A DNA stretch of 64,000 bases. Source: an uncultured Methanosarcinaceae archaeon (GTDB lineage: Archaea; Halobacteriota; Methanosarcinia; Methanosarcinales; Methanosarcinaceae). The notes beneath the pieces are model-generated. The model did no database searches and was not told the origin of the DNA. It saw nothing but the letters and a program-made list of their open reading frames with translations. Shown in pieces: positions 1-64,000 of this stretch; positions within the stretch are counted from its first letter, which is position 1; each line of letters starts with the position of its first letter. The DNA lies in NCBI GenBank assembly GCA_963733675.1, contig CAVTET010000001.1:992001-1056000 (forward strand), written 5' to 3'. A program made the position numbers and the translations under genes.

Positions 1-343
1 AATTTTGGGGAATGGGAAATGACTGAATTGGATTTTTCTTTGATTTAAATTTTGGGAATCTGGTTTTTTCTCTGAAAAATTTTGTAAATGTAGTTTCTAA
101 ATTTTGAGTCATTTCTTGGAGAGATTGAGCATTTACTTCATCTAACCAGGGATATTTTTGTTTAAGAGTTGTTAGCTTTTCACAAAGATCAAATTGAGAT
201 ATTGATTTTCCAATTTGTTGATATGTATTTATCTTTTGTTCCAAAGCCCAATTATAAACGAACCTACATGCACCAAAATGATCTTGAATTAATTTTGCTT
301 GATCTATTGTGGGGTAGATTCGATATTTATAGGCTATGAACAT
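1..343 (-). CDS. tnpB: IS200/IS605-family TnpB (RNA-guided endonuclease), 5' part, runs off the window start
   Basis: Not in the ORF track. Manual translation from ATG 343: MFIAYKYRIYPTIDQAKLIQDHFGACRFVYNWALEQK...YPWLDEVNAQSLQ...FFREKTRFPKFKSKK, the typical TnpB N-terminus. Confidence 0.92.
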   Translation of the reverse strand, partial: MFIAYKYRIYPTIDQAKLIQDHFGACRFVYNWALEQKINTYQQIGKSISQFDLCEKLTTLKQKYPWLDEVNAQSLQEMTQNLETTFTKFFREKTRFPKFKSKKNPIQSFPIPQN

Positions 344-420
344 AGGTATAAAATAAGAATTAAATAAATAAATATTTATTGTAAGTGCGAAATGAAAGTA
401 TTAAAATATTGCCAAGTAAG

Positions 421-717
421 GTAAACTGGCCTTCTTGAGAAATAGGAATTTGCTGCCATGTGTAGTAAAGTTCAACCCCCAATCGCAGCGCCACCAAATA
501 TTTGAGCTAAAGTAGTTCGGTCTTGATTTTCTTTTTTGACTTTTTCTGTAGTGTTATTTAGTCTAGATACTTGATAATGTGGAATTGTTACTAATGATAC
601 TACTGCAAATATGAAAATCAGGCTAATTAATGAGTGTAGTTTTGCTTTTTTATAAAGTTCTTTTGAATCTTTATTCAGATTATAATAAAGTAGACTCAGC
701 TCTTCTCCCAAATACAT
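421..717 (-). pseudogene. N-terminal membrane fragment of a Methanosarcina pentapeptide-repeat protein, frameshifted and truncated by the tnpB element
   Basis: ENQDRTTLAQIFGGAAIG, then in a shifted frame GVELYYTWQQIPISQEGQFT. This matches the family motif as I recall it; similarity stops at ~421. Confidence 0.65.
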
Positions 718-745
718 AATTGTTTTCCTTCATAACAAAAAATAG

Positions 746-812
746 AATTTATCGTTTTTACTGATGCAGAAGTTTTCATACAAAAACTGTGCATCAGGGA
801 AAAACGAAAAAA
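746..812. repeat. Palindromic dispersed repeat (second copy ~8718-8770)
   Basis: TCGTTTTTACTGATGCA...TGCATCAGGGAAAAACGA imperfect inverted repeat; near-identical AATTTATCGTTTTTACTGATG...TACAAAAAC.GTGCAT at 8718. Confidence 0.6.
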
Positions 813-922
813 CAGAAGATTTGCCAATAAAAATATTAGCTCTGGAATCTATTTTTGTGATGAAGTAAAATGATACAGAGCTGATATAACATTTCCCATT
901 TCAATTGGTTGGGGAAAAATCA

Positions 923-1347
923 TTATTTATGGGGATATTTGATAGCTAGAGCCTTCACTATACCCAATATCAACAGCAATGTTGATAGGCCTAAAATAAA
1001 TTGAGAATCATATCTTTGAGCATATAATCCGGCCGCAATTTCACGCATGACTATCAAAATTGTCGCATCTGTTACATATGTAATTCTTATCTCTTCATGT
1101 TCACGAAAATCAAGAAAAGTCTTGAAAAGGTCAATAAGAACAAAAACTGTGAGGACACCGGATACTATTTGACCAAAACCACCCCCAAGAGTCCCAAATA
1201 GAATTGATTTGATATTAAGGAGAATATCTAGCACTCCCACAAGTAGCGCTAATAGTAATATATAAAGAATGATAAGAGTAACATATAAAGAATGATAAGA
1301 GTAACTAAATCAATCACTGTTTTGAATATTTTATTCTGATTTAACAT
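923..1347 (-). pseudogene. PsiE-family (phosphate-starvation-inducible E) membrane protein disrupted by a 23-bp tandem duplication
   Basis: ITYVTDATILIVMREI motif. ATG at 1347; ATATAAAGAATGATAAGAGTAAC occurs at 1260-1282 and 1283-1305, and removing one copy restores the frame. Confidence 0.8.
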
Positions 1348-2148
1348 AAATATATTATACTAAGCTATCATTTGAACCCCCCTTCTATAAAAAAAGATGT
1401 TAATTTCTTTAATTCCAAATATGTAGGAATTTCATCAAACTACGTAGAAATTGAGTATACTACTGTTATATATAGTCCTGATTGGTTATAAGCTTATTAT
1501 AAAATCTATTTTGTTCTTGATCATTAAAAGTTTTCAGATAAGTAAAAGACTGCAAAACTTATCTGTCCAGCATAAAAGCTCAGAAACGGAATCATAGTGC
1601 GCTGATTTTTCTATAAAATCAAAATCTCTGAAATTCATTGGGGAGAAAAGTTCACACCGGAAGAACAAAATTTAAACCTTAAACAGAAATCTAACCTTGA
1701 ATTGATAGCAAATTTGCGACAATACCAAAAATTGCAGTGTACTGAAAGTTCTATAAAATTGATATTACTTAATAATCCCTACAGTAATATAATGCCATAG
1801 ATATCTGCATAGCCAGGTTATTCGATAAGTTTCTCGTCGAATTCCTTTTTACAAAAAGGAGAGCAGAAATAGTACGTCTTTCTCTTATATTCACTCTTGA
1901 ATTTTGCTTTCCTTTTATCGACCTGCATTTTGCAAACTGGATCTGTTTCCGTAGATAAAATCGAATTCTTACAATCCATGAAAACTCCCTATTTCACTCT
2001 AATTTTTATAATGAGAGAAAGAATTACACCAGTAAATCCAGTCATTCAGGCACTTTCACGGCTTAAAGACTATAGATGATACATGAGAATCACGCTAGAA
2101 TAGGAAAAATGAGTGGTACCAAAAGAAAAAAAGTAATTAATCTTGTAT

Positions 2149-2268
2149 TTAAACAGCCTTAGTAGAAGAGTCTATTTTTGCAGAGTCTGCTTTTAAGATC
2201 GGTTCAGCTGGCTTTGCTACATTAACTTTATCATCTTTAGGTAATACTTTAGAATCTGACTTAATCAT
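2149..2268 (-). CDS. Possible small Lys/Asp/Ser/Ala-rich hypothetical protein (39 aa)
   Basis: ATG 2268 preceded by GGAGA; MIKSDSKVLPKDDKVNVAKPAEPILKADSAKIDSSTKAV. Confidence 0.3.
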   Translation of the reverse strand: MIKSDSKVLPKDDKVNVAKPAEPILKADSAKIDSSTKAV

Positions 2269-2814
2269 ACTATATATCTCCATGTTCTTCATTATATTTA
2301 ATGTAGACTTATATGTAGTAATTGCCTGTACAATGTAGATTGATTGCAACCTATAAGTATTAATGTATTTTTTAATTTTTTTCTAGAGTTAAGTTACTAA
2401 ATTTAAAAATAGGGTCACAAATATCTGGAAGTTTTAATTGTACCTATGAACTTGTACAACATCTACAGACTGAAGTAAAATCCCGAAATAATTAGGAAAT
2501 AGTTCTGACGTCTAGAAAAATAGTGGTTTCTGCTTAAGTAAGTAAAATATGGAAACTCAAATCGTAAATATACTCCTTTGTTTTAAAATTTTTGGTGAAT
2601 AAACCATTAAACCATATATGTATCATTGATTTTCTTCTAAATATATATAAAGTTGTTCTCAAAGTATTGATGCTTAGCCAACTTATGCTGCGTTTTCGCT
2701 AAATTTTAATATTCTTGATCAAAAATGAATCGATACGATTTTAAAAACTAAATCCTGAAGAGCAGGAGATATCTTACTAGCATAGTAATGTTTATTTTAG
2801 TTTAAAGCCGATAA

Positions 2815-3786
2815 TTGTTCATGGATATTTCAGAGAGAAAAGATCTTCAAGGAGCTAACCTTCAAGGAGCCAACCTTCAAGGAGCTAACCTTCAAAGAGC
2901 TAACCTTCAAGGAGCTAATCTTGAAGAAGCCAACCTTCGAGAAGCTAACCTTGAAGAAGCCAATCTTCGAGGAGCTAATCTTTGTTATGCTAATCTCACA
3001 GATGCTAACCTTCAAGGAGCTAACCTTATAGAAGCCAACATTGAAAAGGCTACACTTCAATTGGCTAAACTTCATTTGGCTAACTTTAAAGATTCTAATC
3101 TTCAAGGAGCTAACCTTCAAGGAGCTGATCTTTATGGAGCTGATCTTCAAGGGGCTAACCTTCAGGGAGCTAATCTTTATGGAGCTGATCTTCAAGAGGC
3201 TAACCTTCAAGGAGCTAACCTTGAAAGGGCTAAACTTGGAGGAGTTAAACTTGAAAGAGCTTACCTTATAGAGGCTAACCTTCAAGGAGCTAACCTTCAA
3301 GGAGCTAAACTTGGTGGAGCTAGGCTTGAAAGGGCTGATCTCCAAGGGGCTAACCTTCAAGGAGCTAATCTTCAAGGATCTGAACTCGGTGGAGCTAAAC
3401 TTGAAAGGGCTTATCTTATAGAGGCTAACCTTCAAGGGACTAACCTTCAAGGAGCTAAACTTGGTGGAGCTAAACTTGAAAGGGCTGATCTTATAGAGGC
3501 CAATCTTGAAGGAGCTTACCTTATAGAGGCCAATTTTCAATGGGCTAATCTTCAAGGGGCTAACCTGAAATGGACTTACCTTATAGGAGCTAACTTTAAA
3601 GAGGCTAACCTTGAAGGAGCTAAATTTGAAGGAGCTAATCTTCAAGGAGCTGACCTTGAAAGAGCTCAGCATCTATCAGTTTACCAGCTTTCAAAAGTGA
3701 AAACACTTTATGCTACAAGATTAGATGAAGAGCTACTCATATCATTAAAAGAAAAGTATCCTGTCCTTTTTGAAAAACCGGAATGA
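2815..3786 (+). CDS. Pentapeptide-repeat protein
   Basis: Long A(N/D/K)LxG 5-residue periodicity; C-terminus QLSKVKTLY...LKEKYPVLFE. Confidence 0.93.
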   Translation: MFMDISERKDLQGANLQGANLQGANLQRANLQGANLEEANLREANLEEANLRGANLCYANLTDANLQGANLIEANIEKATLQLAKLHLANFKDSNLQGANLQGADLYGADLQGANLQGANLYGADLQEANLQGANLERAKLGGVKLERAYLIEANLQGANLQGAKLGGARLERADLQGANLQGANLQGSELGGAKLERAYLIEANLQGTNLQGAKLGGAKLERADLIEANLEGAYLIEANFQWANLQGANLKWTYLIGANFKEANLEGAKFEGANLQGADLERAQHLSVYQLSKVKTLYATRLDEELLISLKEKYPVLFEKPE

Positions 3787-4579
3787 ATTTTTTATGATTA
3801 TATAATTATTAATAAATCCAGCTGTCATGAATGCATAGGTTTTGTTACAAAAATTGTGTATTTTCTCAACATCAACTTTCCCTTAAAACTTTTAGTACTA
3901 TTATCCCTAACTCATAAGCTTAAGAATATAGAGAAACGCATCCATATTTAAATTTAAATAAAATCAGCTATTTTTCGGTCTAATGCACCTTTTGGCTTCA
4001 AAGCTAATACTAAATGTTGTCTCATTTGCACGGTTGTAATATAGATTGCCCACTGCTTCAGATGTGGGTGTGCTACCTTATAATCGCAATAAATTGTTTA
4101 TCAAGTGGATTTATTGATTTCACTTATGTCTTTCTAATACTTTTTTTGCATTTACTGGGAGATTGGCCATATGCCTTAGATTCATACTGATGTAGAATCC
4201 CACAGAAAACAAAATATACTATCAAAAAAATGGAGAAAAAAATAGACGCTTTTTATTTAGGTAAACATGTAATTCATAAAAAGCTATTAATATAAACTAA
4301 ATGTTTATTCTCTTAAATTTTCCAATTGTGATAGTTTTAGGACTTGCACAGTTGAATGGAAAGATCGATAGCATTAAACTTTCAACTGTCTTAGTATAAA
4401 TTCAATCAATTTAACAACAATTCATATTAAATATAATATGTATAAAGTCAGTATAATGATTGTAATATATTAATATAATGATTAATCTGAAATATTATGA
4501 AAATTTACTGTGTTGATATTCACATTTTCATTAAAGATTGGCACATTATTATCAAAGAAAAAGAGCCTAGTGAGACAGA

Positions 4580-6526
4580 ATGAAAATAAATATGGGACGA
4601 TTTACGGCAAACAGTTTAAATCCTGTGATCGGTCTGGCAAATGATGGGACTATTCTTTATTCAAATGGCGCAGGTGATCCCTTATTATATGAGTGGAACG
4701 TGAGAGTCGGGGAAAAATTGCCTTCTTATATCGAAGATTTCAAGCAAAAGATAATTTTCCAGAAGAGCCCAAAAAAAATGGAAGTCAAAGTGGGAAATGA
4801 AGTATACCTGGTCACATTTCATCCCACACCTGATGAAAGAGAAATAACCCTTTATGGATTTGATATAACTGATCAGAAAGAACTTGAAAAAAAACTTCAG
4901 GAAAGCGAAAAAAAATATCGTGATATAGTAGAGACGGCTAAAGAAGTAGACGCTAAATTGGGAGATACATTTGACTACATAGTAGAGACAGCTAATGAAG
5001 TAAACGCTAAGTTGAAAGAAACACTTAATCATTTAGAAGAATTAGTTAGAAAACGTACATTGGAACTTGAGAGTGCTTATATATCTTTAAAGGAAAACGA
5101 ACTAAGGCTTGCTGAAGCTCAACTGATAGCTCATGTCGGAAATTGGGACTGGAATCTTGTAACTAATGACATGTATTGGTCTGATGAAATGCATCGCATT
5201 TTTGGGCTTGATTCTCAAAAATTTAGTGCTACTTATGATAACTTTTTAAGTTGTATCCATCCCGACGATAGAGATTATGTGGATAATGCCACTAAGGAAG
5301 CTTTACAAGGAAAAACTTATGCACTTGATTATAAAATCGTTTTAGCTAGTAGAGAAGAACGCATAATTCATTCAGAAAGAGAAGTTACTTTTGAGAAAGA
5401 AGATACCCCTATTCGAATTAGAGCGACAGTTCAGGATATTACTGAGCGTAAAGAAGCTGAAGAGAAAATTCGAACCTTGGCGAATATTGTGGAATCAACA
5501 AGTGATGCTATACTTATTTTATCCCTTGATGGTATTATTACTATATGGAATGAGGGTGCAGAGCAGCTTTATGGTTATTCATCAGAAGAAATTATAGGGG
5601 AAAGCATATCAATACTCACACCAGATGATCTCAAAAGTGAAACAAAAAAGCTAATTGAAATGGTTAAGCTGGGAGAAAAGATCCAGCACTATGTAACTTC
5701 AATGTTAAGAAAAGATGACAAGTTAATACATATTTCAATGGCTCTTTCTCCGGTTTTTAATACATCTAGAAAACTTGTGGCTATCTCAGCTATTACTAGA
5801 GATATTACTCAGAAAATTGATGCCGAAAAATCTTTATTAAAAGCTCAAAAAACCAGAAAGAAAGAACTCCATCATAGAATCAAAAACAATTTGCAAGTGA
5901 TCTCTTCCCTACTGAATCTGCAAGCTGATAAATTTGAAAATAGAGCGTTTATTAAAAATTCGGAAGTTTTGGAAGCTTTCAGAGAAAGCCAAGATAGAGT
6001 GATATCTATGGCTCTTATTCACGAGGAACTATATAATGGTAACAAATTCGAAACTCTGAATTTATCGGCATATATTCGAAAACTGGTTGAAAAACTTTTC
6101 CAGACTTACAGATTAGATGACAAAAATATTCATTTGCATATGGACCTGGAAGAAAATATGTCCTTAAATATGGATGATGCAGTTCCTTTTGGAATAATTG
6201 TCACTGAACTAGTTTCAAACTCTCTTAAACATGCATTTTCAGGGAGAGATGAAGGAAAAATATATGTCAAACTGCATAAAAACGAAGCTGGAGAACTCAT
6301 AAGTAACAGAGAAGAAGGTAAATGTAAAAGCTTTAAGAGTACCAGTTTCATTTTGAAAGTTTCTGATGATGGGGTAGGCATACCGAAAAGTATCGATTTA
6401 GGAAATCCCAACAGTCTTGGTATGCAGTTGATAACCACTCTAGTAGATCAATTAGATGGAGAACTTAAACTGGAACAGAATAATAAAACGGAATTTACGA
6501 TTAGATTCATAGTAACAGAGAAATAA
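4580..6526 (+). CDS. PAS-domain sensor histidine kinase (HisKA_2/HWE type)
   Basis: PAS domains (GNWDWN...IHPDD), H-box ELHHRIKNNLQVISSLL, ELVSNSLKHAF, DDGVG, SLGMQL. Confidence 0.95.
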   Translation: MKINMGRFTANSLNPVIGLANDGTILYSNGAGDPLLYEWNVRVGEKLPSYIEDFKQKIIFQKSPKKMEVKVGNEVYLVTFHPTPDEREITLYGFDITDQKELEKKLQESEKKYRDIVETAKEVDAKLGDTFDYIVETANEVNAKLKETLNHLEELVRKRTLELESAYISLKENELRLAEAQLIAHVGNWDWNLVTNDMYWSDEMHRIFGLDSQKFSATYDNFLSCIHPDDRDYVDNATKEALQGKTYALDYKIVLASREERIIHSEREVTFEKEDTPIRIRATVQDITERKEAEEKIRTLANIVESTSDAILILSLDGIITIWNEGAEQLYGYSSEEIIGESISILTPDDLKSETKKLIEMVKLGEKIQHYVTSMLRKDDKLIHISMALSPVFNTSRKLVAISAITRDITQKIDAEKSLLKAQKTRKKELHHRIKNNLQVISSLLNLQADKFENRAFIKNSEVLEAFRESQDRVISMALIHEELYNGNKFETLNLSAYIRKLVEKLFQTYRLDDKNIHLHMDLEENMSLNMDDAVPFGIIVTELVSNSLKHAFSGRDEGKIYVKLHKNEAGELISNREEGKCKSFKSTSFILKVSDDGVGIPKSIDLGNPNSLGMQLITTLVDQLDGELKLEQNNKTEFTIRFIVTEK

Positions 6527-6690
6527 AAAGGCGTTAACTAATATAAGATACACAGTTTTTCTAGCATAAACTATGCATAATCAAGTGATTCATATTTAAT
6601 CATTGATCCAGAAGAACAAAATGATAAGTAATGCTGGAGACTCAAAAAAAAGGACAATCGATTTTTTCTGATGATCTTTTTCCTAGTTCA

Positions 6691-7806
6691 TCAAGAGCTG
6701 GAGTAAGATACATCAAGACGTGAAGTAAGAGACCATAGAGTCTCTAATCTTCGCAGAAGAGCATCTGCTCCCCTGTGAATATACTCGGATTGAACTTCGT
6801 ATTTAAAATAAACTGCTTTCTCACTAATTTTTGCTTGCCTGGATTCATCCAAATATAGGACGAGAGACATTAGAATAGGGGACCAGAGATGAAAGAGTCT
6901 CTGCCCTTCGCAGAAGAGCAGTGGCTCCCCTACGAAGATACTCAGATTGACTCGGGTGTTTTGAATAAATGGTTTTCCTACTAATTTCTTTTTGTTTGGA
7001 TGCATCTAGATATGGAATAATAGCTGAGAGAGCCTGTACCTTCATGCATTTATCTTTAAGATTGAAAGCTGATTCAAGTGCTTGTTCTAGAATTTCTTCT
7101 TTTCTTTGCTTATCCATATGTGGAAGAAGGAGAGAAAAAGACTCTATTCTTTTAGATTCAGATATAATTCCGGATACTAGCTCAAGGGCTTTTTCCATAG
7201 TTGCTTCATTTTTTGATCCTGAAAGATGCGGAACAAGCAAAGAGAGGATCTGGAACTTTGCATCTCCATATTGAATTTTGGAGGAGAAATCTAAAATATG
7301 CTCAATAAGTTCTTCTTTATCATGTCCTTTAAGATGATGGACAAGTGAAGAAAGAACAAGGGCTCTTTCGTTTTCATCTTGAATATTGGAGGAAGAATAA
7401 ATAGCTTTTTCTATAAGTTCAACCCTTTTTTCCCTTCCAGAATCGGAACAAGTAGGGAAAGAGCCTGGGCCCTTAAATCTCCATATTGAATATTACAAGC
7501 AAAATCAAGGGCTTTTTCTATAAATTCTTCTTTTCCTGACCCCTTCAGTTGAGAGATGGTTGTAACTCTCTGATCAAATTGATTATGCATATTCTGTCTC
7601 TGCAGCTTTCCGGTGCAAGTACTACTTTTTGCTATAACTTTGTTGTCTAAGGCAATTTTTTCAGTTCCCAATGTGTCAAAATGCTCTATATCCTGAGCAT
7701 TACTACTTTTTTCTCTGAAATCCGCAAACAACTTATTGAATTCTTCAATCACTTTATCTCTGTCATTTGTATTTTGTTTTATATCAACAGAACGATTTTC
7801 TACCAT
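6691..7806 (-). pseudogene. Alpha-helical (HEAT-like) repeat protein split by frameshifts/stops; paralogue of 44999-45988
   Basis: Shares SQLKG..KEEF.EKA.DFACNI...DLRAQ.LSL.PILEG.K and LVPHL.GSKNE segments with the intact copy. Confidence 0.85.
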
Positions 7807-8439
7807 AAATTTCTCACTCCCATATAAAATTTTAAAATTAATTATCTATTACTTTGTTCATAAATTCGGACCTTTAGACCTATTTTAAAAACTATACATT
7901 TTTGATATAAAACATATATTATTTATTAAGATATATGTAAGTGATAGTAAAACGATATGGTATATTAATATATTCTAACTGAAAATAAATTGTAATTATA
8001 AATAATGATAAATATCAATTCAGTTCCATACAAAAGCTTTAAAGTGTTTACAAGTCCAGTAAATTCAAAGGAAATATTTAAAACACGTAAGTAAATTTCG
8101 ATAAGTTTTCTTGATCTCTATTTTCAATGGCAGTGTATATAAAGTCCTGTAAATTCTGATTGACTCTGCATTTATGATAACTTGATCTTTTCATATTTAT
8201 ATGGTTATAATAAAATTCAATCAAGTTTTCCAAGAAGGGCAGGAGGAAAGATTAACATTTGTTATAAATCATGAGATTAATAAAATTCCTATACCAATTA
8301 GTTAAAGCTGGTACTATATAGTGTATGTTCAAAACTATATAAATGACGCCATATATTTAAAATCGTGTGGATAATGTTTGTGTAATTTTTAGTTACTACA
8401 GGAAAACAAAATTTTGGGGAAAATGAAAGGAGTTATGAT

Positions 8440-8660
8440 ATGCAGAAAATTATGGAAGTTAACATAAATGAGGCTACTTTACAAAAGTTGACCTTAACTT
8501 GAGAAACTTCAAAAGAGTTAATCTTAGAGGAGTTGACTTTATAAAAGCCAACTTAAAAAAATCCTGCTTTCGAGGAGTTAATCTTGAAGGAGCTGAATTT
8601 AGAGAAGCTCACTATTTAACATTTAAACAGGTTTCTAAAGTGAAGACACGACTCATTCCC
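8440..8660 (+). pseudogene. Degraded pentapeptide-repeat gene fragment
   Basis: RVNLRGVDFIKANLKK..GVNLEGAEFREAHYLTFKQVSKVKT resembles the 2815 C-terminus. Confidence 0.6.
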
Positions 8661-9026
8661 TTCATCATGAAAATTTAGTTCTGTATCAACTAATTTTCTG
8701 TCACTACAAAAAAATATAATTTATCGTTTTTACTGATGTAGATATTTTCCTACAAAAACCGTGCATGAAAAAGTTACACTTCTGCATAGCGAGCATTACT
8801 TTTCAAAGCTTTTAGATATTAATTGCATTGGATAGATGACGTTTTTAATTTTACAGAAAAAAATACACGTTATATAATTCTTTAAACATTTTATATTTAA
8901 ACCACACCAAAATAACACAAAAAATACAAAACAAAGATCGTAAATAAAAACAAAAAAGGAAGTATTAATGGAAAAATTTTTTGCAAAAGTGATTAATGAT
9001 TAAAAATTACTTCATCACTATTTTAC

Positions 9027-10880
9027 TCATTGAGTCTTTACTGTCCAAGTAGTCGTGTTTATTGAATTTATTGTTACTTGGTTGAATGAACCTGTTGCAA
9101 ATGCCTGATTAGTCACATAACCAGTTTTAAGATCAGACTGTGCTATTGTGTAGGTAGATGTTCCTGAAATGCAGTTTCCTGGGCTAAGAGTACCATTGCT
9201 TTGTATAGTGATTGGGCTTGTAGCAATTTTGTTGTCTATAACATTGATAGGTGCTGTGATATTCACATTTCCTGAGTTGGTTACAGTGTAGGTGTATGTG
9301 ATAGGCTGTCCGGCAGCATTATAAGTTATTGGAACTGCTGATTTTGTTATTGTCAGAGCTGGACTAATTACATCATTTGCTCTATCAATCAGCATAGTCC
9401 CATTTTTGGGCGAAAGTACCCCGTATATAATGTCAGTTTTTGTCTGGTGAATAAAATTTTTAAGATTAACAATCGCTAAATCTGTATATCCATGACTCAG
9501 ATATTCATTTGTATCTTGTAGTTCAGAGATCAATTTAATCCCAGATTGACTACTTAATTCATATGAAGTGACTAAATCTTGTATAAAAGAAATCATTTGA
9601 TAAATTTTCTGCGCAGGAGTCAGTACTACATTGATTATAACCTTCGCTGATGCAGTTGTATAATTTACAGCATCATTAGGCATGAAATCAACTTGTAACG
9701 TATGCATACCTGCAGTCAGTACAGTTCCTAAGGGTGGAGTATATATAAAGGTTCCATGTAATAAGGCTCCAGATATTGGATCTGAAGCATTTGTACTTAG
9801 CTGAGTGCGGCTCAATGGTGTATTATAGACTATATTAGCTGGGTTATTCCATAAAATTGTAGGAGCGGTTTTTCCTATAAACTGTCTGAAGGCTACGGAA
9901 TTATTTCCAACAGGCACTGTGGTTGCAACAGTATTTGTGGATGGGTTAATTACAGAAGTATTAATACCCCCATAATTTGCTGCATAAACTTGCTTCCCAT
10001 TCGGGGTAACTGCAATTCCAAAAAGCATGCTGTCTACACCAAGCACATTTGTAAGTATATTTGTAACTGCATTATTTGTTGTGTTAATAACAGAAATATT
10101 TCCCATGGAATCGTATTGGTTCGTTACATATACCTTTGTTCCATCCGGCGTGATTGTAACTCCATAAGGCCAATTCCCTACATTAACCGTGGCTGTAACA
10201 TTATTCGTAGTTGTGTTAATTATAGAAATATTATTGCTACCAGAGTTTGCTACGTATACCTTTGTTCCATCCGGTGTGACTGTAACTCCTTCAGGCCACT
10301 TTTCTACAGGCACCTGGGTTATAACAGTATTAGTTTTTGTGTTAATTACAGAGACGGTATCAATCCCAGCGTTCGAAACATATACCTTTGCTCCATCCGG
10401 TGTTACTGCAACTCCATAAGGTAAGTTTCCTACAGGCACACCGGCTGTAACGGTATTAGTTTTAGTATCAATTACCGAAACAGTGCCATCAACATAATTT
10501 GTCACATATACCTTTGTTCCATCCTGTGTTACTGCAACTCCGTAGGGCCAGTTTCCTACAGGCACCTGGTCTGTAACGGTATTAGTTTTAGTATCAATTA
10601 CAGAAACATTGTTGCTTGCTAAGTTTGTTACATAAACATTTTTTCAGTTTGGGGTGACTGCAATTCCCCAAGGACCGTGTAATCCACCAACTGTGGCTGT
10701 AATAAGTTTTGTGGCAGTGTCAATCACAGCTACTTCGTTATCGCCGTACTTGGTAATATATGCATATGGTGCCGCACCTGCTCTACACACCAGCATAAAA
10801 ACCAAAGCTGTTAAAACTAAGGCTATGGAATACAACTTTTTTTTATTTATCATGCATTTTCTCATTTTCCGATGTCTCAT
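9027..10880 (-). pseudogene. YVTN beta-propeller cell-surface protein with C-terminal Ig-like (DUF11/DUF7507-like) domain; in-frame TGA at 10644-10646
   Basis: Signal peptide; repeats PYGVAVTPDGTKVYVTN; AVTPN*KNVYVTN continues in the same frame; ITYTYTVTNSGNV motif. Confidence 0.88.
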
Positions 10881-11340
10881 GTATTATAAAGTTTGAATAT
10901 GTTATATTCGGTATAGATATTCATTGATCTGCTTCTTAGTATTGTAGAATCACCAACTTTTGATATCAAATAAAATCGTATTGGTTATAACCACTAAATT
11001 TGTTATCTTCCCACTAATCCAACCATTTTGATTCAAAATAAAAGTATATTAACGAGAATGTAGAATAAGTTGTATAAACCCCAGTAATTTAAAAAATAAT
11101 CAACTTTTTGTGTATTTGTAATCAGAAACAGTATGTATTTTTCCTGCGTAAAGAATTTTGAAAAACAGTTTTTTCGATTCTATCATCCTTATTCTATATT
11201 TCCAGATAGTTTACTCTAGCATAGAGAGAACTGACAAGTTCAGCTCAAGTAATTTTCCTTATGATGCATGGACAGGTTCGAGTAAAATTAAAGAATCCAG
11301 GGCTTCGATTGTATTCGCTAATATCATCATGCACGAATAA

Positions 11341-11615
11341 TGTTTGTGTAGTTAGTGAGATAACCAACTTGATGCTTTTAAGCTTATTTTTCTCTAACTG
11401 TTTAACTCGTTCTACTAACAGACTGAGTAATTTCTGTTTTTCATTGGGAAGAAAAAGGATACAGAGTCAACTACACTTTACAGAACTTTCGGTACACTGC
11501 CAAATCTATATAATTCTTATTTCCTTATTTTTCTATTTACAATGGTTGTTTGGGTTAATTAATTCCAAGTGTTTCACTAGCTCTATATGTTCTAGAAGGT
11601 CCATAAGCTCCATGA
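11341..11615. repeat. ~280-bp dispersed repeat (other copy ~19489-19780; partial inverted copy ~32940-33085)
   Basis: Shared blocks such as CTTTTAAGCTTATTTTT, AATTTCTGTTTTTCATTGGGAAGAAAAA and TTTCCTTATTTTTCTATTTACAATGGTTGTTTG. Confidence 0.85.
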
Positions 11616-11878
11616 GTAACAGATCTTTATATGGAGTGTATCCTTTCAGTGAATCTTTATACCAAGGATTGAAATAACTGTATACTCTAAATTGTTTTAA
11701 ACTTTCACTTTTTTCTTTCCAACTGTGCAAGTCCTACCACACTTTTTATTAAGATACATATGTTTTTTAACACACACGACTGTTTTTAAATACACTTATC
11801 TATATATACACAAATGCTCATATTATTAACACAATTTCTAATTATACTGATATATAGGACATTAAAAAGACGTTTATT

Positions 11879-13918
11879 TTGGCACTTAGCTTAGTATTCA
11901 GTCAAAATATCAAAATAATATTTAAAAGACGGTCTATTATGGAAATGGAGTCTAAAGTATTCTTTCTATTAATCAGTATGATTTTATTTTCGGGGACTGC
12001 ACTTGCGACATCTCTGACCTTGAAATCTGCGGCACAGCCTTATTACATTGATCCACAACATAATTTGTGGCTTAAAGTCAACATTAACGGCAGCACACAA
12101 CATTTCAATGTGTATAATACACCTGGCTATCCCCCAAATGGGGATGCAGTCATGTGGGCATACGATAACTTTAGCTCAGGCAGCTTAAATACATCAAAGT
12201 GGACAGCATACAAAGAAGGAAACAATAATTCAACAGTAGACATACAGCATGGACATCTGGTGTTGTCAGGCTCTGATAACACATCTTCTGCAAATGTTGT
12301 GCTGAATAAATCGTTCACGAACGGCATTGAATTGGCGGTCAATGAAACACTAACAGGGGGTACCCATAACTTAGGCACATTCTCTAATGCTTCTTTTGGT
12401 CTCGGTACACTCGTAGGTGGGATTAGGGGAACAGATTGGTGGCATACACATTTCAAAGCTGGTGGTGGCTCATTCCAAAGTCAAGGAATAGACAAAGCAA
12501 TAATTTGGGTAAACTCAAACAGTTCGGATATTAATGTGCCAATCCCTGGGATCAGACTAAATGATTACGTCCAAGAGAATATTTCACATACAGTGGCATA
12601 CAGTCATGATTCTTCTGGTAATGCAAATATGTACATGCTAAATGTAACTCAAAATCGTCTACCCTTATCTATACCTGATCCATATTGGTATAACCAGTTC
12701 AATCACCCATCTATCTATTTCAATAAGACTGGCATATTTGGTCACAAATGGTGGATGTTTATTACACCATATGCATACTCGAGAGGTGAGCTTGAAAATG
12801 CATGTTTGTACTATTCTGATGATGGCCTAATTTGGCATGTACCGCCAGGAGTGAAAAATCCTATTGGAACACCAATAGAATCTGAGTATGAATCAAATGC
12901 TTATGGTCTTGATCCGTATGGTTCTGATCCATACGGTTCTGATTCACGTGGTTCTGATCTATATGGATCTGATTCGCATATAATATACAATCCTAATATC
13001 GGGAAATTCATGTGCTACTATGTAATAGTAGATGTCGTTGGTGATGAAACCGTAGAAGATCCGAAGGTTAAGACTTATGATGGTATTACTGTTTCACCAG
13101 AAATAAATGTCAATGGTCATGGTGTATCACCAGCTGTATTGTATGATGAAGCTACGAGAACATATTACATGTGGATTGTTGATATCGATCCTACCCCGCA
13201 TGTAATATACAGATACACGTCCACTGATGGGATTCATTTTAGTAATAAGCAAGCAGTGGGTCTATCAAGTTAATATCACCCCTGGCATATTAATGTAATG
13301 AATTATCCAGGAAAATCGACAATTTATGCATTACTTACAATGTATAGTAACAACGGATTCACCGGCGATCTACATATTGCAACTGCAAATAACTACACCG
13401 ATAATTTTACAGTTCAAAACACATCACTTCTAAAACTCAAGGAATCATCATGTCCAACACATAAGGATACTCTGTTATATCGTAGTGCAGGTGTATTTAG
13501 TGATGACGGAAACATCTTGAAACTCTGGATACCTGTGCAAGATAATAATGGAGTTTGGACTGTTTTTTACACGCAAGCAACTAAGGAAAAAGGTGTCTGG
13601 AAAGTTGGAAATTTCACAACTCCGCGTGCACCGCTTATGACAACCAAAAACACATAATACCTCTACACACCAAAACAATGGATGATATCACAAGGCGATT
13701 CGCCAAAAAGTCATGGAGTCAAAAGAGAAATCAATGAAGTTTGGGGGTATAAAATAGGTCACACACCAAAAATAAATGTAAAAAATATGGGGACGTACAC
13801 TCAAATTGATGTTAAGCCGACCAATTTATAAAACGTGTTTGATTATCAGGTAATGATCCCTGCTAGTATGCTTAACATATCATCCCAGAGAGAATCTCTG
13901 GATGTTGAGCATGCATAA
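11879..13918 (+). pseudogene. Secreted/surface protein with DUF2341-like segments and a glycoside-hydrolase-like propeller region; in-frame TAA at 13271 and further disruptions
   Basis: Signal peptide; HPSIYF..WWMFITPY..ENACLYYSDDGLIW; GLSS*YHPWHINVMNYPG joins the two ORFs in frame; 15-bp YGSD tandem repeat at ~12900-12975. Confidence 0.6.
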
Positions 13919-14447
13919 GTACACAAAATAAACAGCGTTGTATAAAGGGCAGCTTGTAAATCTCAATTTTAGTAATTTAATTAGGGCTTACAAGGCTGTC
14001 TTCTGCAAGACTATGTTAACAGGGGTTAAAAATCACATTTTATGAAGTTCAAAAATTCCAATATTCAAAAATTATGCGGATAAAACAATGACTTTAACAT
14101 AAAAATATAGACTACAAGATATATTCATTGGTACGCTGTTTATCAATTGCCTTTGAAGTGTGCATAAGCTTAAAATGGTTAGGATATTATAAAATATCTT
14201 ATTATAACATATTAGAATGTAATGAAGATAATCAGATATAATGCTGCTGTTAAAGTGTCTGGTTTACCATCATTTTCATCCATTTTGCTTCCGTTCCGTG
14301 ACTGATCAGATTCTGTTTTACAGAACTTTCAGGACACTGTTTATCCAGGTAAAGTACCAAACATCCGATAAAATCTGATTAACTTCGTACTTTTTTCTTT
14401 ACCACAACAGAAAAGGATAAAGAGCTGGTCACACTTTACAAAACTTA

Positions 14448-14795
14448 TCAATTTTTTTGAATTTTTTCGTCAATTTGCAGCTTATTCTCCATTTGAGTAC
14501 CAAAATCGCCTTCAAAACTATTTTTTGCTCTGTAATACCCAAGGAAGTAACCAATAATTATTGCACCAGTAGCTGCCTGAAGGCCAAAAAGCAGACTTTC
14601 GATTTCATCACTTGGGGGAACCCAGATAGGTTTCGCAATAGGTTTGTAAGCCCCACCTGTAATTTGATCAATAACGGCTGCAGGTTTGTCGTCAGCTCCA
14701 CCATATTCGGCATGTGTAGTAGAAGACATATAAAAGAACTGGGCTGCAAAAATCAGAATTATAGCAATCACGATAAATTCAAGTTTCCTGCTCAT
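14448..14795 (-). CDS. cbiN: Cobalt ECF transporter subunit CbiN
   Basis: YGGADD...[35 protein letters not shown]. Confidence 0.92.
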
Positions 14796-15499
14796 GCAGC
14801 AAGCCCCCTGATTTTGCGAACTAAAGATTCGGTCAATACGTTCATTTCAACAAGGATATCACTCTTGACTTCAATCACGTACTTGAAGAGTAGGGCACTA
14901 ACAGCGCCTTCGATGATTGCCAGGGGTATCTGAGTAATTGCGAAGACTTCCAGAAATTTGCTGAATGAACTGAAGAAACCCACATAATTTAAGATTCCTC
15001 CTGCAGGAAATGCCAAAGCAAGTTCCGTAGAAGTTGTAATATAAGTAGCCCAGTCTCCGAAAGCTGCAGCCAGAAAGACAATTAAATAAAAGTTGATTTT
15101 GGTTCTCATTCCGGCCTTATAAATTAGGTATGACACCACAGGACCCACGATGCCCATTGAGAATACATTTGCTCCGAGGGTCGTAAGCCCACCATGAGCT
15201 AGGAAGAGAGCTTGGAAAATCAGCACAATCGTCCCAAGAACTGCAGTAATCGCAGGTCCAAAAATGATTGCACCTACACCTGTTCCTGTAGGGTGGGAAC
15301 AACTTCCTGTAACGGAAGGCATTTTCAAGGAGGAAAGTACGAAGATAAATGCACCTGCGACAGCAAGGATAGGTAATATCTCGCGTTTTTTGTTCACTAA
15401 TTTATTCATTTTGTAAACACCAAATGCGACCACTGGTATTGATACTGCAAACCATACTAGACACCAAAATACCGGTAAAAAGCCTTCCATTATATGCAT
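14792..15499 (-). CDS. cbiM: Cobalt ECF transporter S component CbiM
   Basis: Starts MHIMEGFLP; [15 protein letters not shown]; [12 protein letters not shown]. Confidence 0.95.
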
Positions 15500-15535
15500 A
15501 AGATCACCATGAAATATCAAGTCAAGTAACTATGA

Positions 15536-15656
15536 TTAAGACTCACGCACTTGAGGTACAAAATCAAGCTTAATAGACTAAGTAGTTTAAACTTGAATTT
15601 TAACCAGCATAAGGTTTAATGCAGTTGATTTTTCAGTTAAACAGTGTGAGTCTTAA
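15536..15656. mobile_element. ~120-bp MITE-like Methanosarcina repeat
   Basis: Perfect terminal IR TTAAGACTCAC/GTGAGTCTTAA; internal CACTTGAGGTACAAAATCAAG...TTTAATGCAGTTGATTTTTCAGTT shared with copies at 29361, 31547 and 54181. Confidence 0.8.
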
Positions 15657-15954
15657 TATTATCTTAAGTAAAGGTTAGTTAATTTAAATCAAATTTAGTT
15701 GTTTTAAACCTAAATAAAGATTGTTATTTAAAAAAACCAACTGCATAACAATTTATAAAAGTAATTTAGTGTAACAATCGCACTCAATGTAAAATAAATT
15801 ATAGATTAAAACAAGTTAAACCTAAATCAATAGATGGTTCTTTTGGAACGTTATTTATATTGCTTCAAATAATCCCCTTAAGAAACCTGAGATGTTCCCA
15901 CATCTCCAGACGTCGGTGATCTTGGAGATGAGATGAGTCTAGATGTGCTGGTGT

Positions 15955-16296
15955 TTATGCGGCTGGTTTTGTTCCTGGATCTTTTGATGCTGTTTCTGGA
16001 AATAGAGTTGCTCCTGCAAGATTTGGACTTGGATCTGGAGCTTTTGCGGGCTCTGCAGGTTCTGAAGCATTCACACTATATGGCATTCCACCGTATGAAG
16101 GACAAATCCAATTACCGTTTACCCATACACAACCAGTACCATAGCCCTAGTAAGGATGAATTCCCCAGCCCCAGACGCCACCCCAGCGACCGCCACCATG
16201 TGCACTAACTGCCACTGTTGTCACAGATAATACAAGAAGTACTGCCAGCAAAATGGTCAGTATCTTTTTTAATCTACTCACTTTTTGTTTCAACAT
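15955..16296 (-). CDS. Small secreted Gly/Trp-rich, Cys-pair peptide with an in-frame TAG at codon 50 (16147-16149)
   Basis: MLKQKVSRLKKILTILLAVLLVLSVTTVAVSA-HGGGRWGGVWGWGIHPY*GYGTGCVWVNGNWICPSYGG... open to TAA at 15955; not in the ORF track. Confidence 0.75.
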
Positions 16297-16866
16297 TTAA
16301 CTCATTCCTTTCTTGTTAGGTTTAATACAATCTTAATCCGGCTAGAAAATAATTTGTTGAGATCGGAGGTTTATTTTAACTTTCATGTGGCTGTATGGTA
16401 AACTTGTATTTAATATTTTTCGTTTATTTAATTATATTTTATGCTATTAAAGTTAAAAATTGTGTTATTTATTCCAAAAAAAGAATTTATATATGTTACT
16501 GATTGAACAATCATTCGTCAAATCAATTAAATTAAAGACCCAAAAATTTTGATATTTTACAGATGCTATGCCAGAAAAGATTTTTGGAAATATTGAAATT
16601 ATAGATGTTCAGGTTTTTCTTACCTGGCTATCTAAAATATTTACACTTACAAGCCAGCAAAAGTTTGTTAATATCAAGTAGGCAGTGTACTAGATTTCTG
16701 TAAATTTTGAATGGTTATACGCCTTTTATTCACTATTTGTTCTAATTCATGGACCTAATTATCATTACAATTCACATTTTGACTCAAAATGCAATGCTTC
16801 TCTTGGATCTATGCAAGATGGGAATAAAGCTTTACTTATGAATAAAATTAAAAATTGTCCGAAAAA

Positions 16867-16894
16867 GTAATATAAATATACATATATGTAATAC
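16867..16894. promoter_or_regulatory. NikR-like operator overlapping an AT-rich promoter
   Basis: GTAATA-N16-TAATAC has the same geometry as the E. coli NikR site GTATGA-N16-TCATAC, 90 bp upstream of nikM. Confidence 0.65.
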
Positions 16895-16983
16895 TGAACA
16901 AACTTGTGAAGTTAAACTAATACTCGGTCAGAATAAAGATTTCAGCTCAGAACCATAGGAAATTAGTTAGGGGAATAGATAAA

Positions 16984-17708
16984 ATGCACATCCCAGATGG
17001 ATATTTAGGGCCGCATACATATATTATTTTTTGGATCATCATGATTCCGATATGGTATTATGCGGGACAGAAGCTGAGCACAGAGCTCAAATCCAAACAG
17101 GTACCACTGCTAGCGCTATCAGCTGCGTTTTCATTTGTAATAATGATGTTTAAATCCCTGTTCCAGGTGGTAGCACAGGCCATGCCGTAGGCGGTGGAAT
17201 TATTGCCCTAGTCATAGGCCCCTGGGCAGCAATTATAGCTATATCTGTAACTTTGGTGTTACAAGCAATGATTTTCGGTGATGGTGGAATAACAGCCATA
17301 GCCACTAACTGCTTTAATATGGGAGTAGTAGTACCTTTTGTCGCTTACTATGCCTATAAGCTTATTAGCGGAAATTCAGAGATTACATCTTCTATAAGAG
17401 TTATTGCTGCGGCCATTGCTGGCTGGATTTCTTTGACCATGGCATCTTTTTGTGCGGGCATTGAATTAGGAATACAGCCAATTTTAGAGCACACTGCTAA
17501 AGGAGTCCCACTTTACATGCCATATACTTGGAGTGTAACTGTTCCTGCCATGGTACTTGAACACGCTTTGGCATTTAGTATTCTTGAAGCACTGATCACA
17601 GCAATTATTTTTGCTTATATCCAGAGAACAGATACATCTGTATTTTACGGAGAGAAATCTGAAGCTGAAATTAACAGAATAGAAATAATGAATGGAGTCA
17701 CAATCTGA
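16984..17708 (+). pseudogene. Nickel/cobalt ECF S component (NikM/CbiM family), frameshift at ~17152
   Basis: MHIPDGYLGP start; ATGTTTAAATCCCTG versus ATGTTCAATATCCCTG in the intact copy at 54503 (1-bp loss). Confidence 0.9.
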
Positions 17709-17717
17709 GGTGAGAAT

Positions 17718-18041
17718 GTGGATAAGATGATAAGAAACTTATCTATTGGCTTGATATTATTGATCATATTTGCGCCTTTAGGTCTGCTTGCAGCAGGCAC
17801 TGCATATGGTGAATGGGCACCAGATGAGCTTAAGGACCGGATCGGGTTTGTGCCACATGGGTTGGAAGAGCTCTCGGATCTATGGCATTCACCAATGCAG
17901 GATTATAACATCCCTAACGCCCCTTCTTTTAAGGATTCGAAGCTGGTATCTTCTGTAGGATATATTCTGTCTGCAGTAATCGGTGTAATAGTTAGTGGCA
18001 GTTTTTTATATTTAATTGGAAAGAAGGCAACTAAACACTAA
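17718..18041 (+). CDS. PDGLE-domain protein (NikN-like)
   Basis: PLGLLAAGTAYGEW...VPHGLEELSDLWHSPMQDY; follows nikM. Confidence 0.85.
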   Translation: MDKMIRNLSIGLILLIIFAPLGLLAAGTAYGEWAPDELKDRIGFVPHGLEELSDLWHSPMQDYNIPNAPSFKDSKLVSSVGYILSAVIGVIVSGSFLYLIGKKATKH

Positions 18042-18761
18042 CAAATTAATCGCGTCTTGGATCATTATGATCCAAATTTTAATTTTTTTAGAAAGGAAAC
18101 GAGATATATTGGGTCTAAAAAGGCTCAATTACTTGATTTATTGGTTAGATTTCCTGCATGAGTGAAGATTGGATATATCATGAATAGAGTAGGCCCAATA
18201 TTGTGCCAATTTGAAAAATAGTAGATTGGCAGGACGGAGTGGTAAAATCCTTCTATAAAACTTGGTATTTTGTTTAAAAAACCTGAAACACCAGCTATCT
18301 GCACTTATATATACGGAATTCCACTACCACAGGTTCAATGAATGACTTCAGATTCTCGTATTTTTGATATTTTTTGGATAGACATATAATGTATAACAAC
18401 TTCATATTTAATATTTTTCTTTATTCTTTTTATATTTAATGTTATTAGGCTTAAAATTAATATTACTCTTTTTATTTTAATTCAACCACTATTTCAATTT
18501 ACTTTAGTTTCTGAGTTATTATTCATTACATTTTATAAATCATTAATTAAATATACTCTTATAAGTAGATATATAATTATACTATTCTCTTGATAATGAA
18601 ATATAATTATCAATCTGCTTATTTCCATTTATTTCTTTAAAATAGTATATTTAGAATTATGATAATTTTGACCAACAATTTGCCGATTGGGAGTAAATGG
18701 AAAAAATAACAACCATATAAAAATGATACAAAATGAAAATAATTTCGGAGTGTATATAAAT

Positions 18762-19031
18762 ATGGGGAAACACAAATTTGATAGAATGAAAACAATACTT
18801 GGCATTCTCATGTTAGTCTTTGCAGTAGTGCCATTGCTAACAGTGTCAGCGAGTGCACAGAACTCTAATACTAGTTCTGTTGGACCTATGGTAGGACCGT
18901 TTGGATATTACCCACCAGCTCCCTATGGAGATAGTGGGGATAGCGAGGTAGTCTGCGGACCTTATGGATGCTACTGGAATGAAGCCACAGCATACATCCC
19001 GAAGGCTATAATAGCCGATAATGGTTGGTAA
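18762..19031 (+). CDS. Small secreted Gly/Pro/Tyr-rich Cys-pair peptide
   Basis: ATG after GGAG; MGKHKFDRMKTILGILMLVFAVVPLLTVSASA leader; CGPYGC. Confidence 0.7.
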   Translation: MGKHKFDRMKTILGILMLVFAVVPLLTVSASAQNSNTSSVGPMVGPFGYYPPAPYGDSGDSEVVCGPYGCYWNEATAYIPKAIIADNGW

Positions 19032-19488
19032 AAATAAACCGTTATTTCGTCAATGATCTCAATCGCTGACTAATTAAGCGTGGAAAGGAAACAACATTTA
19101 GTATCTGCTTGTAACCACAAAAATAGATTGGACTGAAAAAAAGCTGATTTACTAAAAATTAAATGCATCTACTTTTTGCTATACTTTTCAGTTTGTGGGT
19201 TGGGTACTAATGAACAAAATATTAAGGGAAAGTTCACGCTTCGAACCTATAATATTAAACCCATACATCAATGAAAAAATAAGAAAAAGACATTTGTCCG
19301 TAAAGATATTGGCTTTTCATTAACTTAAAAAAAGGACAAAATAATAACTACGGAAGAAGATAAAAAATAGGGCAATATTGATAACCTTAAAGAATATCAT
19401 TATTGCCCTGAAAAATTTGGTGACCAATCATTTTGAATTATACATGGAGATTACATCCATCAACATGAAATTAACAACAATAAGATAT

Positions 19489-19780
19489 TGTTTGTGCAGT
19501 TAGTGAGATCATCAATCCGATACTTTTAAGCTTATTTTTCCCTAACTGTTTAACTTGTTCTGCGAATAGACTGAGCAATTTCTGTTTTTCATTGGGAAGA
19601 AAAAACAGGATCGATTACACTTTAAAGAACTTTATGTATACTGCCAGAACTATATATTTATCATTTCCTTATTTTTCTATTTACAATGGTTGTTTGAGTT
19701 AAGTAGTTCCAAGTGTTCTAGGAGCTCCACATGTTCTAAAAGTCCCAGAAGCTCCAAGAGTTCCAAAAGTTACAAGAGTC
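19489..19780. repeat. Second copy of the ~280-bp dispersed repeat
   Basis: Colinear similarity with 11341-11615. Confidence 0.85.
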
Positions 19781-20386
19781 CGGAATCAACAATGTGTTCT
19801 GATTACTGATGGCATTTCGGAAATCCAGAGATTTAAACATTTAAACTATGCATAATCAAGGGATCCAGATTCGGCTACATACAATAGTTCAATAAACCAA
19901 CAAATTGTGGATGTGGCAAAGGGGGTAAAAATTACAATAAAAATAGTATATCTAGTAAAAGGACATCCAAAGACTGCTTATTTGCATTGTGATGTAACAT
20001 AGGGTATAGAAAAAATTTATAATTTGCCAGAATAAATATTGTTTTGTCGAACAGACAAACAAATCCTCATACAGTAAATTAGAAACTGTTGATGTGTGCA
20101 GCATCAGCAGTACCTTCCTCTCTAATTTATTATAGATTTAGAATTTGAACTAAAAAAAATATCTCAGATCAATTTTAGTTTCGCTTAAATATTACCCACT
20201 TGTATTTTTGGAGTTATTTTTTGTGATTAATGTCTAAATTTAGATCCAGAAACTGAAAATAAAGGAATAGATACTTGATAAAATAAGTAAATAGGTATGT
20301 ACACATGACTTTTTTGACATTCGGATTTCTGTAAAGCCTAAATTTTGAAATCGATAACTTTCAAGGTGGCTACAACTGGGAAAAGC

Positions 20387-21016
20387 TTATGGTATTTTCC
20401 GGTAGCCCCATATAGTCAACGATAAATCGATCATTAAATCAGTCAGAACTTCTTCATTCGTGAAAGGCACTGGATATATCATGTTAAGGAGAATAGTGCC
20501 TTTTATCATAATCCCCCAGTACATCAGGAGTTCTAAAGGATCCTTATTCCCTATTTTAACGTTATTGAAACGGGCAAAAAAATCAGCTGTAGCTTTGTAG
20601 TCTTTAAAGTCCATCTTTTTGACTTCATCTCTAATTTCACCATCAACCGGTGCAGCAATTGTCAATGCCTTTACCAAAGAACTATTGTCTTTATTGAGTT
20701 GTTGCAGATTTTTGATGATGATTTTCATGTATCCTGGAAAATCATTGAAATCAACATTTTCTGGCTGCTTTATCATCAACAGTTCGTCTGTATATTGGTG
20801 ATTGATTCCTTTAAGGATATCAAATTCTCCGTCTGGAAAATATTTATGGATCAGGCCTATACTTACATTGGCTGAATCTTCTATATCTTGAATGGTCACT
20901 TTTTCGTAACCTTTTGTTCCAATGAGCATACGTGTAGTATCTTGAATAGAAATGCTTTTAGCTTTATCATCTGGTTCGATGCTCATTTCGTCATCTTGAA
21001 CAGTCTTTTTATTCAC
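20387..21016 (-). CDS. TetR/AcrR-family transcriptional regulator
   Basis: KGYEKVTIQDI...ANVSIGLIHKYFP HTH. Confidence 0.85.
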   Translation of the reverse strand: MNKKTVQDDEMSIEPDDKAKSISIQDTTRMLIGTKGYEKVTIQDIEDSANVSIGLIHKYFPDGEFDILKGINHQYTDELLMIKQPENVDFNDFPGYMKIIIKNLQQLNKDNSSLVKALTIAAPVDGEIRDEVKKMDFKDYKATADFFARFNNVKIGNKDPLELLMYWGIMIKGTILLNMIYPVPFTNEEVLTDLMIDLSLTIWGYRKIP

Positions 21017-21627
21017 TATATAATACCCTCTTAATTTATAGAAGTTAAGAACAACAATTTTAGTTAAGTGAATGCAGATAGTAACGTTTTCGACAATCCA
21101 GTATAAGATTACATAAACAGTAAGAATTTAGTTTACATTTGATTTATAGTTTTATTTAGTTATAGTTCCTATCATTAACCATTAACCGATCCATATATAC
21201 TGATCAACCAACAATCGACAAAATTTCAAATTGGAAATTGGCCAAGGTTCAAAACTTTGCGCTGAAGTAAACAAAGTAATTGTTGATTTGAAATAACAGT
21301 TTTTTAACATCGATGAACTTAAGAGTACTTTCACATTAAGCAGTTGATATTTTAAGAATTCTGTATTACCATAGTTCTCAAATTTTAAGCACCTAATTCT
21401 AGTTCACATTTGATACAAAACAATATTTTTATGATAAAGGAAAGAGATTCTGATACAAAAATTGTGTATATAGAAAAAAAATAGAAGTTTTATTAGTACA
21501 ATCATTGACTTTTTTATTTTATCAAAATCAGTTTTAAAATGCAGATTGCGACAATACAATCATTTTTTCTATAAAACCCGAAATCTAAAAAAAATGATAA
21601 AATGCCATCAAAAGCAAAAAAGGCATT

Positions 21628-23712
21628 CTACCATATCACAGGCCTCTCATCCTCTGTCCTGTAGAGTTTATCTACTGGCTTTATACTAGAGAACGCCTTG
21701 TAAAACTCAGGCACATTGAAGACAACGCCGTTGACCCTAAACCTGTTTGGAGGGTGGGGATCAGTAAGTGCTCGCATCCTCGGCTTTCATCAGTTTCAGA
21801 TTGCCTCCACATCTGGGCGAAGCTTAAGAAGAATCTTTGATCACCCGTAAATCCATCAATCGTCTTAGGCCCCTCTTTCAATGAAAGTTTGTAGGCATGG
21901 TAGGCCATCGTCAATCCGCCGAAGTCTGCTATATTCTCCTGCAGGGTCAGATTGCCGTTGACGTGTAGGCCGGGCAGAACCTCGAAACTGTTGTACTCAT
22001 CCACCAAAATACCCGTGTTTTTATTAAAGCTATCAGCATCTTTTGGTGTCCACCAATTAGTTAAATTTCCATTAACATCGAATTTTCTGCCCTGGCTATC
22101 GAAGTGGTGAGTCATCTCGTGTCCTATGATGGCACCAATTGCACCGTAGTTTACCGCATCATCAGCGTCCTTGTTGAAGAAGGGAGGCTGAAGAATGCCA
22201 GCTGGGAAGACTACGAGAACCTTATTAACATCAGCATAGGCGTTAGCCTCCTGGGGATTCATCTCCCAGAGCTTACGATCCACTAGCTTGCCTATCTTAT
22301 CCAAGCCATCGAAACTGTGGTGGAACTTAAATTTCGAGGCACGAATGGTATTCATAACATATGAATCATTATTCACTTCAAGCTCTGAATAATTCAGCCA
22401 TTCATCGGGGTAACCTACTTGAACATCCAAAACATCAAGCTTCATTAGGGCCTTTTTCTTGGTTTCGGGTTCCATCCATGTCAAATTTTTAATTATATCC
22501 ATGAATGCTTTCTTTAGGTTGGATACAATCTCCTGCATCCTGGCCTTGGAGCTTGAGTCGAAATACCTGTCTACATAGACCCTGCCTATGTCCTCACCTA
22601 TGGCTTTGTATTCTGCATCAAGGACCCTCTTCCAGCGAGGCTTCATCTCCTGTTGGCCATTGAGCTCTTTCTCATAGAAATTAAAATGCCCTATCTCTAG
22701 ATCTGAACTGAGATAGGGAGAAGTAGCTAAAATCAACTTCCAACGAAGGAAAGTTTTTAAGTCATTTATATTCTCTTCCTGAATAATAGTGCTTAACTCC
22801 TTGAAGTATGATGGGTTTCTTACATTGACCTCAGTTATTTTCGGCTGGCCCAAGAAACTAAAGGCACTAGACCAATTCATTCCTGGAGCAAAGGCCTGAA
22901 GCTCCTCAAGGTTCATCTTATTATATGTCTTGACCTCATCTTTATCTTTCACATTAGTAAAGGATGCATTGGCGAGCTTGGTCTCTATTTCCATGACGGT
23001 TTTGGCATTACTCTTCGCGATCTTTGGGCTATCACCGAGAAAGACGAACATTTTGGCAACGTGAGTTAGATATTGCTCTCTTATCTGGATAGATTCGTTG
23101 TCCTGTCTGAAATAGAAATCTCTATCTTGAAGGCCTAACCCCCCCTGAGTGAGAGTAACGATCATGATCGTACTGTTCTTTTTATTGGGCTCGGCATACA
23201 TAGAGAAGAAAGGATCTATGCCACAATCCATCATTTTCATGGATACAGATTGGACATCGGAGATGTTGGCGATGCTGTCTATCATCTTTAGCTCGTCTTT
23301 GATGGGATCAAGGCGCTGCTTTTCAAGGGTAGCAGTATCCATTCCCATAATGTAAAATTTACCTATCTTCTGCTCGCGGCTTTTCTTAGGAGCAGAGGTG
23401 TTGTTGGCTGCACTTTCCACTATACTTTTAACGTGGTCATAGGTTTTGTCCTCCACTATCTTCAGACTCTCCGTATCGTGATTTATCTGCAGGTACTGGG
23501 TGGCTTTTTATCCAAGCCTCTTTAACATACTCATAAAAATCGTCGCCAGGTTTTACTAAGAAGTTCATACCCCCTGGATCGAAAGCTTTCTCATATCCTG
23601 AAATCGTTTTATTACCCATCGAAGTTTCAGAAGAACCAAAAGCTACGAGGTTTAAAGCGATAATTAATGTGATACCAAAAACGAATACATATATTACTCT
23701 CTTTCTTTTCAT
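21628..23712 (-). pseudogene. M13 (neprilysin/PepO) metallo-endopeptidase with frameshifts near 23455 and 21780
   Basis: VKPGDDFYEYV, VFPAGILQPPFF, HEMTH, ENIADFGG; shifted-frame C-terminus HPPNRFRVNGVVFNVPEFY...RPVIW*. Confidence 0.9.
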
Positions 23713-23940
23713 ACGTCCTCAACTTCTATGGATTCTAAAATATCTCTTACACTAGAGCAGATGTCTGAGTTAATTTCTCAAAAGCTCCAATATTGAGTAT
23801 ATCTACAAATACTAAGTCACAAGAATATCAAAATTATTATCGTTTGCAAAAAATGGATGGAAAATTCCATTCAGAGATAAAAAGTATAATTCATTAAGTT
23901 AAAGACCAAAATAATGCAGAGGTAGGTTTATATTATCCAA

Positions 23941-24609
23941 TTGGATAGGTTTAAAATACAATTGCTCTTTTTACTATTGTTGCTGGTACTTATCTCGCCC
24001 ATCACATCAACAGCTTCTGAATTTAGTTATCCAAGAATTTCAGATCACCCATGGGATCATTCCCCTATCACCGTATATATAAATAACAAAACTGTTCCGC
24101 TCCATTATAGTCCCACATATTACGCAGATATAGAAAAAGCTCTGAATTATTGGTCAGGAGGTGGAAATGGTAAACTGAAGTATATTCCTGTGTTTGAGAT
24201 TGTGGATTCAGAAGATGCTGATATCAGGATAAAATGGGACACAAATCTGCAGAAAGATCAAGGTGCTCCTCATGGAGTTGCAGGTGAAACAATCCGGCAT
24301 ATTGCCAATGAGCAATTTGTATACGTAACTATTATACTTGGAGTTGGAAATCAGCAGTGGATTGATTGGGTTCCGTATAGTGATACAGCAATGATTGCCA
24401 TTGTAGAACATGAATTAGGCCATGCCTTGGGGTTGGATCACAGCAATGATCCACGGGATATTATGTATCCATCCAATGAGCAGATAGATAACACAAATCC
24501 TTTCTTGCAGAGTAAATACGGTTCTCTTTTGCTTATTGTGTTTTACACAGCTATTGCGGTTATCGTCTTCATCTATGTAAGCTGGTTACTTAACAGGAAA
24601 AAAAGATAA
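23941..24609 (+). CDS. Matrixin (M10) zinc metalloprotease, membrane anchored
   Basis: HELGHALGLDHS and Met-turn IMYP; signal peptide and C-terminal TM helix. Confidence 0.92.
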   Translation: MDRFKIQLLFLLLLLVLISPITSTASEFSYPRISDHPWDHSPITVYINNKTVPLHYSPTYYADIEKALNYWSGGGNGKLKYIPVFEIVDSEDADIRIKWDTNLQKDQGAPHGVAGETIRHIANEQFVYVTIILGVGNQQWIDWVPYSDTAMIAIVEHELGHALGLDHSNDPRDIMYPSNEQIDNTNPFLQSKYGSLLLIVFYTAIAVIVFIYVSWLLNRKKR

Positions 24610-24788
24610 ACACTTAAGGATGAGTACTTTAAATAAAGATTTCTCGATAGTGTATCGATTTTCTGTAAAATCATAACATTTGAGTGGCTCTGTATAAATT
24701 TTCTATAAACTGGCTTCATTAGGTTCAATTTATCCGACATTCTGTAGATGTACATAGATATAGAATGTCGGTTAGTTTATCTTGAGTA

Positions 24789-24947
24789 TCATTCTAATTT
24801 CATCGGCTCCCCGCAACATTTTATGTCGCCGTTACAGCATGCTTCTGTAGAGCAGATATCGTCCCCGCATGTATTTACTACCTTAAGTTCGAATCCACAT
24901 CCTTCACAAGAAAGACGCTGATCTTCTTTTAGTTCACTGCAGTTCAC
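24789..24947 (-). CDS. 52-aa Cys-rich, desulforedoxin-like metal-binding protein
   Basis: GAGGTGA RBS then GTG; MNCSELKEDQRLSCEGCGFELKVVNTCGDDICSTEACCNGDIKCCGEPMKLE; below the ORF-track cutoff. Confidence 0.8.
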   Translation of the reverse strand: MNCSELKEDQRLSCEGCGFELKVVNTCGDDICSTEACCNGDIKCCGEPMKLE

Positions 24948-25177
24948 TTCATATCACCTCAAAATGTTTAACACAAAAAACACGTAATTTAGATTTAAAT
25001 CTTTTTCAAAACAACGATTTTGAGTATTGTTCAAAATTTTAGCTTTTTTGTGTGGGTTGGAAATAATTTTCCAGTTGAAAACTAGCTACCACAAAGAGAT
25101 AACCACCACAGAGAGATAAATAGATTCTGGTGTTATTTTTCCGCATAAAATGTTTTCAAATTTATTTTATTCGAATA

Positions 25178-25512
25178 CCCTGCAGAATGCCGCAGGGACA
25201 GAAATTTCCCCGAGAACCATTATTGATTAAGTTAGTTGTATTTTCAGCAGATTTGTAATGAAATGGAACTTAAGCATGCAAATCGTTGTGTAGGTAAAGT
25301 AAAGTATCACCTGATTTTTTTTTGTGTGTGTGAAATGTAGTAATAAGTTTCTTTTAGATGCAGAAATCATCAGCTTTTTGAAAAACGTATGCTTTTAGAT
25401 TGGTGAATGGTACTGTTTTGACTTTGATGCATTGGTACTGATTATAATCATATTCGTTCTTTCGTTGGTGCTGAGCTCCAGTATTCTTCTTCAAAAGTTA
25501 TGCAAATCATAA
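25178..25512 (+). mobile_element. tnpA: IS200/IS605 tnpA (Y1 transposase) remnant with an upstream hairpin
   Basis: CCCTGCAGAATGCCGCAGGG hairpin at 25178-25197; degraded MELKHANRCVGKVKYHLIF...FLKNVCF*IGEWYCFDFDA...FVGAELQYSSSKVMQII. Confidence 0.8.
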
Positions 25513-25893
25513 TTTGATTTTTTAGAGATTTAAACTTTCCTTTTAATACTCAAATGCGTAGGAGTTTATCGAAATTCTCAAATATATTAACTTTTGTTTG
25601 TAGTTTAAATGTTTAAATTGTCCATAACTGTGATTGAGAGTTTTTGAAAATTATCTTCGCTGTTAAAAACGATACTTTTTCATGAGTACATACTGTCAAG
25701 TATAGTGTATTTTATTCAGTCACTTAATTTCCTGGCAAAAATAACATGAAAATAAATCAAATATCCCTTTTAAAAATCTTAATTTTATTATTCTTTTCTC
25801 ATTTGCAGTTTAATGGCAAGTTTTCGTTCCAGATTCTACACTTCTATCTATATAAAAATGTGTTTTTTATACTAGTTTGGTAATCAGTATTCA

Positions 25894-26256
25894 ATGATTG
25901 ATTTAGATACCTTGAAATATGACAACGGTCTGATTCGAGTTGTTGTTCAGGATCATGTCAGCAAAGAAGTGCTTATGTGCGCTTATATGAACCGGGAAGC
26001 TCTTGAGAAAACTATTGAAACTGGAATTTCGCATTTCTGGAGCCGAAGTAGACAAAAGCTGTGGAAAAAAGGGGAAATTTCGGGAAATGTGCAGAAAGTG
26101 AATCAGATAAAGATTGACTGCGATATGGATTCTATCCTACTGCTTGTGGACCAGATTGGGGGAGCTTGCCACATGGGATATAGATCCTGTTTTTTTTGAG
26201 ATATCGAGGGAAAGATAATCGGTGAGAAGGTTTTTGAGCCGGAGGATGCCTATTAG
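25894..26256 (+). CDS. hisI: Phosphoribosyl-AMP cyclohydrolase; in-frame TGA at 26197 removes the last ~19 codons
   Basis: [32 protein letters not shown]; frame continues [18 protein letters not shown]. Confidence 0.92.
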
Positions 26257-26631
26257 ATTTTAAGATTTTGATTGAGTTTGAAAATTGTATTCGGTCAATA
26301 CATTGTTTCTCCATTTTAAAGTCAAAAAGACCATGCAATTGCTGTAAAACAAATATTTTGAACATAATAATGATACCAGCTTCAGGTCTGCCTCAGAAAA
26401 CGGTTTTGTCAAAATATATGGACTCAAAAATGATATGAAAAAGTTTCCAATCAATTAAGGAATCAATTTTAGTAAGTTTATCTCCAACTGACTGAAGATG
26501 CTTGTATTCCTCTTTGAGAGCAAAATCAGTAAGAGTTTTCATGAGTATAAATTATTGTCAAGAGATTTGTAATCTCCAATGCCCAAATGCATAGAAGCTT
26601 ATCGAAATAATCTATCAACAAAGATATTTAC

Positions 26632-27489
26632 TCATTCATTATGAGCGGTGAATCTCATATTGGCTTTAATCCTCTGAAAAACCATGGTGATAATGTAAAG
26701 AACGAATACTATGCTAGTTATAAAAAAGCTCACTGGGTAAGGCTCATAAAACGAAATAAAAAGTCCTAGCCAGGTCGCGATTAGAGCAATAAATATAGAG
26801 ATCATTATGCCTTGTTTGGGGCGTTTTGCAAATCGATGAGCAATCGCTGCTGGTGTGATCATTAATGAGAAAATAAGAAGGACACCAACGACTTGAACGG
26901 CGAAAGATGTCGCAACTGCGACCATAAGCATGAAAATTATTCCAAGCAAAAGCGTTGGCAATCCTTTTACTTCTGCGACTTCTTCATCAAGAGATGAAAA
27001 TAAGAGTGGTCGATATACTATCCCAGTTGAAAACATAATCAGCAGACTGGCAACAAGTGTCATAATGACATCATTATTACTAATACCCAATATTTCTCCG
27101 AATAAAATAGAGTAGGCTTCGGTTGCATAGCCACTATAGAGGCTAATGAACAGAACACCAAGGCCAAGCATGAATGAAAGGACTATTCCAATTTGAGTGT
27201 CGCGCGAAGCTGCTCGGCGACCAAGTATTGCTATCGTTATACCGCCACAACCAGTAAACAGCAGAAGGCCGATTATAGGGGCGAACCCAAAGAGCACGGC
27301 GCCTGCTGCCCCTGAAAATCCGATATGAGCAAGGGCGTGCGCCGCGAACGATGAACGACGAAGCACTATAAAGTAGCCGACGATGCCTGCGACGATCGCG
27401 ACTATAGTTCCGGCTTCAAAGGCATGCTGCATAAATCCGTATTGCCACATCTCTTGCAGGTCAGTTAATAAATTAATGCTAAAGGACAT
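26632..27489 (-). CDS. Zn/Mn ABC transporter permease (ZnuB-like)
   Basis: HALAHIGFSGAA, ILFGEILG, VGVLLIFSLMITPA. Confidence 0.92.
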   Translation of the reverse strand: MSFSINLLTDLQEMWQYGFMQHAFEAGTIVAIVAGIVGYFIVLRRSSFAAHALAHIGFSGAAGAVLFGFAPIIGLLLFTGCGGITIAILGRRAASRDTQIGIVLSFMLGLGVLFISLYSGYATEAYSILFGEILGISNNDVIMTLVASLLIMFSTGIVYRPLLFSSLDEEVAEVKGLPTLLLGIIFMLMVAVATSFAVQVVGVLLIFSLMITPAAIAHRFAKRPKQGIMISIFIALIATWLGLFISFYEPYPVSFFITSIVFVLYIITMVFQRIKANMRFTAHNE

Positions 27490-27490
27490 A

Positions 27491-28288
27491 TCAATCGTAA
27501 TGGTGCTGGTTTTCTTCGATACCTATCACTGCGACCTGGCCCTTAGAACCACGCAGGACCTCAACCGGTGTCCCGTATAAAGCCGATAGGGACTCTGACG
27601 TCAGGACTTCGTTTGGCCTGCCGATCGCCACCTTGCCGTTGACTATATATATCACTTTATCAAGAACAGGCAAAAGTGGATTAATATTGTGAGCTATAAG
27701 CAATGCCGTTGCATTGCGTGCTCGAACTACATTATCGATAAGCTGCACTAATTCTTGCTCACGCCTGATATCAAGGTTTGACAATGGCTCATCGAGCAAT
27801 AATAGATCTGGGTCGCTGACCAATGCTTCAGCTAGAAATACCCGTTGTAATTCTCCGCCTGACAATACGCCAAGGGACCGATGTGCTAGATCTTCTGCTC
27901 CAACGGCTTTCAGCGCATCAAAAGCGCATTTGCTATCTTTTTGGGAAAATAGGTTAAAACCCCACCTATTTCCGGAAAAGCCGAGCCTTACCAATTCAAG
28001 GGATTCGATGTTCATTTCTGGATCAATTAAGTGTCTCTGCGGTACGAAACCGATATGTGGATTGCCGCGTTTAGGTAGGGTATTAAATATCTTAATATTG
28101 CCACGAATAGGTTGTTGTATCCCAAGAAGCAAACGAAACAGGGTTGTTTTTCCCGATCCGTTGGGACCGATGATCGCTACGAATTCGCCGTAGTCTATAG
28201 TAAAATTGGCGTCCTGCCAAACGATGTTGTTCTGATAGCCGGCCGCCAAGTTTTCAACTGTAATAATATTCGAATAGTTTGCGTTCAT
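27491..28288 (-). CDS. Zn/Mn ABC transporter ATPase (ZnuC-like)
   Basis: GPNGSGKT, LSGGELQR, LLLLDEP. Confidence 0.93.
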   Translation of the reverse strand: MNANYSNIITVENLAAGYQNNIVWQDANFTIDYGEFVAIIGPNGSGKTTLFRLLLGIQQPIRGNIKIFNTLPKRGNPHIGFVPQRHLIDPEMNIESLELVRLGFSGNRWGFNLFSQKDSKCAFDALKAVGAEDLAHRSLGVLSGGELQRVFLAEALVSDPDLLLLDEPLSNLDIRREQELVQLIDNVVRARNATALLIAHNINPLLPVLDKVIYIVNGKVAIGRPNEVLTSESLSALYGTPVEVLRGSKGQVAVIGIEENQHHYD

Positions 28289-29239
28289 TTATCGTTTCCC
28301 AAGAGCCTTTGAATTTAGTGAGTTCTGAAGAGAGATTAATTCTGAGTTCATCCAATCCTGGAACGAAACATCTGGCGGCTGTATGGTTTCTGTGATACCA
28401 ATGAGGGGTATGCCTTCTTCCGTAGCCAGTTTCTTCATATTATTCGTAATTGGCGTTACAGTTTGCTGGTTATAGACAAGCACACTCACATTTCCACTCT
28501 TAAGCTGCGTCTCAAATTGCACAATGCTCTCTGCCGGTGGATCGTTTCCTTCGGCAACAGCTTGAGTAAATGCAAGAGGAGAAATAAGGTCAAGACCTGT
28601 AGCTTTTGCTAGGTATGCAAAGATACTTTCTGTGGCTGCTACTTTAGTGCTTTCAAATTGTTGTTTAATCTCCCTGGTCCTATTTTGATATTTTGAAAGC
28701 GATAATTGCAAGTTTGCATAATTCTGTTCATAATATGCAGCATTGGCTGGATCGATAGAAATCAGATCTTCTTTCATCTGTTTCACGGTCAGGTTCACAT
28801 AATCTGGGTCATACCAGAAATGAGGATTATTCCCCTCTTTTTTTCCAAGAAGCTTTGCTACATTTAAAATTTTGCAGTCTGATTTTATGCCAGCTCCAAT
28901 CAGCTTGTTAGCCCAGCTGTCATATCCGGCTCCGTTAACAACTATATAATCTGCCATAGCAACTGCACGCGCATTTTCAGTGTTACTTTCGTACTCATGT
29001 GGATCTGCATTGGGATCTGAAACTATGCTCAGCACTTGGACATGCGTTCCGCCAATCTGAGATACCAGACTACCCCAAAAATTTTCAGCAGCAACTATTT
29101 GTATGGTTTTCGTAGTATTGATGGTAACGGGAGTATTATTAGTGCCAAGAGAACTTGGATGAAAACCCTTTATTACAATGAAAGAAACGAGGGCAATAAG
29201 GATCACCATTCCTATGACAATATAAGTTGTATGTTTCAT
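28289..29239 (-). CDS. Zn/Mn ABC transporter substrate-binding protein (ZnuA-like)
   Basis: DPHEYE, NPHFW. Confidence 0.92.
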   Translation of the reverse strand: MKHTTYIVIGMVILIALVSFIVIKGFHPSSLGTNNTPVTINTTKTIQIVAAENFWGSLVSQIGGTHVQVLSIVSDPNADPHEYESNTENARAVAMADYIVVNGAGYDSWANKLIGAGIKSDCKILNVAKLLGKKEGNNPHFWYDPDYVNLTVKQMKEDLISIDPANAAYYEQNYANLQLSLSKYQNRTREIKQQFESTKVAATESIFAYLAKATGLDLISPLAFTQAVAEGNDPPAESIVQFETQLKSGNVSVLVYNQQTVTPITNNMKKLATEEGIPLIGITETIQPPDVSFQDWMNSELISLQNSLNSKALGKR

Positions 29240-29360
29240 AATTTTCTACCTACTGAATGTGAATACATTCTTTGCTGATCCCAAAAATTAAAATTCGTTT
29301 TTTGAATCTCATATTTTGAACGAAGAGTCGAGCTTCTGATAATAAAAACAATGTGAAGGA

Positions 29361-29484
29361 TCTAGGACTTATATACTTTGGGTATAAAACAACGCATCTT
29401 AGACGTTGTGACTAAATTTGTACTTTGGGTAATTAGAAGTTTAATGCTATTGATTTTTTTTATTTCAACTGCGAAAGTCCTAGA
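29361..29484. mobile_element. MITE-like repeat copy
   Basis: Perfect terminal IR TCTAGGACTT/AAGTCCTAGA; AAGTTTAATGCTATTGATTTT core. Confidence 0.75.
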
Positions 29485-30033
29485 ATTCTAATGATTAAGG
29501 GTAAATAGAATTAAATATGGGGATGAAACTGAGAAACTGCAGCATTAAATATCCAACTGTCTAAAGATAAATAATTCTGATAATGTCATATATCTTTGAT
29601 TTTATCCCTCAATCACATAAACTTCAAATGAAATGGATTTAAGACGAGCTTATTATGCAATTATCGGTGATAAATTATTGGTTATCTACCAAATATTTTG
29701 TTCCATATAAATATTTTTCGCCATATTTAAGGATTATTTAAACACAAAAATAAACTGGATAAAAAATTAGCTAAATCATTAGAAAATGGCCTTTTTTCCC
29801 GAAAACTCACACCTCTATTTATTGATCCGATGCATTTGTGGCACAAAATTAAACTTATTTACACTATGATTAGAATCGTTTTTTAAATAATTACAGGTTT
29901 TATGATATTTATTTTTTTTAAATTATGAAAGTGTGTTATTGAAAATCGTAAGCATAGGGGTCTCCATACGTTTTTTTTTAGAAACGGGATTGCACTATAA
30001 ATTTGAAGCATATGCAAAAAATATTAATATTAT

Positions 30034-30486
30034 GTGGGTATACACCACACAATGACACTTAATGATGGTCTAGAGTTAAGTCCTAAAAAAAATGAATATT
30101 TGAAATATATATTTGAGAAAGGTGGTATCGTTCGTACAATGGATATATCAGATCATTTTCACCTTGACCCGTCAACAATTACTAAGGCCATACAAGAGAT
30201 GTCTTCCACTGGCCTTATAAATTATGTACCTTATAGGGGCATTAGTTTAACATCCAAGGGCACCGAGCATGCCGAGTTTTTGGTTAGACGTCACCGGGTT
30301 ATAGAATTGATGCTTTCCCACTATGGGCTTTCTGGACATGAAGCTTGTGATGAAGCTTTGAAGTTTGAGGGATACGTCTCAAGAAATGTGGTCAATAAGA
30401 TTTGTCGTTCTCTGGGGCATCCGAGAGTAGGTATTTGCGGGAGAATCACGCATAATAAAAGCTGTTGTTATCTTGGAGAAAATTAA
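30034..30486 (+). CDS. DtxR/MntR-family metal-dependent repressor, divergent from the ABC operon
   Basis: EYLKYI, PSTITKAI, YVPYRGISLT, RRHRVIE, LGHP. Confidence 0.92.
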   Translation: MGIHHTMTLNDGLELSPKKNEYLKYIFEKGGIVRTMDISDHFHLDPSTITKAIQEMSSTGLINYVPYRGISLTSKGTEHAEFLVRRHRVIELMLSHYGLSGHEACDEALKFEGYVSRNVVNKICRSLGHPRVGICGRITHNKSCCYLGEN

Positions 30487-30831
30487 TGAAGTACTATCAA
30501 ATAAAATTAATGAAATATTATAATGATACTAGCAGATAGGTCATTAATCCACAATAAACCAGGCCCGGATATATTACTTCTATAACAAAAAAAACATTGA
30601 CTATTTTATAAGATAAAGGCCTAGGGTTTTACTATATTATATAATTTACATAGTTTGGTTAGAAAATCAATAAGTTTTAAAAATTAACCCGTAAAAATTA
30701 TAGATAATTTTTCTTTGAAAATCAATTTTTCCTTATACACCTCTATTTAATTACGCTTAAAATTAACTCTTGAAAATGGTGCAAGTTCTAACGTCATAGC
30801 TATATATACCAGTTACTGTTCATTAAAAATA

Positions 30832-31326
30832 ATGACAGAAAGACCTTTCCTTGACGAATATTTCCTTGAAATCGCTTTCGTTGTGGGAAAACGATCTACC
30901 TGCCTCTGAAATAATGTAGGAGCAGTTATTGTTAGAGATAAACGTATACTCTCAACTGGATACAATGGGGCTCCGAGTGGTATGGAACACTGCCTTGAAA
31001 TCGGGTGTATTCGGGACATAGAGAAGATCCCTTCAGGCACTCGACAGGAGAAATGCAGGGCAGTGCATGCGGAACAGAATGCCATCATTCAGGCTGCAAT
31101 CCATGGGGTGAATGTATCAGGGGCAACTATCTATTGCACACATCAATCTTGTATTCTCTGCACAAAAATGATTATTAATTCAAATATAAACAAGGTTGTA
31201 TATGCAACTCCTTATCATGATACTGATTCATTTACTTTTTTCAGGGATGCAGGTGTGGAAGTGAAATATATACATTTTGAAATTAAATGTTTAAGTTTGA
31301 CAAGGAGTAAACCCACAGGATTTTAA
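30832..31326 (+). pseudogene. dCMP deaminase family protein with an in-frame TGA at 30907
   Basis: [52 protein letters not shown]; CILC. Confidence 0.9.
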
Positions 31327-31546
31327 CATATCGCTTGTACTCATCTCTGCAAAAGAAGTTCTCTGTAGGAGATCCAAAATGATTTAATTAATTTTATAAT
31401 TTATGGGACAAAGCTCAAAACCATTAAGTCTTTAGCTGAGTGGTAGTTAATATCATATCTAAACTGACCTTTCGCAGATTTACATAGGTGTATAATTTAT
31501 TTGTCTATTTGCACACCTATTTTCCGGTAGTCGAAATATGCTTGCT

Positions 31547-31662
31547 GGTACTTATGTACTTGAGGTGCAAAATCAAGTATAAAAATCATTGCTATTTAAA
31601 TTTTCAATTTAGACAATTAAAAGTTTAATGCTGTTGATTTCTCAGTTTAACTGCGTAAGTTC
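31547..31662. mobile_element. MITE-like repeat copy
   Basis: ACTTGAGGTGCAAAATCAAG...AAGTTTAATGCTGTTGATTTCTCAGTTTAACTGCGTAAGT. Confidence 0.75.
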
Positions 31663-32337
31663 TAACATGAATTTGTATATACATACTAAACCATTAAATA
31701 GTTGGTGTAATATCAAATTTAAAAACAGTATTAATGCAGACATTTTGTGAAATGTCTATCAAATTATTATTTATGCAATAATTTGATAAAATATAAGCTA
31801 ACAAGCATAAATTATTTTTTTGCAGTTAAAAAAAAGTTGGTTATATGCTAAATTTTTAAATATATCTGCCGCATAATGTAGAATGGGTCATGTCTACAAA
31901 TAGTAAAATTTTGCTTATTATAAAAATACACCCTCTTCAGAAAATATAACTGGATTATTTAGTTCTTAAATACTGTTTAACAATGCACTTGCTAGTTGGA
32001 AGTAAATTGAAAAATCAACTACCTTTATAAATAATACAAAATTAAAACAAGTTAGGAGTGTATACAAATATGGAGAAACAAAAATATGATAGAATAAAAA
32101 AGCGAATATTTGTCAGTAAACCCGTTGAGTTTCCATTAATTTCAACGAAGGATAAAATAATAAGTAATGCTGAATACTCCAAAAATAAATAGGGAAATAT
32201 TTGTTACCTTAAGGAATATCATTATCCATCAGGGTTTATCAACAATAAACTATACTTTATATATATATATGTATATATATCAGTGTTATCTGCATTTAGT
32301 GTTAAGTTAAACAATATAAAAGGAGCGTAATAAAATA

Positions 32338-32648
32338 TTGAAACAATCATCTAGTAGAATGAAAAAAATACTGTCCATTTTTTTGTAGTCCTTTTTGTAG
32401 TATCGTTGACAGGTATGTTAGCTAGTGCACGTCCTGGTTGGTACCGTGGTGGACCTTGGGGCGGGGGAGGAAGCTGGGGTGACGGCCTTGGCTGGGGATG
32501 GAACTGGTTGGGTCCGTGTCATTATGTGTACGATGGCACAGGAAACTGGACGGTGTCTTGTCCTTCCCCAGCAACAAACTTCCCCTACTTAGGTGAAATC
32601 CCAGCAGGTACAGTTTCAGATCACTTTACTCCCACTGTCCAGCCTTAG
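32338..32648 (+). pseudogene. Small secreted Gly/Trp-rich Cys-pair peptide, frameshifted in a T-run of the signal peptide
   Basis: LKQSSSRMKKILSIF / VVLFVVSLTGMLASA-RPGWYRGGPWGGGGSWG...CHYVYDGTGNWTVSCPS; paralogous to 15955-16296. Confidence 0.75.
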
Positions 32649-33314
32649 CCCCAGAAAATAATAACAACAATTGGGGAAAACAAAGTATATATAAAGTGTA
32701 AATAACGTTTAAATGCTTTTATTAATCCTACGCAAAAATACTCGAAAAAAGTCTACTATCAATTGGTCGTAAAAGTAAATATGAGACTTTTAATTTGTTT
32801 TTTAGGACTAAATCGACTTCTTTTTATGACCATATAATTCTAAATAGATCCAGCTTTCATTAAACATAGTTTCTGTACTAAAATCTCTGAATTTTCAAGC
32901 TCCATCCAGAATAAGAAAACATTGAAGATCTGTTACTAATGGAGCACTGGAACTTCTAGAACATTTGGAGCTCCTGGAACACTTAGAACTAATTAGCCTA
33001 AACCACAATTCTAAATGGAAATATTAGAAAAATATAATTATATAGATCTGGCAGTGTACTGAAAGTTCTGTAAAATTTAATTAAACTCTATGCTATTGCT
33101 ATCAATTTATAGCTCGCAATTGTTATTAGCTTGATTTACACAGGAAGGAATCCCCACTCCATCATCTGTTATCATAATATATGAAGTTCCAATGAAAATG
33201 GAGTTATGCATGTTCACACCGTTTATGGTCTGTCGGGGCACATCGTCTATTGTCACTTCACTATCAGTTATGTGGATTTTCTTGCCTTCTGCATAAAAAA
33301 TTCCATTCACTGCA

Positions 33315-33653
33315 ATGTATCCATCTTCTGTAATTACAGGCCTTACAAGAAGAAGTAAATCTAGTAAGGATGAATTAAATCGTAGTAAAGAAGGCTACAC
33401 AGGCCAAATAAAAAGTTTGGAGGAAAAGTTAAAGGCAGCTCCGGATATCGCTGAGTTCTCACGTCTGCAGGCAAGAGCCGAAGATTTACATGATCATAAC
33501 GAGACATTAAAGAAAGAGCTTGAAAAGGCAGAGAGAGATAAAGAGGACCTTAAGACCACGTATAATAACTCCTTTCTGCAGGTTCAAACGCTCATAAATC
33601 AAAAGTCCATTGAAGCACCAGGATCTAAAAAATCTTGGTGGCAATTTTGGTAA
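33315..33653 (+). CDS. Coiled-coil protein ending KKSWWQFW (probably 5'-truncated)
   Basis: Heptad-rich body; basic-aromatic C-terminus common in plasmid/MGE DNA-binding proteins. Confidence 0.6.
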   Translation: MYPSSVITGLTRRSKSSKDELNRSKEGYTGQIKSLEEKLKAAPDIAEFSRLQARAEDLHDHNETLKKELEKAERDKEDLKTTYNNSFLQVQTLINQKSIEAPGSKKSWWQFW

Positions 33654-33659
33654 GTCCGC

Positions 33660-34090
33660 CTAAAATTCTCCAACCATAGATAACTTATCTAGAATTTTAT
33701 TCCTAATTGCATCTGTATCTTTAACTATTATCTCAACATTTTCGTTTTTATTCTCTGAAATGACGTCCATTTTTCGGTACAAATGTCGACCAAAATCCTC
33801 CGGGAAACGTCTTTCCAGAATCCACATGCAAACCGGGCAGTTTCAGCATTGGCGGCTTTATTAAGGTGTTCAAGACATTTTTTAGCCGCATCTGCATTAC
33901 ACTTATTTATATATTTATAAAACTGATGATAATTCCCAGATTTCTCTGTCTTGCCCCTATTCATCCAGGAATTGAAAGTTTGGTAAGTTATACCAACAGC
34001 TTCGGCAGCAAGAAAATAGGAAAGTCCCAAAGCAATATTGTCACCAATTTTCTTGGTTATATTAGGCGTCATTTTAGTCGGTCTAGCCAT
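33660..34090 (-). pseudogene. Terminase small-subunit-like HTH protein, frameshift near 33845
   Basis: MARPTKMTP...AAEAVGITYQTFNSWMNRG; shifted frame CMWILERRFPEDFGR... to TAG at 33660. Confidence 0.6.
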
Positions 34091-34575
34091 GGTTACACCG
34101 TTTTTCAGTTCTTTGTAATAATATATGCGGGTCTTATCTTAAATATTTACTTAGTTTGATTATGCACGAAGCCGAGTTTTGGGATATGAACTCATAAATT
34201 GAACGATTGTGGGGCAATCTCATGCCTTTTTTAGGGTAGGTAGGTTTCTACAGGACTTCACATCGAAGTCTCCAGAATGAGCTTATATTAAGCGTTTTTT
34301 GGACAAAAACTAAATCCCATAATTTTACTGCCAAAAAACCGGGGGCATCTCCGAGATATTTTTCACATACTTTTATTAATTTAAAATTATATAAATTATA
34401 TTTATTAAAATAGTCACGTAGCTTTTTAGATCGGAATATGAATTTTTATCCCATTATTATAGAATCTGTAAAAACATATTAAAATAGTATGGGGGATGTT
34501 GACCGATTTCCGTTCTTTCACAATAGGATAGAGAGAATTTATAACAAATTATTTAACAACTTGTTAGTTAAATGG

Positions 34576-34971
34576 CTAGAACTGATCTCCATGATCATCT
34601 GTTTCAATCTGCAAAAACAAAGGTTTTACTTCTGTATTACCATCTTCATCGACTATAGTGCAATCCAATTTGTACATATTAGTAGCTGGTTGATCAAGCG
34701 CAGCTGTTTGGTCTTGTAGTGTTTTTTCGCAGAACGTTAAATATCTACGGTTTCCTTCTTTATCAAGAAGTACCGGAGTATATAATAAACACGGTTTCTC
34801 AATTGATGAGTCAAAGTTTTCACTGGGTACACTTAGGACTTTCCAAGATTCTACCGTACATTCTTCCAATTTAAACGGAAGATCTTGGAGATAATCTTCT
34901 TTTAATTCAGGCGTTAATTTTAATGAAATTTTCGGATCAAACTCTTGCTTTCTGTTGTCAATAAAACTCAT
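34576..34971 (-). CDS. Hypothetical protein of the integrated element
   Basis: 131-aa ORF abutting the upstream ORF, with a GGTGA RBS. Confidence 0.65.
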   Translation of the reverse strand: MSFIDNRKQEFDPKISLKLTPELKEDYLQDLPFKLEECTVESWKVLSVPSENFDSSIEKPCLLYTPVLLDKEGNRRYLTFCEKTLQDQTAALDQPATNMYKLDCTIVDEDGNTEVKPLFLQIETDDHGDQF

Positions 34972-35205
34972 TTAATCACCTGCAATTTTCTGCCAACCAT
35001 AACCATCGCCTTCAATTTCTATTTTTTTTACTTTGCCTTCATTTACAAGCTTATAAAGCATGATTTTAGCAGTGGACCTGCTGCATCCTACTAAACTCAT
35101 AATAGTTGTAGCGGACTTAATACTGTCAATTGATAGAGCATTCAGTAACATATCTTCTGTAAATTGCTGTTGAAATCTTGTTTTACCACCTTTCATATTA
35201 CCCAA
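34972..35205 (-). CDS. Small winged-helix DNA-binding protein
   Basis: SATTIMSLVGCSRSTAKIMLYKLVNEGKVKK. Confidence 0.65.
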   Translation of the reverse strand: MGNMKGGKTRFQQQFTEDMLLNALSIDSIKSATTIMSLVGCSRSTAKIMLYKLVNEGKVKKIEIEGDGYGWQKIAGD

Positions 35206-35649
35206 TCTATTAGCCCGTAAATTTTCAAGAAAATACGCTACTATATACGATTTGTTATTATTTATACTTTATAATCACCCGATAATGGTAATGGTAAAGG
35301 ATTCCATTTTGATATTTGAATAGTTGGTTATGGAGAAGATTTCGATGGAAAAAATTAAAACCGGGAAAATTTTAGAAATAGAACAGAATAAAACGAGCAA
35401 TATAAGCAAACAGGAGGATAAAAACAATAACTATAGCCTAGTTAAGTAATATATCTAATATATTTATCTCTTGCATTTTTCCATCTTACCCACATTCTAG
35501 GAGAAAATAATCTTTTTTACCTCTACATATTACCAATATTGCCTATTTTTGCATGAAAGGAAAAAATTTGAATTTTTATAAAATATCTTTTAAACAAAAC
35601 TATTTTTTTCTCAATATAGTTTCCTATTTTGGGGTGAACTAATAATTAT

Positions 35650-37363
35650 CTACTTCTGCCAATAATCTGAGAATTTTACATCAACTACACAAGGAATATG
35701 TTTTAAGTATTTACTTCCTGCTTTTTCCATTATTGTTTTTACAAAAGTACAGACTTCCTCAGCATTCTCCTCTTTACACTCAAATACGAGTTCATCATGC
35801 ACGATGTTAATGAATTTTACACCTAAAGGCTCGAATTTAGCCTGGGTTTGGGGAAGAGCTTCCTTAATCATATCTGCGCATAGTGATTGAATAGGTAGAT
35901 TCGTTGCTTCCCTACCTGCTGCACTCTCGTCTTTATCGCCATCAATAATTAATAGCCTACCCTGCAGCATTTCGTAATTCTCTATTCTGTATGCCTTCCT
36001 GACTTATTTTGTCCATATACCTACTTAGAGCAGGATAAGCTCCCTTAAAAGTACGAATGTACTCCTTAGCCTGATCTTCTGTCAGTTCAATTCCAGCATC
36101 TGTTTTTAACTTTTTCATCAAGCTTTTAGCGGACATCCCATAAAGTAAACCAAAATTAATTGTTTTTGCTATACTGCGTTCTTTGTCAGTTTTTTGAATG
36201 CTATCAAATGGCTTGTTAAAGATCTTAGAAGCAGTGAGGGTATGAATATCCACATTAGCAGCATAAGCTTCTATAAAAGCAAGCTCATCTGCTTTGTCTC
36301 CTAATATCCTAAGCTCTATTTGGGAGTAGTCAAAAGCTATTATTTTATTTCCCGACTCAGCTGTAAATATAGTTCTCCATTTGTTGTATTTAATAGGCTG
36401 TTGCTGAAGATTAGGATATTTACAACTGAACCGCCCTGATTTTGTGCCATACTGAAAAAAGTTAGCATGAATCCTACCTGTTGTTCTTGCTCTGTATGCT
36501 GGTAATTTCGAACAAAAGCTTGTAATTAGATGTTTTACTAGCTTGTATTCTTGATATTTATCTATCAGAGGATCTTCGTATTTTGCAAGCTCTTCAACAT
36601 TTATCGATGTAACAGGAATATCTTCTTTATTAAATTGTTTTACCATCTCCTTAGGAGAGTTAAGATTTATCTTGCTAGTTCTAAAATCTTCGTATAAAGA
36701 ATATCTTATATCCTTCTCTAATCCCACAAGTTCTGATGTTATCTCTTCCAATTTCTCCGGGTCATAGTGCATACCTGAAAGTTCAAGCCAGATGGTTGCA
36801 GGAATCACTTTCATTTCTGTATCTATGACAGACTCAAGCCTAAGTTCTTTTATTTTCTCTTGTTGCTTCTCCATAATGATAGGAAGGTACTCAAGGTCTT
36901 TCTTGCAGTATTCAATCTGTTCAGTTGTAAGCTCTTCCCCAAGCCTAAATGAGCACTGAAGCCTTTTACTCATCCTTTCCCTATCACAATAACGATGAAC
37001 TAAATCCTTTAATCGCATACCTTTTTTATCTTTATCTTCTTGCGAACGTAAACGATCTGCAGGGGCAGGACCACCTTTTATAGTAAGCTCAGCTATCATA
37101 GTATCATAAACAGAATGGATATTAACCCCATATTGCTGTTTCAGCATAGCACAGTCAAATTTTAGATTATGGCCTACTATAGTAAACCTATCAAAGAGCT
37201 CTTTGTAATCAGATAAATCATTAAGTTCTTCACCTTTGATAACGTGAAACTCGCCTGATTCGGTTAAAAACTGAACTGTAACTATCTCATCTCTATGATA
37301 ATCCGGCTTCTTACTCTTTGGATCAAACCGCATAGTTTCAATATCAAGAAAAAGGAAGCTCAT
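35650..37363 (-). CDS. polA: Family A DNA polymerase (3'-5' exonuclease + polymerase, no 5' nuclease); single +1 frameshift at ~35960
   Basis: ExoI DIET, ExoII HNLKFD, ExoIII YCKKD, TKSGRFSCKYPNLQQ, motif A DYSQIELR, motif B RSIAKTINFGLLYG, NLPIQS, motif C VHDELV. Confidence 0.95.
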
Positions 37364-37611
37364 ATTGCATCCGCCCCCTTCTCTGCGTGCAATGCTCGCT
37401 TTAGGATTGCAATACCTTTCTTCTCAGCTGCAGGCTTTTGAATAACATCTTCTTGTTGCTGACTTTTAGCTAAAATAGGAGTAGATTCCAACATTTTGTT
37501 AAAAGCATACTCTAAATGTGGTGTTGATTCATGATTAAATTCAGGACTTAACCCTTTAAAATCGTTATTGTCTTCTGTTTTAATTAAATTACTGGCAGGA
37601 TCTACTGGCAA
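37360..37611 (-). CDS. Hypothetical protein overlapping the polA start (ATGA)
   Basis: 83-aa ORF, translationally coupled; its start lies in the repeat array and is uncertain. Confidence 0.45.
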   Translation of the reverse strand: MPVDPASNLIKTEDNNDFKGLSPEFNHESTPHLEYAFNKMLESTPILAKSQQQEDVIQKPAAEKKGIAILKRALHAEKGADAI

Positions 37612-37914
37612 GTTGGCAGGCTTCCGAGCAGTTTCCGATGAAAAACCTGCCAGTGTCTTTGGCTGTGTTTTTATATTTATTCCAGATGAAATCTACCCCT
37701 GCTCTTGTTCATGATTTTGAGCAAGCTGGCAGGCTGGCAGGTTAGTAGAGCTTATCTTTTTATCTGTATATTGATATGGAGAAGAGATTTCTTTCTCATC
37801 TTCTTTTTCATTTTCTGTGGTAGAACTACAATAGGGGTTTTCAACCTGGCAGCCTGCCAGTCCTTCTACAGCATTCGAAAATTCCTGGCAGGCTTTTTCT
37901 GTCGTGTCTGCCAA
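37592..37914. repeat. Iteron-like array of ~10 YTGGCAR heptamers in both orientations
   Basis: Copies at 37592, 37605, 37613, 37647 (inverted), 37726, 37734, 37846, 37854 (inverted), 37885, 37908 (inverted). Confidence 0.75.
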
Positions 37915-40679
37915 TTTTAACTGTTTATCTGTTTGATTGTTGATCTGTTTCTCGAATTCAAGCTTGGAAGCATATATATCATATTTATTAATTTGTATAT
38001 CCTCCCAATAAGCTACTTTCTGTTTTGATTCATTATCATAAAGTCTAACATCAATAAAACCTATTTTTTTCATTTTTAGTCCAAATGTAGAATAAGGTAG
38101 CTTTTTTATTTGGTTATATTCAGCCCAGTCCAAATAAACTTTGTACACTTCTTTCTTTTCAGTAAGCTTAGCAGGAGAGTGATCTACACCGGCTTCACAA
38201 AAAGCACTTACAGGGGAGCTGTTTTTAACATAAATATCCTCAACTTGCTCTATATCTTTATCATAAGAGAATTGCATTTCAGCAAGTACATTTTTTAAAT
38301 GAGGTAAAACTAAGTTGAGAAATCCTGATTTTCCTCTTCAGTTATCAGTTTATTGAAAAGAGATTTATCATCATTTTTTCCTTCAACGAATTTTTTAGGG
38401 AAATGAATTAATATCCATCTACGAAAAAATGAATAGCCTCCTTCTTTTATCTCGGGTATTTTGTTGGCAGAAAACATTAACCTAGCTGTATTGTAAAAAC
38501 TAAACGAATCTTTATACTTTTTTCACCTACGATTCTGTCTCCACCAACTAAAGTTTTGAACATATCACTATAATAAACAGCTTGATCTTTCAAATCAGGA
38601 TAAATATTTAATAATTTTCCATCAAGATTGGATACTGCAAATTTATCAGTTTCAAGTTTTTGAAGACTCATACCACTTACGTTCTTGTCACCAATCCAAT
38701 TAGTTATAAATTTTAACCAAATGGATTTCCCATTAGCTCCATCCCCAAAGAGCATGAGAGCCTTTTGGATTTTAGTATCTGGAATTAAACTGTATCCAGC
38801 AAACTCTAGTAATACCTTAGCATCTTGTTTAGAAATTTCAATATCTACTAAGAATTTATTAATATTAGGACACTTTGCGGTAGGATCATAAATTACTGGA
38901 ATTTGTCGTATAGAATAAACGTCAGGTCTATGCTTTTCTAAATTTCCTGTCTGTAGATTGAATAGTCCATTTTTCAAATTAATTAAATGCTCTGAGCCTT
39001 TGTCAATTAAATCTCGTGATTTGTTTGTATACACTTTTATGAATTTTATAACTTCAATAACAAAATCATCGTCACCTACAGGAATATGTTCAGGTAAATC
39101 TTCCGTTAACAACTCTTCCCATTTTTCCTTAAATGTTTTTGAATACTGTTCTCTAATTACTTGATCAATAATGTTGTCAGCACTTTCTTGGGTGTAAACT
39201 CCATCTTGATAAAGATATAATTCTTTTGTCTCACTTAACGTTATTATAGAATGTTTTTCCATTATGATTTTTCCAATTACGTCAAAATGCACCTCATTTT
39301 TAATTTAAAAGTATCAGCTTTTGGATCTCAGAAACGGAAAGCTCATTAATATTTTTCGAGTTTTTAGTTACTGTTGTTCTTGCCCATGATTTTGCGGATT
39401 TCTTTAACGTAAATATATCATCAGCATTAAGTTTAAAAATTAATTTTAATTTATTGATGTAAGCATTACGATATAATGGATCCAGTTTAAGTAAATGTTC
39501 TTTAATGAACTTTTCAACAGAATTTAAGTCAATTACTTTATCATCAGTTACAATATAATTTCTTAAAACAAAAGAAAAAAAATCTTCAGCTTCTGTCACC
39601 AAATTATTGAAATCAGCAACTTTTTTCTCTTTCATATACTCTGCGATATCTATTTTACTAAGATTTTCTCAAGGTAGAGTAATAATTTTCACAGACAAAC
39701 TAGTATCAAAAAGAATTTGCCCAACTTCTCTAGCTCCATTTTGTCCTGCTCTATTCTCATCATTATCAAAACAAACGTAAATTTTAGATTTTGTTCTCAA
39801 AATATCTATTAAGTGGGCTTTGTTTTCGTCTGTTGTATTAGTAGATCCTAGGGAGATACAAGGAAATCCAAACTGATTAAGAACTATACAATCTGCCAGA
39901 CCTTCAGCAATAAAGCAAACATCTGCATTCTTTATTCTGTCTTCCCCAAAAAATCCTTTTTTGTTGATAAATTCAGAAATCTGCTCATTTTTAGTTTCAG
40001 ATCTAATTCGCAGATATTTGTATTTTGGTCCGTTATCATAATCTGGAGCATCAGGAGTTACTCTACCTGCAATATACTGAATTGTACCATTGCTAGTATA
40101 AAGAAAAATGATTCTACCTCTATAAAATTCCCCTCCCATGTTTCCGGTATCAGTAGTGTAAACTAGCCCAGCTTTGATCAAGTTTTTAGGATCCATGCCT
40201 TCCAGATTTCGCTCAGTGGAAGCATATCCTAGGTTCCAATCATCCACTGACTCCTTGGTAATCCCCCATTGATTGAAAATGAAACTGTACTGCTCATTAG
40301 TTAAATTTCCATGGTAGATATCTGCAGCTGTAGTAAGAGTGTTATAAACGTCTTCCTTTTCTGCAAGCTTGTTGGCTTGCTCATCAGAGAATGGCTCAAG
40401 TTGAATTCCAGAAATTTCTGTAGCTTTTTCAAGTGCTTGCCGTTTAGTAAGTCCTCTTTCTATATATTGAATAAAATCAAGAATACCTCCACCAACATGG
40501 TTTTTGTGACAGAACCAGGTATTTGTATTAAGTCGAACATGTAGACTTTTACCTATCTGCCCCACAGGTGGGATTGATCCATAATACAGATCCCCTTCTC
40601 TGGTTAGGTTAATTCCATAAGATCTGATTATTTTGACTATATCCATTTGAGCGAAAATAGAATTAGAAGACATTTTCAA
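37693..40679 (-). pseudogene. Fused primase-helicase: Zn-finger-like + DnaG-type TOPRIM primase + D5_N/SF3 helicase + wHTH, broken into four ORFs
   Basis: GGGILDF, FIAEGLAD, VCFDNDENRAG; ITLP*ENLSKIDIAEYMKE is in frame across TGA 39669; INLKNGLFNL, Walker A GDGANGKS, shifted-frame LMFSAN and FFRRW. Confidence 0.88.
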
Positions 40680-40827
40680 ACTTCCGGGAGTAAAATTAGG
40701 CTTGAGACGAACAAAGCCCTCATAAAATTCTCATTTTCTCGAGCAGCACAGCATTCAGAACAGTATTTAATATATAACAGTTCAAGGGCTGTTTTTTGCA
40801 GGGTTTAATATACATCCAAAACGACAT

Positions 40828-41121
40828 CTATTTCGCCCCCTTGTCTTGCATCTTTCTATACTTCAACTCTTGGTATATATTTTGCAAATTTTGAACCACA
40901 TGGTATGGATACATTGCGAGAAAATTATTTAAAAAGTAAATGCCCCTTATTAAAAATTCTTCTGTTACCCCGCAGGACTTAGACACCTTACGCCAGTTGC
41001 AGTCTTCTATGTCATCTAATTTATGCCATTTGTTGTTAAAAATAGCTTTATAATTTGTACATTTGATTATTTTCGATTCTGTCAGGCAATTCAATTTCGA
41101 GAACTTGTTTTTATTGACCAT
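40828..41121 (-). CDS. Hypothetical protein of the integrated element
   Basis: 97-aa ORF with an AAGGTGA RBS. Confidence 0.55.
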   Translation of the reverse strand: MVNKNKFSKLNCLTESKIIKCTNYKAIFNNKWHKLDDIEDCNWRKVSKSCGVTEEFLIRGIYFLNNFLAMYPYHVVQNLQNIYQELKYRKMQDKGAK

Positions 41122-41272
41122 GTCGTTTTCACCTTTAAAATTTTGGAAAACAGTAACAGTATCGGATACTACCTGAATACCCTTTTTGTGTTAGATTTAA
41201 ATATAATATGAGATCTAATAACACATTTAAGTTGTAGTCAAACACAAAGTATAAATTCTTGAAACGCGACAT

Positions 41273-41361
41273 GGTACATGGGGATAGTACCGCATCGTCA
41301 TTAAAAACCCATACTTATGACGATACTGAGCCCGAGACTGTTAGAGCAATCTCGGGTTTTT
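41273..41361 (+). ncRNA. Candidate three-hairpin small RNA antisense to the replication operon leader
   Basis: Stems GGTAC/GTACC, ATCGTCAT/ATGACGAT, CCCGAGA/TCTCGGG followed by T5; TATAAA at 41250. Confidence 0.45.
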
Positions 41362-41522
41362 CCATTCGTACTTTTATATAAATATAACTATATTAACTCT
41401 GTATATCATTTTATCATCTGGTTTTTTGATATTCAGGAAATTTCGCTGTTGTTCCTAGTTAAGTTAATAAATCAAAGCCGTTTCTAGTGTGTTAAAGACA
41501 TTATTATTTAAACTTGCCTCCT

Positions 41523-41669
41523 TCATGTTACTGAAAAAATAATTTTTGCCATCGCTCGTTCAATTGGGGCGCCGAAGTTTCGCATATATTCAATAATTTC
41601 TCTTCTTTCAGAGCAGACTTGTCTAAATGCAGCAATAGTTTCAGGTCGAAAAATTACATCATCTAACAT
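41523..41669 (-). CDS. 48-aa hypothetical protein
   Basis: MLDDVIFRPETIAAFRQVCSERREIIEYMRNFGAPIERAMAKIIFSVT; AAGGA RBS. Confidence 0.5.
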   Translation of the reverse strand: MLDDVIFRPETIAAFRQVCSERREIIEYMRNFGAPIERAMAKIIFSVT

Positions 41670-41743
41670 TCTTTTAATTCCTTTTCTGAGTCATATATTA
41701 TGGGTATTTTTCATTCACGCTTTTTATCATGTCAGTTTTAGGA

Positions 41744-41869
41744 TCAGTTTATAGCTTTTTCAATGATTTTGGAAAGAAATTTGCTCCGTGCAGTTTCCCC
41801 CCTGGTAGCTTCGATTCTGGAATAAACATCAGGCTGTACATAGACATTTACGAGAACTTTTTTTCCCAT
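41744..41869 (-). CDS. 41-aa ribbon-helix-helix (CopG-like) regulator
   Basis: MGKKVLVNVYVQPDVYSRIEATRGETARSKFLSKIIEKAIN: beta strand, helix, (S/A)RS helix pattern. Confidence 0.7.
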   Translation of the reverse strand: MGKKVLVNVYVQPDVYSRIEATRGETARSKFLSKIIEKAIN

Positions 41870-41970
41870 TTGAATTATTATATCAACCCACCAAAATTAC
41901 TTTATTAAGATTATATATACAAATTAATTTAATATTATTTAAACATTTTGTTTTTTGAAGGCTTCCGCTA

Positions 41971-42014
41971 TGTATACGTGTATGCATGTATGCATGTGTG
42001 CATACACGTATACA
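41971..42014. promoter_or_regulatory. Perfect 16-bp inverted repeat
   Basis: TGTATACGTGTATGCA-N12-TGCATACACGTATACA. Confidence 0.7.
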
Positions 42015-42062
42015 CATATACAGTTTAATAAACAAGTGAAAAAAAATTATAAAATTGAAAAG

Positions 42063-43217
42063 TTAACCATTGCTGCTTTTAACTGCATTTATAAGGGCAT
42101 TTAAAATTGCAGGATCAGCTTTTTGAAGTTGCAAAACAAGTTCTGAGATTTCGGTTTTTTCGGTTTCGATGGTTTTGCTAGATTCTGTCGTTAACGGTAG
42201 ACCACATCTAAAACAAAATTGTGCTTTTTTGTCTATAATCTCCTTACATCGGGGACATTTTAAAACTCTGGGCTTCTCTTCTTCTTCTTCAGGTAATTTG
42301 AGACCTGAAGCTTCAAGCATTGCTGCATTAATGTCGTTCGCTGATAGATGAATGTAAATATTAGCCATCTGAGAGTTAGCTTTCCATCCTAAAACAGCTT
42401 TAAGCTTTTGTTCACTCTTCAATTTCTTAGCCAAATCTGTAGCTCTTGCATGTCTAAATGAATGCGGATTGATTCTCTTCTTGATTCCTGCTGCCTTTCC
42501 TATGATCGCAATTTGCTGGTATAAACTTGATCGAGATATCAAATTATAAGGCTCTCGAAATGAACAAAAAATCGGAGCATCAGGGTCTTCTTTCCTAGGA
42601 TGAATTTCCAGCCATTGGTGAAGGTAAGAAGACGCAAAAATCAATCTCACAGGTCTAGCGCCTGTTTTCCCTTCACGAAGCCACAAAAGGCATCCATATT
42701 CGTCGAACTTTGCATCTGCAATGGTTGTACTTAATAATTCTCCCTTCCTTGCTCCAGAGTCTGTTAAACAAGCTATTAATGCTTTATCCCTCGCTGTGGG
42801 AGCATGGCGGATTAAACAATCAATTTCTTCATCTGTTAAAAGTTGATCTGGTGTTATACTGCTATGTTGTGTGTTTTTCGTTTTGATGCATCCTGCGAGC
42901 TTTGGGTTAATTTTTCCTATGAATACCCTGATGACAATCTTGTGAAGCTTGATCGATGAATTTTTCAGGTTCTCAATAGTGTCCAAATAGTCGTTAAAGT
43001 CTTCTTCGGTAATTTTTTCATATGGTTTTTCTAAACACTTTGAGAAGCGTATTAGTATTATCAGATGATTAATTATCGTCCTTGGTTTCCTTTCTTCATC
43101 CTGTAACCTTTTGATGTGCTTTTTGAGCGTTTTGAAATTCTCCGGTAATATTTCGGCCTCTACAATTTTTAGTCGATTGTTCCAGTAAGCTAAGTCAAGA
43201 ATATCTTGTTGAAACAT
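42063..43217 (-). CDS. Tyrosine recombinase/integrase with a C-terminal zinc ribbon
   Basis: SGARKGEL, GKTG, HSFRH, LGW, IYIH catalytic residues; CPRC..CFRC. Confidence 0.95.
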   Translation of the reverse strand: MFQQDILDLAYWNNRLKIVEAEILPENFKTLKKHIKRLQDEERKPRTIINHLIILIRFSKCLEKPYEKITEEDFNDYLDTIENLKNSSIKLHKIVIRVFIGKINPKLAGCIKTKNTQHSSITPDQLLTDEEIDCLIRHAPTARDKALIACLTDSGARKGELLSTTIADAKFDEYGCLLWLREGKTGARPVRLIFASSYLHQWLEIHPRKEDPDAPIFCSFREPYNLISRSSLYQQIAIIGKAAGIKKRINPHSFRHARATDLAKKLKSEQKLKAVLGWKANSQMANIYIHLSANDINAAMLEASGLKLPEEEEEKPRVLKCPRCKEIIDKKAQFCFRCGLPLTTESSKTIETEKTEISELVLQLQKADPAILNALINAVKSSNG

Positions 43218-43475
43218 GATTCTAATAACGCACCTTCCATATAAAGTAGTTTCCTTATTTTAAGTAAACTACCATTACTAAACTGCAAAATTTAATGGCT
43301 TAAGAGCTTGCTTATACATAGTTTTTGTGAGAAAAGTTTTGCATTGGGAATTCAATAACTTATGAAACGCCTGAGTCGCTATATTTCTGCTAATATGAGT
43401 ATCATATTTAGAATACAAATTGCATATTGAAAAAATATATAAAGTAAGCGCGCTAAAAAGTTTGAAGTATAAACT

Positions 43476-44213
43476 ATGGGTAAACAAATATTTAACAAAA
43501 CAAAAAAAATACTAGGCATGTTAATGGTAACCTTTTTAGTAACATCAGTGACAGCCATGGCAGTAAATGCTTACGATGGTATGTATGACCACGATAATGT
43601 TGTGCAAATAACTCAGCTTGAACAGATAAACACATTTCTACATAAGGGACCGGTGTTTGTGGAGCTGAAAGCTAAGTCCTGTAGACCATGCCAGCAAATG
43701 AAGCCTATTTTGGAAAAACTTGCGGCAAAATACCACGGAAAAGCTACAATCGCGTCTATTGATATATATCAGAATCCGGAACTTGTGAAATATTTTGGCG
43801 GCTACAACCTTCCTGATGCTTTTGTGATTGTTGGTACAAAAAGCGGAAAATACGTTTACATAGATGACGATGGAAACAATACTGTGGATAGATCCCAAGC
43901 CAAGATTATTGGATTAAACGCTGAAAATGAAAACAGGTTTGAAAAAATTATTGATCGTGCTCTTATTCAGCAAGATAACAATAAATATATGCTAACTGGA
44001 CAACACAAAAACGGAAAACCCTCCCGCGAACAACAAAACGGTGAAAACTATTCCGGCGAACAATACCGAAGAGGACAATACACAGGTGGAGAAAACCAAG
44101 GGAGACAATTCCCAGGTGGACTATTCCCAGGTGAACAATATCTCAGCGGACTCCCAGGTGAACAATATCTCAGCGGACTCCCAGGTGGACAATTCCCAGA
44201 TGAACAATTCTAA
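43476..44213 (+). CDS. Secreted thioredoxin-family protein with a Gly/Gln/Pro repeat tail
   Basis: Signal peptide; CRPC motif; 27-bp tandem repeat encoding PGEQYLSGL twice. Confidence 0.85.
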   Translation: MGKQIFNKTKKILGMLMVTFLVTSVTAMAVNAYDGMYDHDNVVQITQLEQINTFLHKGPVFVELKAKSCRPCQQMKPILEKLAAKYHGKATIASIDIYQNPELVKYFGGYNLPDAFVIVGTKSGKYVYIDDDGNNTVDRSQAKIIGLNAENENRFEKIIDRALIQQDNNKYMLTGQHKNGKPSREQQNGENYSGEQYRRGQYTGGENQGRQFPGGLFPGEQYLSGLPGEQYLSGLPGGQFPDEQF

Positions 44214-44998
44214 AGCGAATAATTTGATGTAACTCATTGATCACCTTGTATTTCCGGGTGAATACTTGATTGACATCGAGCTTATGCAGTTGACTTTTTG
44301 CAGTCAACTACATAATCCCATAATTTTTGGAGTTAATCACTCAGTTACACATCAAATAATTATTTTCCAAATACAACTAATACCAATAAATGCAAAAAAA
44401 GTATTAAAAATTATAAAAATTAAAAATACTTGCTTGCCATCTATTTTAATTTGGGAAGTCTACATAGAATTCTTTAAATCCTGATTGACTTTATATCCTT
44501 TTCTTTGCTGCAAAAAACGATTAATCTTTATTATTAACACACGCTTTTTTTGTCTTAAAACCCGTGTATTCTAGCAATCCTCAGTCGAAGTTATAAGATA
44601 TTTTTACCGAATTGTACTGGAAATGCATAGTTTTTATTGAAATTCATCTTCTGATGTTGGCTCTGAAAATGCGTTTTTTGCTCAAAAAATGTTCTATTGT
44701 TAAAAGAAGCCTTATTAATCGACATCTTCCTCTTTAAAGCTGCATGAACCCTTTTTATTCAACACGCTTTATCCACCAATAAACCGTTGAGATATAAACT
44801 AGTAAATCTTCTCAACTTTAGCTGAACTCAAAATCACTTTTTAGCCAGTAATAGGGCTTGAAGTCTTATTGTTAGTTTTTGTCGCAGAAACTGATGATTG
44901 CCTTAGCAACATAATACTAATGAACATATCAAACATAATTAACCTAATATACTTATCTTATATAGAATAATGTTGTGTTATATTTGAGTTGACTAAAT

Positions 44999-45988
44999 AT
45001 GGCATTGTTGGATACATCTGCAGAAAGTGGTTTAAATAAATTTCTGGAGGAATTCATCGAAAAAAAAAATACTATTCAAGATTTAAAGCAGTTCGAAATC
45101 CTGGAAACTGAAAACGCTACCTCTGACAATATAGTTACAACCAAAAATGATGCCTATTCCAGAAAACTGCAACAAAATTATACACACATTCAACTTGACC
45201 AGAGAGTTATAACCGAAGATAGTGCCATTGGAATAAGAATGGCAAAAATTGCAGAAATCAATTTTAAAAACCAAAATGAGGCTAATAGGTCGCAGGTTTT
45301 TTACTCACGTGTCTCTCAGCTAAAGGGCCCCTTTAAAGAAGAGTTTCTTGAAAAAGCCATTGATTTTGCCTGCAATATTAAATCTGAAGATTTAAGAGCA
45401 CAGACACTTTCTCTCATTATCCCGATTCTGGAGGGGGAAAAAAAGGTAGAACTTATACAAAAAGCCCTTTACTCTGCATCCTATATTCAAGATGAAAACG
45501 GAAGATCCCTTGTACTTTCTTCGCTTGCACGCTATCTAAGAGGTCCGAATAAAGAAAAACTTATTGCACATATTTTTGACTCCTTTTCCCAAATTCAATC
45601 TGGCGATGCAAAGTTCCAAATACTCTCTTCGCTTGTTCCGCATCTTTACGGATCAAAAAATGAACTAATTATGGATAAAGCCCTTGAATTAGTATCGGGG
45701 ATTACATCTGAATATCAAAAATTAGAGTCTTTTTCTCTGCTTATTCCATATCTTACTGAGAAAAGGGAAAAGGAAATTATAGAACAAGCCCTTGAGTTAG
45801 CTTTCAACATTAAAGACAAAGATATGGTACCCCAGGCTCTTTTATTAATCATTCCATATCTGGATGAATCTAGACAAAAAAAAATTATTGAGAAAGCCCT
45901 TATTCTTGCAAACGAGATTCAATCGGAGGATCGAAAAGAACAGGCTTTCACATCGCTTGCTCAGTATCTTTATGAAACAGAAAAATAG
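44999..45988 (+). CDS. Alpha-helical (HEAT-like) repeat protein
   Basis: ~35-aa repeats EKALELA..I..E..R..ALS.L.PYL. Confidence 0.8.
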   Translation: MALLDTSAESGLNKFLEEFIEKKNTIQDLKQFEILETENATSDNIVTTKNDAYSRKLQQNYTHIQLDQRVITEDSAIGIRMAKIAEINFKNQNEANRSQVFYSRVSQLKGPFKEEFLEKAIDFACNIKSEDLRAQTLSLIIPILEGEKKVELIQKALYSASYIQDENGRSLVLSSLARYLRGPNKEKLIAHIFDSFSQIQSGDAKFQILSSLVPHLYGSKNELIMDKALELVSGITSEYQKLESFSLLIPYLTEKREKEIIEQALELAFNIKDKDMVPQALLLIIPYLDESRQKKIIEKALILANEIQSEDRKEQAFTSLAQYLYETEK

Positions 45989-46044
45989 AGATCATTTTCT
46001 AGATTGTAGCTATTTGAGCTAGCTCTTGTTATACAGGTCAACTG

Positions 46045-46260
46045 GTCGATTAGATCGGAGTAATTTAGGGTTCGGTGTTGGAAATCATGGGGTTCAGATG
46101 AAGTAAAAGATTTCATGGTACCATCATCAATGACTTATAGAGTTTTGATGTATGAATCCTATCGCCGTTTGAGTAAAGATTATGAAAGATCTCCAAAATC
46201 CATTATAACCTTGATCTATACTACTATAATCCATATAAGAATTAAAAGACTGGATAGTAT
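46045..46260 (+). mobile_element. IS5-family transposase C-terminal remnant
   Basis: YRRLSKDYERSPKSIITLIYTTIIHIRIKRL. Confidence 0.7.
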
Positions 46261-46543
46261 CAACAAATCTTTCAGTAAATGATGAAGAATATTTAAAAAA
46301 TTTGGAAAATAATAAAAATCAATGATTTAATTATATTTGATCGTAAGACAAAATATTTTACTAATCAGCCAATTTATTCCCTATTTGTCACAGATTCACA
46401 TAAATTTGGCATCTATTTTCTCAGTATGACAGTAACTTAAAAATTAATCTAAAATTGTTTTGAAACCGTTTGAGTTTAGAGATGTTCTGAAATATGTCTA
46501 AAGCCTTAATTTAGCTTTTTAAAACTTTCAAATATCATTAAAT

Positions 46544-47257
46544 TCATTCAAATATTTCAGGCACGATTCGCCGGGCAACTTCTTCATAAGCTTTTGAGAT
46601 ATCACCTTTATTAAACCTGAAGATATCTTTATCCATGGACTGGCCAGTCTTCTTATCCCAGAACCGACAGGTATCACAGGAAATCTCATCTGCAAGGAGG
46701 ATTTCTCCATCTTTTCTTCCAAACTCAAGCTTGAGATCAGGGAGAATAATACCTCTTTCATCCAGGTAAATCAAAAGTAATTCGTTGACCCTAAGAGCGA
46801 GTTTTCGGAGAATTGTGAGTTCTTCTCTTGTTGCCAACCCAAGTGCAAGAGCAATATCATCATTCAACATAGGGTCTCCGTATTCATCGCTTTTGAAATC
46901 AAAAACGATCACAGGTGATTTGAAAATAGTGCCTTCTTTCAAGGGATACTTTTTAGTAATTGAACCTGCTGCAATGTTCCTGACAATGACTTCGATTTTT
47001 ATGATTTCTACTTTTTTTATAAGCATATCAATATCAAAAATCATCTCAATATAGTGAGTCTGAATTCCCTCTGATTCGAGCATCTCAAATAGCTTTTTTG
47101 AGATATGAGCATTATAGTAACCCTTTTTTTCCATCTCCCCTTTTTTTTCTCCGTTAAAAGCGGTTAGACTGTTTCGGAATTCAGCAATAAGGATTTCAGG
47201 ATTATCCGTCTTATAGATAGTTTTTGCTTTCCCTGAATAGAGCTCTTCTCTTGTCAT
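46544..47257 (-). CDS. purC: SAICAR synthase
   Basis: [39 protein letters not shown]. Confidence 0.97.
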
Positions 47258-47662
47258 ATAATGGTCCTCTTTAGGTAGATTCCCTTGGATAGAGAGATCT
47301 TCAGAATTGTAATTAAATATAAGAGTCCTTATGTCCTAGAAATTTTGATAATATGGTAGTATCCCAGAGTGAGTCTAAGAAATAGAATCATTTCCGAGAA
47401 TTATTGACCTTCATGGAACTAATCAAGTCATTTCTAGAACTAACAACCACTCTCTGGAAACTAAGATGCTTGGATTTTTCATGAGCTTTTCCCAAAAATA
47501 TGTTATAGTTTCCCTGAAGAGATAGAGTAGATGATGACCTCTTCTGCTAAATAAAGTTATCATCTTCCAGAAGTTCCGATTTTCTGTAGCTTCGAATGAC
47601 TGTTCTTATTAGTTTACTATTTTCCTCAATAGTTAACAAGAAAGAAAATTTATCAATACATC

Positions 47663-47908
47663 TTAATTCTTTTTATAATTGCTTCGAGAAAATATAATAT
47701 CCCACTTTTTTATTTGTTCCAAATCAAATTTATTCTTTGTCCTAATCCACCATTTCCATGATATTGAAAATTGATTCCCTTTACATAAACTTAGATTCAA
47801 AAACATTAGTCTTATTTTTCCTTTTATCCTTTCTGTGCTTTTCAAGAATTTCATTAATCTTTTGTTGGATTTAGCTTCAATTACAAATTCCAATTTGTCC
47901 CTATCCAT
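47663..47908 (-). CDS. Hypothetical protein, probably the fragment of a decayed gene
   Basis: 81-aa ORF with broken coding-like sequence upstream. Confidence 0.3.
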   Translation of the reverse strand: MDRDKLEFVIEAKSNKRLMKFLKSTERIKGKIRLMFLNLSLCKGNQFSISWKWWIRTKNKFDLEQIKKWDIIFSRSNYKKN

Positions 47909-48479
47909 TTTAAAATAACTTCCCTGTTAAAAAAGTATCTATCCTTGTGTATTGCTCTCACTTTTACTCCCATCATTCCAATCCTTTCAAATAAGTAATT
48001 AATAGGAATTGAATATTCTTTGCTTAACTCATTTATGTTAATAACACCAAGTTTAGCTTAGATCTCTAATTGTCTAAGGTGCAGAATGAATATTAGGAAG
48101 GTGTAATTCTTCGTTTTTTAATCTCCCTACTCATAGAATGACTATGAGGCGGTAATATTGAATATCATGAAAGTCAACACAATGTCTTGAAACTTAATTT
48201 AAGATCTATCATCTTAGAACTTCATAGTTTATTTTCCTAAATGAAAACCGAAAAATTACAATAAATTTGTAGAGTTATGTTATTAAAAAATATCACCAGT
48301 TAAAAGACTTCTTATTTTGGGTATTTTGACCTTATATAAATAATTGCAAATTTTAAAAAATTGATTTAAGATGTCGAGTATAAAATAAAACATTAAGAAC
48401 TTCTTAGTAGTATAGATGCTTCATCAGGTAAAGTTATCATATCAATGAATATATATAACTCAGATAATGCAGACAAGAA

Positions 48480-49900
48480 ACATGAGGAGATTTTTCTCTA
48501 TATGCTTCAAAACTCTAAAGTTATTTCTTGCATTGAGAGTCTCGAATCTCAAATAAAAGAACGCACAAAAAGATGAATCTTATTATAAGCTCTTTAAGTT
48601 AAAACAATCTTAACAGTAGAAAACCTATAGCCATCGTTTTATTTTCCAAATAAGAACCCTATCCTAAGAATCGTCTGGAAAGGGTATGCTGAGATAGGAA
48701 GATCAAGAAAGTCACTCATGAACTACTCTTGAATAGTTAATGATTCTGATCGGCTAATAGGATATTCCTTGAACTATTGCGAAAAAGGTGTATACTATCT
48801 TGAATATGTTGAGATTGAAGCTCATGAAAGAAAACAAAGTTTTGATCGCCTACCAATAAATCTTATTGTTACAGAATGTTGAATTCAAATGAAGATCTGC
48901 ACTTACTGTAAAAAATTGAATAAAGCTGTTTTTCTAACCAGTGAATTATTCAGTCAAATATGATCCTAATATTTTAGTGCAAACAATTTACTGTACAAAC
49001 TACCAGCTTATTCCAGATGAAAGTATTTCTGAGTTTTATTAAGGAATTTATATAGATAAAAATCTGTTATGCTAACATAATTAGAGTAGAAAAAAGATGT
49101 TCCCTGAATTTAGAGAAATTTTAAAACGGTTTCAGGAAGAAGTTAGTAACTCCTACACCATCATTGTGATGAGACAGGGATGAATTCAAGAAAGAAGGAT
49201 ATTAGCTTCAGTTGGCTTTCATGGCAAAGCTAAATGTCATCTTGTTCATACAAAAAGGAAATCAAAACAATGGAGAAATTATGGAAACTCCTCCGAAGCT
49301 TAAAGGAATAGCAGTTAATGATAGATGGAAGTTCTACAGCAGTTATGAATGCGCTCACGATCTTTGCAGCGCACACATCATGGTGAATTAATGGTATTAA
49401 AGAGAATTATAAACAACAATTAACTAAAGAGGTGGATGCACTTTTAACATAAATAAAAAAATATACTGATGGATGTAAAGAGCAAATTCAAGAACTGAAT
49501 TTTTAGCAAATTAAAGAGTTGGGAGAAAAGTTCGATTCTATAGTCAAGAAAGGAATTGATGAAAATCAGCTTTCTTCAAACCTTCAAAAACAAGGAAAAT
49601 ACGGCGCAAATCCACAAACAAAAGCAAGGGATCTACTTACTAAGCTTGTACAACATAAAAAAAGATATTGTGGTTCCTTACAGATCTGTGAGTTCCATTC
49701 CAAAATAATCAGACTGAAAGAAGCATCGGAAGGATGAGATTACAGCAAACAAAATATAAGGAATTTTAAAAATCACACAAAAACTGTAGCTTTTTGCAGA
49801 AGTTGAGCCTAATTTCTACAATAAGGAATAACCTTTTGTCGGTTATAGACGGTAGTCTAGCGACATTCAAGGGATCGAAGCTAACAATGCCCTGGATAAT
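48480..49900 (+). mobile_element. Highly degraded IS66-family transposase
   Basis: Fragments HERKQ.FD..PINLIVTE, CTYC..LNKAVF, HHCDETG, NDRWKFY, HDLCSAH, VPFQNNQTER. Confidence 0.8.
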
Positions 49901-50139
49901 TGCAATAATTTTTGTGATATATCTCTGATTTGTATAAATGATTTCAGAAATGACGAGGTTCAAAAACGATGTATTCAGTCAATATCCTACTTTTATTTAT
50001 GTCTGCAGCTTCGTAAATTTTATCTTTGAAGAAAGTCAATTATAAGGTTTAGCAACTTAAACAAAGATTTAAGAACTTACCGCATTTGAGTGCATAACAC
50101 TTGATAGTGGATTGATTTAAGCACGCACGGGTAAAAAAC

Positions 50140-51420
50140 ATGCCAGGCACCAAACTAGATATCGTAGAACTGCTTCTGACCGTGGAGATATATAATCGTT
50201 ATCCAGAACTGGATGTAAATGATCTTCCGAAAAACATTAGAAAAAATTACTGGAGCAGTGCAGAGAAAACAGTACCCAAACCCATTACAGCTACATTTAC
50301 ACGAATTGAAAAACTGTACGGAACTAAGGAAATAGAAACAAACGTAAGAAACGTTCCTTTCATAGTTATTGACAAGTCTCATTTTGAACTTCGCCTGAGT
50401 GCTTTCGAAATTGCTGTTGAATGGTTTGAAAAGCAGGAAAGTTCACAGGAAAGGATTGAAAATAATCCTGTTCTGGCCTATTACTACGGAGAAGTGAAAA
50501 AGGTTCAAGCTGCAAACTATGCACTTACAAAGGCAAAAATAAGGCCTAAAGAAGTTGATAGGGAATGGATAGAATCCCTAGTCGCAGAGATCAGGAAGGA
50601 AGAAAAAAGTGAAGAAATGCTCAAGCTAGTGGTAATTATCGCTCCTGAAGATATAAAACAAAAAATACGGGACCTTGTGCTCACCGAAGAACAGGAGGAT
50701 GAAGTTAAAAAAATCAAAAAAGCCATCGAGCACAGAGAATACCTTAGGGAAATCGGCTTACATGATATAGGAAAAATTCTTTTCGTAGGACCACCTGGAA
50801 CTGGAAAGACTTCAGTTGCCCGCGCTCTTTCAGAACAACTATCAATACCCTTTGTTGAGGTCAAACTCTCTATGATAACAGACCAGTATCTTGGAGAAAC
50901 TGCGAAAAACATTGACAGAGTTTTTTTGCTTGCAAAGAAATTGAATCCCTGCATTCTCTTCATAGATGAGCTGGATTTCGTTGCAAAAGCTAGGAATTCG
51001 GATGAAAATGCTGCCATCAAGCGAGCAGTTAATACCCTCCTAAAGGCTATCGATGAAATCAGCCTTGTGGAGCATGGAGTGCTTTTGATTGCCGCAACAA
51101 ACTATCCTCAGATGCTTGATGGTGCAGCATGGAGGCGCTTTGACGAAATAGTTCATTTCCCTCTTCCTGACATCGAAATGCGTAAAAACATCCTAGATAT
51201 CGTAACCAGACATATCGAAGGAGATTTCGATACCAGAGAAATTGCGGAATTGACGGATGGCTACTCAGGTTCTGACATGCGAATGGTAATCAGAGAAGCT
51301 GTCCTGAGCGCTCTTCTGGAAGAACGCAAAATACTCACCCAACAAGACCTGCTGGAAGCAGTCGGATCATTTAATGAAAGAACTGACCTCAAATTCGAAA
51401 AATATGAGAGGAAAAAATAA
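50140..51420 (+). CDS. AAA+ ATPase
   Basis: GPPGTGKT, LFIDELD, AATN, WRRFD. Confidence 0.95.
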   Translation: MPGTKLDIVELLLTVEIYNRYPELDVNDLPKNIRKNYWSSAEKTVPKPITATFTRIEKLYGTKEIETNVRNVPFIVIDKSHFELRLSAFEIAVEWFEKQESSQERIENNPVLAYYYGEVKKVQAANYALTKAKIRPKEVDREWIESLVAEIRKEEKSEEMLKLVVIIAPEDIKQKIRDLVLTEEQEDEVKKIKKAIEHREYLREIGLHDIGKILFVGPPGTGKTSVARALSEQLSIPFVEVKLSMITDQYLGETAKNIDRVFLLAKKLNPCILFIDELDFVAKARNSDENAAIKRAVNTLLKAIDEISLVEHGVLLIAATNYPQMLDGAAWRRFDEIVHFPLPDIEMRKNILDIVTRHIEGDFDTREIAELTDGYSGSDMRMVIREAVLSALLEERKILTQQDLLEAVGSFNERTDLKFEKYERKK

Positions 51421-51422
51421 TC

Positions 51423-52163
51423 ATGAAGCTAACACTGCTTGGAACTGGTGATGCTGTCGGAACCCCTAAAATAGGATGCTACTGTCCAGCATGCGAAGAT
51501 GCTCGAAGAGGGGGAAAAAGCCAACGTCTCAGGTATTCTATCCTTGTAGAGTCCAAAATAGGTAGAGTTCTTATCGACACCAGCCCAGATCTCAGGCAGC
51601 AGTTTCTCATGCAAAATCTTTCCTCCATAGATGGAGTGATCTGGACCCATGGACATTATGACCATTACTCTGGATTTGGGGAGTTCTACAGAATTCAGAA
51701 TAAAGTTGACGTTTATGGAATTTCCGAGACTCTCGACTACATAAATCAGTATTTTTCGTTCCTTAAGCCTAAATATCATTATGTAAATCTCTGTGAGCCT
51801 TTTGAGCTATTTGGGCTACAGTTTACTCTCATTAAGGTAGACCACCCCCCTGTGGAAGTCCCTACAGGGGTCATAATTCGTGAGGGATATACAAAAGTAG
51901 TGATTACAGGAGATACAAGTCCAGAAATACCCAACGTTAGTCTAGAGTTGATGAGAGATCCAAACCTTCTTATTGCCAATGCAATAGTTCCACCACATAT
52001 CCATATCAAAAAACACATGAATTCAAAAGAAGCTATTGCACTTGCAGAGAAAATTAATGCAAAAAAAGTAATTTTGACCCATCTAAGTCACCTCTTTCGT
52101 CCCCATCATATTGAATCCGTATTTTTACCCCTCGGATATGACGGACAGGTACTCGAGTTGTAA
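51423..52163 (+). CDS. MBL-fold metallo-hydrolase (PhnP-like)
   Basis: LLGTG, CYCPAC, THGHYDH, THLSH. Confidence 0.93.
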   Translation: MKLTLLGTGDAVGTPKIGCYCPACEDARRGGKSQRLRYSILVESKIGRVLIDTSPDLRQQFLMQNLSSIDGVIWTHGHYDHYSGFGEFYRIQNKVDVYGISETLDYINQYFSFLKPKYHYVNLCEPFELFGLQFTLIKVDHPPVEVPTGVIIREGYTKVVITGDTSPEIPNVSLELMRDPNLLIANAIVPPHIHIKKHMNSKEAIALAEKINAKKVILTHLSHLFRPHHIESVFLPLGYDGQVLEL

Positions 52164-54126
52164 TTGATTTTCAACCACTTGCAATTTGGTAAAGATTTTT
52201 CTGATTGAAAGTGAGGTTGCGCACCCCTCAGCAAGATGTTGGGTATTTTAATGGAATAAACTTAAAGAAATTTGATAAAAATAATTCAATAAACCTTTGA
52301 TTTTCATGAGTAATTTATATACTAATTATATATATGAAGAAATAAGGGGATTGTTTTCAGATTTAGAAAACAAAATACCAGGTCTCATGTAAGGGGTTTC
52401 AGACTTCGTCCCATAATCTACTCCTTTTAGAAGCAGACACAATACCAAGCCCTTTCAGAACTTTTAGTTTTTAATTCCTAAAGAGATAAATTTTCTTCTA
52501 GAAGATTACTATCTCAACATTTTGAAGAGTAATGTAGTTACCAGATCTTATTTAAGTTCACTAAATTATATCATAAAGAAGTTATGGTGTCATATACAGC
52601 TGCAAGTAACTAGTATATTAGCATCACATTTCTAGATAGATATATAAATCACTCAAAATTAAAATTTGTAATTTGTTCATGTACTTCTTTTTCTCCCAAT
52701 TTTTCCTGATTTTCAACATAGTTTTAATCCCATCGAAAGTTACACGATCAACAACAGTTCCAATCTTATCCTAGCAACTATAATTAGATCTTTCGTTTCA
52801 TAGCGAAATCGGCCTATTACCTTTAAATCAGTAGCATGCATCAGCAAGTCAGTAATTTTTCGTTCGATTAGTTTTGAGAAGAATTATTCAACCTTCAACC
52901 CAGTTTGTGTATAATCATGAAAACAGAAAAAGCTGAGGTTTTAATTGACTCTTAAAGCAGTCATGATCTCTTGCATCCTTTGAGTGAAGATTTACAATAT
53001 CCGTCATTAAATGACTTATTCCTTCCGGGTGTGTATTACAAATTATAGATATAGTAACATTAAATATAACAGATATTACAAAAAATATTAAATACAAGTT
53101 CATCATACAACATATGTATCTGCGAACAGACACAACAGTAAAAAGCCTCCTAAATTTATTACTTGACCCTGCAGCGCTGGATATTCCTCATCTGTAAAAG
53201 CAGGTAGATCGGAAATTTCAGCTGCAGGGAAGAGCACAAACAATTAAAGTCCTCTGCTCAATTTGACTTTTTGCAGATTTCCTTCCAATTATCAAAACCG
53301 TTCATGCTATTTTTTTGGGAACTACACACTTATTCAACGTTGTTCTTGAAAATAGATTCAACTTTCTATCTTATGCCTTCATCAAAAGATTCTAACTTCT
53401 ATTTCTGAACCTTCAGTTAAGATAATAGTTGTAAATTTTTGAACAAATCCCATAAAAAGGTGGCAAAAAAATATATTATCTTAAGAACATCTGCAGAATG
53501 TCGATTTAACTAAACATTTTATCACATTTTTTCTGAAAAATGCTAATATTTTTTGGACATTTTATGGAATCAACAAACTTGACCTGAAGAATCTGTTCCT
53601 GGAAAATATAGGCTTACGACTACCTCTAAACAAGGATAAACGAGAGGAATTACTGCAGCTTGCTTAATTTTCTGTTAAATCACAAATATCAATAAGTTAT
53701 TGAGTAAAATAATCCATAGCATAAGAACTTAATTAGATCAGTAAAACACAAATCTGACTTCGAATTTACAACAAATTCTTAATACCACCTATCTTTTAAG
53801 GTACTTCAGCTATTACATGCTTGAATTATAATGTTTTTGTGGAGAACTAATATGATAATATCGAAAAATCACGGATCATGATTATTAGATTATTTCGATT
53901 GACCCAAATTTGTATTTTCGGCTATTTCTCTTTTTAGCTTTCATTACTACTCTATATTTATAAGAATTACTTTAGACCAAGATCTTTAAAACCTTTATTT
54001 TCGAATTCATTGAAACGATTATCATTATAATTCATATTTTAACTCCAAATACAATGCGCCTATTGTGCCTATATAAGATTGAAATAAAGCCTTACTTATG
54101 AGTAAAATTAAAATTTATCCAAAAAA

Positions 54127-54150
54127 GTAATATATATATATATGTAATAC
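54127..54150. promoter_or_regulatory. NikR-like operator with the spacer shortened to 12 bp
   Basis: GTAATA-N12-TAATAC inside an upstream block homologous to 16758-16895. Confidence 0.5.
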
Positions 54151-54180
54151 TTGACAATCTGGACCTATGAGAATATTCCA

Positions 54181-54294
54181 GGATTTATGCAGCTGAACTG
54201 AAAAATCAATAGAATTGAATATTTGATAGTCTAAAAACAACGTTTAAACCAGAAAGTCAATTCATTTGATTTCGTTTCTCAAGTGCGTGAGTCT
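54181..54294. mobile_element. MITE-like repeat copy, reverse orientation
   Basis: GGATTTATGCAGCTGAACTGAAAAATCAA...TTGATTTCGTTTCTCAAGTGCGTGAGTCT. Confidence 0.75.
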
Positions 54295-54502
54295 TACATT
54301 CTTTAGATATAAACAACGATGAAATTATATAAGGATTTAAATGAGCTGAGTAGTCTATGAGAAACACGCTCAAAAAATTCATCTCAAAAGTAGTACTATT
54401 TTTCGCATAAGTACAATTCTTCAATGCCGTGATAAATTACTCGGTCAAAATAACGATTTCCGATTTAGAACCACAAGAAATGAGTTAGGGGAACAGAAAA
54501 AA

Positions 54503-55222
54503 ATGCACATTTCTGATGGATATTTAGGGCCACATACATATATTGCGTTTTGGATTATCATGATCCCGATATGGTATTATGCAGGACAGAAGCTGACCAC
54601 AGAGCTCAAATCCAAACAGGTACCACTGCTAGCACTGTCAGCTGCATTTTCATTTATAATAATGATGTTCAATATCCCTGTTCCAGGAGGCAGCACAGGC
54701 CATGCCATAGGCGGTGGAATTATTGCCATAGTCATAGGTCCCTGGGCAGCAATTATAGCTATTTCTGTAACTTTGGTATTGCAAGCAATGATTTTTGGTG
54801 ATGGAGGGATAACAGCCATAGCCACTAACTGCTTTAATATGGGAGTGGTAGTACTCTTTGTCGCTTACTACGCCTATAAGTTTATCAGCGGAAATTCAGC
54901 TATTAAATCATCTACGAGAGTTATTGCTGCGGCCATTGCTGGCTGGATTTCTTTGACCATGGCAGCATTATGTGCAGGTTTTGAATTAGGAATACAGCCA
55001 ATTTTAGAGCACACAGCCGATGGAGTACCACTTTATATGCCATATCACTTGAATGTAACTATTCCTACCATGGTACTTGAACACGCTTTAACATTCAGCA
55101 TTCTTGAGGCAGTGATTACCGCAATTATTTTTGCCTATATCCAGAGAACAGATCCATCTGTATTTTATGGAGAGAAATATAACGCGGAAATGAATAAAAT
55201 GATGAAGAACGGCATAATCTGA
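54503..55222 (+). CDS. Nickel/cobalt ECF S component (NikM/CbiM family), intact copy
   Basis: MHISDGYLGP, PGGSTGHAIGG, FGDGG. Confidence 0.93.
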   Translation: MHISDGYLGPHTYIAFWIIMIPIWYYAGQKLTTELKSKQVPLLALSAAFSFIIMMFNIPVPGGSTGHAIGGGIIAIVIGPWAAIIAISVTLVLQAMIFGDGGITAIATNCFNMGVVVLFVAYYAYKFISGNSAIKSSTRVIAAAIAGWISLTMAALCAGFELGIQPILEHTADGVPLYMPYHLNVTIPTMVLEHALTFSILEAVITAIIFAYIQRTDPSVFYGEKYNAEMNKMMKNGII

Positions 55223-55230
55223 AATGAGAA

Positions 55231-55350
55231 ATGTAAATAAAATGGTCCGAAACTAATCTATTGACCTAGTATTACTTCCATTATTGTACCCTTAAGGTAT
55301 GCTTAAGACAGGCACTACACATGGTGACTGAGGACCAAATGAACGTTAAG
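55231..55350 (+). pseudogene. Remnant of the PDGLE/NikN gene
   Basis: Nucleotide similarity to 17718-17835 (ATCTATTG..., CAGGCACT.CA.ATGGTGA). Confidence 0.55.
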
Positions 55351-55576
55351 ATAACTGCTAAATTACAAGGTTTTTAAAATGTCAACTAATCAAATGGATA
55401 GCATCTAAGAATATTAGATATAATAAAACTTGCACAGGGAAAGATGGATGTGCTTACATTTTGTAAGCCGTAGTTGTGCGAAATTAAACCATTGATCCAA
55501 TTGAAGTGTTAAATAAAACTTTGGAATAGTTGCGTTAGCTATTTATCCTCAACATGATACTACGAAGCTCAATTCG

Positions 55577-58500
55577 CTACGTAGAATATTTATTTTTTAC
55601 AGGGCTGTGCGGTATATGTCTGCCATAACCTCCACCACCTGGAGTTTCGATTACAAAAATATCTCCGTTCTTCAGCTTAAGTTCAGCCTGTCCTTCAACT
55701 TCAATAACTCTGCCGTCTCTTCTAATAAGCATGTTCTTTCCGCATTTACCAGGCATTCCGCCTTTGAGCCCGAACGGGGGAGCTTCCTGTGGCTCGAGAG
55801 GATAGCAACATTCACATCCTTCAGGAATTTAAACTTTCGGATAACTCCGTTTCCACCCCTGAATTTGCCATTTCCTCCACTTCCTTGCCGGATGGAAAAT
55901 TCTTCAAGCAAAACAGGGAACTTTGCTTCAAGAACCCCAGGATCTGTAATTCTTGAGTTGGTCATATGAGTATGAACAGCATCTGTTCCTGAAAAGTCGG
56001 GGCCTGCACCGGCACCTCCACATATGGTTTCATAATACTGGAAATCAGCGTTTCCGAAAGTAAAATTGTTCATCGTACCCTGAGAAGCCGCAAGCGTGCC
56101 AAGAGCTCCGAAAAGAGCATCAACAATGTACTGTGCAGTTTCAACATTGCCTGCAGCGACTGCTGCAGGAGGTTGGGGCCTGAGCAGGGAGCCATCTGGA
56201 ATAAAGACCTCAAGTGGCCTTAAACAGCCTGCATTCAAAGGTATATCACTTTTTACAAGTGTCCTAAAAACGTAGAGAACAGCAGCTATGCAAACAGATG
56301 CTGGAGCATTAAAATTATTCGAGAGCTGAGAGGAAGTACCCATAAAATCGATTCTAGCATCACGGTTATTGTGGTCAATCGTGATCTTAACTTTAATTGC
56401 ATTTCCATCATCAAACAAATAAGTAAATTCCCCATCTGCAAGCCTGTCAATAACTCTTCTGACGGCTTCTTCAGCATTATCTTGCAGATGGCCCATATAA
56501 GCTTCAACAGTTTCAATGGAAAAGCCTTCGACCATCTTGCGAAGTTCCTGAAGTCCGTTCTCATTTGCAGCTATCTGTGCACGAATATCAGCAATATTTT
56601 GGTCATAATTTCTTGCCGGGTATTTTCCTGAATTCAACCATGCTTTTAACTTTTCTTCATATAAACGACCTTTTTTGACTATCTTCATGTCCTCATTCAG
56701 CACACCTTCTTCTTCAATAGTCCTGCTGCCAGGCGGCATGGATCCAGGACTGATTCCTCCTACATCTGCATGATGACCTCTGGAAGCCAGATAAAAGAAA
56801 ACATCTCCTGAGCTGCCAAACATCGGGGTAACAACTGTGATATCAGGGAGATGAGTTCCTCCGTTATACGGGGAGTTAATCAGGTATACATCTCCTGCTT
56901 GCATTTCTTTAAATTGTGTCATGATGAGAGCTTTTACGCATTTTCCCATAGATCCCAGATGCACAGGAATGTGGGGAGCATTTGCTACCAAGTTTCCCTG
57001 CTTGTCAAAGATAGCGCAGGAAAGTCCAGCCTCTCTTTTATATTTACCGAATGAGCAGTATTCTGCAAAGTATACCCCATTTGTAACATAAACCTATTAT
57101 TGAAAATCTCTAGCATTACAGGATCCACACCCGTCCTTCTCAACCTGGTTCAATAATAATGGTCGTATTTTTCTCAATTAGAACTGCAGGTCCATTTACA
57201 CAAGCCCCCGGTTTTACTTCCTCTTGAGAATAAGAGTCTCGTGAAACTCCCCATAACTATACATTTGAACTGTAGATACAGGTGAGAAAGCAGGATTTGG
57301 TTTAGTTTCCAACACAGGATCAGAAACTCTTTCCGTAATCCCTACGACCTCTACGGAAACAGCCTCAACAACAATGGTTTTTTCCTCCGTTACAAACCCG
57401 AAATGCTTATTGTGAGTTTCCTCAAAACCTTTCCTGAGAGTATCCTTATCCGCAAAATCCACAAGTAATTGAGTGTCTGAACCTGCATAGCGCATATGTA
57501 CTTTGAAGAGCACAATAATGTTGTTCTTCTGCACTCCCTGCTCCAACATCGAGAAGCATCCTTCCTTTTTAAGCTCTAAAAATACGATTTTCAATTCCTC
57601 TATCAGTCTGTCAGACAGTTCAACCCCTATGTACCGCTCTTTTATAAGCCTCTGATCTGCAAGTCCTATTCCGTATGCTGAAAGAACACCTGCAAAAACG
57701 GATGAATGAAGATACTTTTAATCCCAAGACTGTCTGCAACCCTGCAAGCATGCTGTGCAGCAGCTCCTCCAAAGCAGCAAAGGGTATATTTTATATTGTA
57801 CCCCTGTTGGACTGAGACTTTCTTGATAGCATTTGTCATATTCTCGACTGCCACTGAAAAAAAGCCCTCTGCTACCTGCTCAGGCGTCCGAAAACCACTA
57901 TCGCTTGAGACCTCTTTTGAAAGTTCTGAGAATTTCCTGCGCACAAGTTCGGAGTCAAGAGATTGATCTGCATTGAGCCCGAACAGCTTTGGGAAAAATT
58001 CGGGCTGCAATTTTCCAAGCATGACGTTGCAGTCGGTAACTGTAAGAGGCCTACCTTTTCGATAACATGCAGGACCAGGATTCGAACCTGCAGATTCCGG
58101 ACCTACCCTGAACCTACCTCCTTCGTAATGAAGTATGGAACCTCCACCTGCTGCAACAGTATGGATGCGAATCATAGGAGATCGGCAAGTGCACACCTGC
58201 GATCTCGGTTTCAAGCCTGCGCTCATACTCCCCGCTGTACTGAGCTACATCTGTAGATGTTCCCCCATATCGAAAGTAATGATTTTGCGTGCCCCTGCCA
58301 CGAGAGATGTTGCAACCGCCCCCACAATTCCACCCGCTGGCCTGGACAGAATACAGTTCTTGCCCTGAAAAGCTTCTGCATCGATAAGCCCTCCACTGGA
58401 CTGCATGAACATGAGCCTGGAATTTCTTTTTTCTCTTTTCACCTGTCGTTCTTTTCGTTTTTTATCTATTTCTTCTTGCTCTTCGTCTTCCTGTTCCCCT

Positions 58501-59219
58501 TCTATTTCTTCTCCCCCTTCATCTAGAGTTCTCTGAACCATGTCAACGTACCTTCGGAGAACCGGAGATAGGTATGCATCGACAACAGTCGTTTCCCCTC
58601 GGATCACGAGTTTTATCAACGGGCTTACCTGATGAGAAAGGGATACTTGTGTAAAATCTATATCCCTGGCAAGTCTTCCAAGCCTAAGTTAATGCTTAGG
58701 ATATTTATACGCATGCATCAGGACAATAGCAACTGATCGAATTCCTTCTTTGAAGGCCATATCAAGATCTTTTTTTGTATCTTCAAGATTTAGGGGCACA
58801 AACTCTTTTCCATCTGCCCCTAATCTCCTTGATACCTTGATAACCCTTTCATACAACTGATCTGAAAGTTCGATTTTCGGAGCAAAAATATCTGGGCGAT
58901 TCTGGTACCCTATTCTCAAAGCATCCTCAAAACCCTGATTTATCACAAGAACAGTGCTTTCTCCTTTCCGTTCAAGGAGAGCATTGGTATCTACTGTTGT
59001 TCCCATTTTTATGATCTCTATATGTTCCGAAAGCAGAGGTGCATCTTTGGGAAGCCCCAGAATATAACGAATTCCGTGGATGGCTGCATCTTTGTAGTGG
59101 TAGGTATCTTCAGAGAGGAGTTTGTAAGTGACTAGTTTCCCTGTAGGGTTGCGGGCTACGATATCAGTAAATGTGCCTCTGCGGTCTATCCAGAACTGCC
59201 ATCGAGCTTTGGGAGACAT
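55577..59219 (-). pseudogene. 5-oxoprolinase/hydantoinase A-B fusion with multiple frameshifts and deletions
   Basis: WQFWIDR.GTFTD, MGTTV.TNALLERKG, HTVAAGGGS, NAPHIPVHLGSM, GGTHLPD, SQGTMNN, TPGGGGYG. Confidence 0.92.
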
Positions 59220-59401
59220 TAAAGAAATAATTGTATAAGTTGTATTAATTATTAATCCTGAAATTCCAAATTTGATTTTTTCACATCAATTCCTTGTTTT
59301 CACTCATTTATATATTCTTCCGCAACTTTCAAAATATCAATAACTTTTTAACATCAGCTTTTTGGAAATCTTTTATACATTTGAGGTTGCAATGAATCAG
59401 C

Positions 59402-61057
59402 ATGAAAACATACCAGGGAATCATTGTTGATGCTATTTCCAAGAAGCAGTTCAAAGGTGAGATTATCGTCGAAAACGGAAAGATCATTCGTGTTGAAGAG
59501 AAGGAGCATTATAATGAACAGTATATCCTCCCAGGTCTTGTAGATGCCCATGTACATATAGAAAGTTCTATGACCATGCCTTCGGTTTTTGCCAGAATGG
59601 CAGTTGCAAGAGGTACTGTTGCAGCGGTTAGCGACCCTCATGAGATTGCAAACGTGATGGGAGAAGAAGGTATAAATTACATACTGGAGGATTCCAGAAA
59701 AACCCCTATGAAGATATTTTTTGGGGTACCTTCTTGTGTGCCGGCCACACCATTCGAATCAGCAGGAGCAGTACTGGATACAATAGCTGTGGACCGTTTG
59801 TTAGCAAGGGCTTATCTATACTACCTATCCGAGGTGATGAATTTCCCAGATGTGATCTCGGAATCTCCTGAAGTAATGGCAAAAATTGAGTCCGCCAAAA
59901 AATATGGCAAAGTTATAGATGGTCATGCGCCTGGTTTGAGAGGTACAGCCCTACAGAAATACGTGAGCTCAGGAATTTCCACAGACCATGAATGCCTTAC
60001 TTATGAAGAAGCGATTGAGAAAATAAAGCTCGGAATGAAGGTACAGATTCGAGAGGGAAGTTTAGCCAGGAATTTCGAAACACTTTATCGTTTGATATAC
60101 GAATACCCAGAATCCGTTATGCTTTGCACCGACGATTCTCATCCCAATACTTTGATACATGAAGGACATATCGATAGACTAATCAGGCGCGGATATGAAA
60201 AGGGACTTGATATTTATAGCTTGATTCAAGCAGCAGTGATCAATCCTGTGGAGCATTATGGCCTTAATGTTGGGCTTTTGCGTAAGGGAGACTCTGCAGA
60301 TTTCATTATCGTAGACGATCTAAAATCATTTAATGTGTTGAGTACTTTCATTGATGGAAATTGTGTTTATGATGACGGGCAGGTTCTTTTCCCGATTGAA
60401 AAAAATTCTGCAAAAAATGTTTTCAACAGAAATGAAATCTCGATTGAAGATATAAGAAAGTCTCTGCCTCCTGCAGACAATAGAAGGGAGCAGATGAGAA
60501 ATATCAGAGTGATAGTTGCCCAGGATGGAGAACTTGTCACAGGCCAGGAACTAGCCTTGGCAAAAGTAGAAAATGGTAATCTGGTTTCAGATCCTTGCAG
60601 GGATATTTTGAAATTGGTTGTCCTGAGCAGGTATAGAAATGACCCTGTTCAGATTGGTTTCATAAAAAACATAGGCCTGAAAAAAGGCGCTATTGCAAGC
60701 AGCATTGCCCATGACAGTCACAACATTATTGCAGTTGGGGCCACTGACAGAGATATAGTTGAAGCTGTCAATAGGCTGGTAAAAAATAAAGGAGGGATAG
60801 TTGTGGGAACTACAGAAGATCTACTTGATCTTCCGTTAGAGGTTGCAGGCCTTATGAGCGTTCGGAGTGGAGAAGAGGTGGCTTATCGGCACCAGCTTCT
60901 GAATGAAGAAGCTCGGAAACTTGGAACTTCGCTGAAGTCGCCCTTTATGACTCTTACATTTATGTCGCTTCTGGTAATTCCTGAACTTAAACTTGGAGCT
61001 AAGGGGTTGTTTGATGTAACAAAATTCGAATTTATCGAGCTTTTCGCAAAGGGATAA
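59402..61057 (+). CDS. ade: Adenine deaminase
   Basis: DAHVHIESS, DPHEIANV, DGHAP, TDHE, AHDSHN. Confidence 0.95.
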   Translation: MKTYQGIIVDAISKKQFKGEIIVENGKIIRVEEKEHYNEQYILPGLVDAHVHIESSMTMPSVFARMAVARGTVAAVSDPHEIANVMGEEGINYILEDSRKTPMKIFFGVPSCVPATPFESAGAVLDTIAVDRLLARAYLYYLSEVMNFPDVISESPEVMAKIESAKKYGKVIDGHAPGLRGTALQKYVSSGISTDHECLTYEEAIEKIKLGMKVQIREGSLARNFETLYRLIYEYPESVMLCTDDSHPNTLIHEGHIDRLIRRGYEKGLDIYSLIQAAVINPVEHYGLNVGLLRKGDSADFIIVDDLKSFNVLSTFIDGNCVYDDGQVLFPIEKNSAKNVFNRNEISIEDIRKSLPPADNRREQMRNIRVIVAQDGELVTGQELALAKVENGNLVSDPCRDILKLVVLSRYRNDPVQIGFIKNIGLKKGAIASSIAHDSHNIIAVGATDRDIVEAVNRLVKNKGGIVVGTTEDLLDLPLEVAGLMSVRSGEEVAYRHQLLNEEARKLGTSLKSPFMTLTFMSLLVIPELKLGAKGLFDVTKFEFIELFAKG

Positions 61058-61129
61058 ATAGAAAAGAACTGAGAGAGCCAGGAAAATATTCTTTCCCACT
61101 GTAATTATCACAATAAAATTAAACATACC

Positions 61130-62347
61130 TTAAAAAAAATCCAACGTAGTTTGAAAACGGAAGTCTGAAAGCATGATCGCCTTCTTCAGCCATTCTGCTT
61201 TTGGTGTGCTCACCCTGCCTGTAAGGTATGTAACGGCTGCTGTGAGAGAATCAAATTTTTGAGGGGAATTTTTAAGAGTTTTTCTCACGCCTTCCCGGAC
61301 TACCCACACCCCAAGAGGTGCCCAGTAATGAGAAGTTATTTCCCTTAGCACAAAAACAGAGGCCTGTTTTCGGATTTCAGTGAGATATTCAAGTGCTGCC
61401 AACCTTGTGGCATAATAACCTCCTGCCAGAAGAGAATATCCTTTTTTTCCGCTGGGCCCTTCACTGTCTTCACCAATCCAAATTGATTCTCCAGACCAAA
61501 TTGTATTTGGGAGCCAGATCTCAATAAGTTCGAAAGAATAAGTTCGTGGAAGAATGAGGACTTCAAACCGGTTCCCAAAATGAGTTCCACTGAAAAGCAA
61601 AATATCGGAAATTAAGGAAAAGTCCTTTATGTGATCTACAAGTTCCTTTCCGGCCATATCATCCACGGCTGTTATTGACCAACGAGTAGGGACTATTTTT
61701 CGTTCTTTCCCCAGCAAGCCGATTGAAAAAAGGCGTGTGATATGTTCAGTTGTAACATTATCTTTTAAAAGTTCAGTAATAGCATCTTTTGCCAGGGAAT
61801 CAGTATCATAGACTAGGTAATCTACTTTTCGTGGAACTTTCGGGTTTTCTGTAAGCTCAAAATTTTTTACAAGACCTGATGGGCCCATAGGCATGAGAAT
61901 TGTATCAAAATTTAGTTCTTGCTTTGGAATTTTGTAAAACCAGGCTTCAGTGTCCACTGGTTTTCTGGAAAGAGCGAGTTCCTGAGCTTTTACAAGAAGA
62001 GAATTTTCTTTGCTACGTGCATCTTTTATATGAAAAGTTGTATTTGCCCTAACCATGCGGGACCGCATGAAGATTATATCTTCAATTTGCATGTTTGCCC
62101 AGGCTGAAGGATCTCCCATGAATAAGGCTTCGCTTTCCGTTGTCAAGGGGGAAATCATTGGGCCTGCTGTAATCCGAGGGTAGCCATAGCCACCAACAAA
62201 AAGAGAAGGGGGAGATGCTCCAAAAACAGAACATCCTGAGATCGCAGGAGCAATCGATTGTACGGACCTATATTTTTCAAGGATTGGACAACGAGGACGC
62301 CCACATATTCCTTTTCCTTTACATTTGATACACAGCGTTCCATTCAC
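61130..62347 (-). CDS. nreA: Archaeal DNA repair protein NreA
   Basis: CIKCKG..CG...CP zinc finger, VPTRWSITAVD, PLGVWVVRE, C-terminal PIP box QTTLDFF. Confidence 0.93.
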   Translation of the reverse strand: MNGTLCIKCKGKGICGRPRCPILEKYRSVQSIAPAISGCSVFGASPPSLFVGGYGYPRITAGPMISPLTTESEALFMGDPSAWANMQIEDIIFMRSRMVRANTTFHIKDARSKENSLLVKAQELALSRKPVDTEAWFYKIPKQELNFDTILMPMGPSGLVKNFELTENPKVPRKVDYLVYDTDSLAKDAITELLKDNVTTEHITRLFSIGLLGKERKIVPTRWSITAVDDMAGKELVDHIKDFSLISDILLFSGTHFGNRFEVLILPRTYSFELIEIWLPNTIWSGESIWIGEDSEGPSGKKGYSLLAGGYYATRLAALEYLTEIRKQASVFVLREITSHYWAPLGVWVVREGVRKTLKNSPQKFDSLTAAVTYLTGRVSTPKAEWLKKAIMLSDFRFQTTLDFF

Positions 62348-62907
62348 TTTGAATCCATGTCCTCACATATGAATGCAAGCTTTAATTTAAGGAACTTCCC
62401 TGTATAGCAGACCAGGTTTTTCGAACAAAGATACAAATACAGCACATGCTTGTTACCTTTTCCGGAGATAAGTTTCTGTTTAAAAGTACCAAAGCAAAAT
62501 TTCAAATTTCTTTCTGTGAATCCTCATAAAAGTCAACTTCAGCTTCAAGTTTTTCACTAATTTCTGAGATACTGAGACTCTTAAGCATTTCGGAATATCT
62601 GTCAAATCTTGCCATATATACTTCATGCTAAATAAAATCATTGTTCTCTAAGCTAGCCAGGATTTCAGGTAAGATATTCTATGCAATAATTTTACAAATT
62701 GATTTCATGGAACCAAGTTTAGAGGATAAATTAAAGTTTACTACACATGTACCTTTGCTCTTAATTTTCAAGTAGAAATGAGGTCTCCCTTGATGCATCA
62801 TATAGAAAACGCATGCTACCAAAAAACTAGTAAGAATATATATAATTTAGAAACTGAAAATGTTATATTCATTTCTCATGCCTCTTTTTCATAAAGGCTG
62901 TTAAAGT

Positions 62908-63216
62908 TTAATTTTTAATTTGTTCAGCAGAGAAACCCTTTTCCATGAGGACTTCTTTCATACGGGCCAGGTGGTTTCCTTGAAGTTCCACAGTATTTCC
63001 TTTTACTGTGCCTCCGCATGCAAACTTTGATTTCAGATAAGTAGACAGTTCGTGCAGATCAATTTCACTGGCATCGAAGCCTTCCACAACGGTAACTTCT
63101 TTCCCGTATCTTCTTCTATTTATTTTCACTGTGATTCTCTGTTGCTCTTTTGCAACCTCTTCGCATATGCAAAGTTCTTTTGGAAGCCCGCATACCGGGC
63201 ACATTCCGCTGCTCAT
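62908..63216 (-). CDS. Translation initiation factor SUI1/aIF1 (YciH homologue)
   Basis: [35 protein letters not shown]. Confidence 0.95.
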
Positions 63217-64000
63217 TTGTTGGTATGTCCTCCGAATTTGTAATAATTGTATGTGTAATTTAAATTCAAAAATAACTAAAAAGACATCAAGTACTTATCA
63301 ATGAAGGTATTAAAGCCTAATGGTATTATTCTGCCACTTTATACTGAATTTAGATTTATGGGCACAAATTTTTGCAGTATAAAATCCAGTCAAAGCTGTA
63401 TTATTATTTTTATTTTTTTATGTAATAATAACTTTGTAGAGTGGAATTAATACCAATGTAATGTTGCATGAATAATTCATACATCAAATGAAAGGGCTGA
63501 ATCTTGACTTATAGTCATTCAAGATCTAGGTCATTTCACTAAGTGTTTAATATTTTCATGATTAAAGCTTCCAGCATAGCAAATATTTTCTTTTCATGCA
63601 CTGAAGTACATCTGCTCTAACTAACCTCAACGAAATGAAACAAAAATACCGGAAAATGGTACTAAGTGAATTTTGAAATAAAATCAAACAAAGAATAGAT
63701 GACGACCGAATAGCTAAACTTCCCAGAAATCTCAATTTCAAATCGGCAGGAAAAATTGCCGCAATTTATAGCCCCTGATTACAGATGACTAGGTATACAA
63801 GGAAGATACAGGATTCCAAAAGGAAGAAATTCAAAAAAGGAAAATTGTTGAGACTGAAACATTTTCAGTGGATATTTGTATAAAAATATTAGTGGAATAA
63901 TCGCAATTCTAAAAAAAGAAGATTCTAAGAGTACGTGAGTAAACAGTTTCTTCACGTACTTTCATGTCAAATTGGAGTGAATTATTTGTACTATTTACGT

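What the first reader, a model, noticed from the sequence alone, without database searches (positions are those of the whole stretch)
33315..43300. Integrated archaeal element with its own family A polymerase, primase-helicase and a TerS-like gene but no virion genes
Seen: a co-oriented module of integrase, RHH, two small ORFs, TOPRIM/SF3 primase-helicase, repeat array, PolA, wHTH, an unknown ORF and a TerS-like gene. Known: archaea replicate with PolB/PolD and an AEP primase, and bacterial PICI/P4-type satellites have the layout int-regulators-pri/rep-ori-(terS) without their own polymerase. Inferred: a satellite or self-synthesising integrative element with a complete non-host replisome, possibly hijacking a helper virus for packaging. 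I cannot tell whether this family has already been described.
Basis: partly seen in the sequence, partly recalled or inferred. Interest (0 to 1): 0.9.

Follow-up and report, generated by a model that had tools for sequence, protein, structure and literature searches.

The report
Decayed satellite-like element in Methanosarcina
This is a broken, no longer functional copy of a small mobile element of a methane-producing archaeon that carries its own integrase, DNA-copying enzymes and a virus-type DNA-packaging gene but no virus shell genes; its many intact relatives look like an undescribed kind of archaeal virus parasite.

Summary
This copy is a relic. The primase-helicase has two stops and at least two frameshifts, and PolA and TerS have one frameshift each.

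It belongs to a real family. The genome, a Methanosarcina, holds 40 TerS loci. Fifteen of them follow co-oriented replication modules of varying type, eight of these with PolA. Six virion or packaging Pfam families give 0 hits in this genome. Intact relatives in other Methanosarcinales run int, primase-helicase, PolA, TerS and then stop at host or defence genes.

The TerS family is under purifying selection (median dN/dS 0.19). In one congeneric contig a homologue sits directly upstream of a TerL. Copy number is 15-61 in six closely related genomes and 0-3 in the other 53.

Best reading: a decayed member of an apparently undescribed PICI/P4/tycheposon-like family of archaeal integrative elements. 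Satellite packaging is inferred, not shown. Seven literature searches, limited to open-access papers and preprints, found no description.

The parts
42063..43217 (-). Tyrosine integrase (XerA-like) with C-terminal zinc ribbon; open frame of 384 aa, apparently intact
   Evidence: Pfam Phage_integrase E 9e-21 covering 3-170/172, Zn_ribbon_3, SAM-like N domain; NCBIfam recomb_XerA_Arch E 3e-31; a 92%-identical paralogue at C12:12111-13256
41971..42022 (.). Palindrome (24-nt arms, 88% complementary) just downstream of the integrase stop; possible terminator or binding site
   Evidence: the repeat finder I1/I4; only spurious sub-threshold miRNA hits in Rfam
41744..41869 (-). 41-aa ORF with a ribbon-helix-helix-like pattern (candidate regulator)
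   Evidence: ORF list; assignment by eye only, no profile hit obtained
41523..41669 (-). 48-aa ORF, unknown
40828..41121 (-). 97-aa ORF, unknown; 70% identical paralogue next to the C12 integrase copy
   Evidence: no family hits
39300..40679 (-). DnaG-type primase part (CHC2 Zn finger, DNAG_N, Toprim) of a P4-alpha-like primase-helicase; interrupted by an in-frame TGA at 39669-39671
   Evidence: Pfam and NCBIfam dnaG E 1e-32; tblastn of the intact 1240-aa relative P0241 aligns residues 1-439 in one frame across the TGA
37693..39292 (-). D5_N + SF3 helicase (DUF5906, Walker A) + Pox_D5 C-terminal part, split over three reading frames (two frameshifts, near 38426-38519 and 38319-38328)
   Evidence: Pfam D5_N E 1e-11, DUF5906 E 2e-9, Pox_D5 E 4e-4; TIGR01613 P4-family primase C-term E 4e-33; blastx to the intact 808-aa paralogue F47 in three frames; sequence reproduced with 0 differences by contigs of runs from two studies
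37360..37692 (-). C-terminal tail of the primase-helicase ('orf83'), in frame with the preceding piece but cut off by a TAG at 37693-37695
   Evidence: Sequence; 54% identity over 104 aa to the open frame that runs into PolA in L039; P0241 residues 1162-1235 match
37592..37892 (.). Iteron-like array: six exact CTGGCAGG sites (both orientations) plus variants; candidate replication origin overlapping the 3' end of the helicase gene
   Evidence: 6 of 7 window matches lie here, expected 0.77 per window, 0 of 100 shuffles reach 7; only cluster in the genome among 98 sites; inverted pairs
35650..37363 (-). Family A DNA polymerase with 3'-5' exonuclease domain and no 5' nuclease domain; one extra G near 35966 splits it into 468-aa and 106-aa frames
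   Evidence: Pfam DNA_pol_A_exo1 E 8e-18, DNA_pol_A E 7e-55 and 6e-19; intact 571-aa relative P0126 aligns 1-468 in frame -1 and 468-570 in frame -2; DNA alignment to the paralogue shows GGG versus GG
34972..35205 (-). 77-aa probable HTH/wHTH DNA-binding protein (family F11)
   Evidence: Weak hits only (Pfam DIP2311-like_C E 3e-4, NCBIfam UlaR/HutC HTH region E 0.01-0.06); 82-97% identical paralogues at eight other places in the genome
34576..34971 (-). orf131 (family F9), unknown; conserved between the HTH gene and TerS
   Evidence: No Pfam/PHROG/NCBIfam hit; paralogues at 54-94% identity at 5 other places in the genome; Atlas search gave only weak leads
33681..34090 (-). Terminase small subunit homologue (family F0), frameshifted: residues 1-82 and 84-137 lie in different frames
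   Evidence: phrog_4102 TerS E 1e-13; tblastn of the intact paralogue in two frames; indel context
33315..33653 (+). 112-aa coiled-coil ORF (family F3) on the opposite strand just past TerS; last part conserved with paralogous elements
   Evidence: Only coiled-coil-type weak hits; F3 lies within 1.5 kb downstream of TerS at 9 of 40 loci
33068..33081 (.). Left copy of an imperfect 14-nt direct repeat CTG[T/C]AAAATTTAAT (13 of 14 identical); weak candidate att core, at the end of a MITE-like repeat
   Evidence: Read; no exact repeat of 12 nt or more flanks the element; could be chance in AT-rich DNA
43283..43296 (.). Right copy of the same imperfect repeat, 66 nt upstream of the integrase start
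43476..44213 (+). Thioredoxin-like secreted protein with tandem repeats (family F46); membership uncertain. It lies between the integrase and the point (44644) where synteny with sister species resumes
   Evidence: Pfam Thioredoxin E 7e-10; 73% identical paralogue inside another element on C13; host homology to G064 and G019 ends at 44644

Best explanation
The window holds an old, inactivated copy of a roughly 10-kb integrative element of a Methanosarcina species.

How intact members of the family would work:
1. A XerA-like tyrosine integrase inserts and excises the element.
2. A P4-alpha-like primase-helicase (DnaG/TOPRIM primase fused to a D5/SF3 helicase) recognises an iteron origin at the 3' end of its own gene. 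Together with the element's own proofreading family A polymerase it copies the excised circle, as a minimal two-protein replisome foreign to archaeal hosts.
3. A terminase small subunit, the conserved last gene, marks the element's DNA for packaging by the large terminase and capsids of a head-tailed helper virus. That would make it a PICI/P4/tycheposon-like satellite.

What is shown: gene content, order and disruptions; the iteron cluster; the existence and size of the family; the absence of virion genes; TerS homology and its purifying selection.

What is inferred: origin function, autonomous replication, and above all helper-dependent packaging.

My odds:
- About 0.9 that it is a decayed member of a genuine family of self-replicating integrative elements lacking virion genes.
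- About 0.4 that the family are true virus satellites packaged through their TerS.
The confidence given for this explanation (0.5) is for the whole statement, mechanism included.
For: Domains and order.

Disruptions. Contigs of runs from two studies reproduce 36293-40197 and parts of 38017-39569 exactly.

Age: the orthologous site in sister genome G019 keeps only F3 and TerS residues 111-139.

Iteron array: 6 of 7 window sites within 300 bp, and the only cluster in the genome.

Family in this genome:
- 40 TerS loci in G000.
- 15 of 40 have a co-oriented replication module upstream, 8 of 40 have PolA, and 7 of 40 have both an integrase and a replication module.
- One compact member runs int, PolA (683 aa), F5, TerS and abuts the host nif/anf operon.

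Intact relatives elsewhere:
- A Methanosarcinales MAG with int, F44, PrimPol-helicase (815 aa), PolA (572 aa), TerS (150 aa), followed by radical SAM and SNF2 genes.
- Methanosarcina sp. T3, and G024 with a DUF927 replication protein plus TerS followed by BREX genes.
- A 1240-aa primase-helicase and a 571-aa PolA on one 518-kb Methanosarcina sp. UBA289 contig.

No virion genes: 0 hits in G000 for six virion or packaging Pfam families.

TerS identity:
- Four family members hit phrog_4102 at E 1e-18 to 4e-25.
- A 35%-identical homologue (E 5e-27) overlaps the start of a Terminase_6N + Terminase_6C gene in congeneric contig L131.
- PhiF3 ORF8 sits directly upstream of TerL and portal.

Selection: median dN/dS 0.19, and 68 of 68 usable pairs are below 0.5.

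Modularity: TerS copies of elements with PolA, UvrD or SF3 modules interleave within one 99/99-supported clade.
Against: - This copy cannot work: at least six disruptions.
- No helper. None of the six genomes with 15-61 TerS copies has a Terminase_6N hit.
- Only 1 of 12 congeneric TerL loci had an F0-type TerS within 1.5 kb.
- 25 of 40 TerS loci have no recognised co-oriented replication module, and 33 of 40 no recognised integrase.
- Tens of copies per genome is far above what I recall for bacterial satellites (recalled, not tested).
- No att repeat of 12 nt or more and no tRNA in the window.
- No circular or packaged form was seen. The one joint that skips 33076-43316 rests on 20 letters that belong to a multi-copy MITE end.
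- Six short, stop-riddled matches to residues 346-436 of the congeneric TerL exist in G000, one of them 0.8 kb from a TerS fragment. They may be relics of true proviruses.
- The TerS structure model was poor (pLDDT 54) and no solved TerS matched by sequence.
Confidence: 0.5

Rival explanations
1. Integrative plasmid-like element in which the TerS homologue has nothing to do with packaging. It would act as a small HTH DNA-binding protein of the element, for example an excisionase or recombination directionality factor, an origin or partition protein, or a regulator. The elements would spread vertically or by some other route.
For: - TerS lies at the element end opposite the integrase, next to the junction.
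- No TerL or capsid in the six genomes where the family is expanded.
- Very high copy number.
- A weak MerR-like regulator hit, phrog_2474, E 6e-4.
- One source names some members 'transposase'.
- TerS and Xis-type proteins share winged-helix DNA-binding domains (recalled).
Against: - The best profile hits are three TerS PHROGs, with phrog_4102 at E down to 4e-25 over nearly the full length, including the C-terminal part.
- Homologues sit immediately upstream of TerL in a congeneric contig and in virus PhiF3.
- No DDE transposase gene consistently follows the TerS gene.
Confidence: 0.3
2. Ordinary decayed provirus. The element would be the left arm (integrase, replication, TerS) of a head-tailed Methanosarcina virus that lost its morphogenesis genes by deletion.
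For: - Congeneric contig L131 has replication genes, small genes, TerS, then TerL in the same order.
- The window copy is demonstrably decaying, and the sister species shows a larger deletion at the same site.
- Short TerL-nuclease-like fragments are scattered in the genome.
Against: - 40 TerS loci against 0 hits for six virion or packaging families in the same genome.
- Intact, compact relatives in four other genomes and at C4 in this genome end at host or defence genes right after TerS.
- The conserved block ends at the same point (TerS, then F3) in 9 loci.
- TerS is under purifying selection while diverged to a median dS of 1.4.
- The TerL-like fragments are part of a 100-285-nt dispersed repeat, not of gene remnants next to TerS, except at one locus.
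Confidence: 0.12
3. The gene breaks are sequencing or assembly errors and the element is intact and active.
For: The PolA and TerS indels lie in short G runs (GGG versus GG). They were not covered by an independent contig piece.
Against: - Contigs from runs of two studies match 36293-40197 (one run) and parts of 38017-39569 (two runs of the other study) with 0 differences. These cover both helicase frameshifts and the TGA and TAG stops.
- The two stops are substitutions, not indels.
- The orthologous site in G019 is even more degraded.
Confidence: 0.03

Closest known systems
Phage-inducible chromosomal islands (PICIs, e.g. SaPIs) of bacteria
   Same: Size of about 10 kb. Layout of int, small regulators, primase/replication initiator, iteron origin, and terS at the far end. 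No capsid, portal or TerL genes. TerS is homologous to that of a tailed virus of the same host genus. The PICI layout itself is recalled from the literature.
   Different: The host is an archaeon. It carries its own family A polymerase. No Stl-like repressor or capsid-remodelling genes were recognised. No helper is known. It reaches 15-61 copies per genome in one clade. Induction and packaging are untested.
Satellite phage P4 and P4-like elements
   Same: Integrase plus a single large primase-helicase combining a TOPRIM primase with a D5/SF3 helicase (TIGR01613 'P4 family' E 4e-33), with iterons close to or within its gene. The domain order and iteron binding of P4 alpha are recalled.
   Different: P4 has cos packaging and Psu/Sid/Delta genes, with no TerS and no polymerase. 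None of those genes was recognised here.
Tycheposons of Prochlorococcus (Hackl et al.; preprint 10.1101/2020.12.28.424599, passages read)
   Same: Tyrosine recombinase plus autonomous replication genes ('polymerases, primases, helicases'). A PICI-like subset carries terS or an MCP gene. Modules are exchanged among elements.
   Different: Bacterial. They integrate at tRNA genes leaving partial tRNA repeats; no tRNA is present in this window. Sequence relationship was not tested.
Archaeal virus satellites pSSVx/pSSVi, haloarchaeal SRCEs, and Asgard NMV2S
   Same: Archaeal elements proposed to borrow a helper's virions. NMV2S is linked to a head-tailed virus and has a helicase-primase (passages read).
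   Different: Those are small plasmid-derived circles linked mostly to spindle-shaped viruses. They have an ATPase or MCP, not a TerS. None has PolA or the int-to-TerS layout.
Head-tailed viruses of methanogens (Methanobacterium virus PhiF3, Anaerodiviridae; congeneric contig L131)
   Same: TerS of the same family (26% and 35% identity), placed after the replication and small-gene block.
   Different: In the viruses, TerL, portal and capsid genes follow TerS. In the elements, nothing of the kind follows.
Bacterial plasmid and phage 'bifunctional 3'-5' exonuclease/DNA polymerase' (NCBIfam PRK14975 group)
   Same: Best NCBIfam model for the PolA (E 2e-82). About 31% identity to cyanobacterial plasmid genes and Thermus phage phiYS40 polymerases.
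   Different: The archaeal copies form their own group at 37-80% identity in Methanosarcina, other Methanosarcinales and Methanoperedens. They are linked to primase-helicase genes.

Membership tests
PICI-type phage satellite | Integrase at one end | tested here: met
   Phage_integrase E 9e-21, XerA-like
PICI-type phage satellite | Own replication module (primase/initiator plus iteron origin) | tested here: met
   Primase-helicase domains and an iteron cluster. The genes are broken in this copy.
PICI-type phage satellite | Packaging gene (terS or similar) without capsid, portal, tail, lysis or TerL genes | tested here: met
   TerS PHROG hits. 0 genome hits for six virion or packaging Pfam families. 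Relatives end at host or defence genes.
PICI-type phage satellite | Induction by, and packaging in particles of, a helper virus | not testable with these tools
   No helper identified. The contig-level read laying gave only one weak joint.
PICI-type phage satellite | Master repressor (Stl-like) divergent from the replication genes | tested here: inconclusive
   The window has only an RHH-like 41-aa ORF. Relatives have a divergent ~400-aa gene (F44) with no Pfam or PHROG hit.
P4-like satellite | Alpha-type primase-helicase (TOPRIM + SF3 + origin binding) | tested here: met
   Toprim, D5_N, DUF5906, Pox_D5, TIGR01613
P4-like satellite | Psu, Sid, Delta and cos site | tested here: not met
   No such families among the Pfam, PHROG or NCBIfam hits of any ORF. 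A cos site was not searched for.
Caudoviricetes provirus | TerL, portal and HK97 major capsid protein | tested here: not met
   None in the window element. 0 hits genome-wide for six families. Only short TerL-like repeat fragments are present.
Tycheposon | Tyrosine recombinase plus replicative module, flanked by a tRNA gene and partial tRNA repeats | tested here: not met
   Recombinase and replication module are present. ARAGORN finds 0 tRNA genes in the window and Rfam finds no tRNA fragment in 29000-46500.
Casposon / self-synthesising transposon | Cas1 integrase, protein-primed PolB, terminal inverted repeats | tested here: not met
   The integrase is a tyrosine recombinase and the polymerase is family A. 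No terminal inverted repeats were seen (searched direct repeats only; one search covered internal regions).
Family A DNA polymerase | 3'-5' exonuclease and polymerase domains with motifs A, B and C | tested here: met
   Pfam matches cover profile positions 3-266 and 288-380 of 381. The motifs DYSQIELR, RSIAKTINFG..YG and VHDE can be read in the translation. Split by one frameshift.
Terminase small subunit | Profile homology to viral TerS and position directly upstream of TerL in viruses | tested here: met
   phrog_4102 E 2e-21 to 4e-25. Adjacent to TerL in L131 and in PhiF3. Fold not confirmed (pLDDT 54; no PDB hit).

The most novel reading that the evidence does not exclude
Methanosarcina and its relatives harbour a large, undescribed family of satellites of head-tailed archaeal viruses. 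These would be 7-12-kb integrative elements that keep a conserved virus-derived TerS as their packaging key while freely swapping replication modules: T7-style primase-helicase plus family A polymerase, UvrD-type helicase, Cdc6/Orc1, or DUF927. Some carry or sit beside BREX-type defence genes. The family has expanded to 15-61 copies per genome in one clade. It would be the first PICI-like system in Archaea and the first archaeal mobile elements that replicate with a bacterial or phage-type family A polymerase.
Probability: 0.35. Interest if true: 0.82.

Novelty: new variant of a known kind. Interest (0 to 1): 0.64.

Why it matters
Archaeal cells replicate with PolB/PolD and archaeo-eukaryotic primases. 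A family of archaeal elements that bring a DnaG/TOPRIM-SF3 primase-helicase and a family A polymerase shows phage-type replication machinery working, or having worked, inside methanogens.

If the conserved TerS is a packaging key, these would be the archaeal counterpart of PICIs, P4 and tycheposons. A 2025 preprint states that only pSSVx and pSSVi had been described as archaeal satellites before its own SRCEs (passage read).

The family would then be a handle on several things:
- the still poorly known head-tailed viruses of Methanosarcina;
- gene flow and defence-island mobility in major methane producers;
- a source of compact replication modules for methanogen genetics.

The extreme copy number in one clade, together with a flood of MITE-like repeats, is also a case of genome-wide mobile-element accumulation.

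Tried and rejected
- Att sites. No exact direct repeat of 12 nt or more lies between the two flanks, and nothing convincing came from the repeat finder. Only an imperfect 14-mer was seen by eye.
- Empty site. Searching purC and the Fe-dependent repressor across 59 congeneric genomes showed that the two flanks lie on different contigs in the closest relatives. No clean empty site was obtained. Homology ends at 44644 and at 30520 or 31441.
- The region 31400-33400, which I first took for an element terminus, is a mosaic of dispersed MITE-like repeats.
- Read laying. A joint 33075 to 43317 (skipping 10241 bases, two runs, side of 20 letters) and a 'goes back' joint 44251 to 32948 looked at first like an empty site and a circle. 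The 20 letters are the multi-copy MITE end, and F46 plus the MITE are adjacent at a paralogous locus on C13. Neither is counted as evidence.
- CRISPR. A simple scan of G000 found only two tandem-repeat arrays that are not CRISPR, so no spacer test was possible.
- Structure of TerS. The AlphaFold2 model had pLDDT 54 and was not sent to fold search. A PDB profile search gave no meaningful hit.
- Complex prediction of an element TerS with the congeneric TerL gave no verdict: score 0.00, controls not run.
- Atlas search for orf131 gave low recognition and only a weak Phi29-SSB lead.
- The viral-contig scan with the TerS alignment found 2 distant loci at 29% identity in ORF-dense contigs (many overlapping frames); not followed beyond an ORF list.
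- PLSDB has no archaeal plasmid with a close PolA; the best hits are cyanobacterial at about 31%.
- The primase-helicases next to PolA in G018 and other relatives are AEP/PrimPol-type and unrelated to the window's DnaG-type primase.
- Literature. Searches, and passages read in PMC4158269, PMC9796341, PMC3984812 and PMC3914693, gave no description of PolA- or TerS-bearing integrative elements in Methanosarcinales. The compendium of methanogen viruses (Medvedeva et al. 2023) is not held and could bear on this.

Full report
**Organism and setting**

The window is C1:992001-1056000 of a 3.92-Mb, 15-contig genome that is 92% complete. It encodes McrA. Its genus contains closed genomes of 3.1-5.8 Mb. 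Database hits of its genes are named Methanosarcina. The element has the same low G+C (0.29-0.37) as its surroundings. No tRNA gene lies in the window.

On the left are a zinc ABC transporter, an iron-dependent repressor and a truncated deaminase. On the right are a thioredoxin-like gene, an unknown 329-aa gene and purC.

**What is in 33315-43317**

On the minus strand, from right to left:
- a 384-aa XerA-like tyrosine integrase with a C-terminal zinc ribbon;
- a palindrome;
- a 41-aa RHH-like ORF, and 48-aa and 97-aa ORFs;
- a DnaG-type primase (CHC2 zinc finger, DNAG_N, Toprim);
- D5_N plus an SF3 helicase (DUF5906) plus a Pox_D5 C-terminal part, with the NCBIfam 'P4 family' primase C-terminal domain at E 4e-33;
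- a family A polymerase with a 3'-5' exonuclease domain and no 5' nuclease domain;
- a 77-aa probable HTH protein;
- orf131, with no hits;
- a TerS homologue (phrog_4102, E 1e-13).

A 112-aa coiled-coil ORF lies just beyond TerS on the other strand.

Six of the seven exact CTGGCAGG sites in the window lie within 37592-37892, in both orientations, against 0.77 expected per window. This is the only cluster among 98 such sites in the whole genome. It overlaps the 3' end of the helicase gene and lies just upstream of polA. That placement is what one expects of an iteron origin bound by a P4-alpha-like protein (P4 biology recalled).

**This copy is broken**

- The intact 1240-aa relative P0241 (Methanosarcina sp. 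UBA289) aligns to the window in one frame over residues 1-439, straight across a TGA at 39669-39671. Its last 74 residues match 'orf83'.
- Its middle part does not match the window's helicase. That helicase instead resembles a paralogous 808-aa primase-helicase on C13, and aligns to it in three different frames, meaning two frameshifts.
- 'orf83' is in frame with the preceding helicase piece but separated by a TAG at 37693-37695. In a 75%-identical relative (L039) the homologous tail is part of an open frame that runs into polA.
- The intact 571-aa polymerase P0126 aligns at 75% identity in frame -1 up to residue 468 and in frame -2 afterwards. A DNA alignment with the 88%-identical paralogue shows one extra G.
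- TerS residues 1-82 and 84-137 lie in different frames.

Short-read contigs of public soil metagenome runs from two studies match 36293-40197 (one run) and several pieces of 38017-39569 (two runs of the other study) without a single difference. The helicase frameshifts and both stops are therefore real. The PolA and TerS indels were not covered by any listed piece.

**Age**

Homology with the two closest usable relatives resumes at 44644 on the right, and ends at 30520 or 31441 on the left. In G019 the orthologous site next to the right flank holds only the end of F3 and TerS residues 111-139. The insertion therefore predates the split of these species and has decayed differently in each.

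The stretch 31400-33400 is a mosaic of short dispersed repeats with dozens of copies each. The conserved part of the element ends at the F3 ORF.

No exact flanking repeat of 12 nt or more exists. An imperfect 14-mer (13 of 14 identical) at 33068-33081 and 43283-43296 is the only att candidate, and it may be chance.

**The family in this genome**

- The polymerase profile gives 19 matches in the genome, 17 of them over the Pfam cut-off.
- TerS gives 52 tblastn segments that merge into 40 loci, or 47 profile matches.
- Clustering ORFs around the 40 loci shows TerS as the last co-oriented gene. It is often preceded by the HTH gene and orf131, or by another small gene (F5). It is followed within 1.5 kb by the opposite-strand F3 gene at 9 loci.
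- Upstream modules differ (Pfam): PolA with or without a primase-helicase at 8 loci, a UvrD-type helicase with an unknown 440-aa protein, an SF3 primase-helicase with Cdc6/Orc1, and others.
- In all, 15 of 40 loci have a recognised co-oriented replication module and 7 of 40 also have an integrase. The other 25 are solitary or in contexts my clustering did not recognise.
- One compact member (C4:167.5-175 kb) runs int (429 aa), PolA (683 aa), F5, TerS and abuts the host nifH/P-II/anfDK/anfO genes.
- The integrase and orf97 of the window element have 92% and 70% paralogues attached to different genes on C12, another sign of module exchange.

**Relatives elsewhere**

The window's PolA type occurs in 4 of 24 other congeneric genomes sampled and in 0 of 16 genomes of other families of the order. 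There, a primase-helicase of 642-1074 aa directly precedes a 551-615-aa PolA.

The public-genome scan adds further Methanosarcina, a Methanosarcinales MAG, Methanosarcina sp. T3 and three Methanoperedens MAGs at 37-80% identity. Identity then drops to about 31% in bacteria.
- The Methanosarcinales MAG has int, F44, PrimPol/PriCT/DUF3987 (815 aa), PolA (572 aa) and TerS (150 aa), followed by radical SAM and SNF2 genes.
- In strain T3, BREX-like genes follow PolA.
- In G024, int, F44, a DUF927 protein and TerS are followed by BrxA/B/C-like and PglX-like genes.

None of these continues into virion genes.

**Is the last gene really a TerS?**

- Four members, including one from a virus-like context, hit phrog_4102 'terminase small subunit' at E 1e-18 to 4e-25, plus two further TerS PHROGs.
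- In phage GenBank records, the only hit is ORF8 of Methanobacterium virus PhiF3 (26% identity over 94% of the query, E 1e-4). It lies directly upstream of the putative large terminase and portal.
- Terminase_6N occurs in 11 of 59 congeneric genomes. A profile of the element TerS found a homologue within 1.5 kb of TerL at 1 of the 12 TerL loci fetched.
- In that 9.4-kb contig the order is HD protein, 464-aa protein, DUF5906 helicase, two small ORFs, TerS (35% identical, E 5e-27), then TerL with Terminase_6N and Terminase_6C, overlapping the TerS end.
- The fold could not be confirmed.

**No virion genes, and high copy number**

G000 gives 0 hits for Terminase_6N, TerL_ATPase, Terminase_6C, Terminase_3, Phage_capsid and Phage_portal (genome 92% complete).

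A direct tblastn with the congeneric TerL finds only six short, stop-riddled matches to residues 346-436. They belong to a dispersed 100-285-nt repeat. One lies 0.8 kb from a TerS fragment, so very old provirus relics cannot be excluded.

TerS profile matches per genome across the genus:

| Genomes | TerS matches |
|---|---|
| G000 | 47 |
| G019 | 59 |
| G067 | 61 |
| G066 | 42 |
| G064 | 32 |
| G055 | 15 |
| 12 other genomes | 1-3 |
| 41 other genomes | 0 |

By purC or iron-repressor identity, the five other high-copy genomes are G000's closest relatives. None of the six has Terminase_6N.

**Selection and phylogeny**

Thirteen distinct intact TerS copies of G000 gave 71 pairs with finite distances, out of 78 possible. 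Of these, 68 had dS between 0.05 and 2.5. Median dN/dS is 0.19 and all 68 are below 0.5. Median dS is 1.37. The copies are therefore old, diverged and constrained.

In a maximum-likelihood tree of 20 TerS proteins:
- the copies of G000 and G064 form one clade (support 99/99);
- element copies of four other genomes form a second clade (100/98);
- the TerL-linked TerS and PhiF3 ORF8 fall outside both, on long branches whose placement is unsure.

Copies attached to PolA, UvrD or SF3 modules interleave within the first clade.

**Reading**

The shown facts fit a family of small integrative, self-replicating elements that share a virus-derived TerS as their conserved terminal gene and exchange replication modules. 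The window holds a dead member.

The mechanism I favour for live members is excision by the integrase, iteron-directed replication by the primase-helicase and PolA, and TerS-directed packaging by a helper's TerL. It is modelled on PICIs, P4 and tycheposons, and it is inferred.

The main rival keeps everything except packaging and gives the TerS homologue an element-internal DNA-binding role. The 'ordinary decayed provirus' reading fits this one copy, but fits poorly with 40 TerS loci, no TerL, and compact intact relatives.

**Literature**

Seven word searches were run, and passages of seven papers or preprints were read. None describes family A polymerase elements or TerS-bearing integrative elements in Methanosarcinales.
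- A 2025 preprint states that only pSSVi and pSSVx had been described as archaeal satellites before its own plasmid-derived SRCEs.
- A 2026 preprint proposes a small circular satellite of an Asgard head-tailed virus, without TerS or PolA.
- The tycheposon preprint describes the closest bacterial analogue.
- The 2023 compendium of methanogen viruses is not held, and supplements were closed. Prior description cannot be excluded.

The polymerase and primase genes themselves are already in public databases, annotated as 'DNA polymerase' and 'toprim domain-containing protein'.

Noticed in passing
window 31400-33400 (and genome-wide): Mosaic of short (70-285 nt) dispersed MITE-like repeats at 70-95% identity, each with many copies across the genome. 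One family ends at 33075-33082 with a 25-nt terminal stretch found exactly at several other loci.
   Followed up: partly
window 11220-11316; G000 C1:722961-723134, C1:241030-241188, C1:348520-348804, C4:295994-296146 and others: A dispersed 100-285-nt repeat whose translation resembles residues 346-436 (nuclease domain) of a congeneric large terminase. All copies have stops. Possibly a repeat family derived from an old provirus TerL gene.
   Followed up: partly
window 43476-44213 and 44051-44223: Secreted thioredoxin-like protein with a C-terminal 15/27-nt tandem repeat (G/Q/P/E-rich). It has 80-82% identical DNA paralogues on C13 (inside another element, next to a Cdc6/Orc1 gene) and on C5.
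   Followed up: partly
window 37693-37695: The stop separating the helicase from its C-terminal tail is an in-frame TAG, in a genus known (recalled) to decode some UAG as pyrrolysine. Whether this genome has pyl genes, or reads through here, was not tested.
   Followed up: no
L043 (Methanosarcina sp. T3) 17153-21809; L140 (G024) 11867-19998: BREX-type defence genes (DUF6079/BrxC-like, BrxA/BrxB-like, PglX-like methylase, Schlafen AlbA_2) lie immediately beyond PolA or TerS of related elements. They may be cargo, or the elements may insert beside defence islands.
   Followed up: no
L040 (contig DATCID010000161.1, 2718 bp): A contig binned as a Ruminiclostridium MAG encodes a PolA 80% identical to the Methanosarcina element polymerase. 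Most likely a mis-binned Methanosarcina contig.
   Followed up: no
G000 C13:10886-12121, C7:55194-56453: Extra Orc1/Cdc6 genes (family F38) sit between or inside TerS-bearing elements, so some family members may use a host-type initiator.
   Followed up: partly
window 21681-23712: The M13 peptidase gene starts at profile position 33 and is preceded by an overlapping 91-aa ORF in another frame. Possibly a frameshifted host gene.
   Followed up: no
window 30982-31326: Cytidine/deoxycytidylate deaminase fragment (matches only profile positions 41-101 of 102) at the edge of the syntenic host block. It looks truncated.
   Followed up: no
window 41971-42022: Near-perfect palindrome (TG/TA-rich, 24-nt arms) directly downstream of the integrase stop. 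It scores below threshold for two animal miRNA families in Rfam, which is spurious.
   Followed up: partly

Follow-up and report, generated by a model that had tools for sequence, protein, structure and literature searches.

On the minus strand of the window (the whole 64,000-nucleotide stretch of archaeal DNA analysed here) lies a gene for a compact family A DNA polymerase. Read from 37363 to 35650, it encodes a 3'-5' exonuclease domain and a polymerase domain in 570 amino acids once a run of G is corrected in translation. As it stands, the gene is split into two open reading frames, ORF1 and ORF2. Its neighbours include genes for a tyrosine integrase, a DnaG-type primase, a D5/SF3 helicase, a putative wHTH protein and a terminase-small-subunit (TerS)-like protein (Table 1).

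Table 1. Features of the polymerase locus and of the genes around it, in positions of the window
Feature	Position	Strand	Remarks
Whole family A DNA polymerase gene	35650..37363	minus	570 codons plus one extra base
ORF1, 468 aa	35957..37363	minus	Exo I-III, polymerase motifs A and B
Premature TAG closing ORF1	35957-35959	minus	
GGG run with one extra G, frameshift site	35960..35962	minus	GG in relatives
ORF2, 106 aa	35650..35970	minus	ATG at 35968-35970
Motif C, HDE	35791-35799	minus	inside ORF2
3'-5' exonuclease domain, residues 7-171	36851..37345	minus	Exo I D7/E9, Exo II N66/D70, Exo III Y152/D156
Tyrosine integrase	42063..43217	minus	SAM-like N domain, Phage_integrase, C-terminal zinc ribbon
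DnaG-type primase, 336 aa	39669..40679	minus	TGA end; CHC2 zinc ribbon, DNAG_N, Toprim
122-codon segment	39300..39668	minus	homologous to N-terminus of L001 482-aa protein
Helicase, three frames	37693..39292	minus	D5_N / DUF5906 (SF3 P-loop) / Pox_D5-C
110-codon open segment directly upstream of polymerase	37360..37692	minus	stop overlaps polymerase ATG
Putative wHTH protein, 77 aa	34972..35205	minus	adjoins polymerase in L001 too, 80.5% identity
ORF, 131 aa	34576..34971	minus	no assigned function; kept in L001, 56% identity
TerS-like gene	33690..34090	minus	split over two frames; intact, 140 aa, in L001

The match of the polymerase gene to Pfam is far beyond chance. ORF1 matches DNA_pol_A_exo1 (PF01612, a DnaQ-like 3'-5' proofreading exonuclease; E 8e-18, 65.3 bits against a cut-off of 23.6) and DNA_pol_A (PF00476; E 6.6e-55, 187 bits against a cut-off of 34.3), the latter over profile positions 3-266 of 381. 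ORF2 takes up the same profile at positions 288-380 (E 6.1e-19, 68.6 bits), bringing the joint cover to 3-380. Since the two frames cover successive stretches of DNA_pol_A, they are consecutive pieces of one gene; from its residue 5 (RLLIID...) ORF2 is the polymerase C-terminus carrying motif C. Pfam matched no 5' nuclease domain in the polymerase, and Exo I already stands at residue 7. When aligned with E. coli Pol I, the protein is identical at 14 of 14 catalytic motif residues: D355/E357, D424 and Y497/D501 of the exonuclease align with D7/E9, D70 and Y152/D156, D705/E710 of motif A (DYSQIEL) with D345/E350, R754/K758/F762/Y766 of motif B (RxxxKxxxFGxxYG) with R396/K400/F404/Y408, and H881/D882/E883 of motif C with H522/D523/E524. 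The same residues are invariant across 15 members of the polymerase clade. Pfam, the translation and the motif alignment thus bear out the original prediction of a short exonuclease-polymerase of about 570 amino acids that carries all the exonuclease motifs as well as motifs A, B and C and dispenses with the 5' nuclease. An orthologue 90% identical to the window polymerase is encoded by an intact 570-aa ORF at L001:10001-11713.

The polymerase probably sits in a roughly 10-kb integrated mobile element of a Methanosarcina genome, as the adjacent integrase, primase and helicase genes and the patchy distribution of the polymerase clade indicate. The primase of this element is 80.5% identical to that of L001, and the 122-codon segment that follows it was probably once part of the helicase gene. 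The helicase itself is interrupted by two frameshifts, one near 38495, where a run of A has six bases and seven are needed, and one near 38325, where such a run has four instead of five, as well as by an in-frame TAG at 37693-37695; a 91% identical protein (P0123) is continuous through both frameshift sites. The end of the 110-codon segment upstream of the polymerase (ILKRALHAEKGADAI) resembles the C-terminal tail of a primase-helicase in genome G181. The TerS assignment rests on one PHROG family (phrog_4102, E 1.3e-13 in the window and 1.4e-21 in L001). A primase-polymerase-wHTH-TerS block is common to the window and L001, the integrase and the helicase differ, and the synteny is a mosaic with an inversion, indicating that the region has been rearranged. 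No capsid, portal or large terminase genes were recognised in the element, and no tRNA gene lies within the window. Over positions 30500-45000 the direct repeats are short, imperfect two-copy families, among which there are no convincing att repeats or exact borders. We infer a replicative role for the polymerase: the element's own primase would make primers, which the polymerase would extend while the helicase unwinds the DNA. Neither the mobile-element setting, nor the out-of-frame helicase and TerS-like genes, nor the intact Methanosarcina relatives had been considered in the original prediction.

At the junction of the two frames the coding strand reads ...GCT GCA GGG TAG GCT ATT..., which is the GCA GGG TAG G quoted at the outset. 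Taking GGGT as a single step gives ...LRNAAG/RLLIID... and 570 amino acids without a stop (P0001). The site corresponds in the alignment to residues 820/821 of E. coli Pol I, and no uninterrupted frame runs through the complete palm domain, as the extra G follows codon 468 and motif C lies beyond it in the other frame. By blastn, the only gap against both L001 and a paralogous fragment of the same genome falls within the G run (the junction reads GCTGCAGGGTAGG in the window and GCTGCAGGTAGG in L001 and the paralogue alike), and both parts of the gene are open in their own frames; the gene is therefore, as had been claimed, one base from intact, with the extra G as its only lesion. Seven of the ten proteins among the matches listed span the site, and all seven continue in frame through it, reading ...RNAAGRLL..., ...RNAAGRRL... 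or ...RNVAGRLL.... The nine near-full-length matches listed in other genomes (G181, G136, G090, G118, G129, G015, G125, G149 and G046) are likewise all in a single frame, with no stops. The GGG state is derived, given that the orthologue, the own-genome paralogue and all full-length relatives examined have GG. The window fragments (P0002 and P0122) were counted in five contigs, but these could all stem from a single assembly and are not used here as support.

The extra G seems to be genuine. The GGG form was found, with 0 differences and 0 gaps, in contigs from three of four public runs belonging to two studies. Those of X1 and X2 (344 nt each, depth 15.4 and 7.3) and that of X4, from a study other than that of X1 and X2 (319 nt, depth 3.6), bridge the site, extending over 35848-36191 or 35850-36168; the fourth run, X6, has no cover at 35960-35962. 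A separate 343-nt form, which fits the own-genome paralogue, stands beside the GGG form in the run contigs. The JGI metagenome contigs contained 0 stretches of either the GG or the GGG junction and have no bearing either way. Sequencing error, one of the three causes first offered for the extra base, is unlikely because three runs from two studies carry it. The quality of the assembly nevertheless gives some weight to the idea that the cells carry an intact gene and that the G is a long-read consensus error. Frameshifts or stops seem to affect at least four host genes in the window (cbiM, hydantoinase B and an M13 peptidase are broken and a dCMP deaminase has an in-frame TGA), as well as three other genes of the element, and comparison of the small repeat contigs C8, C9 and C10 shows 15-45 gaps per 4.5 kb; the assembly therefore probably has long-read indel errors. 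Furthermore, the records of the confirming runs name neither sequencing technology nor library type, and the best holder of the GGG form may be the source sample. Most of the other lesions, however, are 1-base losses in A/T runs (those so typed are two in the helicase and one each in cbiM and hydantoinase B), whereas the polymerase gene has gained a base in a run of two G. With this difference and the agreement between runs, we give an artefact little credence. The share of sequence taken up by open reading frames of 200 codons or more is 43% in contig C1 and 45% in the window.

The frameshift mutation is presumably recent, and recent mutation is the best-fitting of the three causes. The 102 codons past the shift are open throughout and show no excess of changes. 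Between the window and L001, dN/dS is 0.235 upstream of the shift and 0.172 downstream, and the end branches in the tree measure 0.056 and 0.048. Lineage-specific N:S counts are 17:14 on the window branch and 15:13 on the L001 branch upstream of the shift, and 4:3 and 4:4, respectively, downstream. The insertion of one G (GG to GGG) shifts the frame after residue 468, and translation would stop at the next codon, TAG. The resulting 468-aa product would retain the exonuclease domain and motifs A and B and would lack motif C, whose Asp and Glu hold the catalytic metals, so that it should not polymerise; polymerase activity has presumably been lost in this copy. No P0001-like copy in a single frame over its full length was found in the same genome. 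A 94% identical relative, P0008, ends in ...FKELILP, the product expected of a 1-base loss in another G run, 60 nt upstream; the family may thus have been broken a second time, independently.

It could also be that the gene is still used, either through a +1 shift at GGG-UAG or as 468-aa and 106-aa products that form a two-piece polymerase. The ORF2 part has stayed open, and its low dN/dS is what continued recoding would give, but this selection signal is mostly older than the mutation, and with so few changes the lineage counts do not discriminate. Sites of +1 frameshifting are usually set directly before a stop codon (prfB, antizyme), and here a stop codon immediately follows the shift site; in such a model, tRNA-Gly would re-pair on GGU while the stop codon waits. 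The ATG of ORF2 lies within the last part of ORF1, 13 nt ahead of the stop codon, yet a Shine-Dalgarno-like GGAGG was not seen in the 20 nt preceding it. Moreover, the shift site is absent from the site-spanning proteins and genome matches listed above, from L001 and from the paralogue, and the shift occurs in none of the diverged relatives examined. As no relative examined has GGG-TAG, a conserved slippage site, the last of the three proposed causes, is unsupported. The adjoining genes of the element are out of frame too. The RNA runs X11, X19 and X20 contain no more than small shares of the window. Continued use of the gene consequently seems improbable to us. Reading of the UAG as pyrrolysine was rejected: the in-frame reading gains five codons only and then meets a TGA, and the best PylS match in the 92%-complete assembly scores 30 bits against a cut-off of 178, which the M. 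acetivorans control passes.

The polymerase clade is patchily distributed, being present in 16 of 201 Methanosarcinales genomes and in 5 of 28 genera. Its intact members, of 550-590 aa, combine Klenow-like 3'-5' proofreading and polymerase domains without the 5' nuclease; public Methanosarcina genomes already contain many such relatives, annotated 'DNA polymerase'. In a limited family A tree composed of the archaeal clade, E. coli Pol I and seven phage PolAs, the clade is set apart from the bacterial and phage enzymes (SH-aLRT 99). None of the 4783 matching records in the phage collection reaches 60% identity, and those listed, 40 in number, do not exceed 31%; the 80 loci kept from viral contigs are all at or below 35% identity, and the clade is absent among those 80. 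These queries brought up no close relative among viruses. The cellular Pol I models TIGR00593 and NF004397, whose cut-offs are 600 and 720 bits, give 268.6 and 301.8 bits, with matches beginning at profile positions 374 and 318.

That the locus is ordinary bacterial DNA, the contig being chimeric or mis-binned and the gene a truncated cellular Pol I, is hardly credible: the polymerase and the DnaG-type primase are indeed bacterial- or phage-type genes, and two of the ten organism-named database relatives are labelled as bacterial MAGs (Lentimicrobiaceae and Pacebacteria, with contigs 6.2 and 2.5 kb long), but the other eight are Methanosarcina, the tree places E. coli Pol I outside the clade, the Pol I models score below their cut-offs, the 1.16-Mb Methanosarcina contig has the GC content of the genome (35.7%), archaeal genes, including Nre_N/Nre_C, flank the locus on both sides, and the same polymerase family is present in single-contig genomes of the genus, with identical proteins in same-genus genomes, one of them a single 4.1-Mb contig. 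An ABC block in the window is 88% identical to that of a Methanosarcinaceae MAG. The archaeal host originally proposed is thus upheld, and neither of the findings named in advance as fatal to the original prediction, a contig chimeric with bacterial DNA and a grouping of the protein with ordinary cellular Pol I, was made.

Taken together, these observations lead us to conclude, with reasonable confidence, that the gene is the replicative polymerase gene of an integrated element, that a real and recent one-G insertion has most likely turned it into a young pseudogene, and that the element around it is degraded and most likely unable to replicate autonomously any more. The decay of the element, which we infer from the helicase and TerS lesions, is a weaker claim than that of the polymerase lesion, as these other lesions may be assembly errors.

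A wider reading, to which we assign a low though not negligible likelihood, is that the polymerase marks a family, so far undescribed, of small integrative elements that replicate themselves in the Methanosarcinales. Such elements would copy themselves with tools of bacterial or phage type (a DnaG primase, a helicase and a proofreading PolA) inside an archaeal host that itself uses PolB and PolD. With a small-terminase-like gene but none for a capsid, they may travel as satellites of archaeal tailed viruses. In its boldest version, this reading would have a +1 shift at GGG-UAG sustain expression of the window allele.

Under the preferred reading of a recently inactivated gene, the window copy is minor by itself, a one-base pseudogene at an ordinary locus, and the element family is of more interest. 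Intact members such as those of L001 or G181 are candidate compact mesophilic proofreading polymerases, and intact members of the clade offer a possible test case for a bacterial-type replisome working in an archaeal cell. A full-text literature search found no published description of this polymerase clade in the text it covered, and one may still exist.

The Aquificae-type likeness suggested at the outset is tentative; it was examined through curated models and solved structures. Among curated models, the best match is the NCBIfam family NF011539 (PRK14975.1-3), 'bifunctional 3'-5' exonuclease/DNA polymerase', which has the same two domains and no 5' nuclease (E 1.6e-106; residues 6-570 align with positions 71-627 of the 628-position profile). 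The score of 357 bits lies below the cut-off of 640, and the polymerase is therefore not a member by NCBI's rule; other NCBIfam models of the 'bifunctional' type score lower still. Unlike the proteins of this model, the window gene is carried by an archaeal integrated element. The best solved relative by sequence is the apicoplast (PREX) polymerase of Plasmodium (PDB 7sxq, 7sxl, 5dku), matched over residues 82-568 with E 9.5e-54 and 186 bits, only slightly closer than the Klenow fragment at 165 bits in the PDB ranking. PREX is a primase-helicase-polymerase fusion, and the apicoplast enzyme, an exonuclease-polymerase working with a primase-helicase, resembles the window polymerase in its setting, although it is a eukaryotic organelle enzyme. 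The Klenow fragment of E. coli Pol I shares both Pfam domains and all the motif residues with the window polymerase, whereas complete Pol I has the 5' nuclease domain that the window protein lacks, and is a cellular repair enzyme rather than the replicase of an element. A Salmonella polA met in the phage collection is about 30% identical to the window polymerase.

With respect to the element as a whole, PICI-type phage satellites offer a functional analogy in their size of about 10 kb and in their gene set, which comprises an integrase, a primase(-helicase), a regulator and a TerS-like gene; structural genes were not recognised in the window element. In contrast to PICIs, the window element has its own DNA polymerase and an archaeal host. 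The primase-helicase-PolA modules of phages have the same three activities side by side as the window element. In relative G136 these activities are joined in one open frame of 1589 codons, and in relative G181 a 1259-aa primase-helicase is followed by the polymerase. A passage in Kazlauskas et al. (2016, PMC4889955) describes Pas55 of the Actinoplanes phage phiAsp2 as a single protein uniting an SF3 helicase, a DnaG primase and PolA. Unlike these phage modules, the window module belongs to a small integrated element in an archaeal host. According to passages in the same paper and in PMC11348598, archaeal viruses encode family B polymerases, and PolA and DnaG-like primases are largely or wholly confined to bacteriophages. 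Against the confinement stated there, the elements described here place a coherent clade of short proofreading PolAs beside DnaG-type primases in the genomes of methanogens.

The compact family A DNA polymerase gene of the window is carried by two overlapping open reading frames, ORF1 and ORF2 (see table), which are halves of a single gene. In Pfam searches, ORF1 contains a PolA-type 3'-5' exonuclease domain (PF01612, E 8e-18) and covers positions 3-266 of the family A polymerase profile PF00476 (E 6.6e-55), and profile positions 288-380 are matched by ORF2 (E 6.1e-19). At their joint the coding strand reads GCT GCA GGG TAG GCT ATT; when GGGT is taken as a single step, an open frame of 570 aa is obtained (P0001, ...LRNAAG/RLLIID...). 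The frameshift falls at residues 820/821 of E. coli Pol I, between motifs B and C. The original prediction of an archaeal polymerase split by one extra G proved accurate in all its details. Of the exonuclease and polymerase motif residues compared, 14 out of 14 are identical to those of E. coli Pol I in the alignment.

Features of the polymerase locus and of related loci (window coordinates unless a contig or locus is named)
Feature	Location	Strand	Remarks
ORF1, 468 aa	35957..37363	minus	PF01612 and PF00476 matches in Pfam
ORF2, 106 aa	35650..35970	minus	overlaps ORF1; PF00476 match in Pfam
D5_N/DUF5906/Pox_D5 helicase	upstream of polymerase	minus, as polymerase	domain matches
DnaG-type primase	upstream of polymerase	minus, as polymerase	zinc ribbon, DNAG_N, Toprim
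Tyrosine integrase	upstream of polymerase	minus, as polymerase	domain matches
Small wHTH protein gene	downstream of polymerase		
ORF of unknown function	downstream of polymerase		
TerS-like gene	33690-34090, downstream of polymerase		phrog_4102 (PHROG terminase small subunit), E 1.3e-13
Intact TerS-like gene, 140 aa	L001:13773-14195		phrog_4102, E 1.4e-21
Flanking host genes			Znu-type ABC transporter, hisI, purC, archaeal Nre
Second PolA-like family, L007	C4:167838-171737		
Second PolA-like family, L009	C4:48378-52151		
Second PolA-like family, L008	C5:57434-61057		
Second PolA-like family, L010	C1:1066657-1070421		just past window end
Second PolA-like family, further loci	L012; C12:273634-274502		
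f11 polymerase, L117	G224:C1:1570000-1587000, gene 7744-9666	minus	among ordinary host genes
f11 polymerase, L118	G260, gene 7149-9059		adjoins DnaB-like helicase

The orthologue in another Methanosarcinaceae locus, L001, is an intact 570-aa ORF, 90% identical to the window polymerase. Alignment of the two by blastn contains a single gap, located in a G run, and the identical gap is found against a C-terminal paralogous fragment of the host genome (C1:612454-613236); the run is GGG in the window and GG in both L001 and the paralogue. Among 10 homologue sequences compared, all seven that span the break site cross it without interruption, and in other genomes of the order the nine matches of near full length are all single-frame and stop-free. 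Profile search of the host genome with PF00476 gave 19 matches, 17 of them over the cut-off, and the genome holds no full-length single-frame copy resembling P0001.

It is improbable that an assembly artefact explains the extra G. Contigs of four public sequencing runs were placed on positions 35400-37600, and in X1 and X2 (study P1) and X4 (study P2) a contig bridges the site with no other letters and no gaps relative to the window, at depths of 15.4, 7.3 and 3.6, respectively; X6 has no cover there. The insertion is therefore present in three runs and two studies. The proposed inspection of reads at about position 35960, run here on contigs, recovers the extra G in three of four runs; their library types have no record, and the run that covers the locus best may derive from the sample behind the assembly itself. 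X1 and X2 also hold a second, 343-nt form, one base shorter, with the substitutions expected of the paralogue or of an L001-like strain. The polymerase lesion adds a base to a G run and recurs in other runs, and on these grounds we take it as confirmed.

Apparent damage elsewhere in this genome has to be weighed with the artefact explanation. Four host genes of the window are affected: cbiM (~17150-17187) and hydantoinase B (~57010) by apparent one-base losses in an A run and a T run, respectively, an M13 peptidase (23437-23456) by an apparent split into overlapping ORFs, with the frameshift context untyped, and dCMP deaminase (30907-30909) by an apparent in-frame TGA. These reflect either assembly indel errors or a pseudogene-rich genome. 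One element recurs, in copies 91-99% alike, as contigs C8, C9 and C10 and at the first ~2 kb of C5 and C6, and this repeat evidently breaks the assembly. Its P0105-like PolA (73-79% identity) is spread over two or three frames, and the gaps between the C8, C9 and C10 copies, 15-45 per 4.5 kb, suggest residual long-read indel errors. Close to the polymerase, the helicase extends over three frames with apparent shifts in A runs, and P0123, a 91%-identical relative, reads through both shift sites; the TerS-like gene is apparently split between two frames.

Two in-frame stops were observed in the same region. A TAG at 37693-37695, in CAG GGG TAG, shares its GGG-TAG context with the polymerase break and divides the helicase C-terminal segment from a segment of 110 codons with an end that relatives conserve; a TGA at 39669-39671 follows the primase Toprim domain. 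Each may be a natural gene end, a nonsense mutation or a site of read-through. P0008, a 94%-identical polymerase relative from a JGI contig, ends ...FKELILP at the point where the window reads ...FKGAYPAL. This ending would result if the GGG of AAGGGAGC, 60 nt upstream of the window break, had lost one base; judged from the protein alone, that would be a second, independent G-run frameshift in a close relative.

Compared with L001, the window polymerase has a dN/dS of 0.235 in the part before the shift and 0.172 in the part after it. When codon changes were assigned to branches with two other archaeal genomes, G181 and G136, as outgroups, non-synonymous to synonymous changes numbered 17:14 upstream and 4:3 downstream on the window branch, and 15:13 and 4:4 on the L001 branch; the end branches of the pair in the tree are similar (0.056 and 0.048). 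Relative to L001 there is thus no sign of relaxed constraint in dN/dS, branch counts or end branches, which argues that the break is recent on the scale of the ~9% DNA divergence between the two. The same dN/dS and branch counts are also expected if the downstream part is still translated, and they do not separate the two readings. Continued use of the gene, via +1 shifting or as two pieces, would fit this downstream constraint, and the analogy with prfB makes +1 shifting at GGG-UAG conceivable as a mechanism. However, the site is conserved in none of the relatives compared and no Shine-Dalgarno-like GGAGG is seen in the 20 nt before the ATG of ORF2, and we consider continued use quite unlikely. 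Read-through of the in-frame UAG would gain five codons only; no PylS over the cut-off was detected in this assembly (92% complete).

The window polymerase is therefore probably a real and recent pseudogene. Among error, recent mutation and slippage site, the three origins initially offered, recent mutation fits best, with the insertion seen in three runs and in none of the relatives compared. Translation of this copy would end one codon past the extra G; the product, without motif C, is predicted to be unable to polymerise and might retain exonuclease activity.

The host genome, of which the window is C1:992001-1056000 (3.92 Mb in all, 15 contigs, 35.7% GC, completeness 92%, contamination 2.7%), belongs to Methanosarcina as the genome collection defines it, because proteins in two genomes of the same genus are identical to database entries of Methanosarcina sp. 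UBA289 and M. lacustris Z-7289. The locus is probably a small integrated replicon, and bacterial contamination, including the suspected chimera with bacterial DNA, is extremely improbable, since archaeal host genes flank it. The primase, polymerase, wHTH and TerS-like genes are common to the window and L001; the integrase and middle module of L001 differ from those of the window. In G181 (L035, contig C21), primase and middle module form a single 1259-aa primase-helicase ORF, ~880 aa of which have no Pfam match, followed by the polymerase, and in G136 (L016/L036, contig C76) primase-helicase and polymerase lie in a single stop-free frame of 1589 codons. No capsid, portal or large terminase genes were recognised in the element with the TerS-like gene.

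Repeats were noted at two places. Positions 44051-44223 of the window hold seven overlapping copies of a CCCAGGTGGACAATT-like repeat of 15-nt period, located at the 3' end of a thioredoxin-domain ORF (43476..44213). In a region of L035 (reverse-complement 13549-16773) that begins ~3.5 kb downstream from the element of G181, the peptides HPHACGEL and SSPRLWGT recur across several frames, and the region is therefore a long DNA repeat array, possibly a CRISPR array.

Among solved structures, the closest relatives of P0001 by sequence are apicoplast polymerases (186 bits, E ~1e-53), followed by the Klenow fragment (165 bits) and the Taq and Bst enzymes (~150 bits). The top NCBIfam model, NF011539 'bifunctional 3'-5' exonuclease/DNA polymerase', gave 357 bits, under its cut-off of 640, and the Pol I models likewise scored under theirs. 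All matches in phage records are below 60% identity (at most 31% among the matches listed), and identity to viral contigs is at most 35% among the 80 loci kept. The best 120 relatives in the protein collection are 41-78% identical and mostly 550-590 aa long; the 10 that bear organism names comprise eight from Methanosarcina and two with bacterial MAG labels on short contigs. The family A phylogeny called for by the original prediction was built as a quick maximum-likelihood tree (53 rows, 550 columns, LG+G4, SH-aLRT only). Its 45 clade rows are the window, L001, 10 genome loci and 33 of the 120 best relatives, hand-chosen over the identity range with fragments excluded; its eight anchors are E. 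coli Pol I without the 5' nuclease, T7 and six other phages. The branch parting the clade from all eight has a support of 99, L001 is the sister of the window (support 100) and E. coli Pol I joins three Firmicutes-phage polymerases. The tree shows a distinct clade and does not reveal its source, the anchors being few: cellular Pol I is represented once, and Aquificae, apicoplast and cyanobacterial sequences are absent.

P0001 matches (E <= 1e-20) occur in 16 of 201 genomes of the order (12/140 of high quality) and in 5 of 28 genera; the genus of the host accounts for 6 (of 27 genomes), and g16, a genus of another family, for 6 (of 49). Such patchy spread, together with the integrase, is as a mobile element would give. 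A clade profile matches 32 of 401 genomes of the phylum, the majority from a distant group, family f11. In f11, 19 of 24 sampled genomes (15/18 in genus g37) encode an exonuclease-polymerase of family A (590-690 aa), and 18 of these 19 have a single match. Its database names are 'Halobacteriota archaeon', its closest outsiders are cyanobacterial 'bifunctional 3'-5' exonuclease/DNA polymerase' proteins (~41-45% identity), and it resembles a fixed cellular gene rather than a mobile one. The host genome also has a second, divergent PolA-like family, 22-26% identical to P0001 over motifs A-C, at at least six loci, with internal stops in several. Its ORFs reach 684 aa, Pfam has no match for their N-terminal ~300 aa, and a conserved 189-aa ORF (MPFNFE...) adjoins the PolA-like gene in L009 and L010.

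From domain content and gene order, intact elements would be inserted by the integrase, primed by the DnaG-type primase and unwound by the helicase, and PolA would perform proofreading extension. The window locus itself is probably a pseudogene, and public genomes already contain annotated members of its family. The wider context lies in a family of archaeal integrative elements that combine phage-type PolA and DnaG replication genes with a TerS-like gene, in the second PolA-like family inside the host genome and in the near-universal PolA of f11. The full-text literature searched holds no description of this PolA clade in Methanosarcina elements, and papers beyond it may have one. PolA and DnaG-like primases are, according to Kazlauskas et al. 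(PMC4889955), largely or wholly limited to bacteriophages, and a 2024 paper on polymerase swapping (PMC11348598) describes family B polymerases as encoded by archaeal viruses. The gene content of the window element recalls that of phage satellites.
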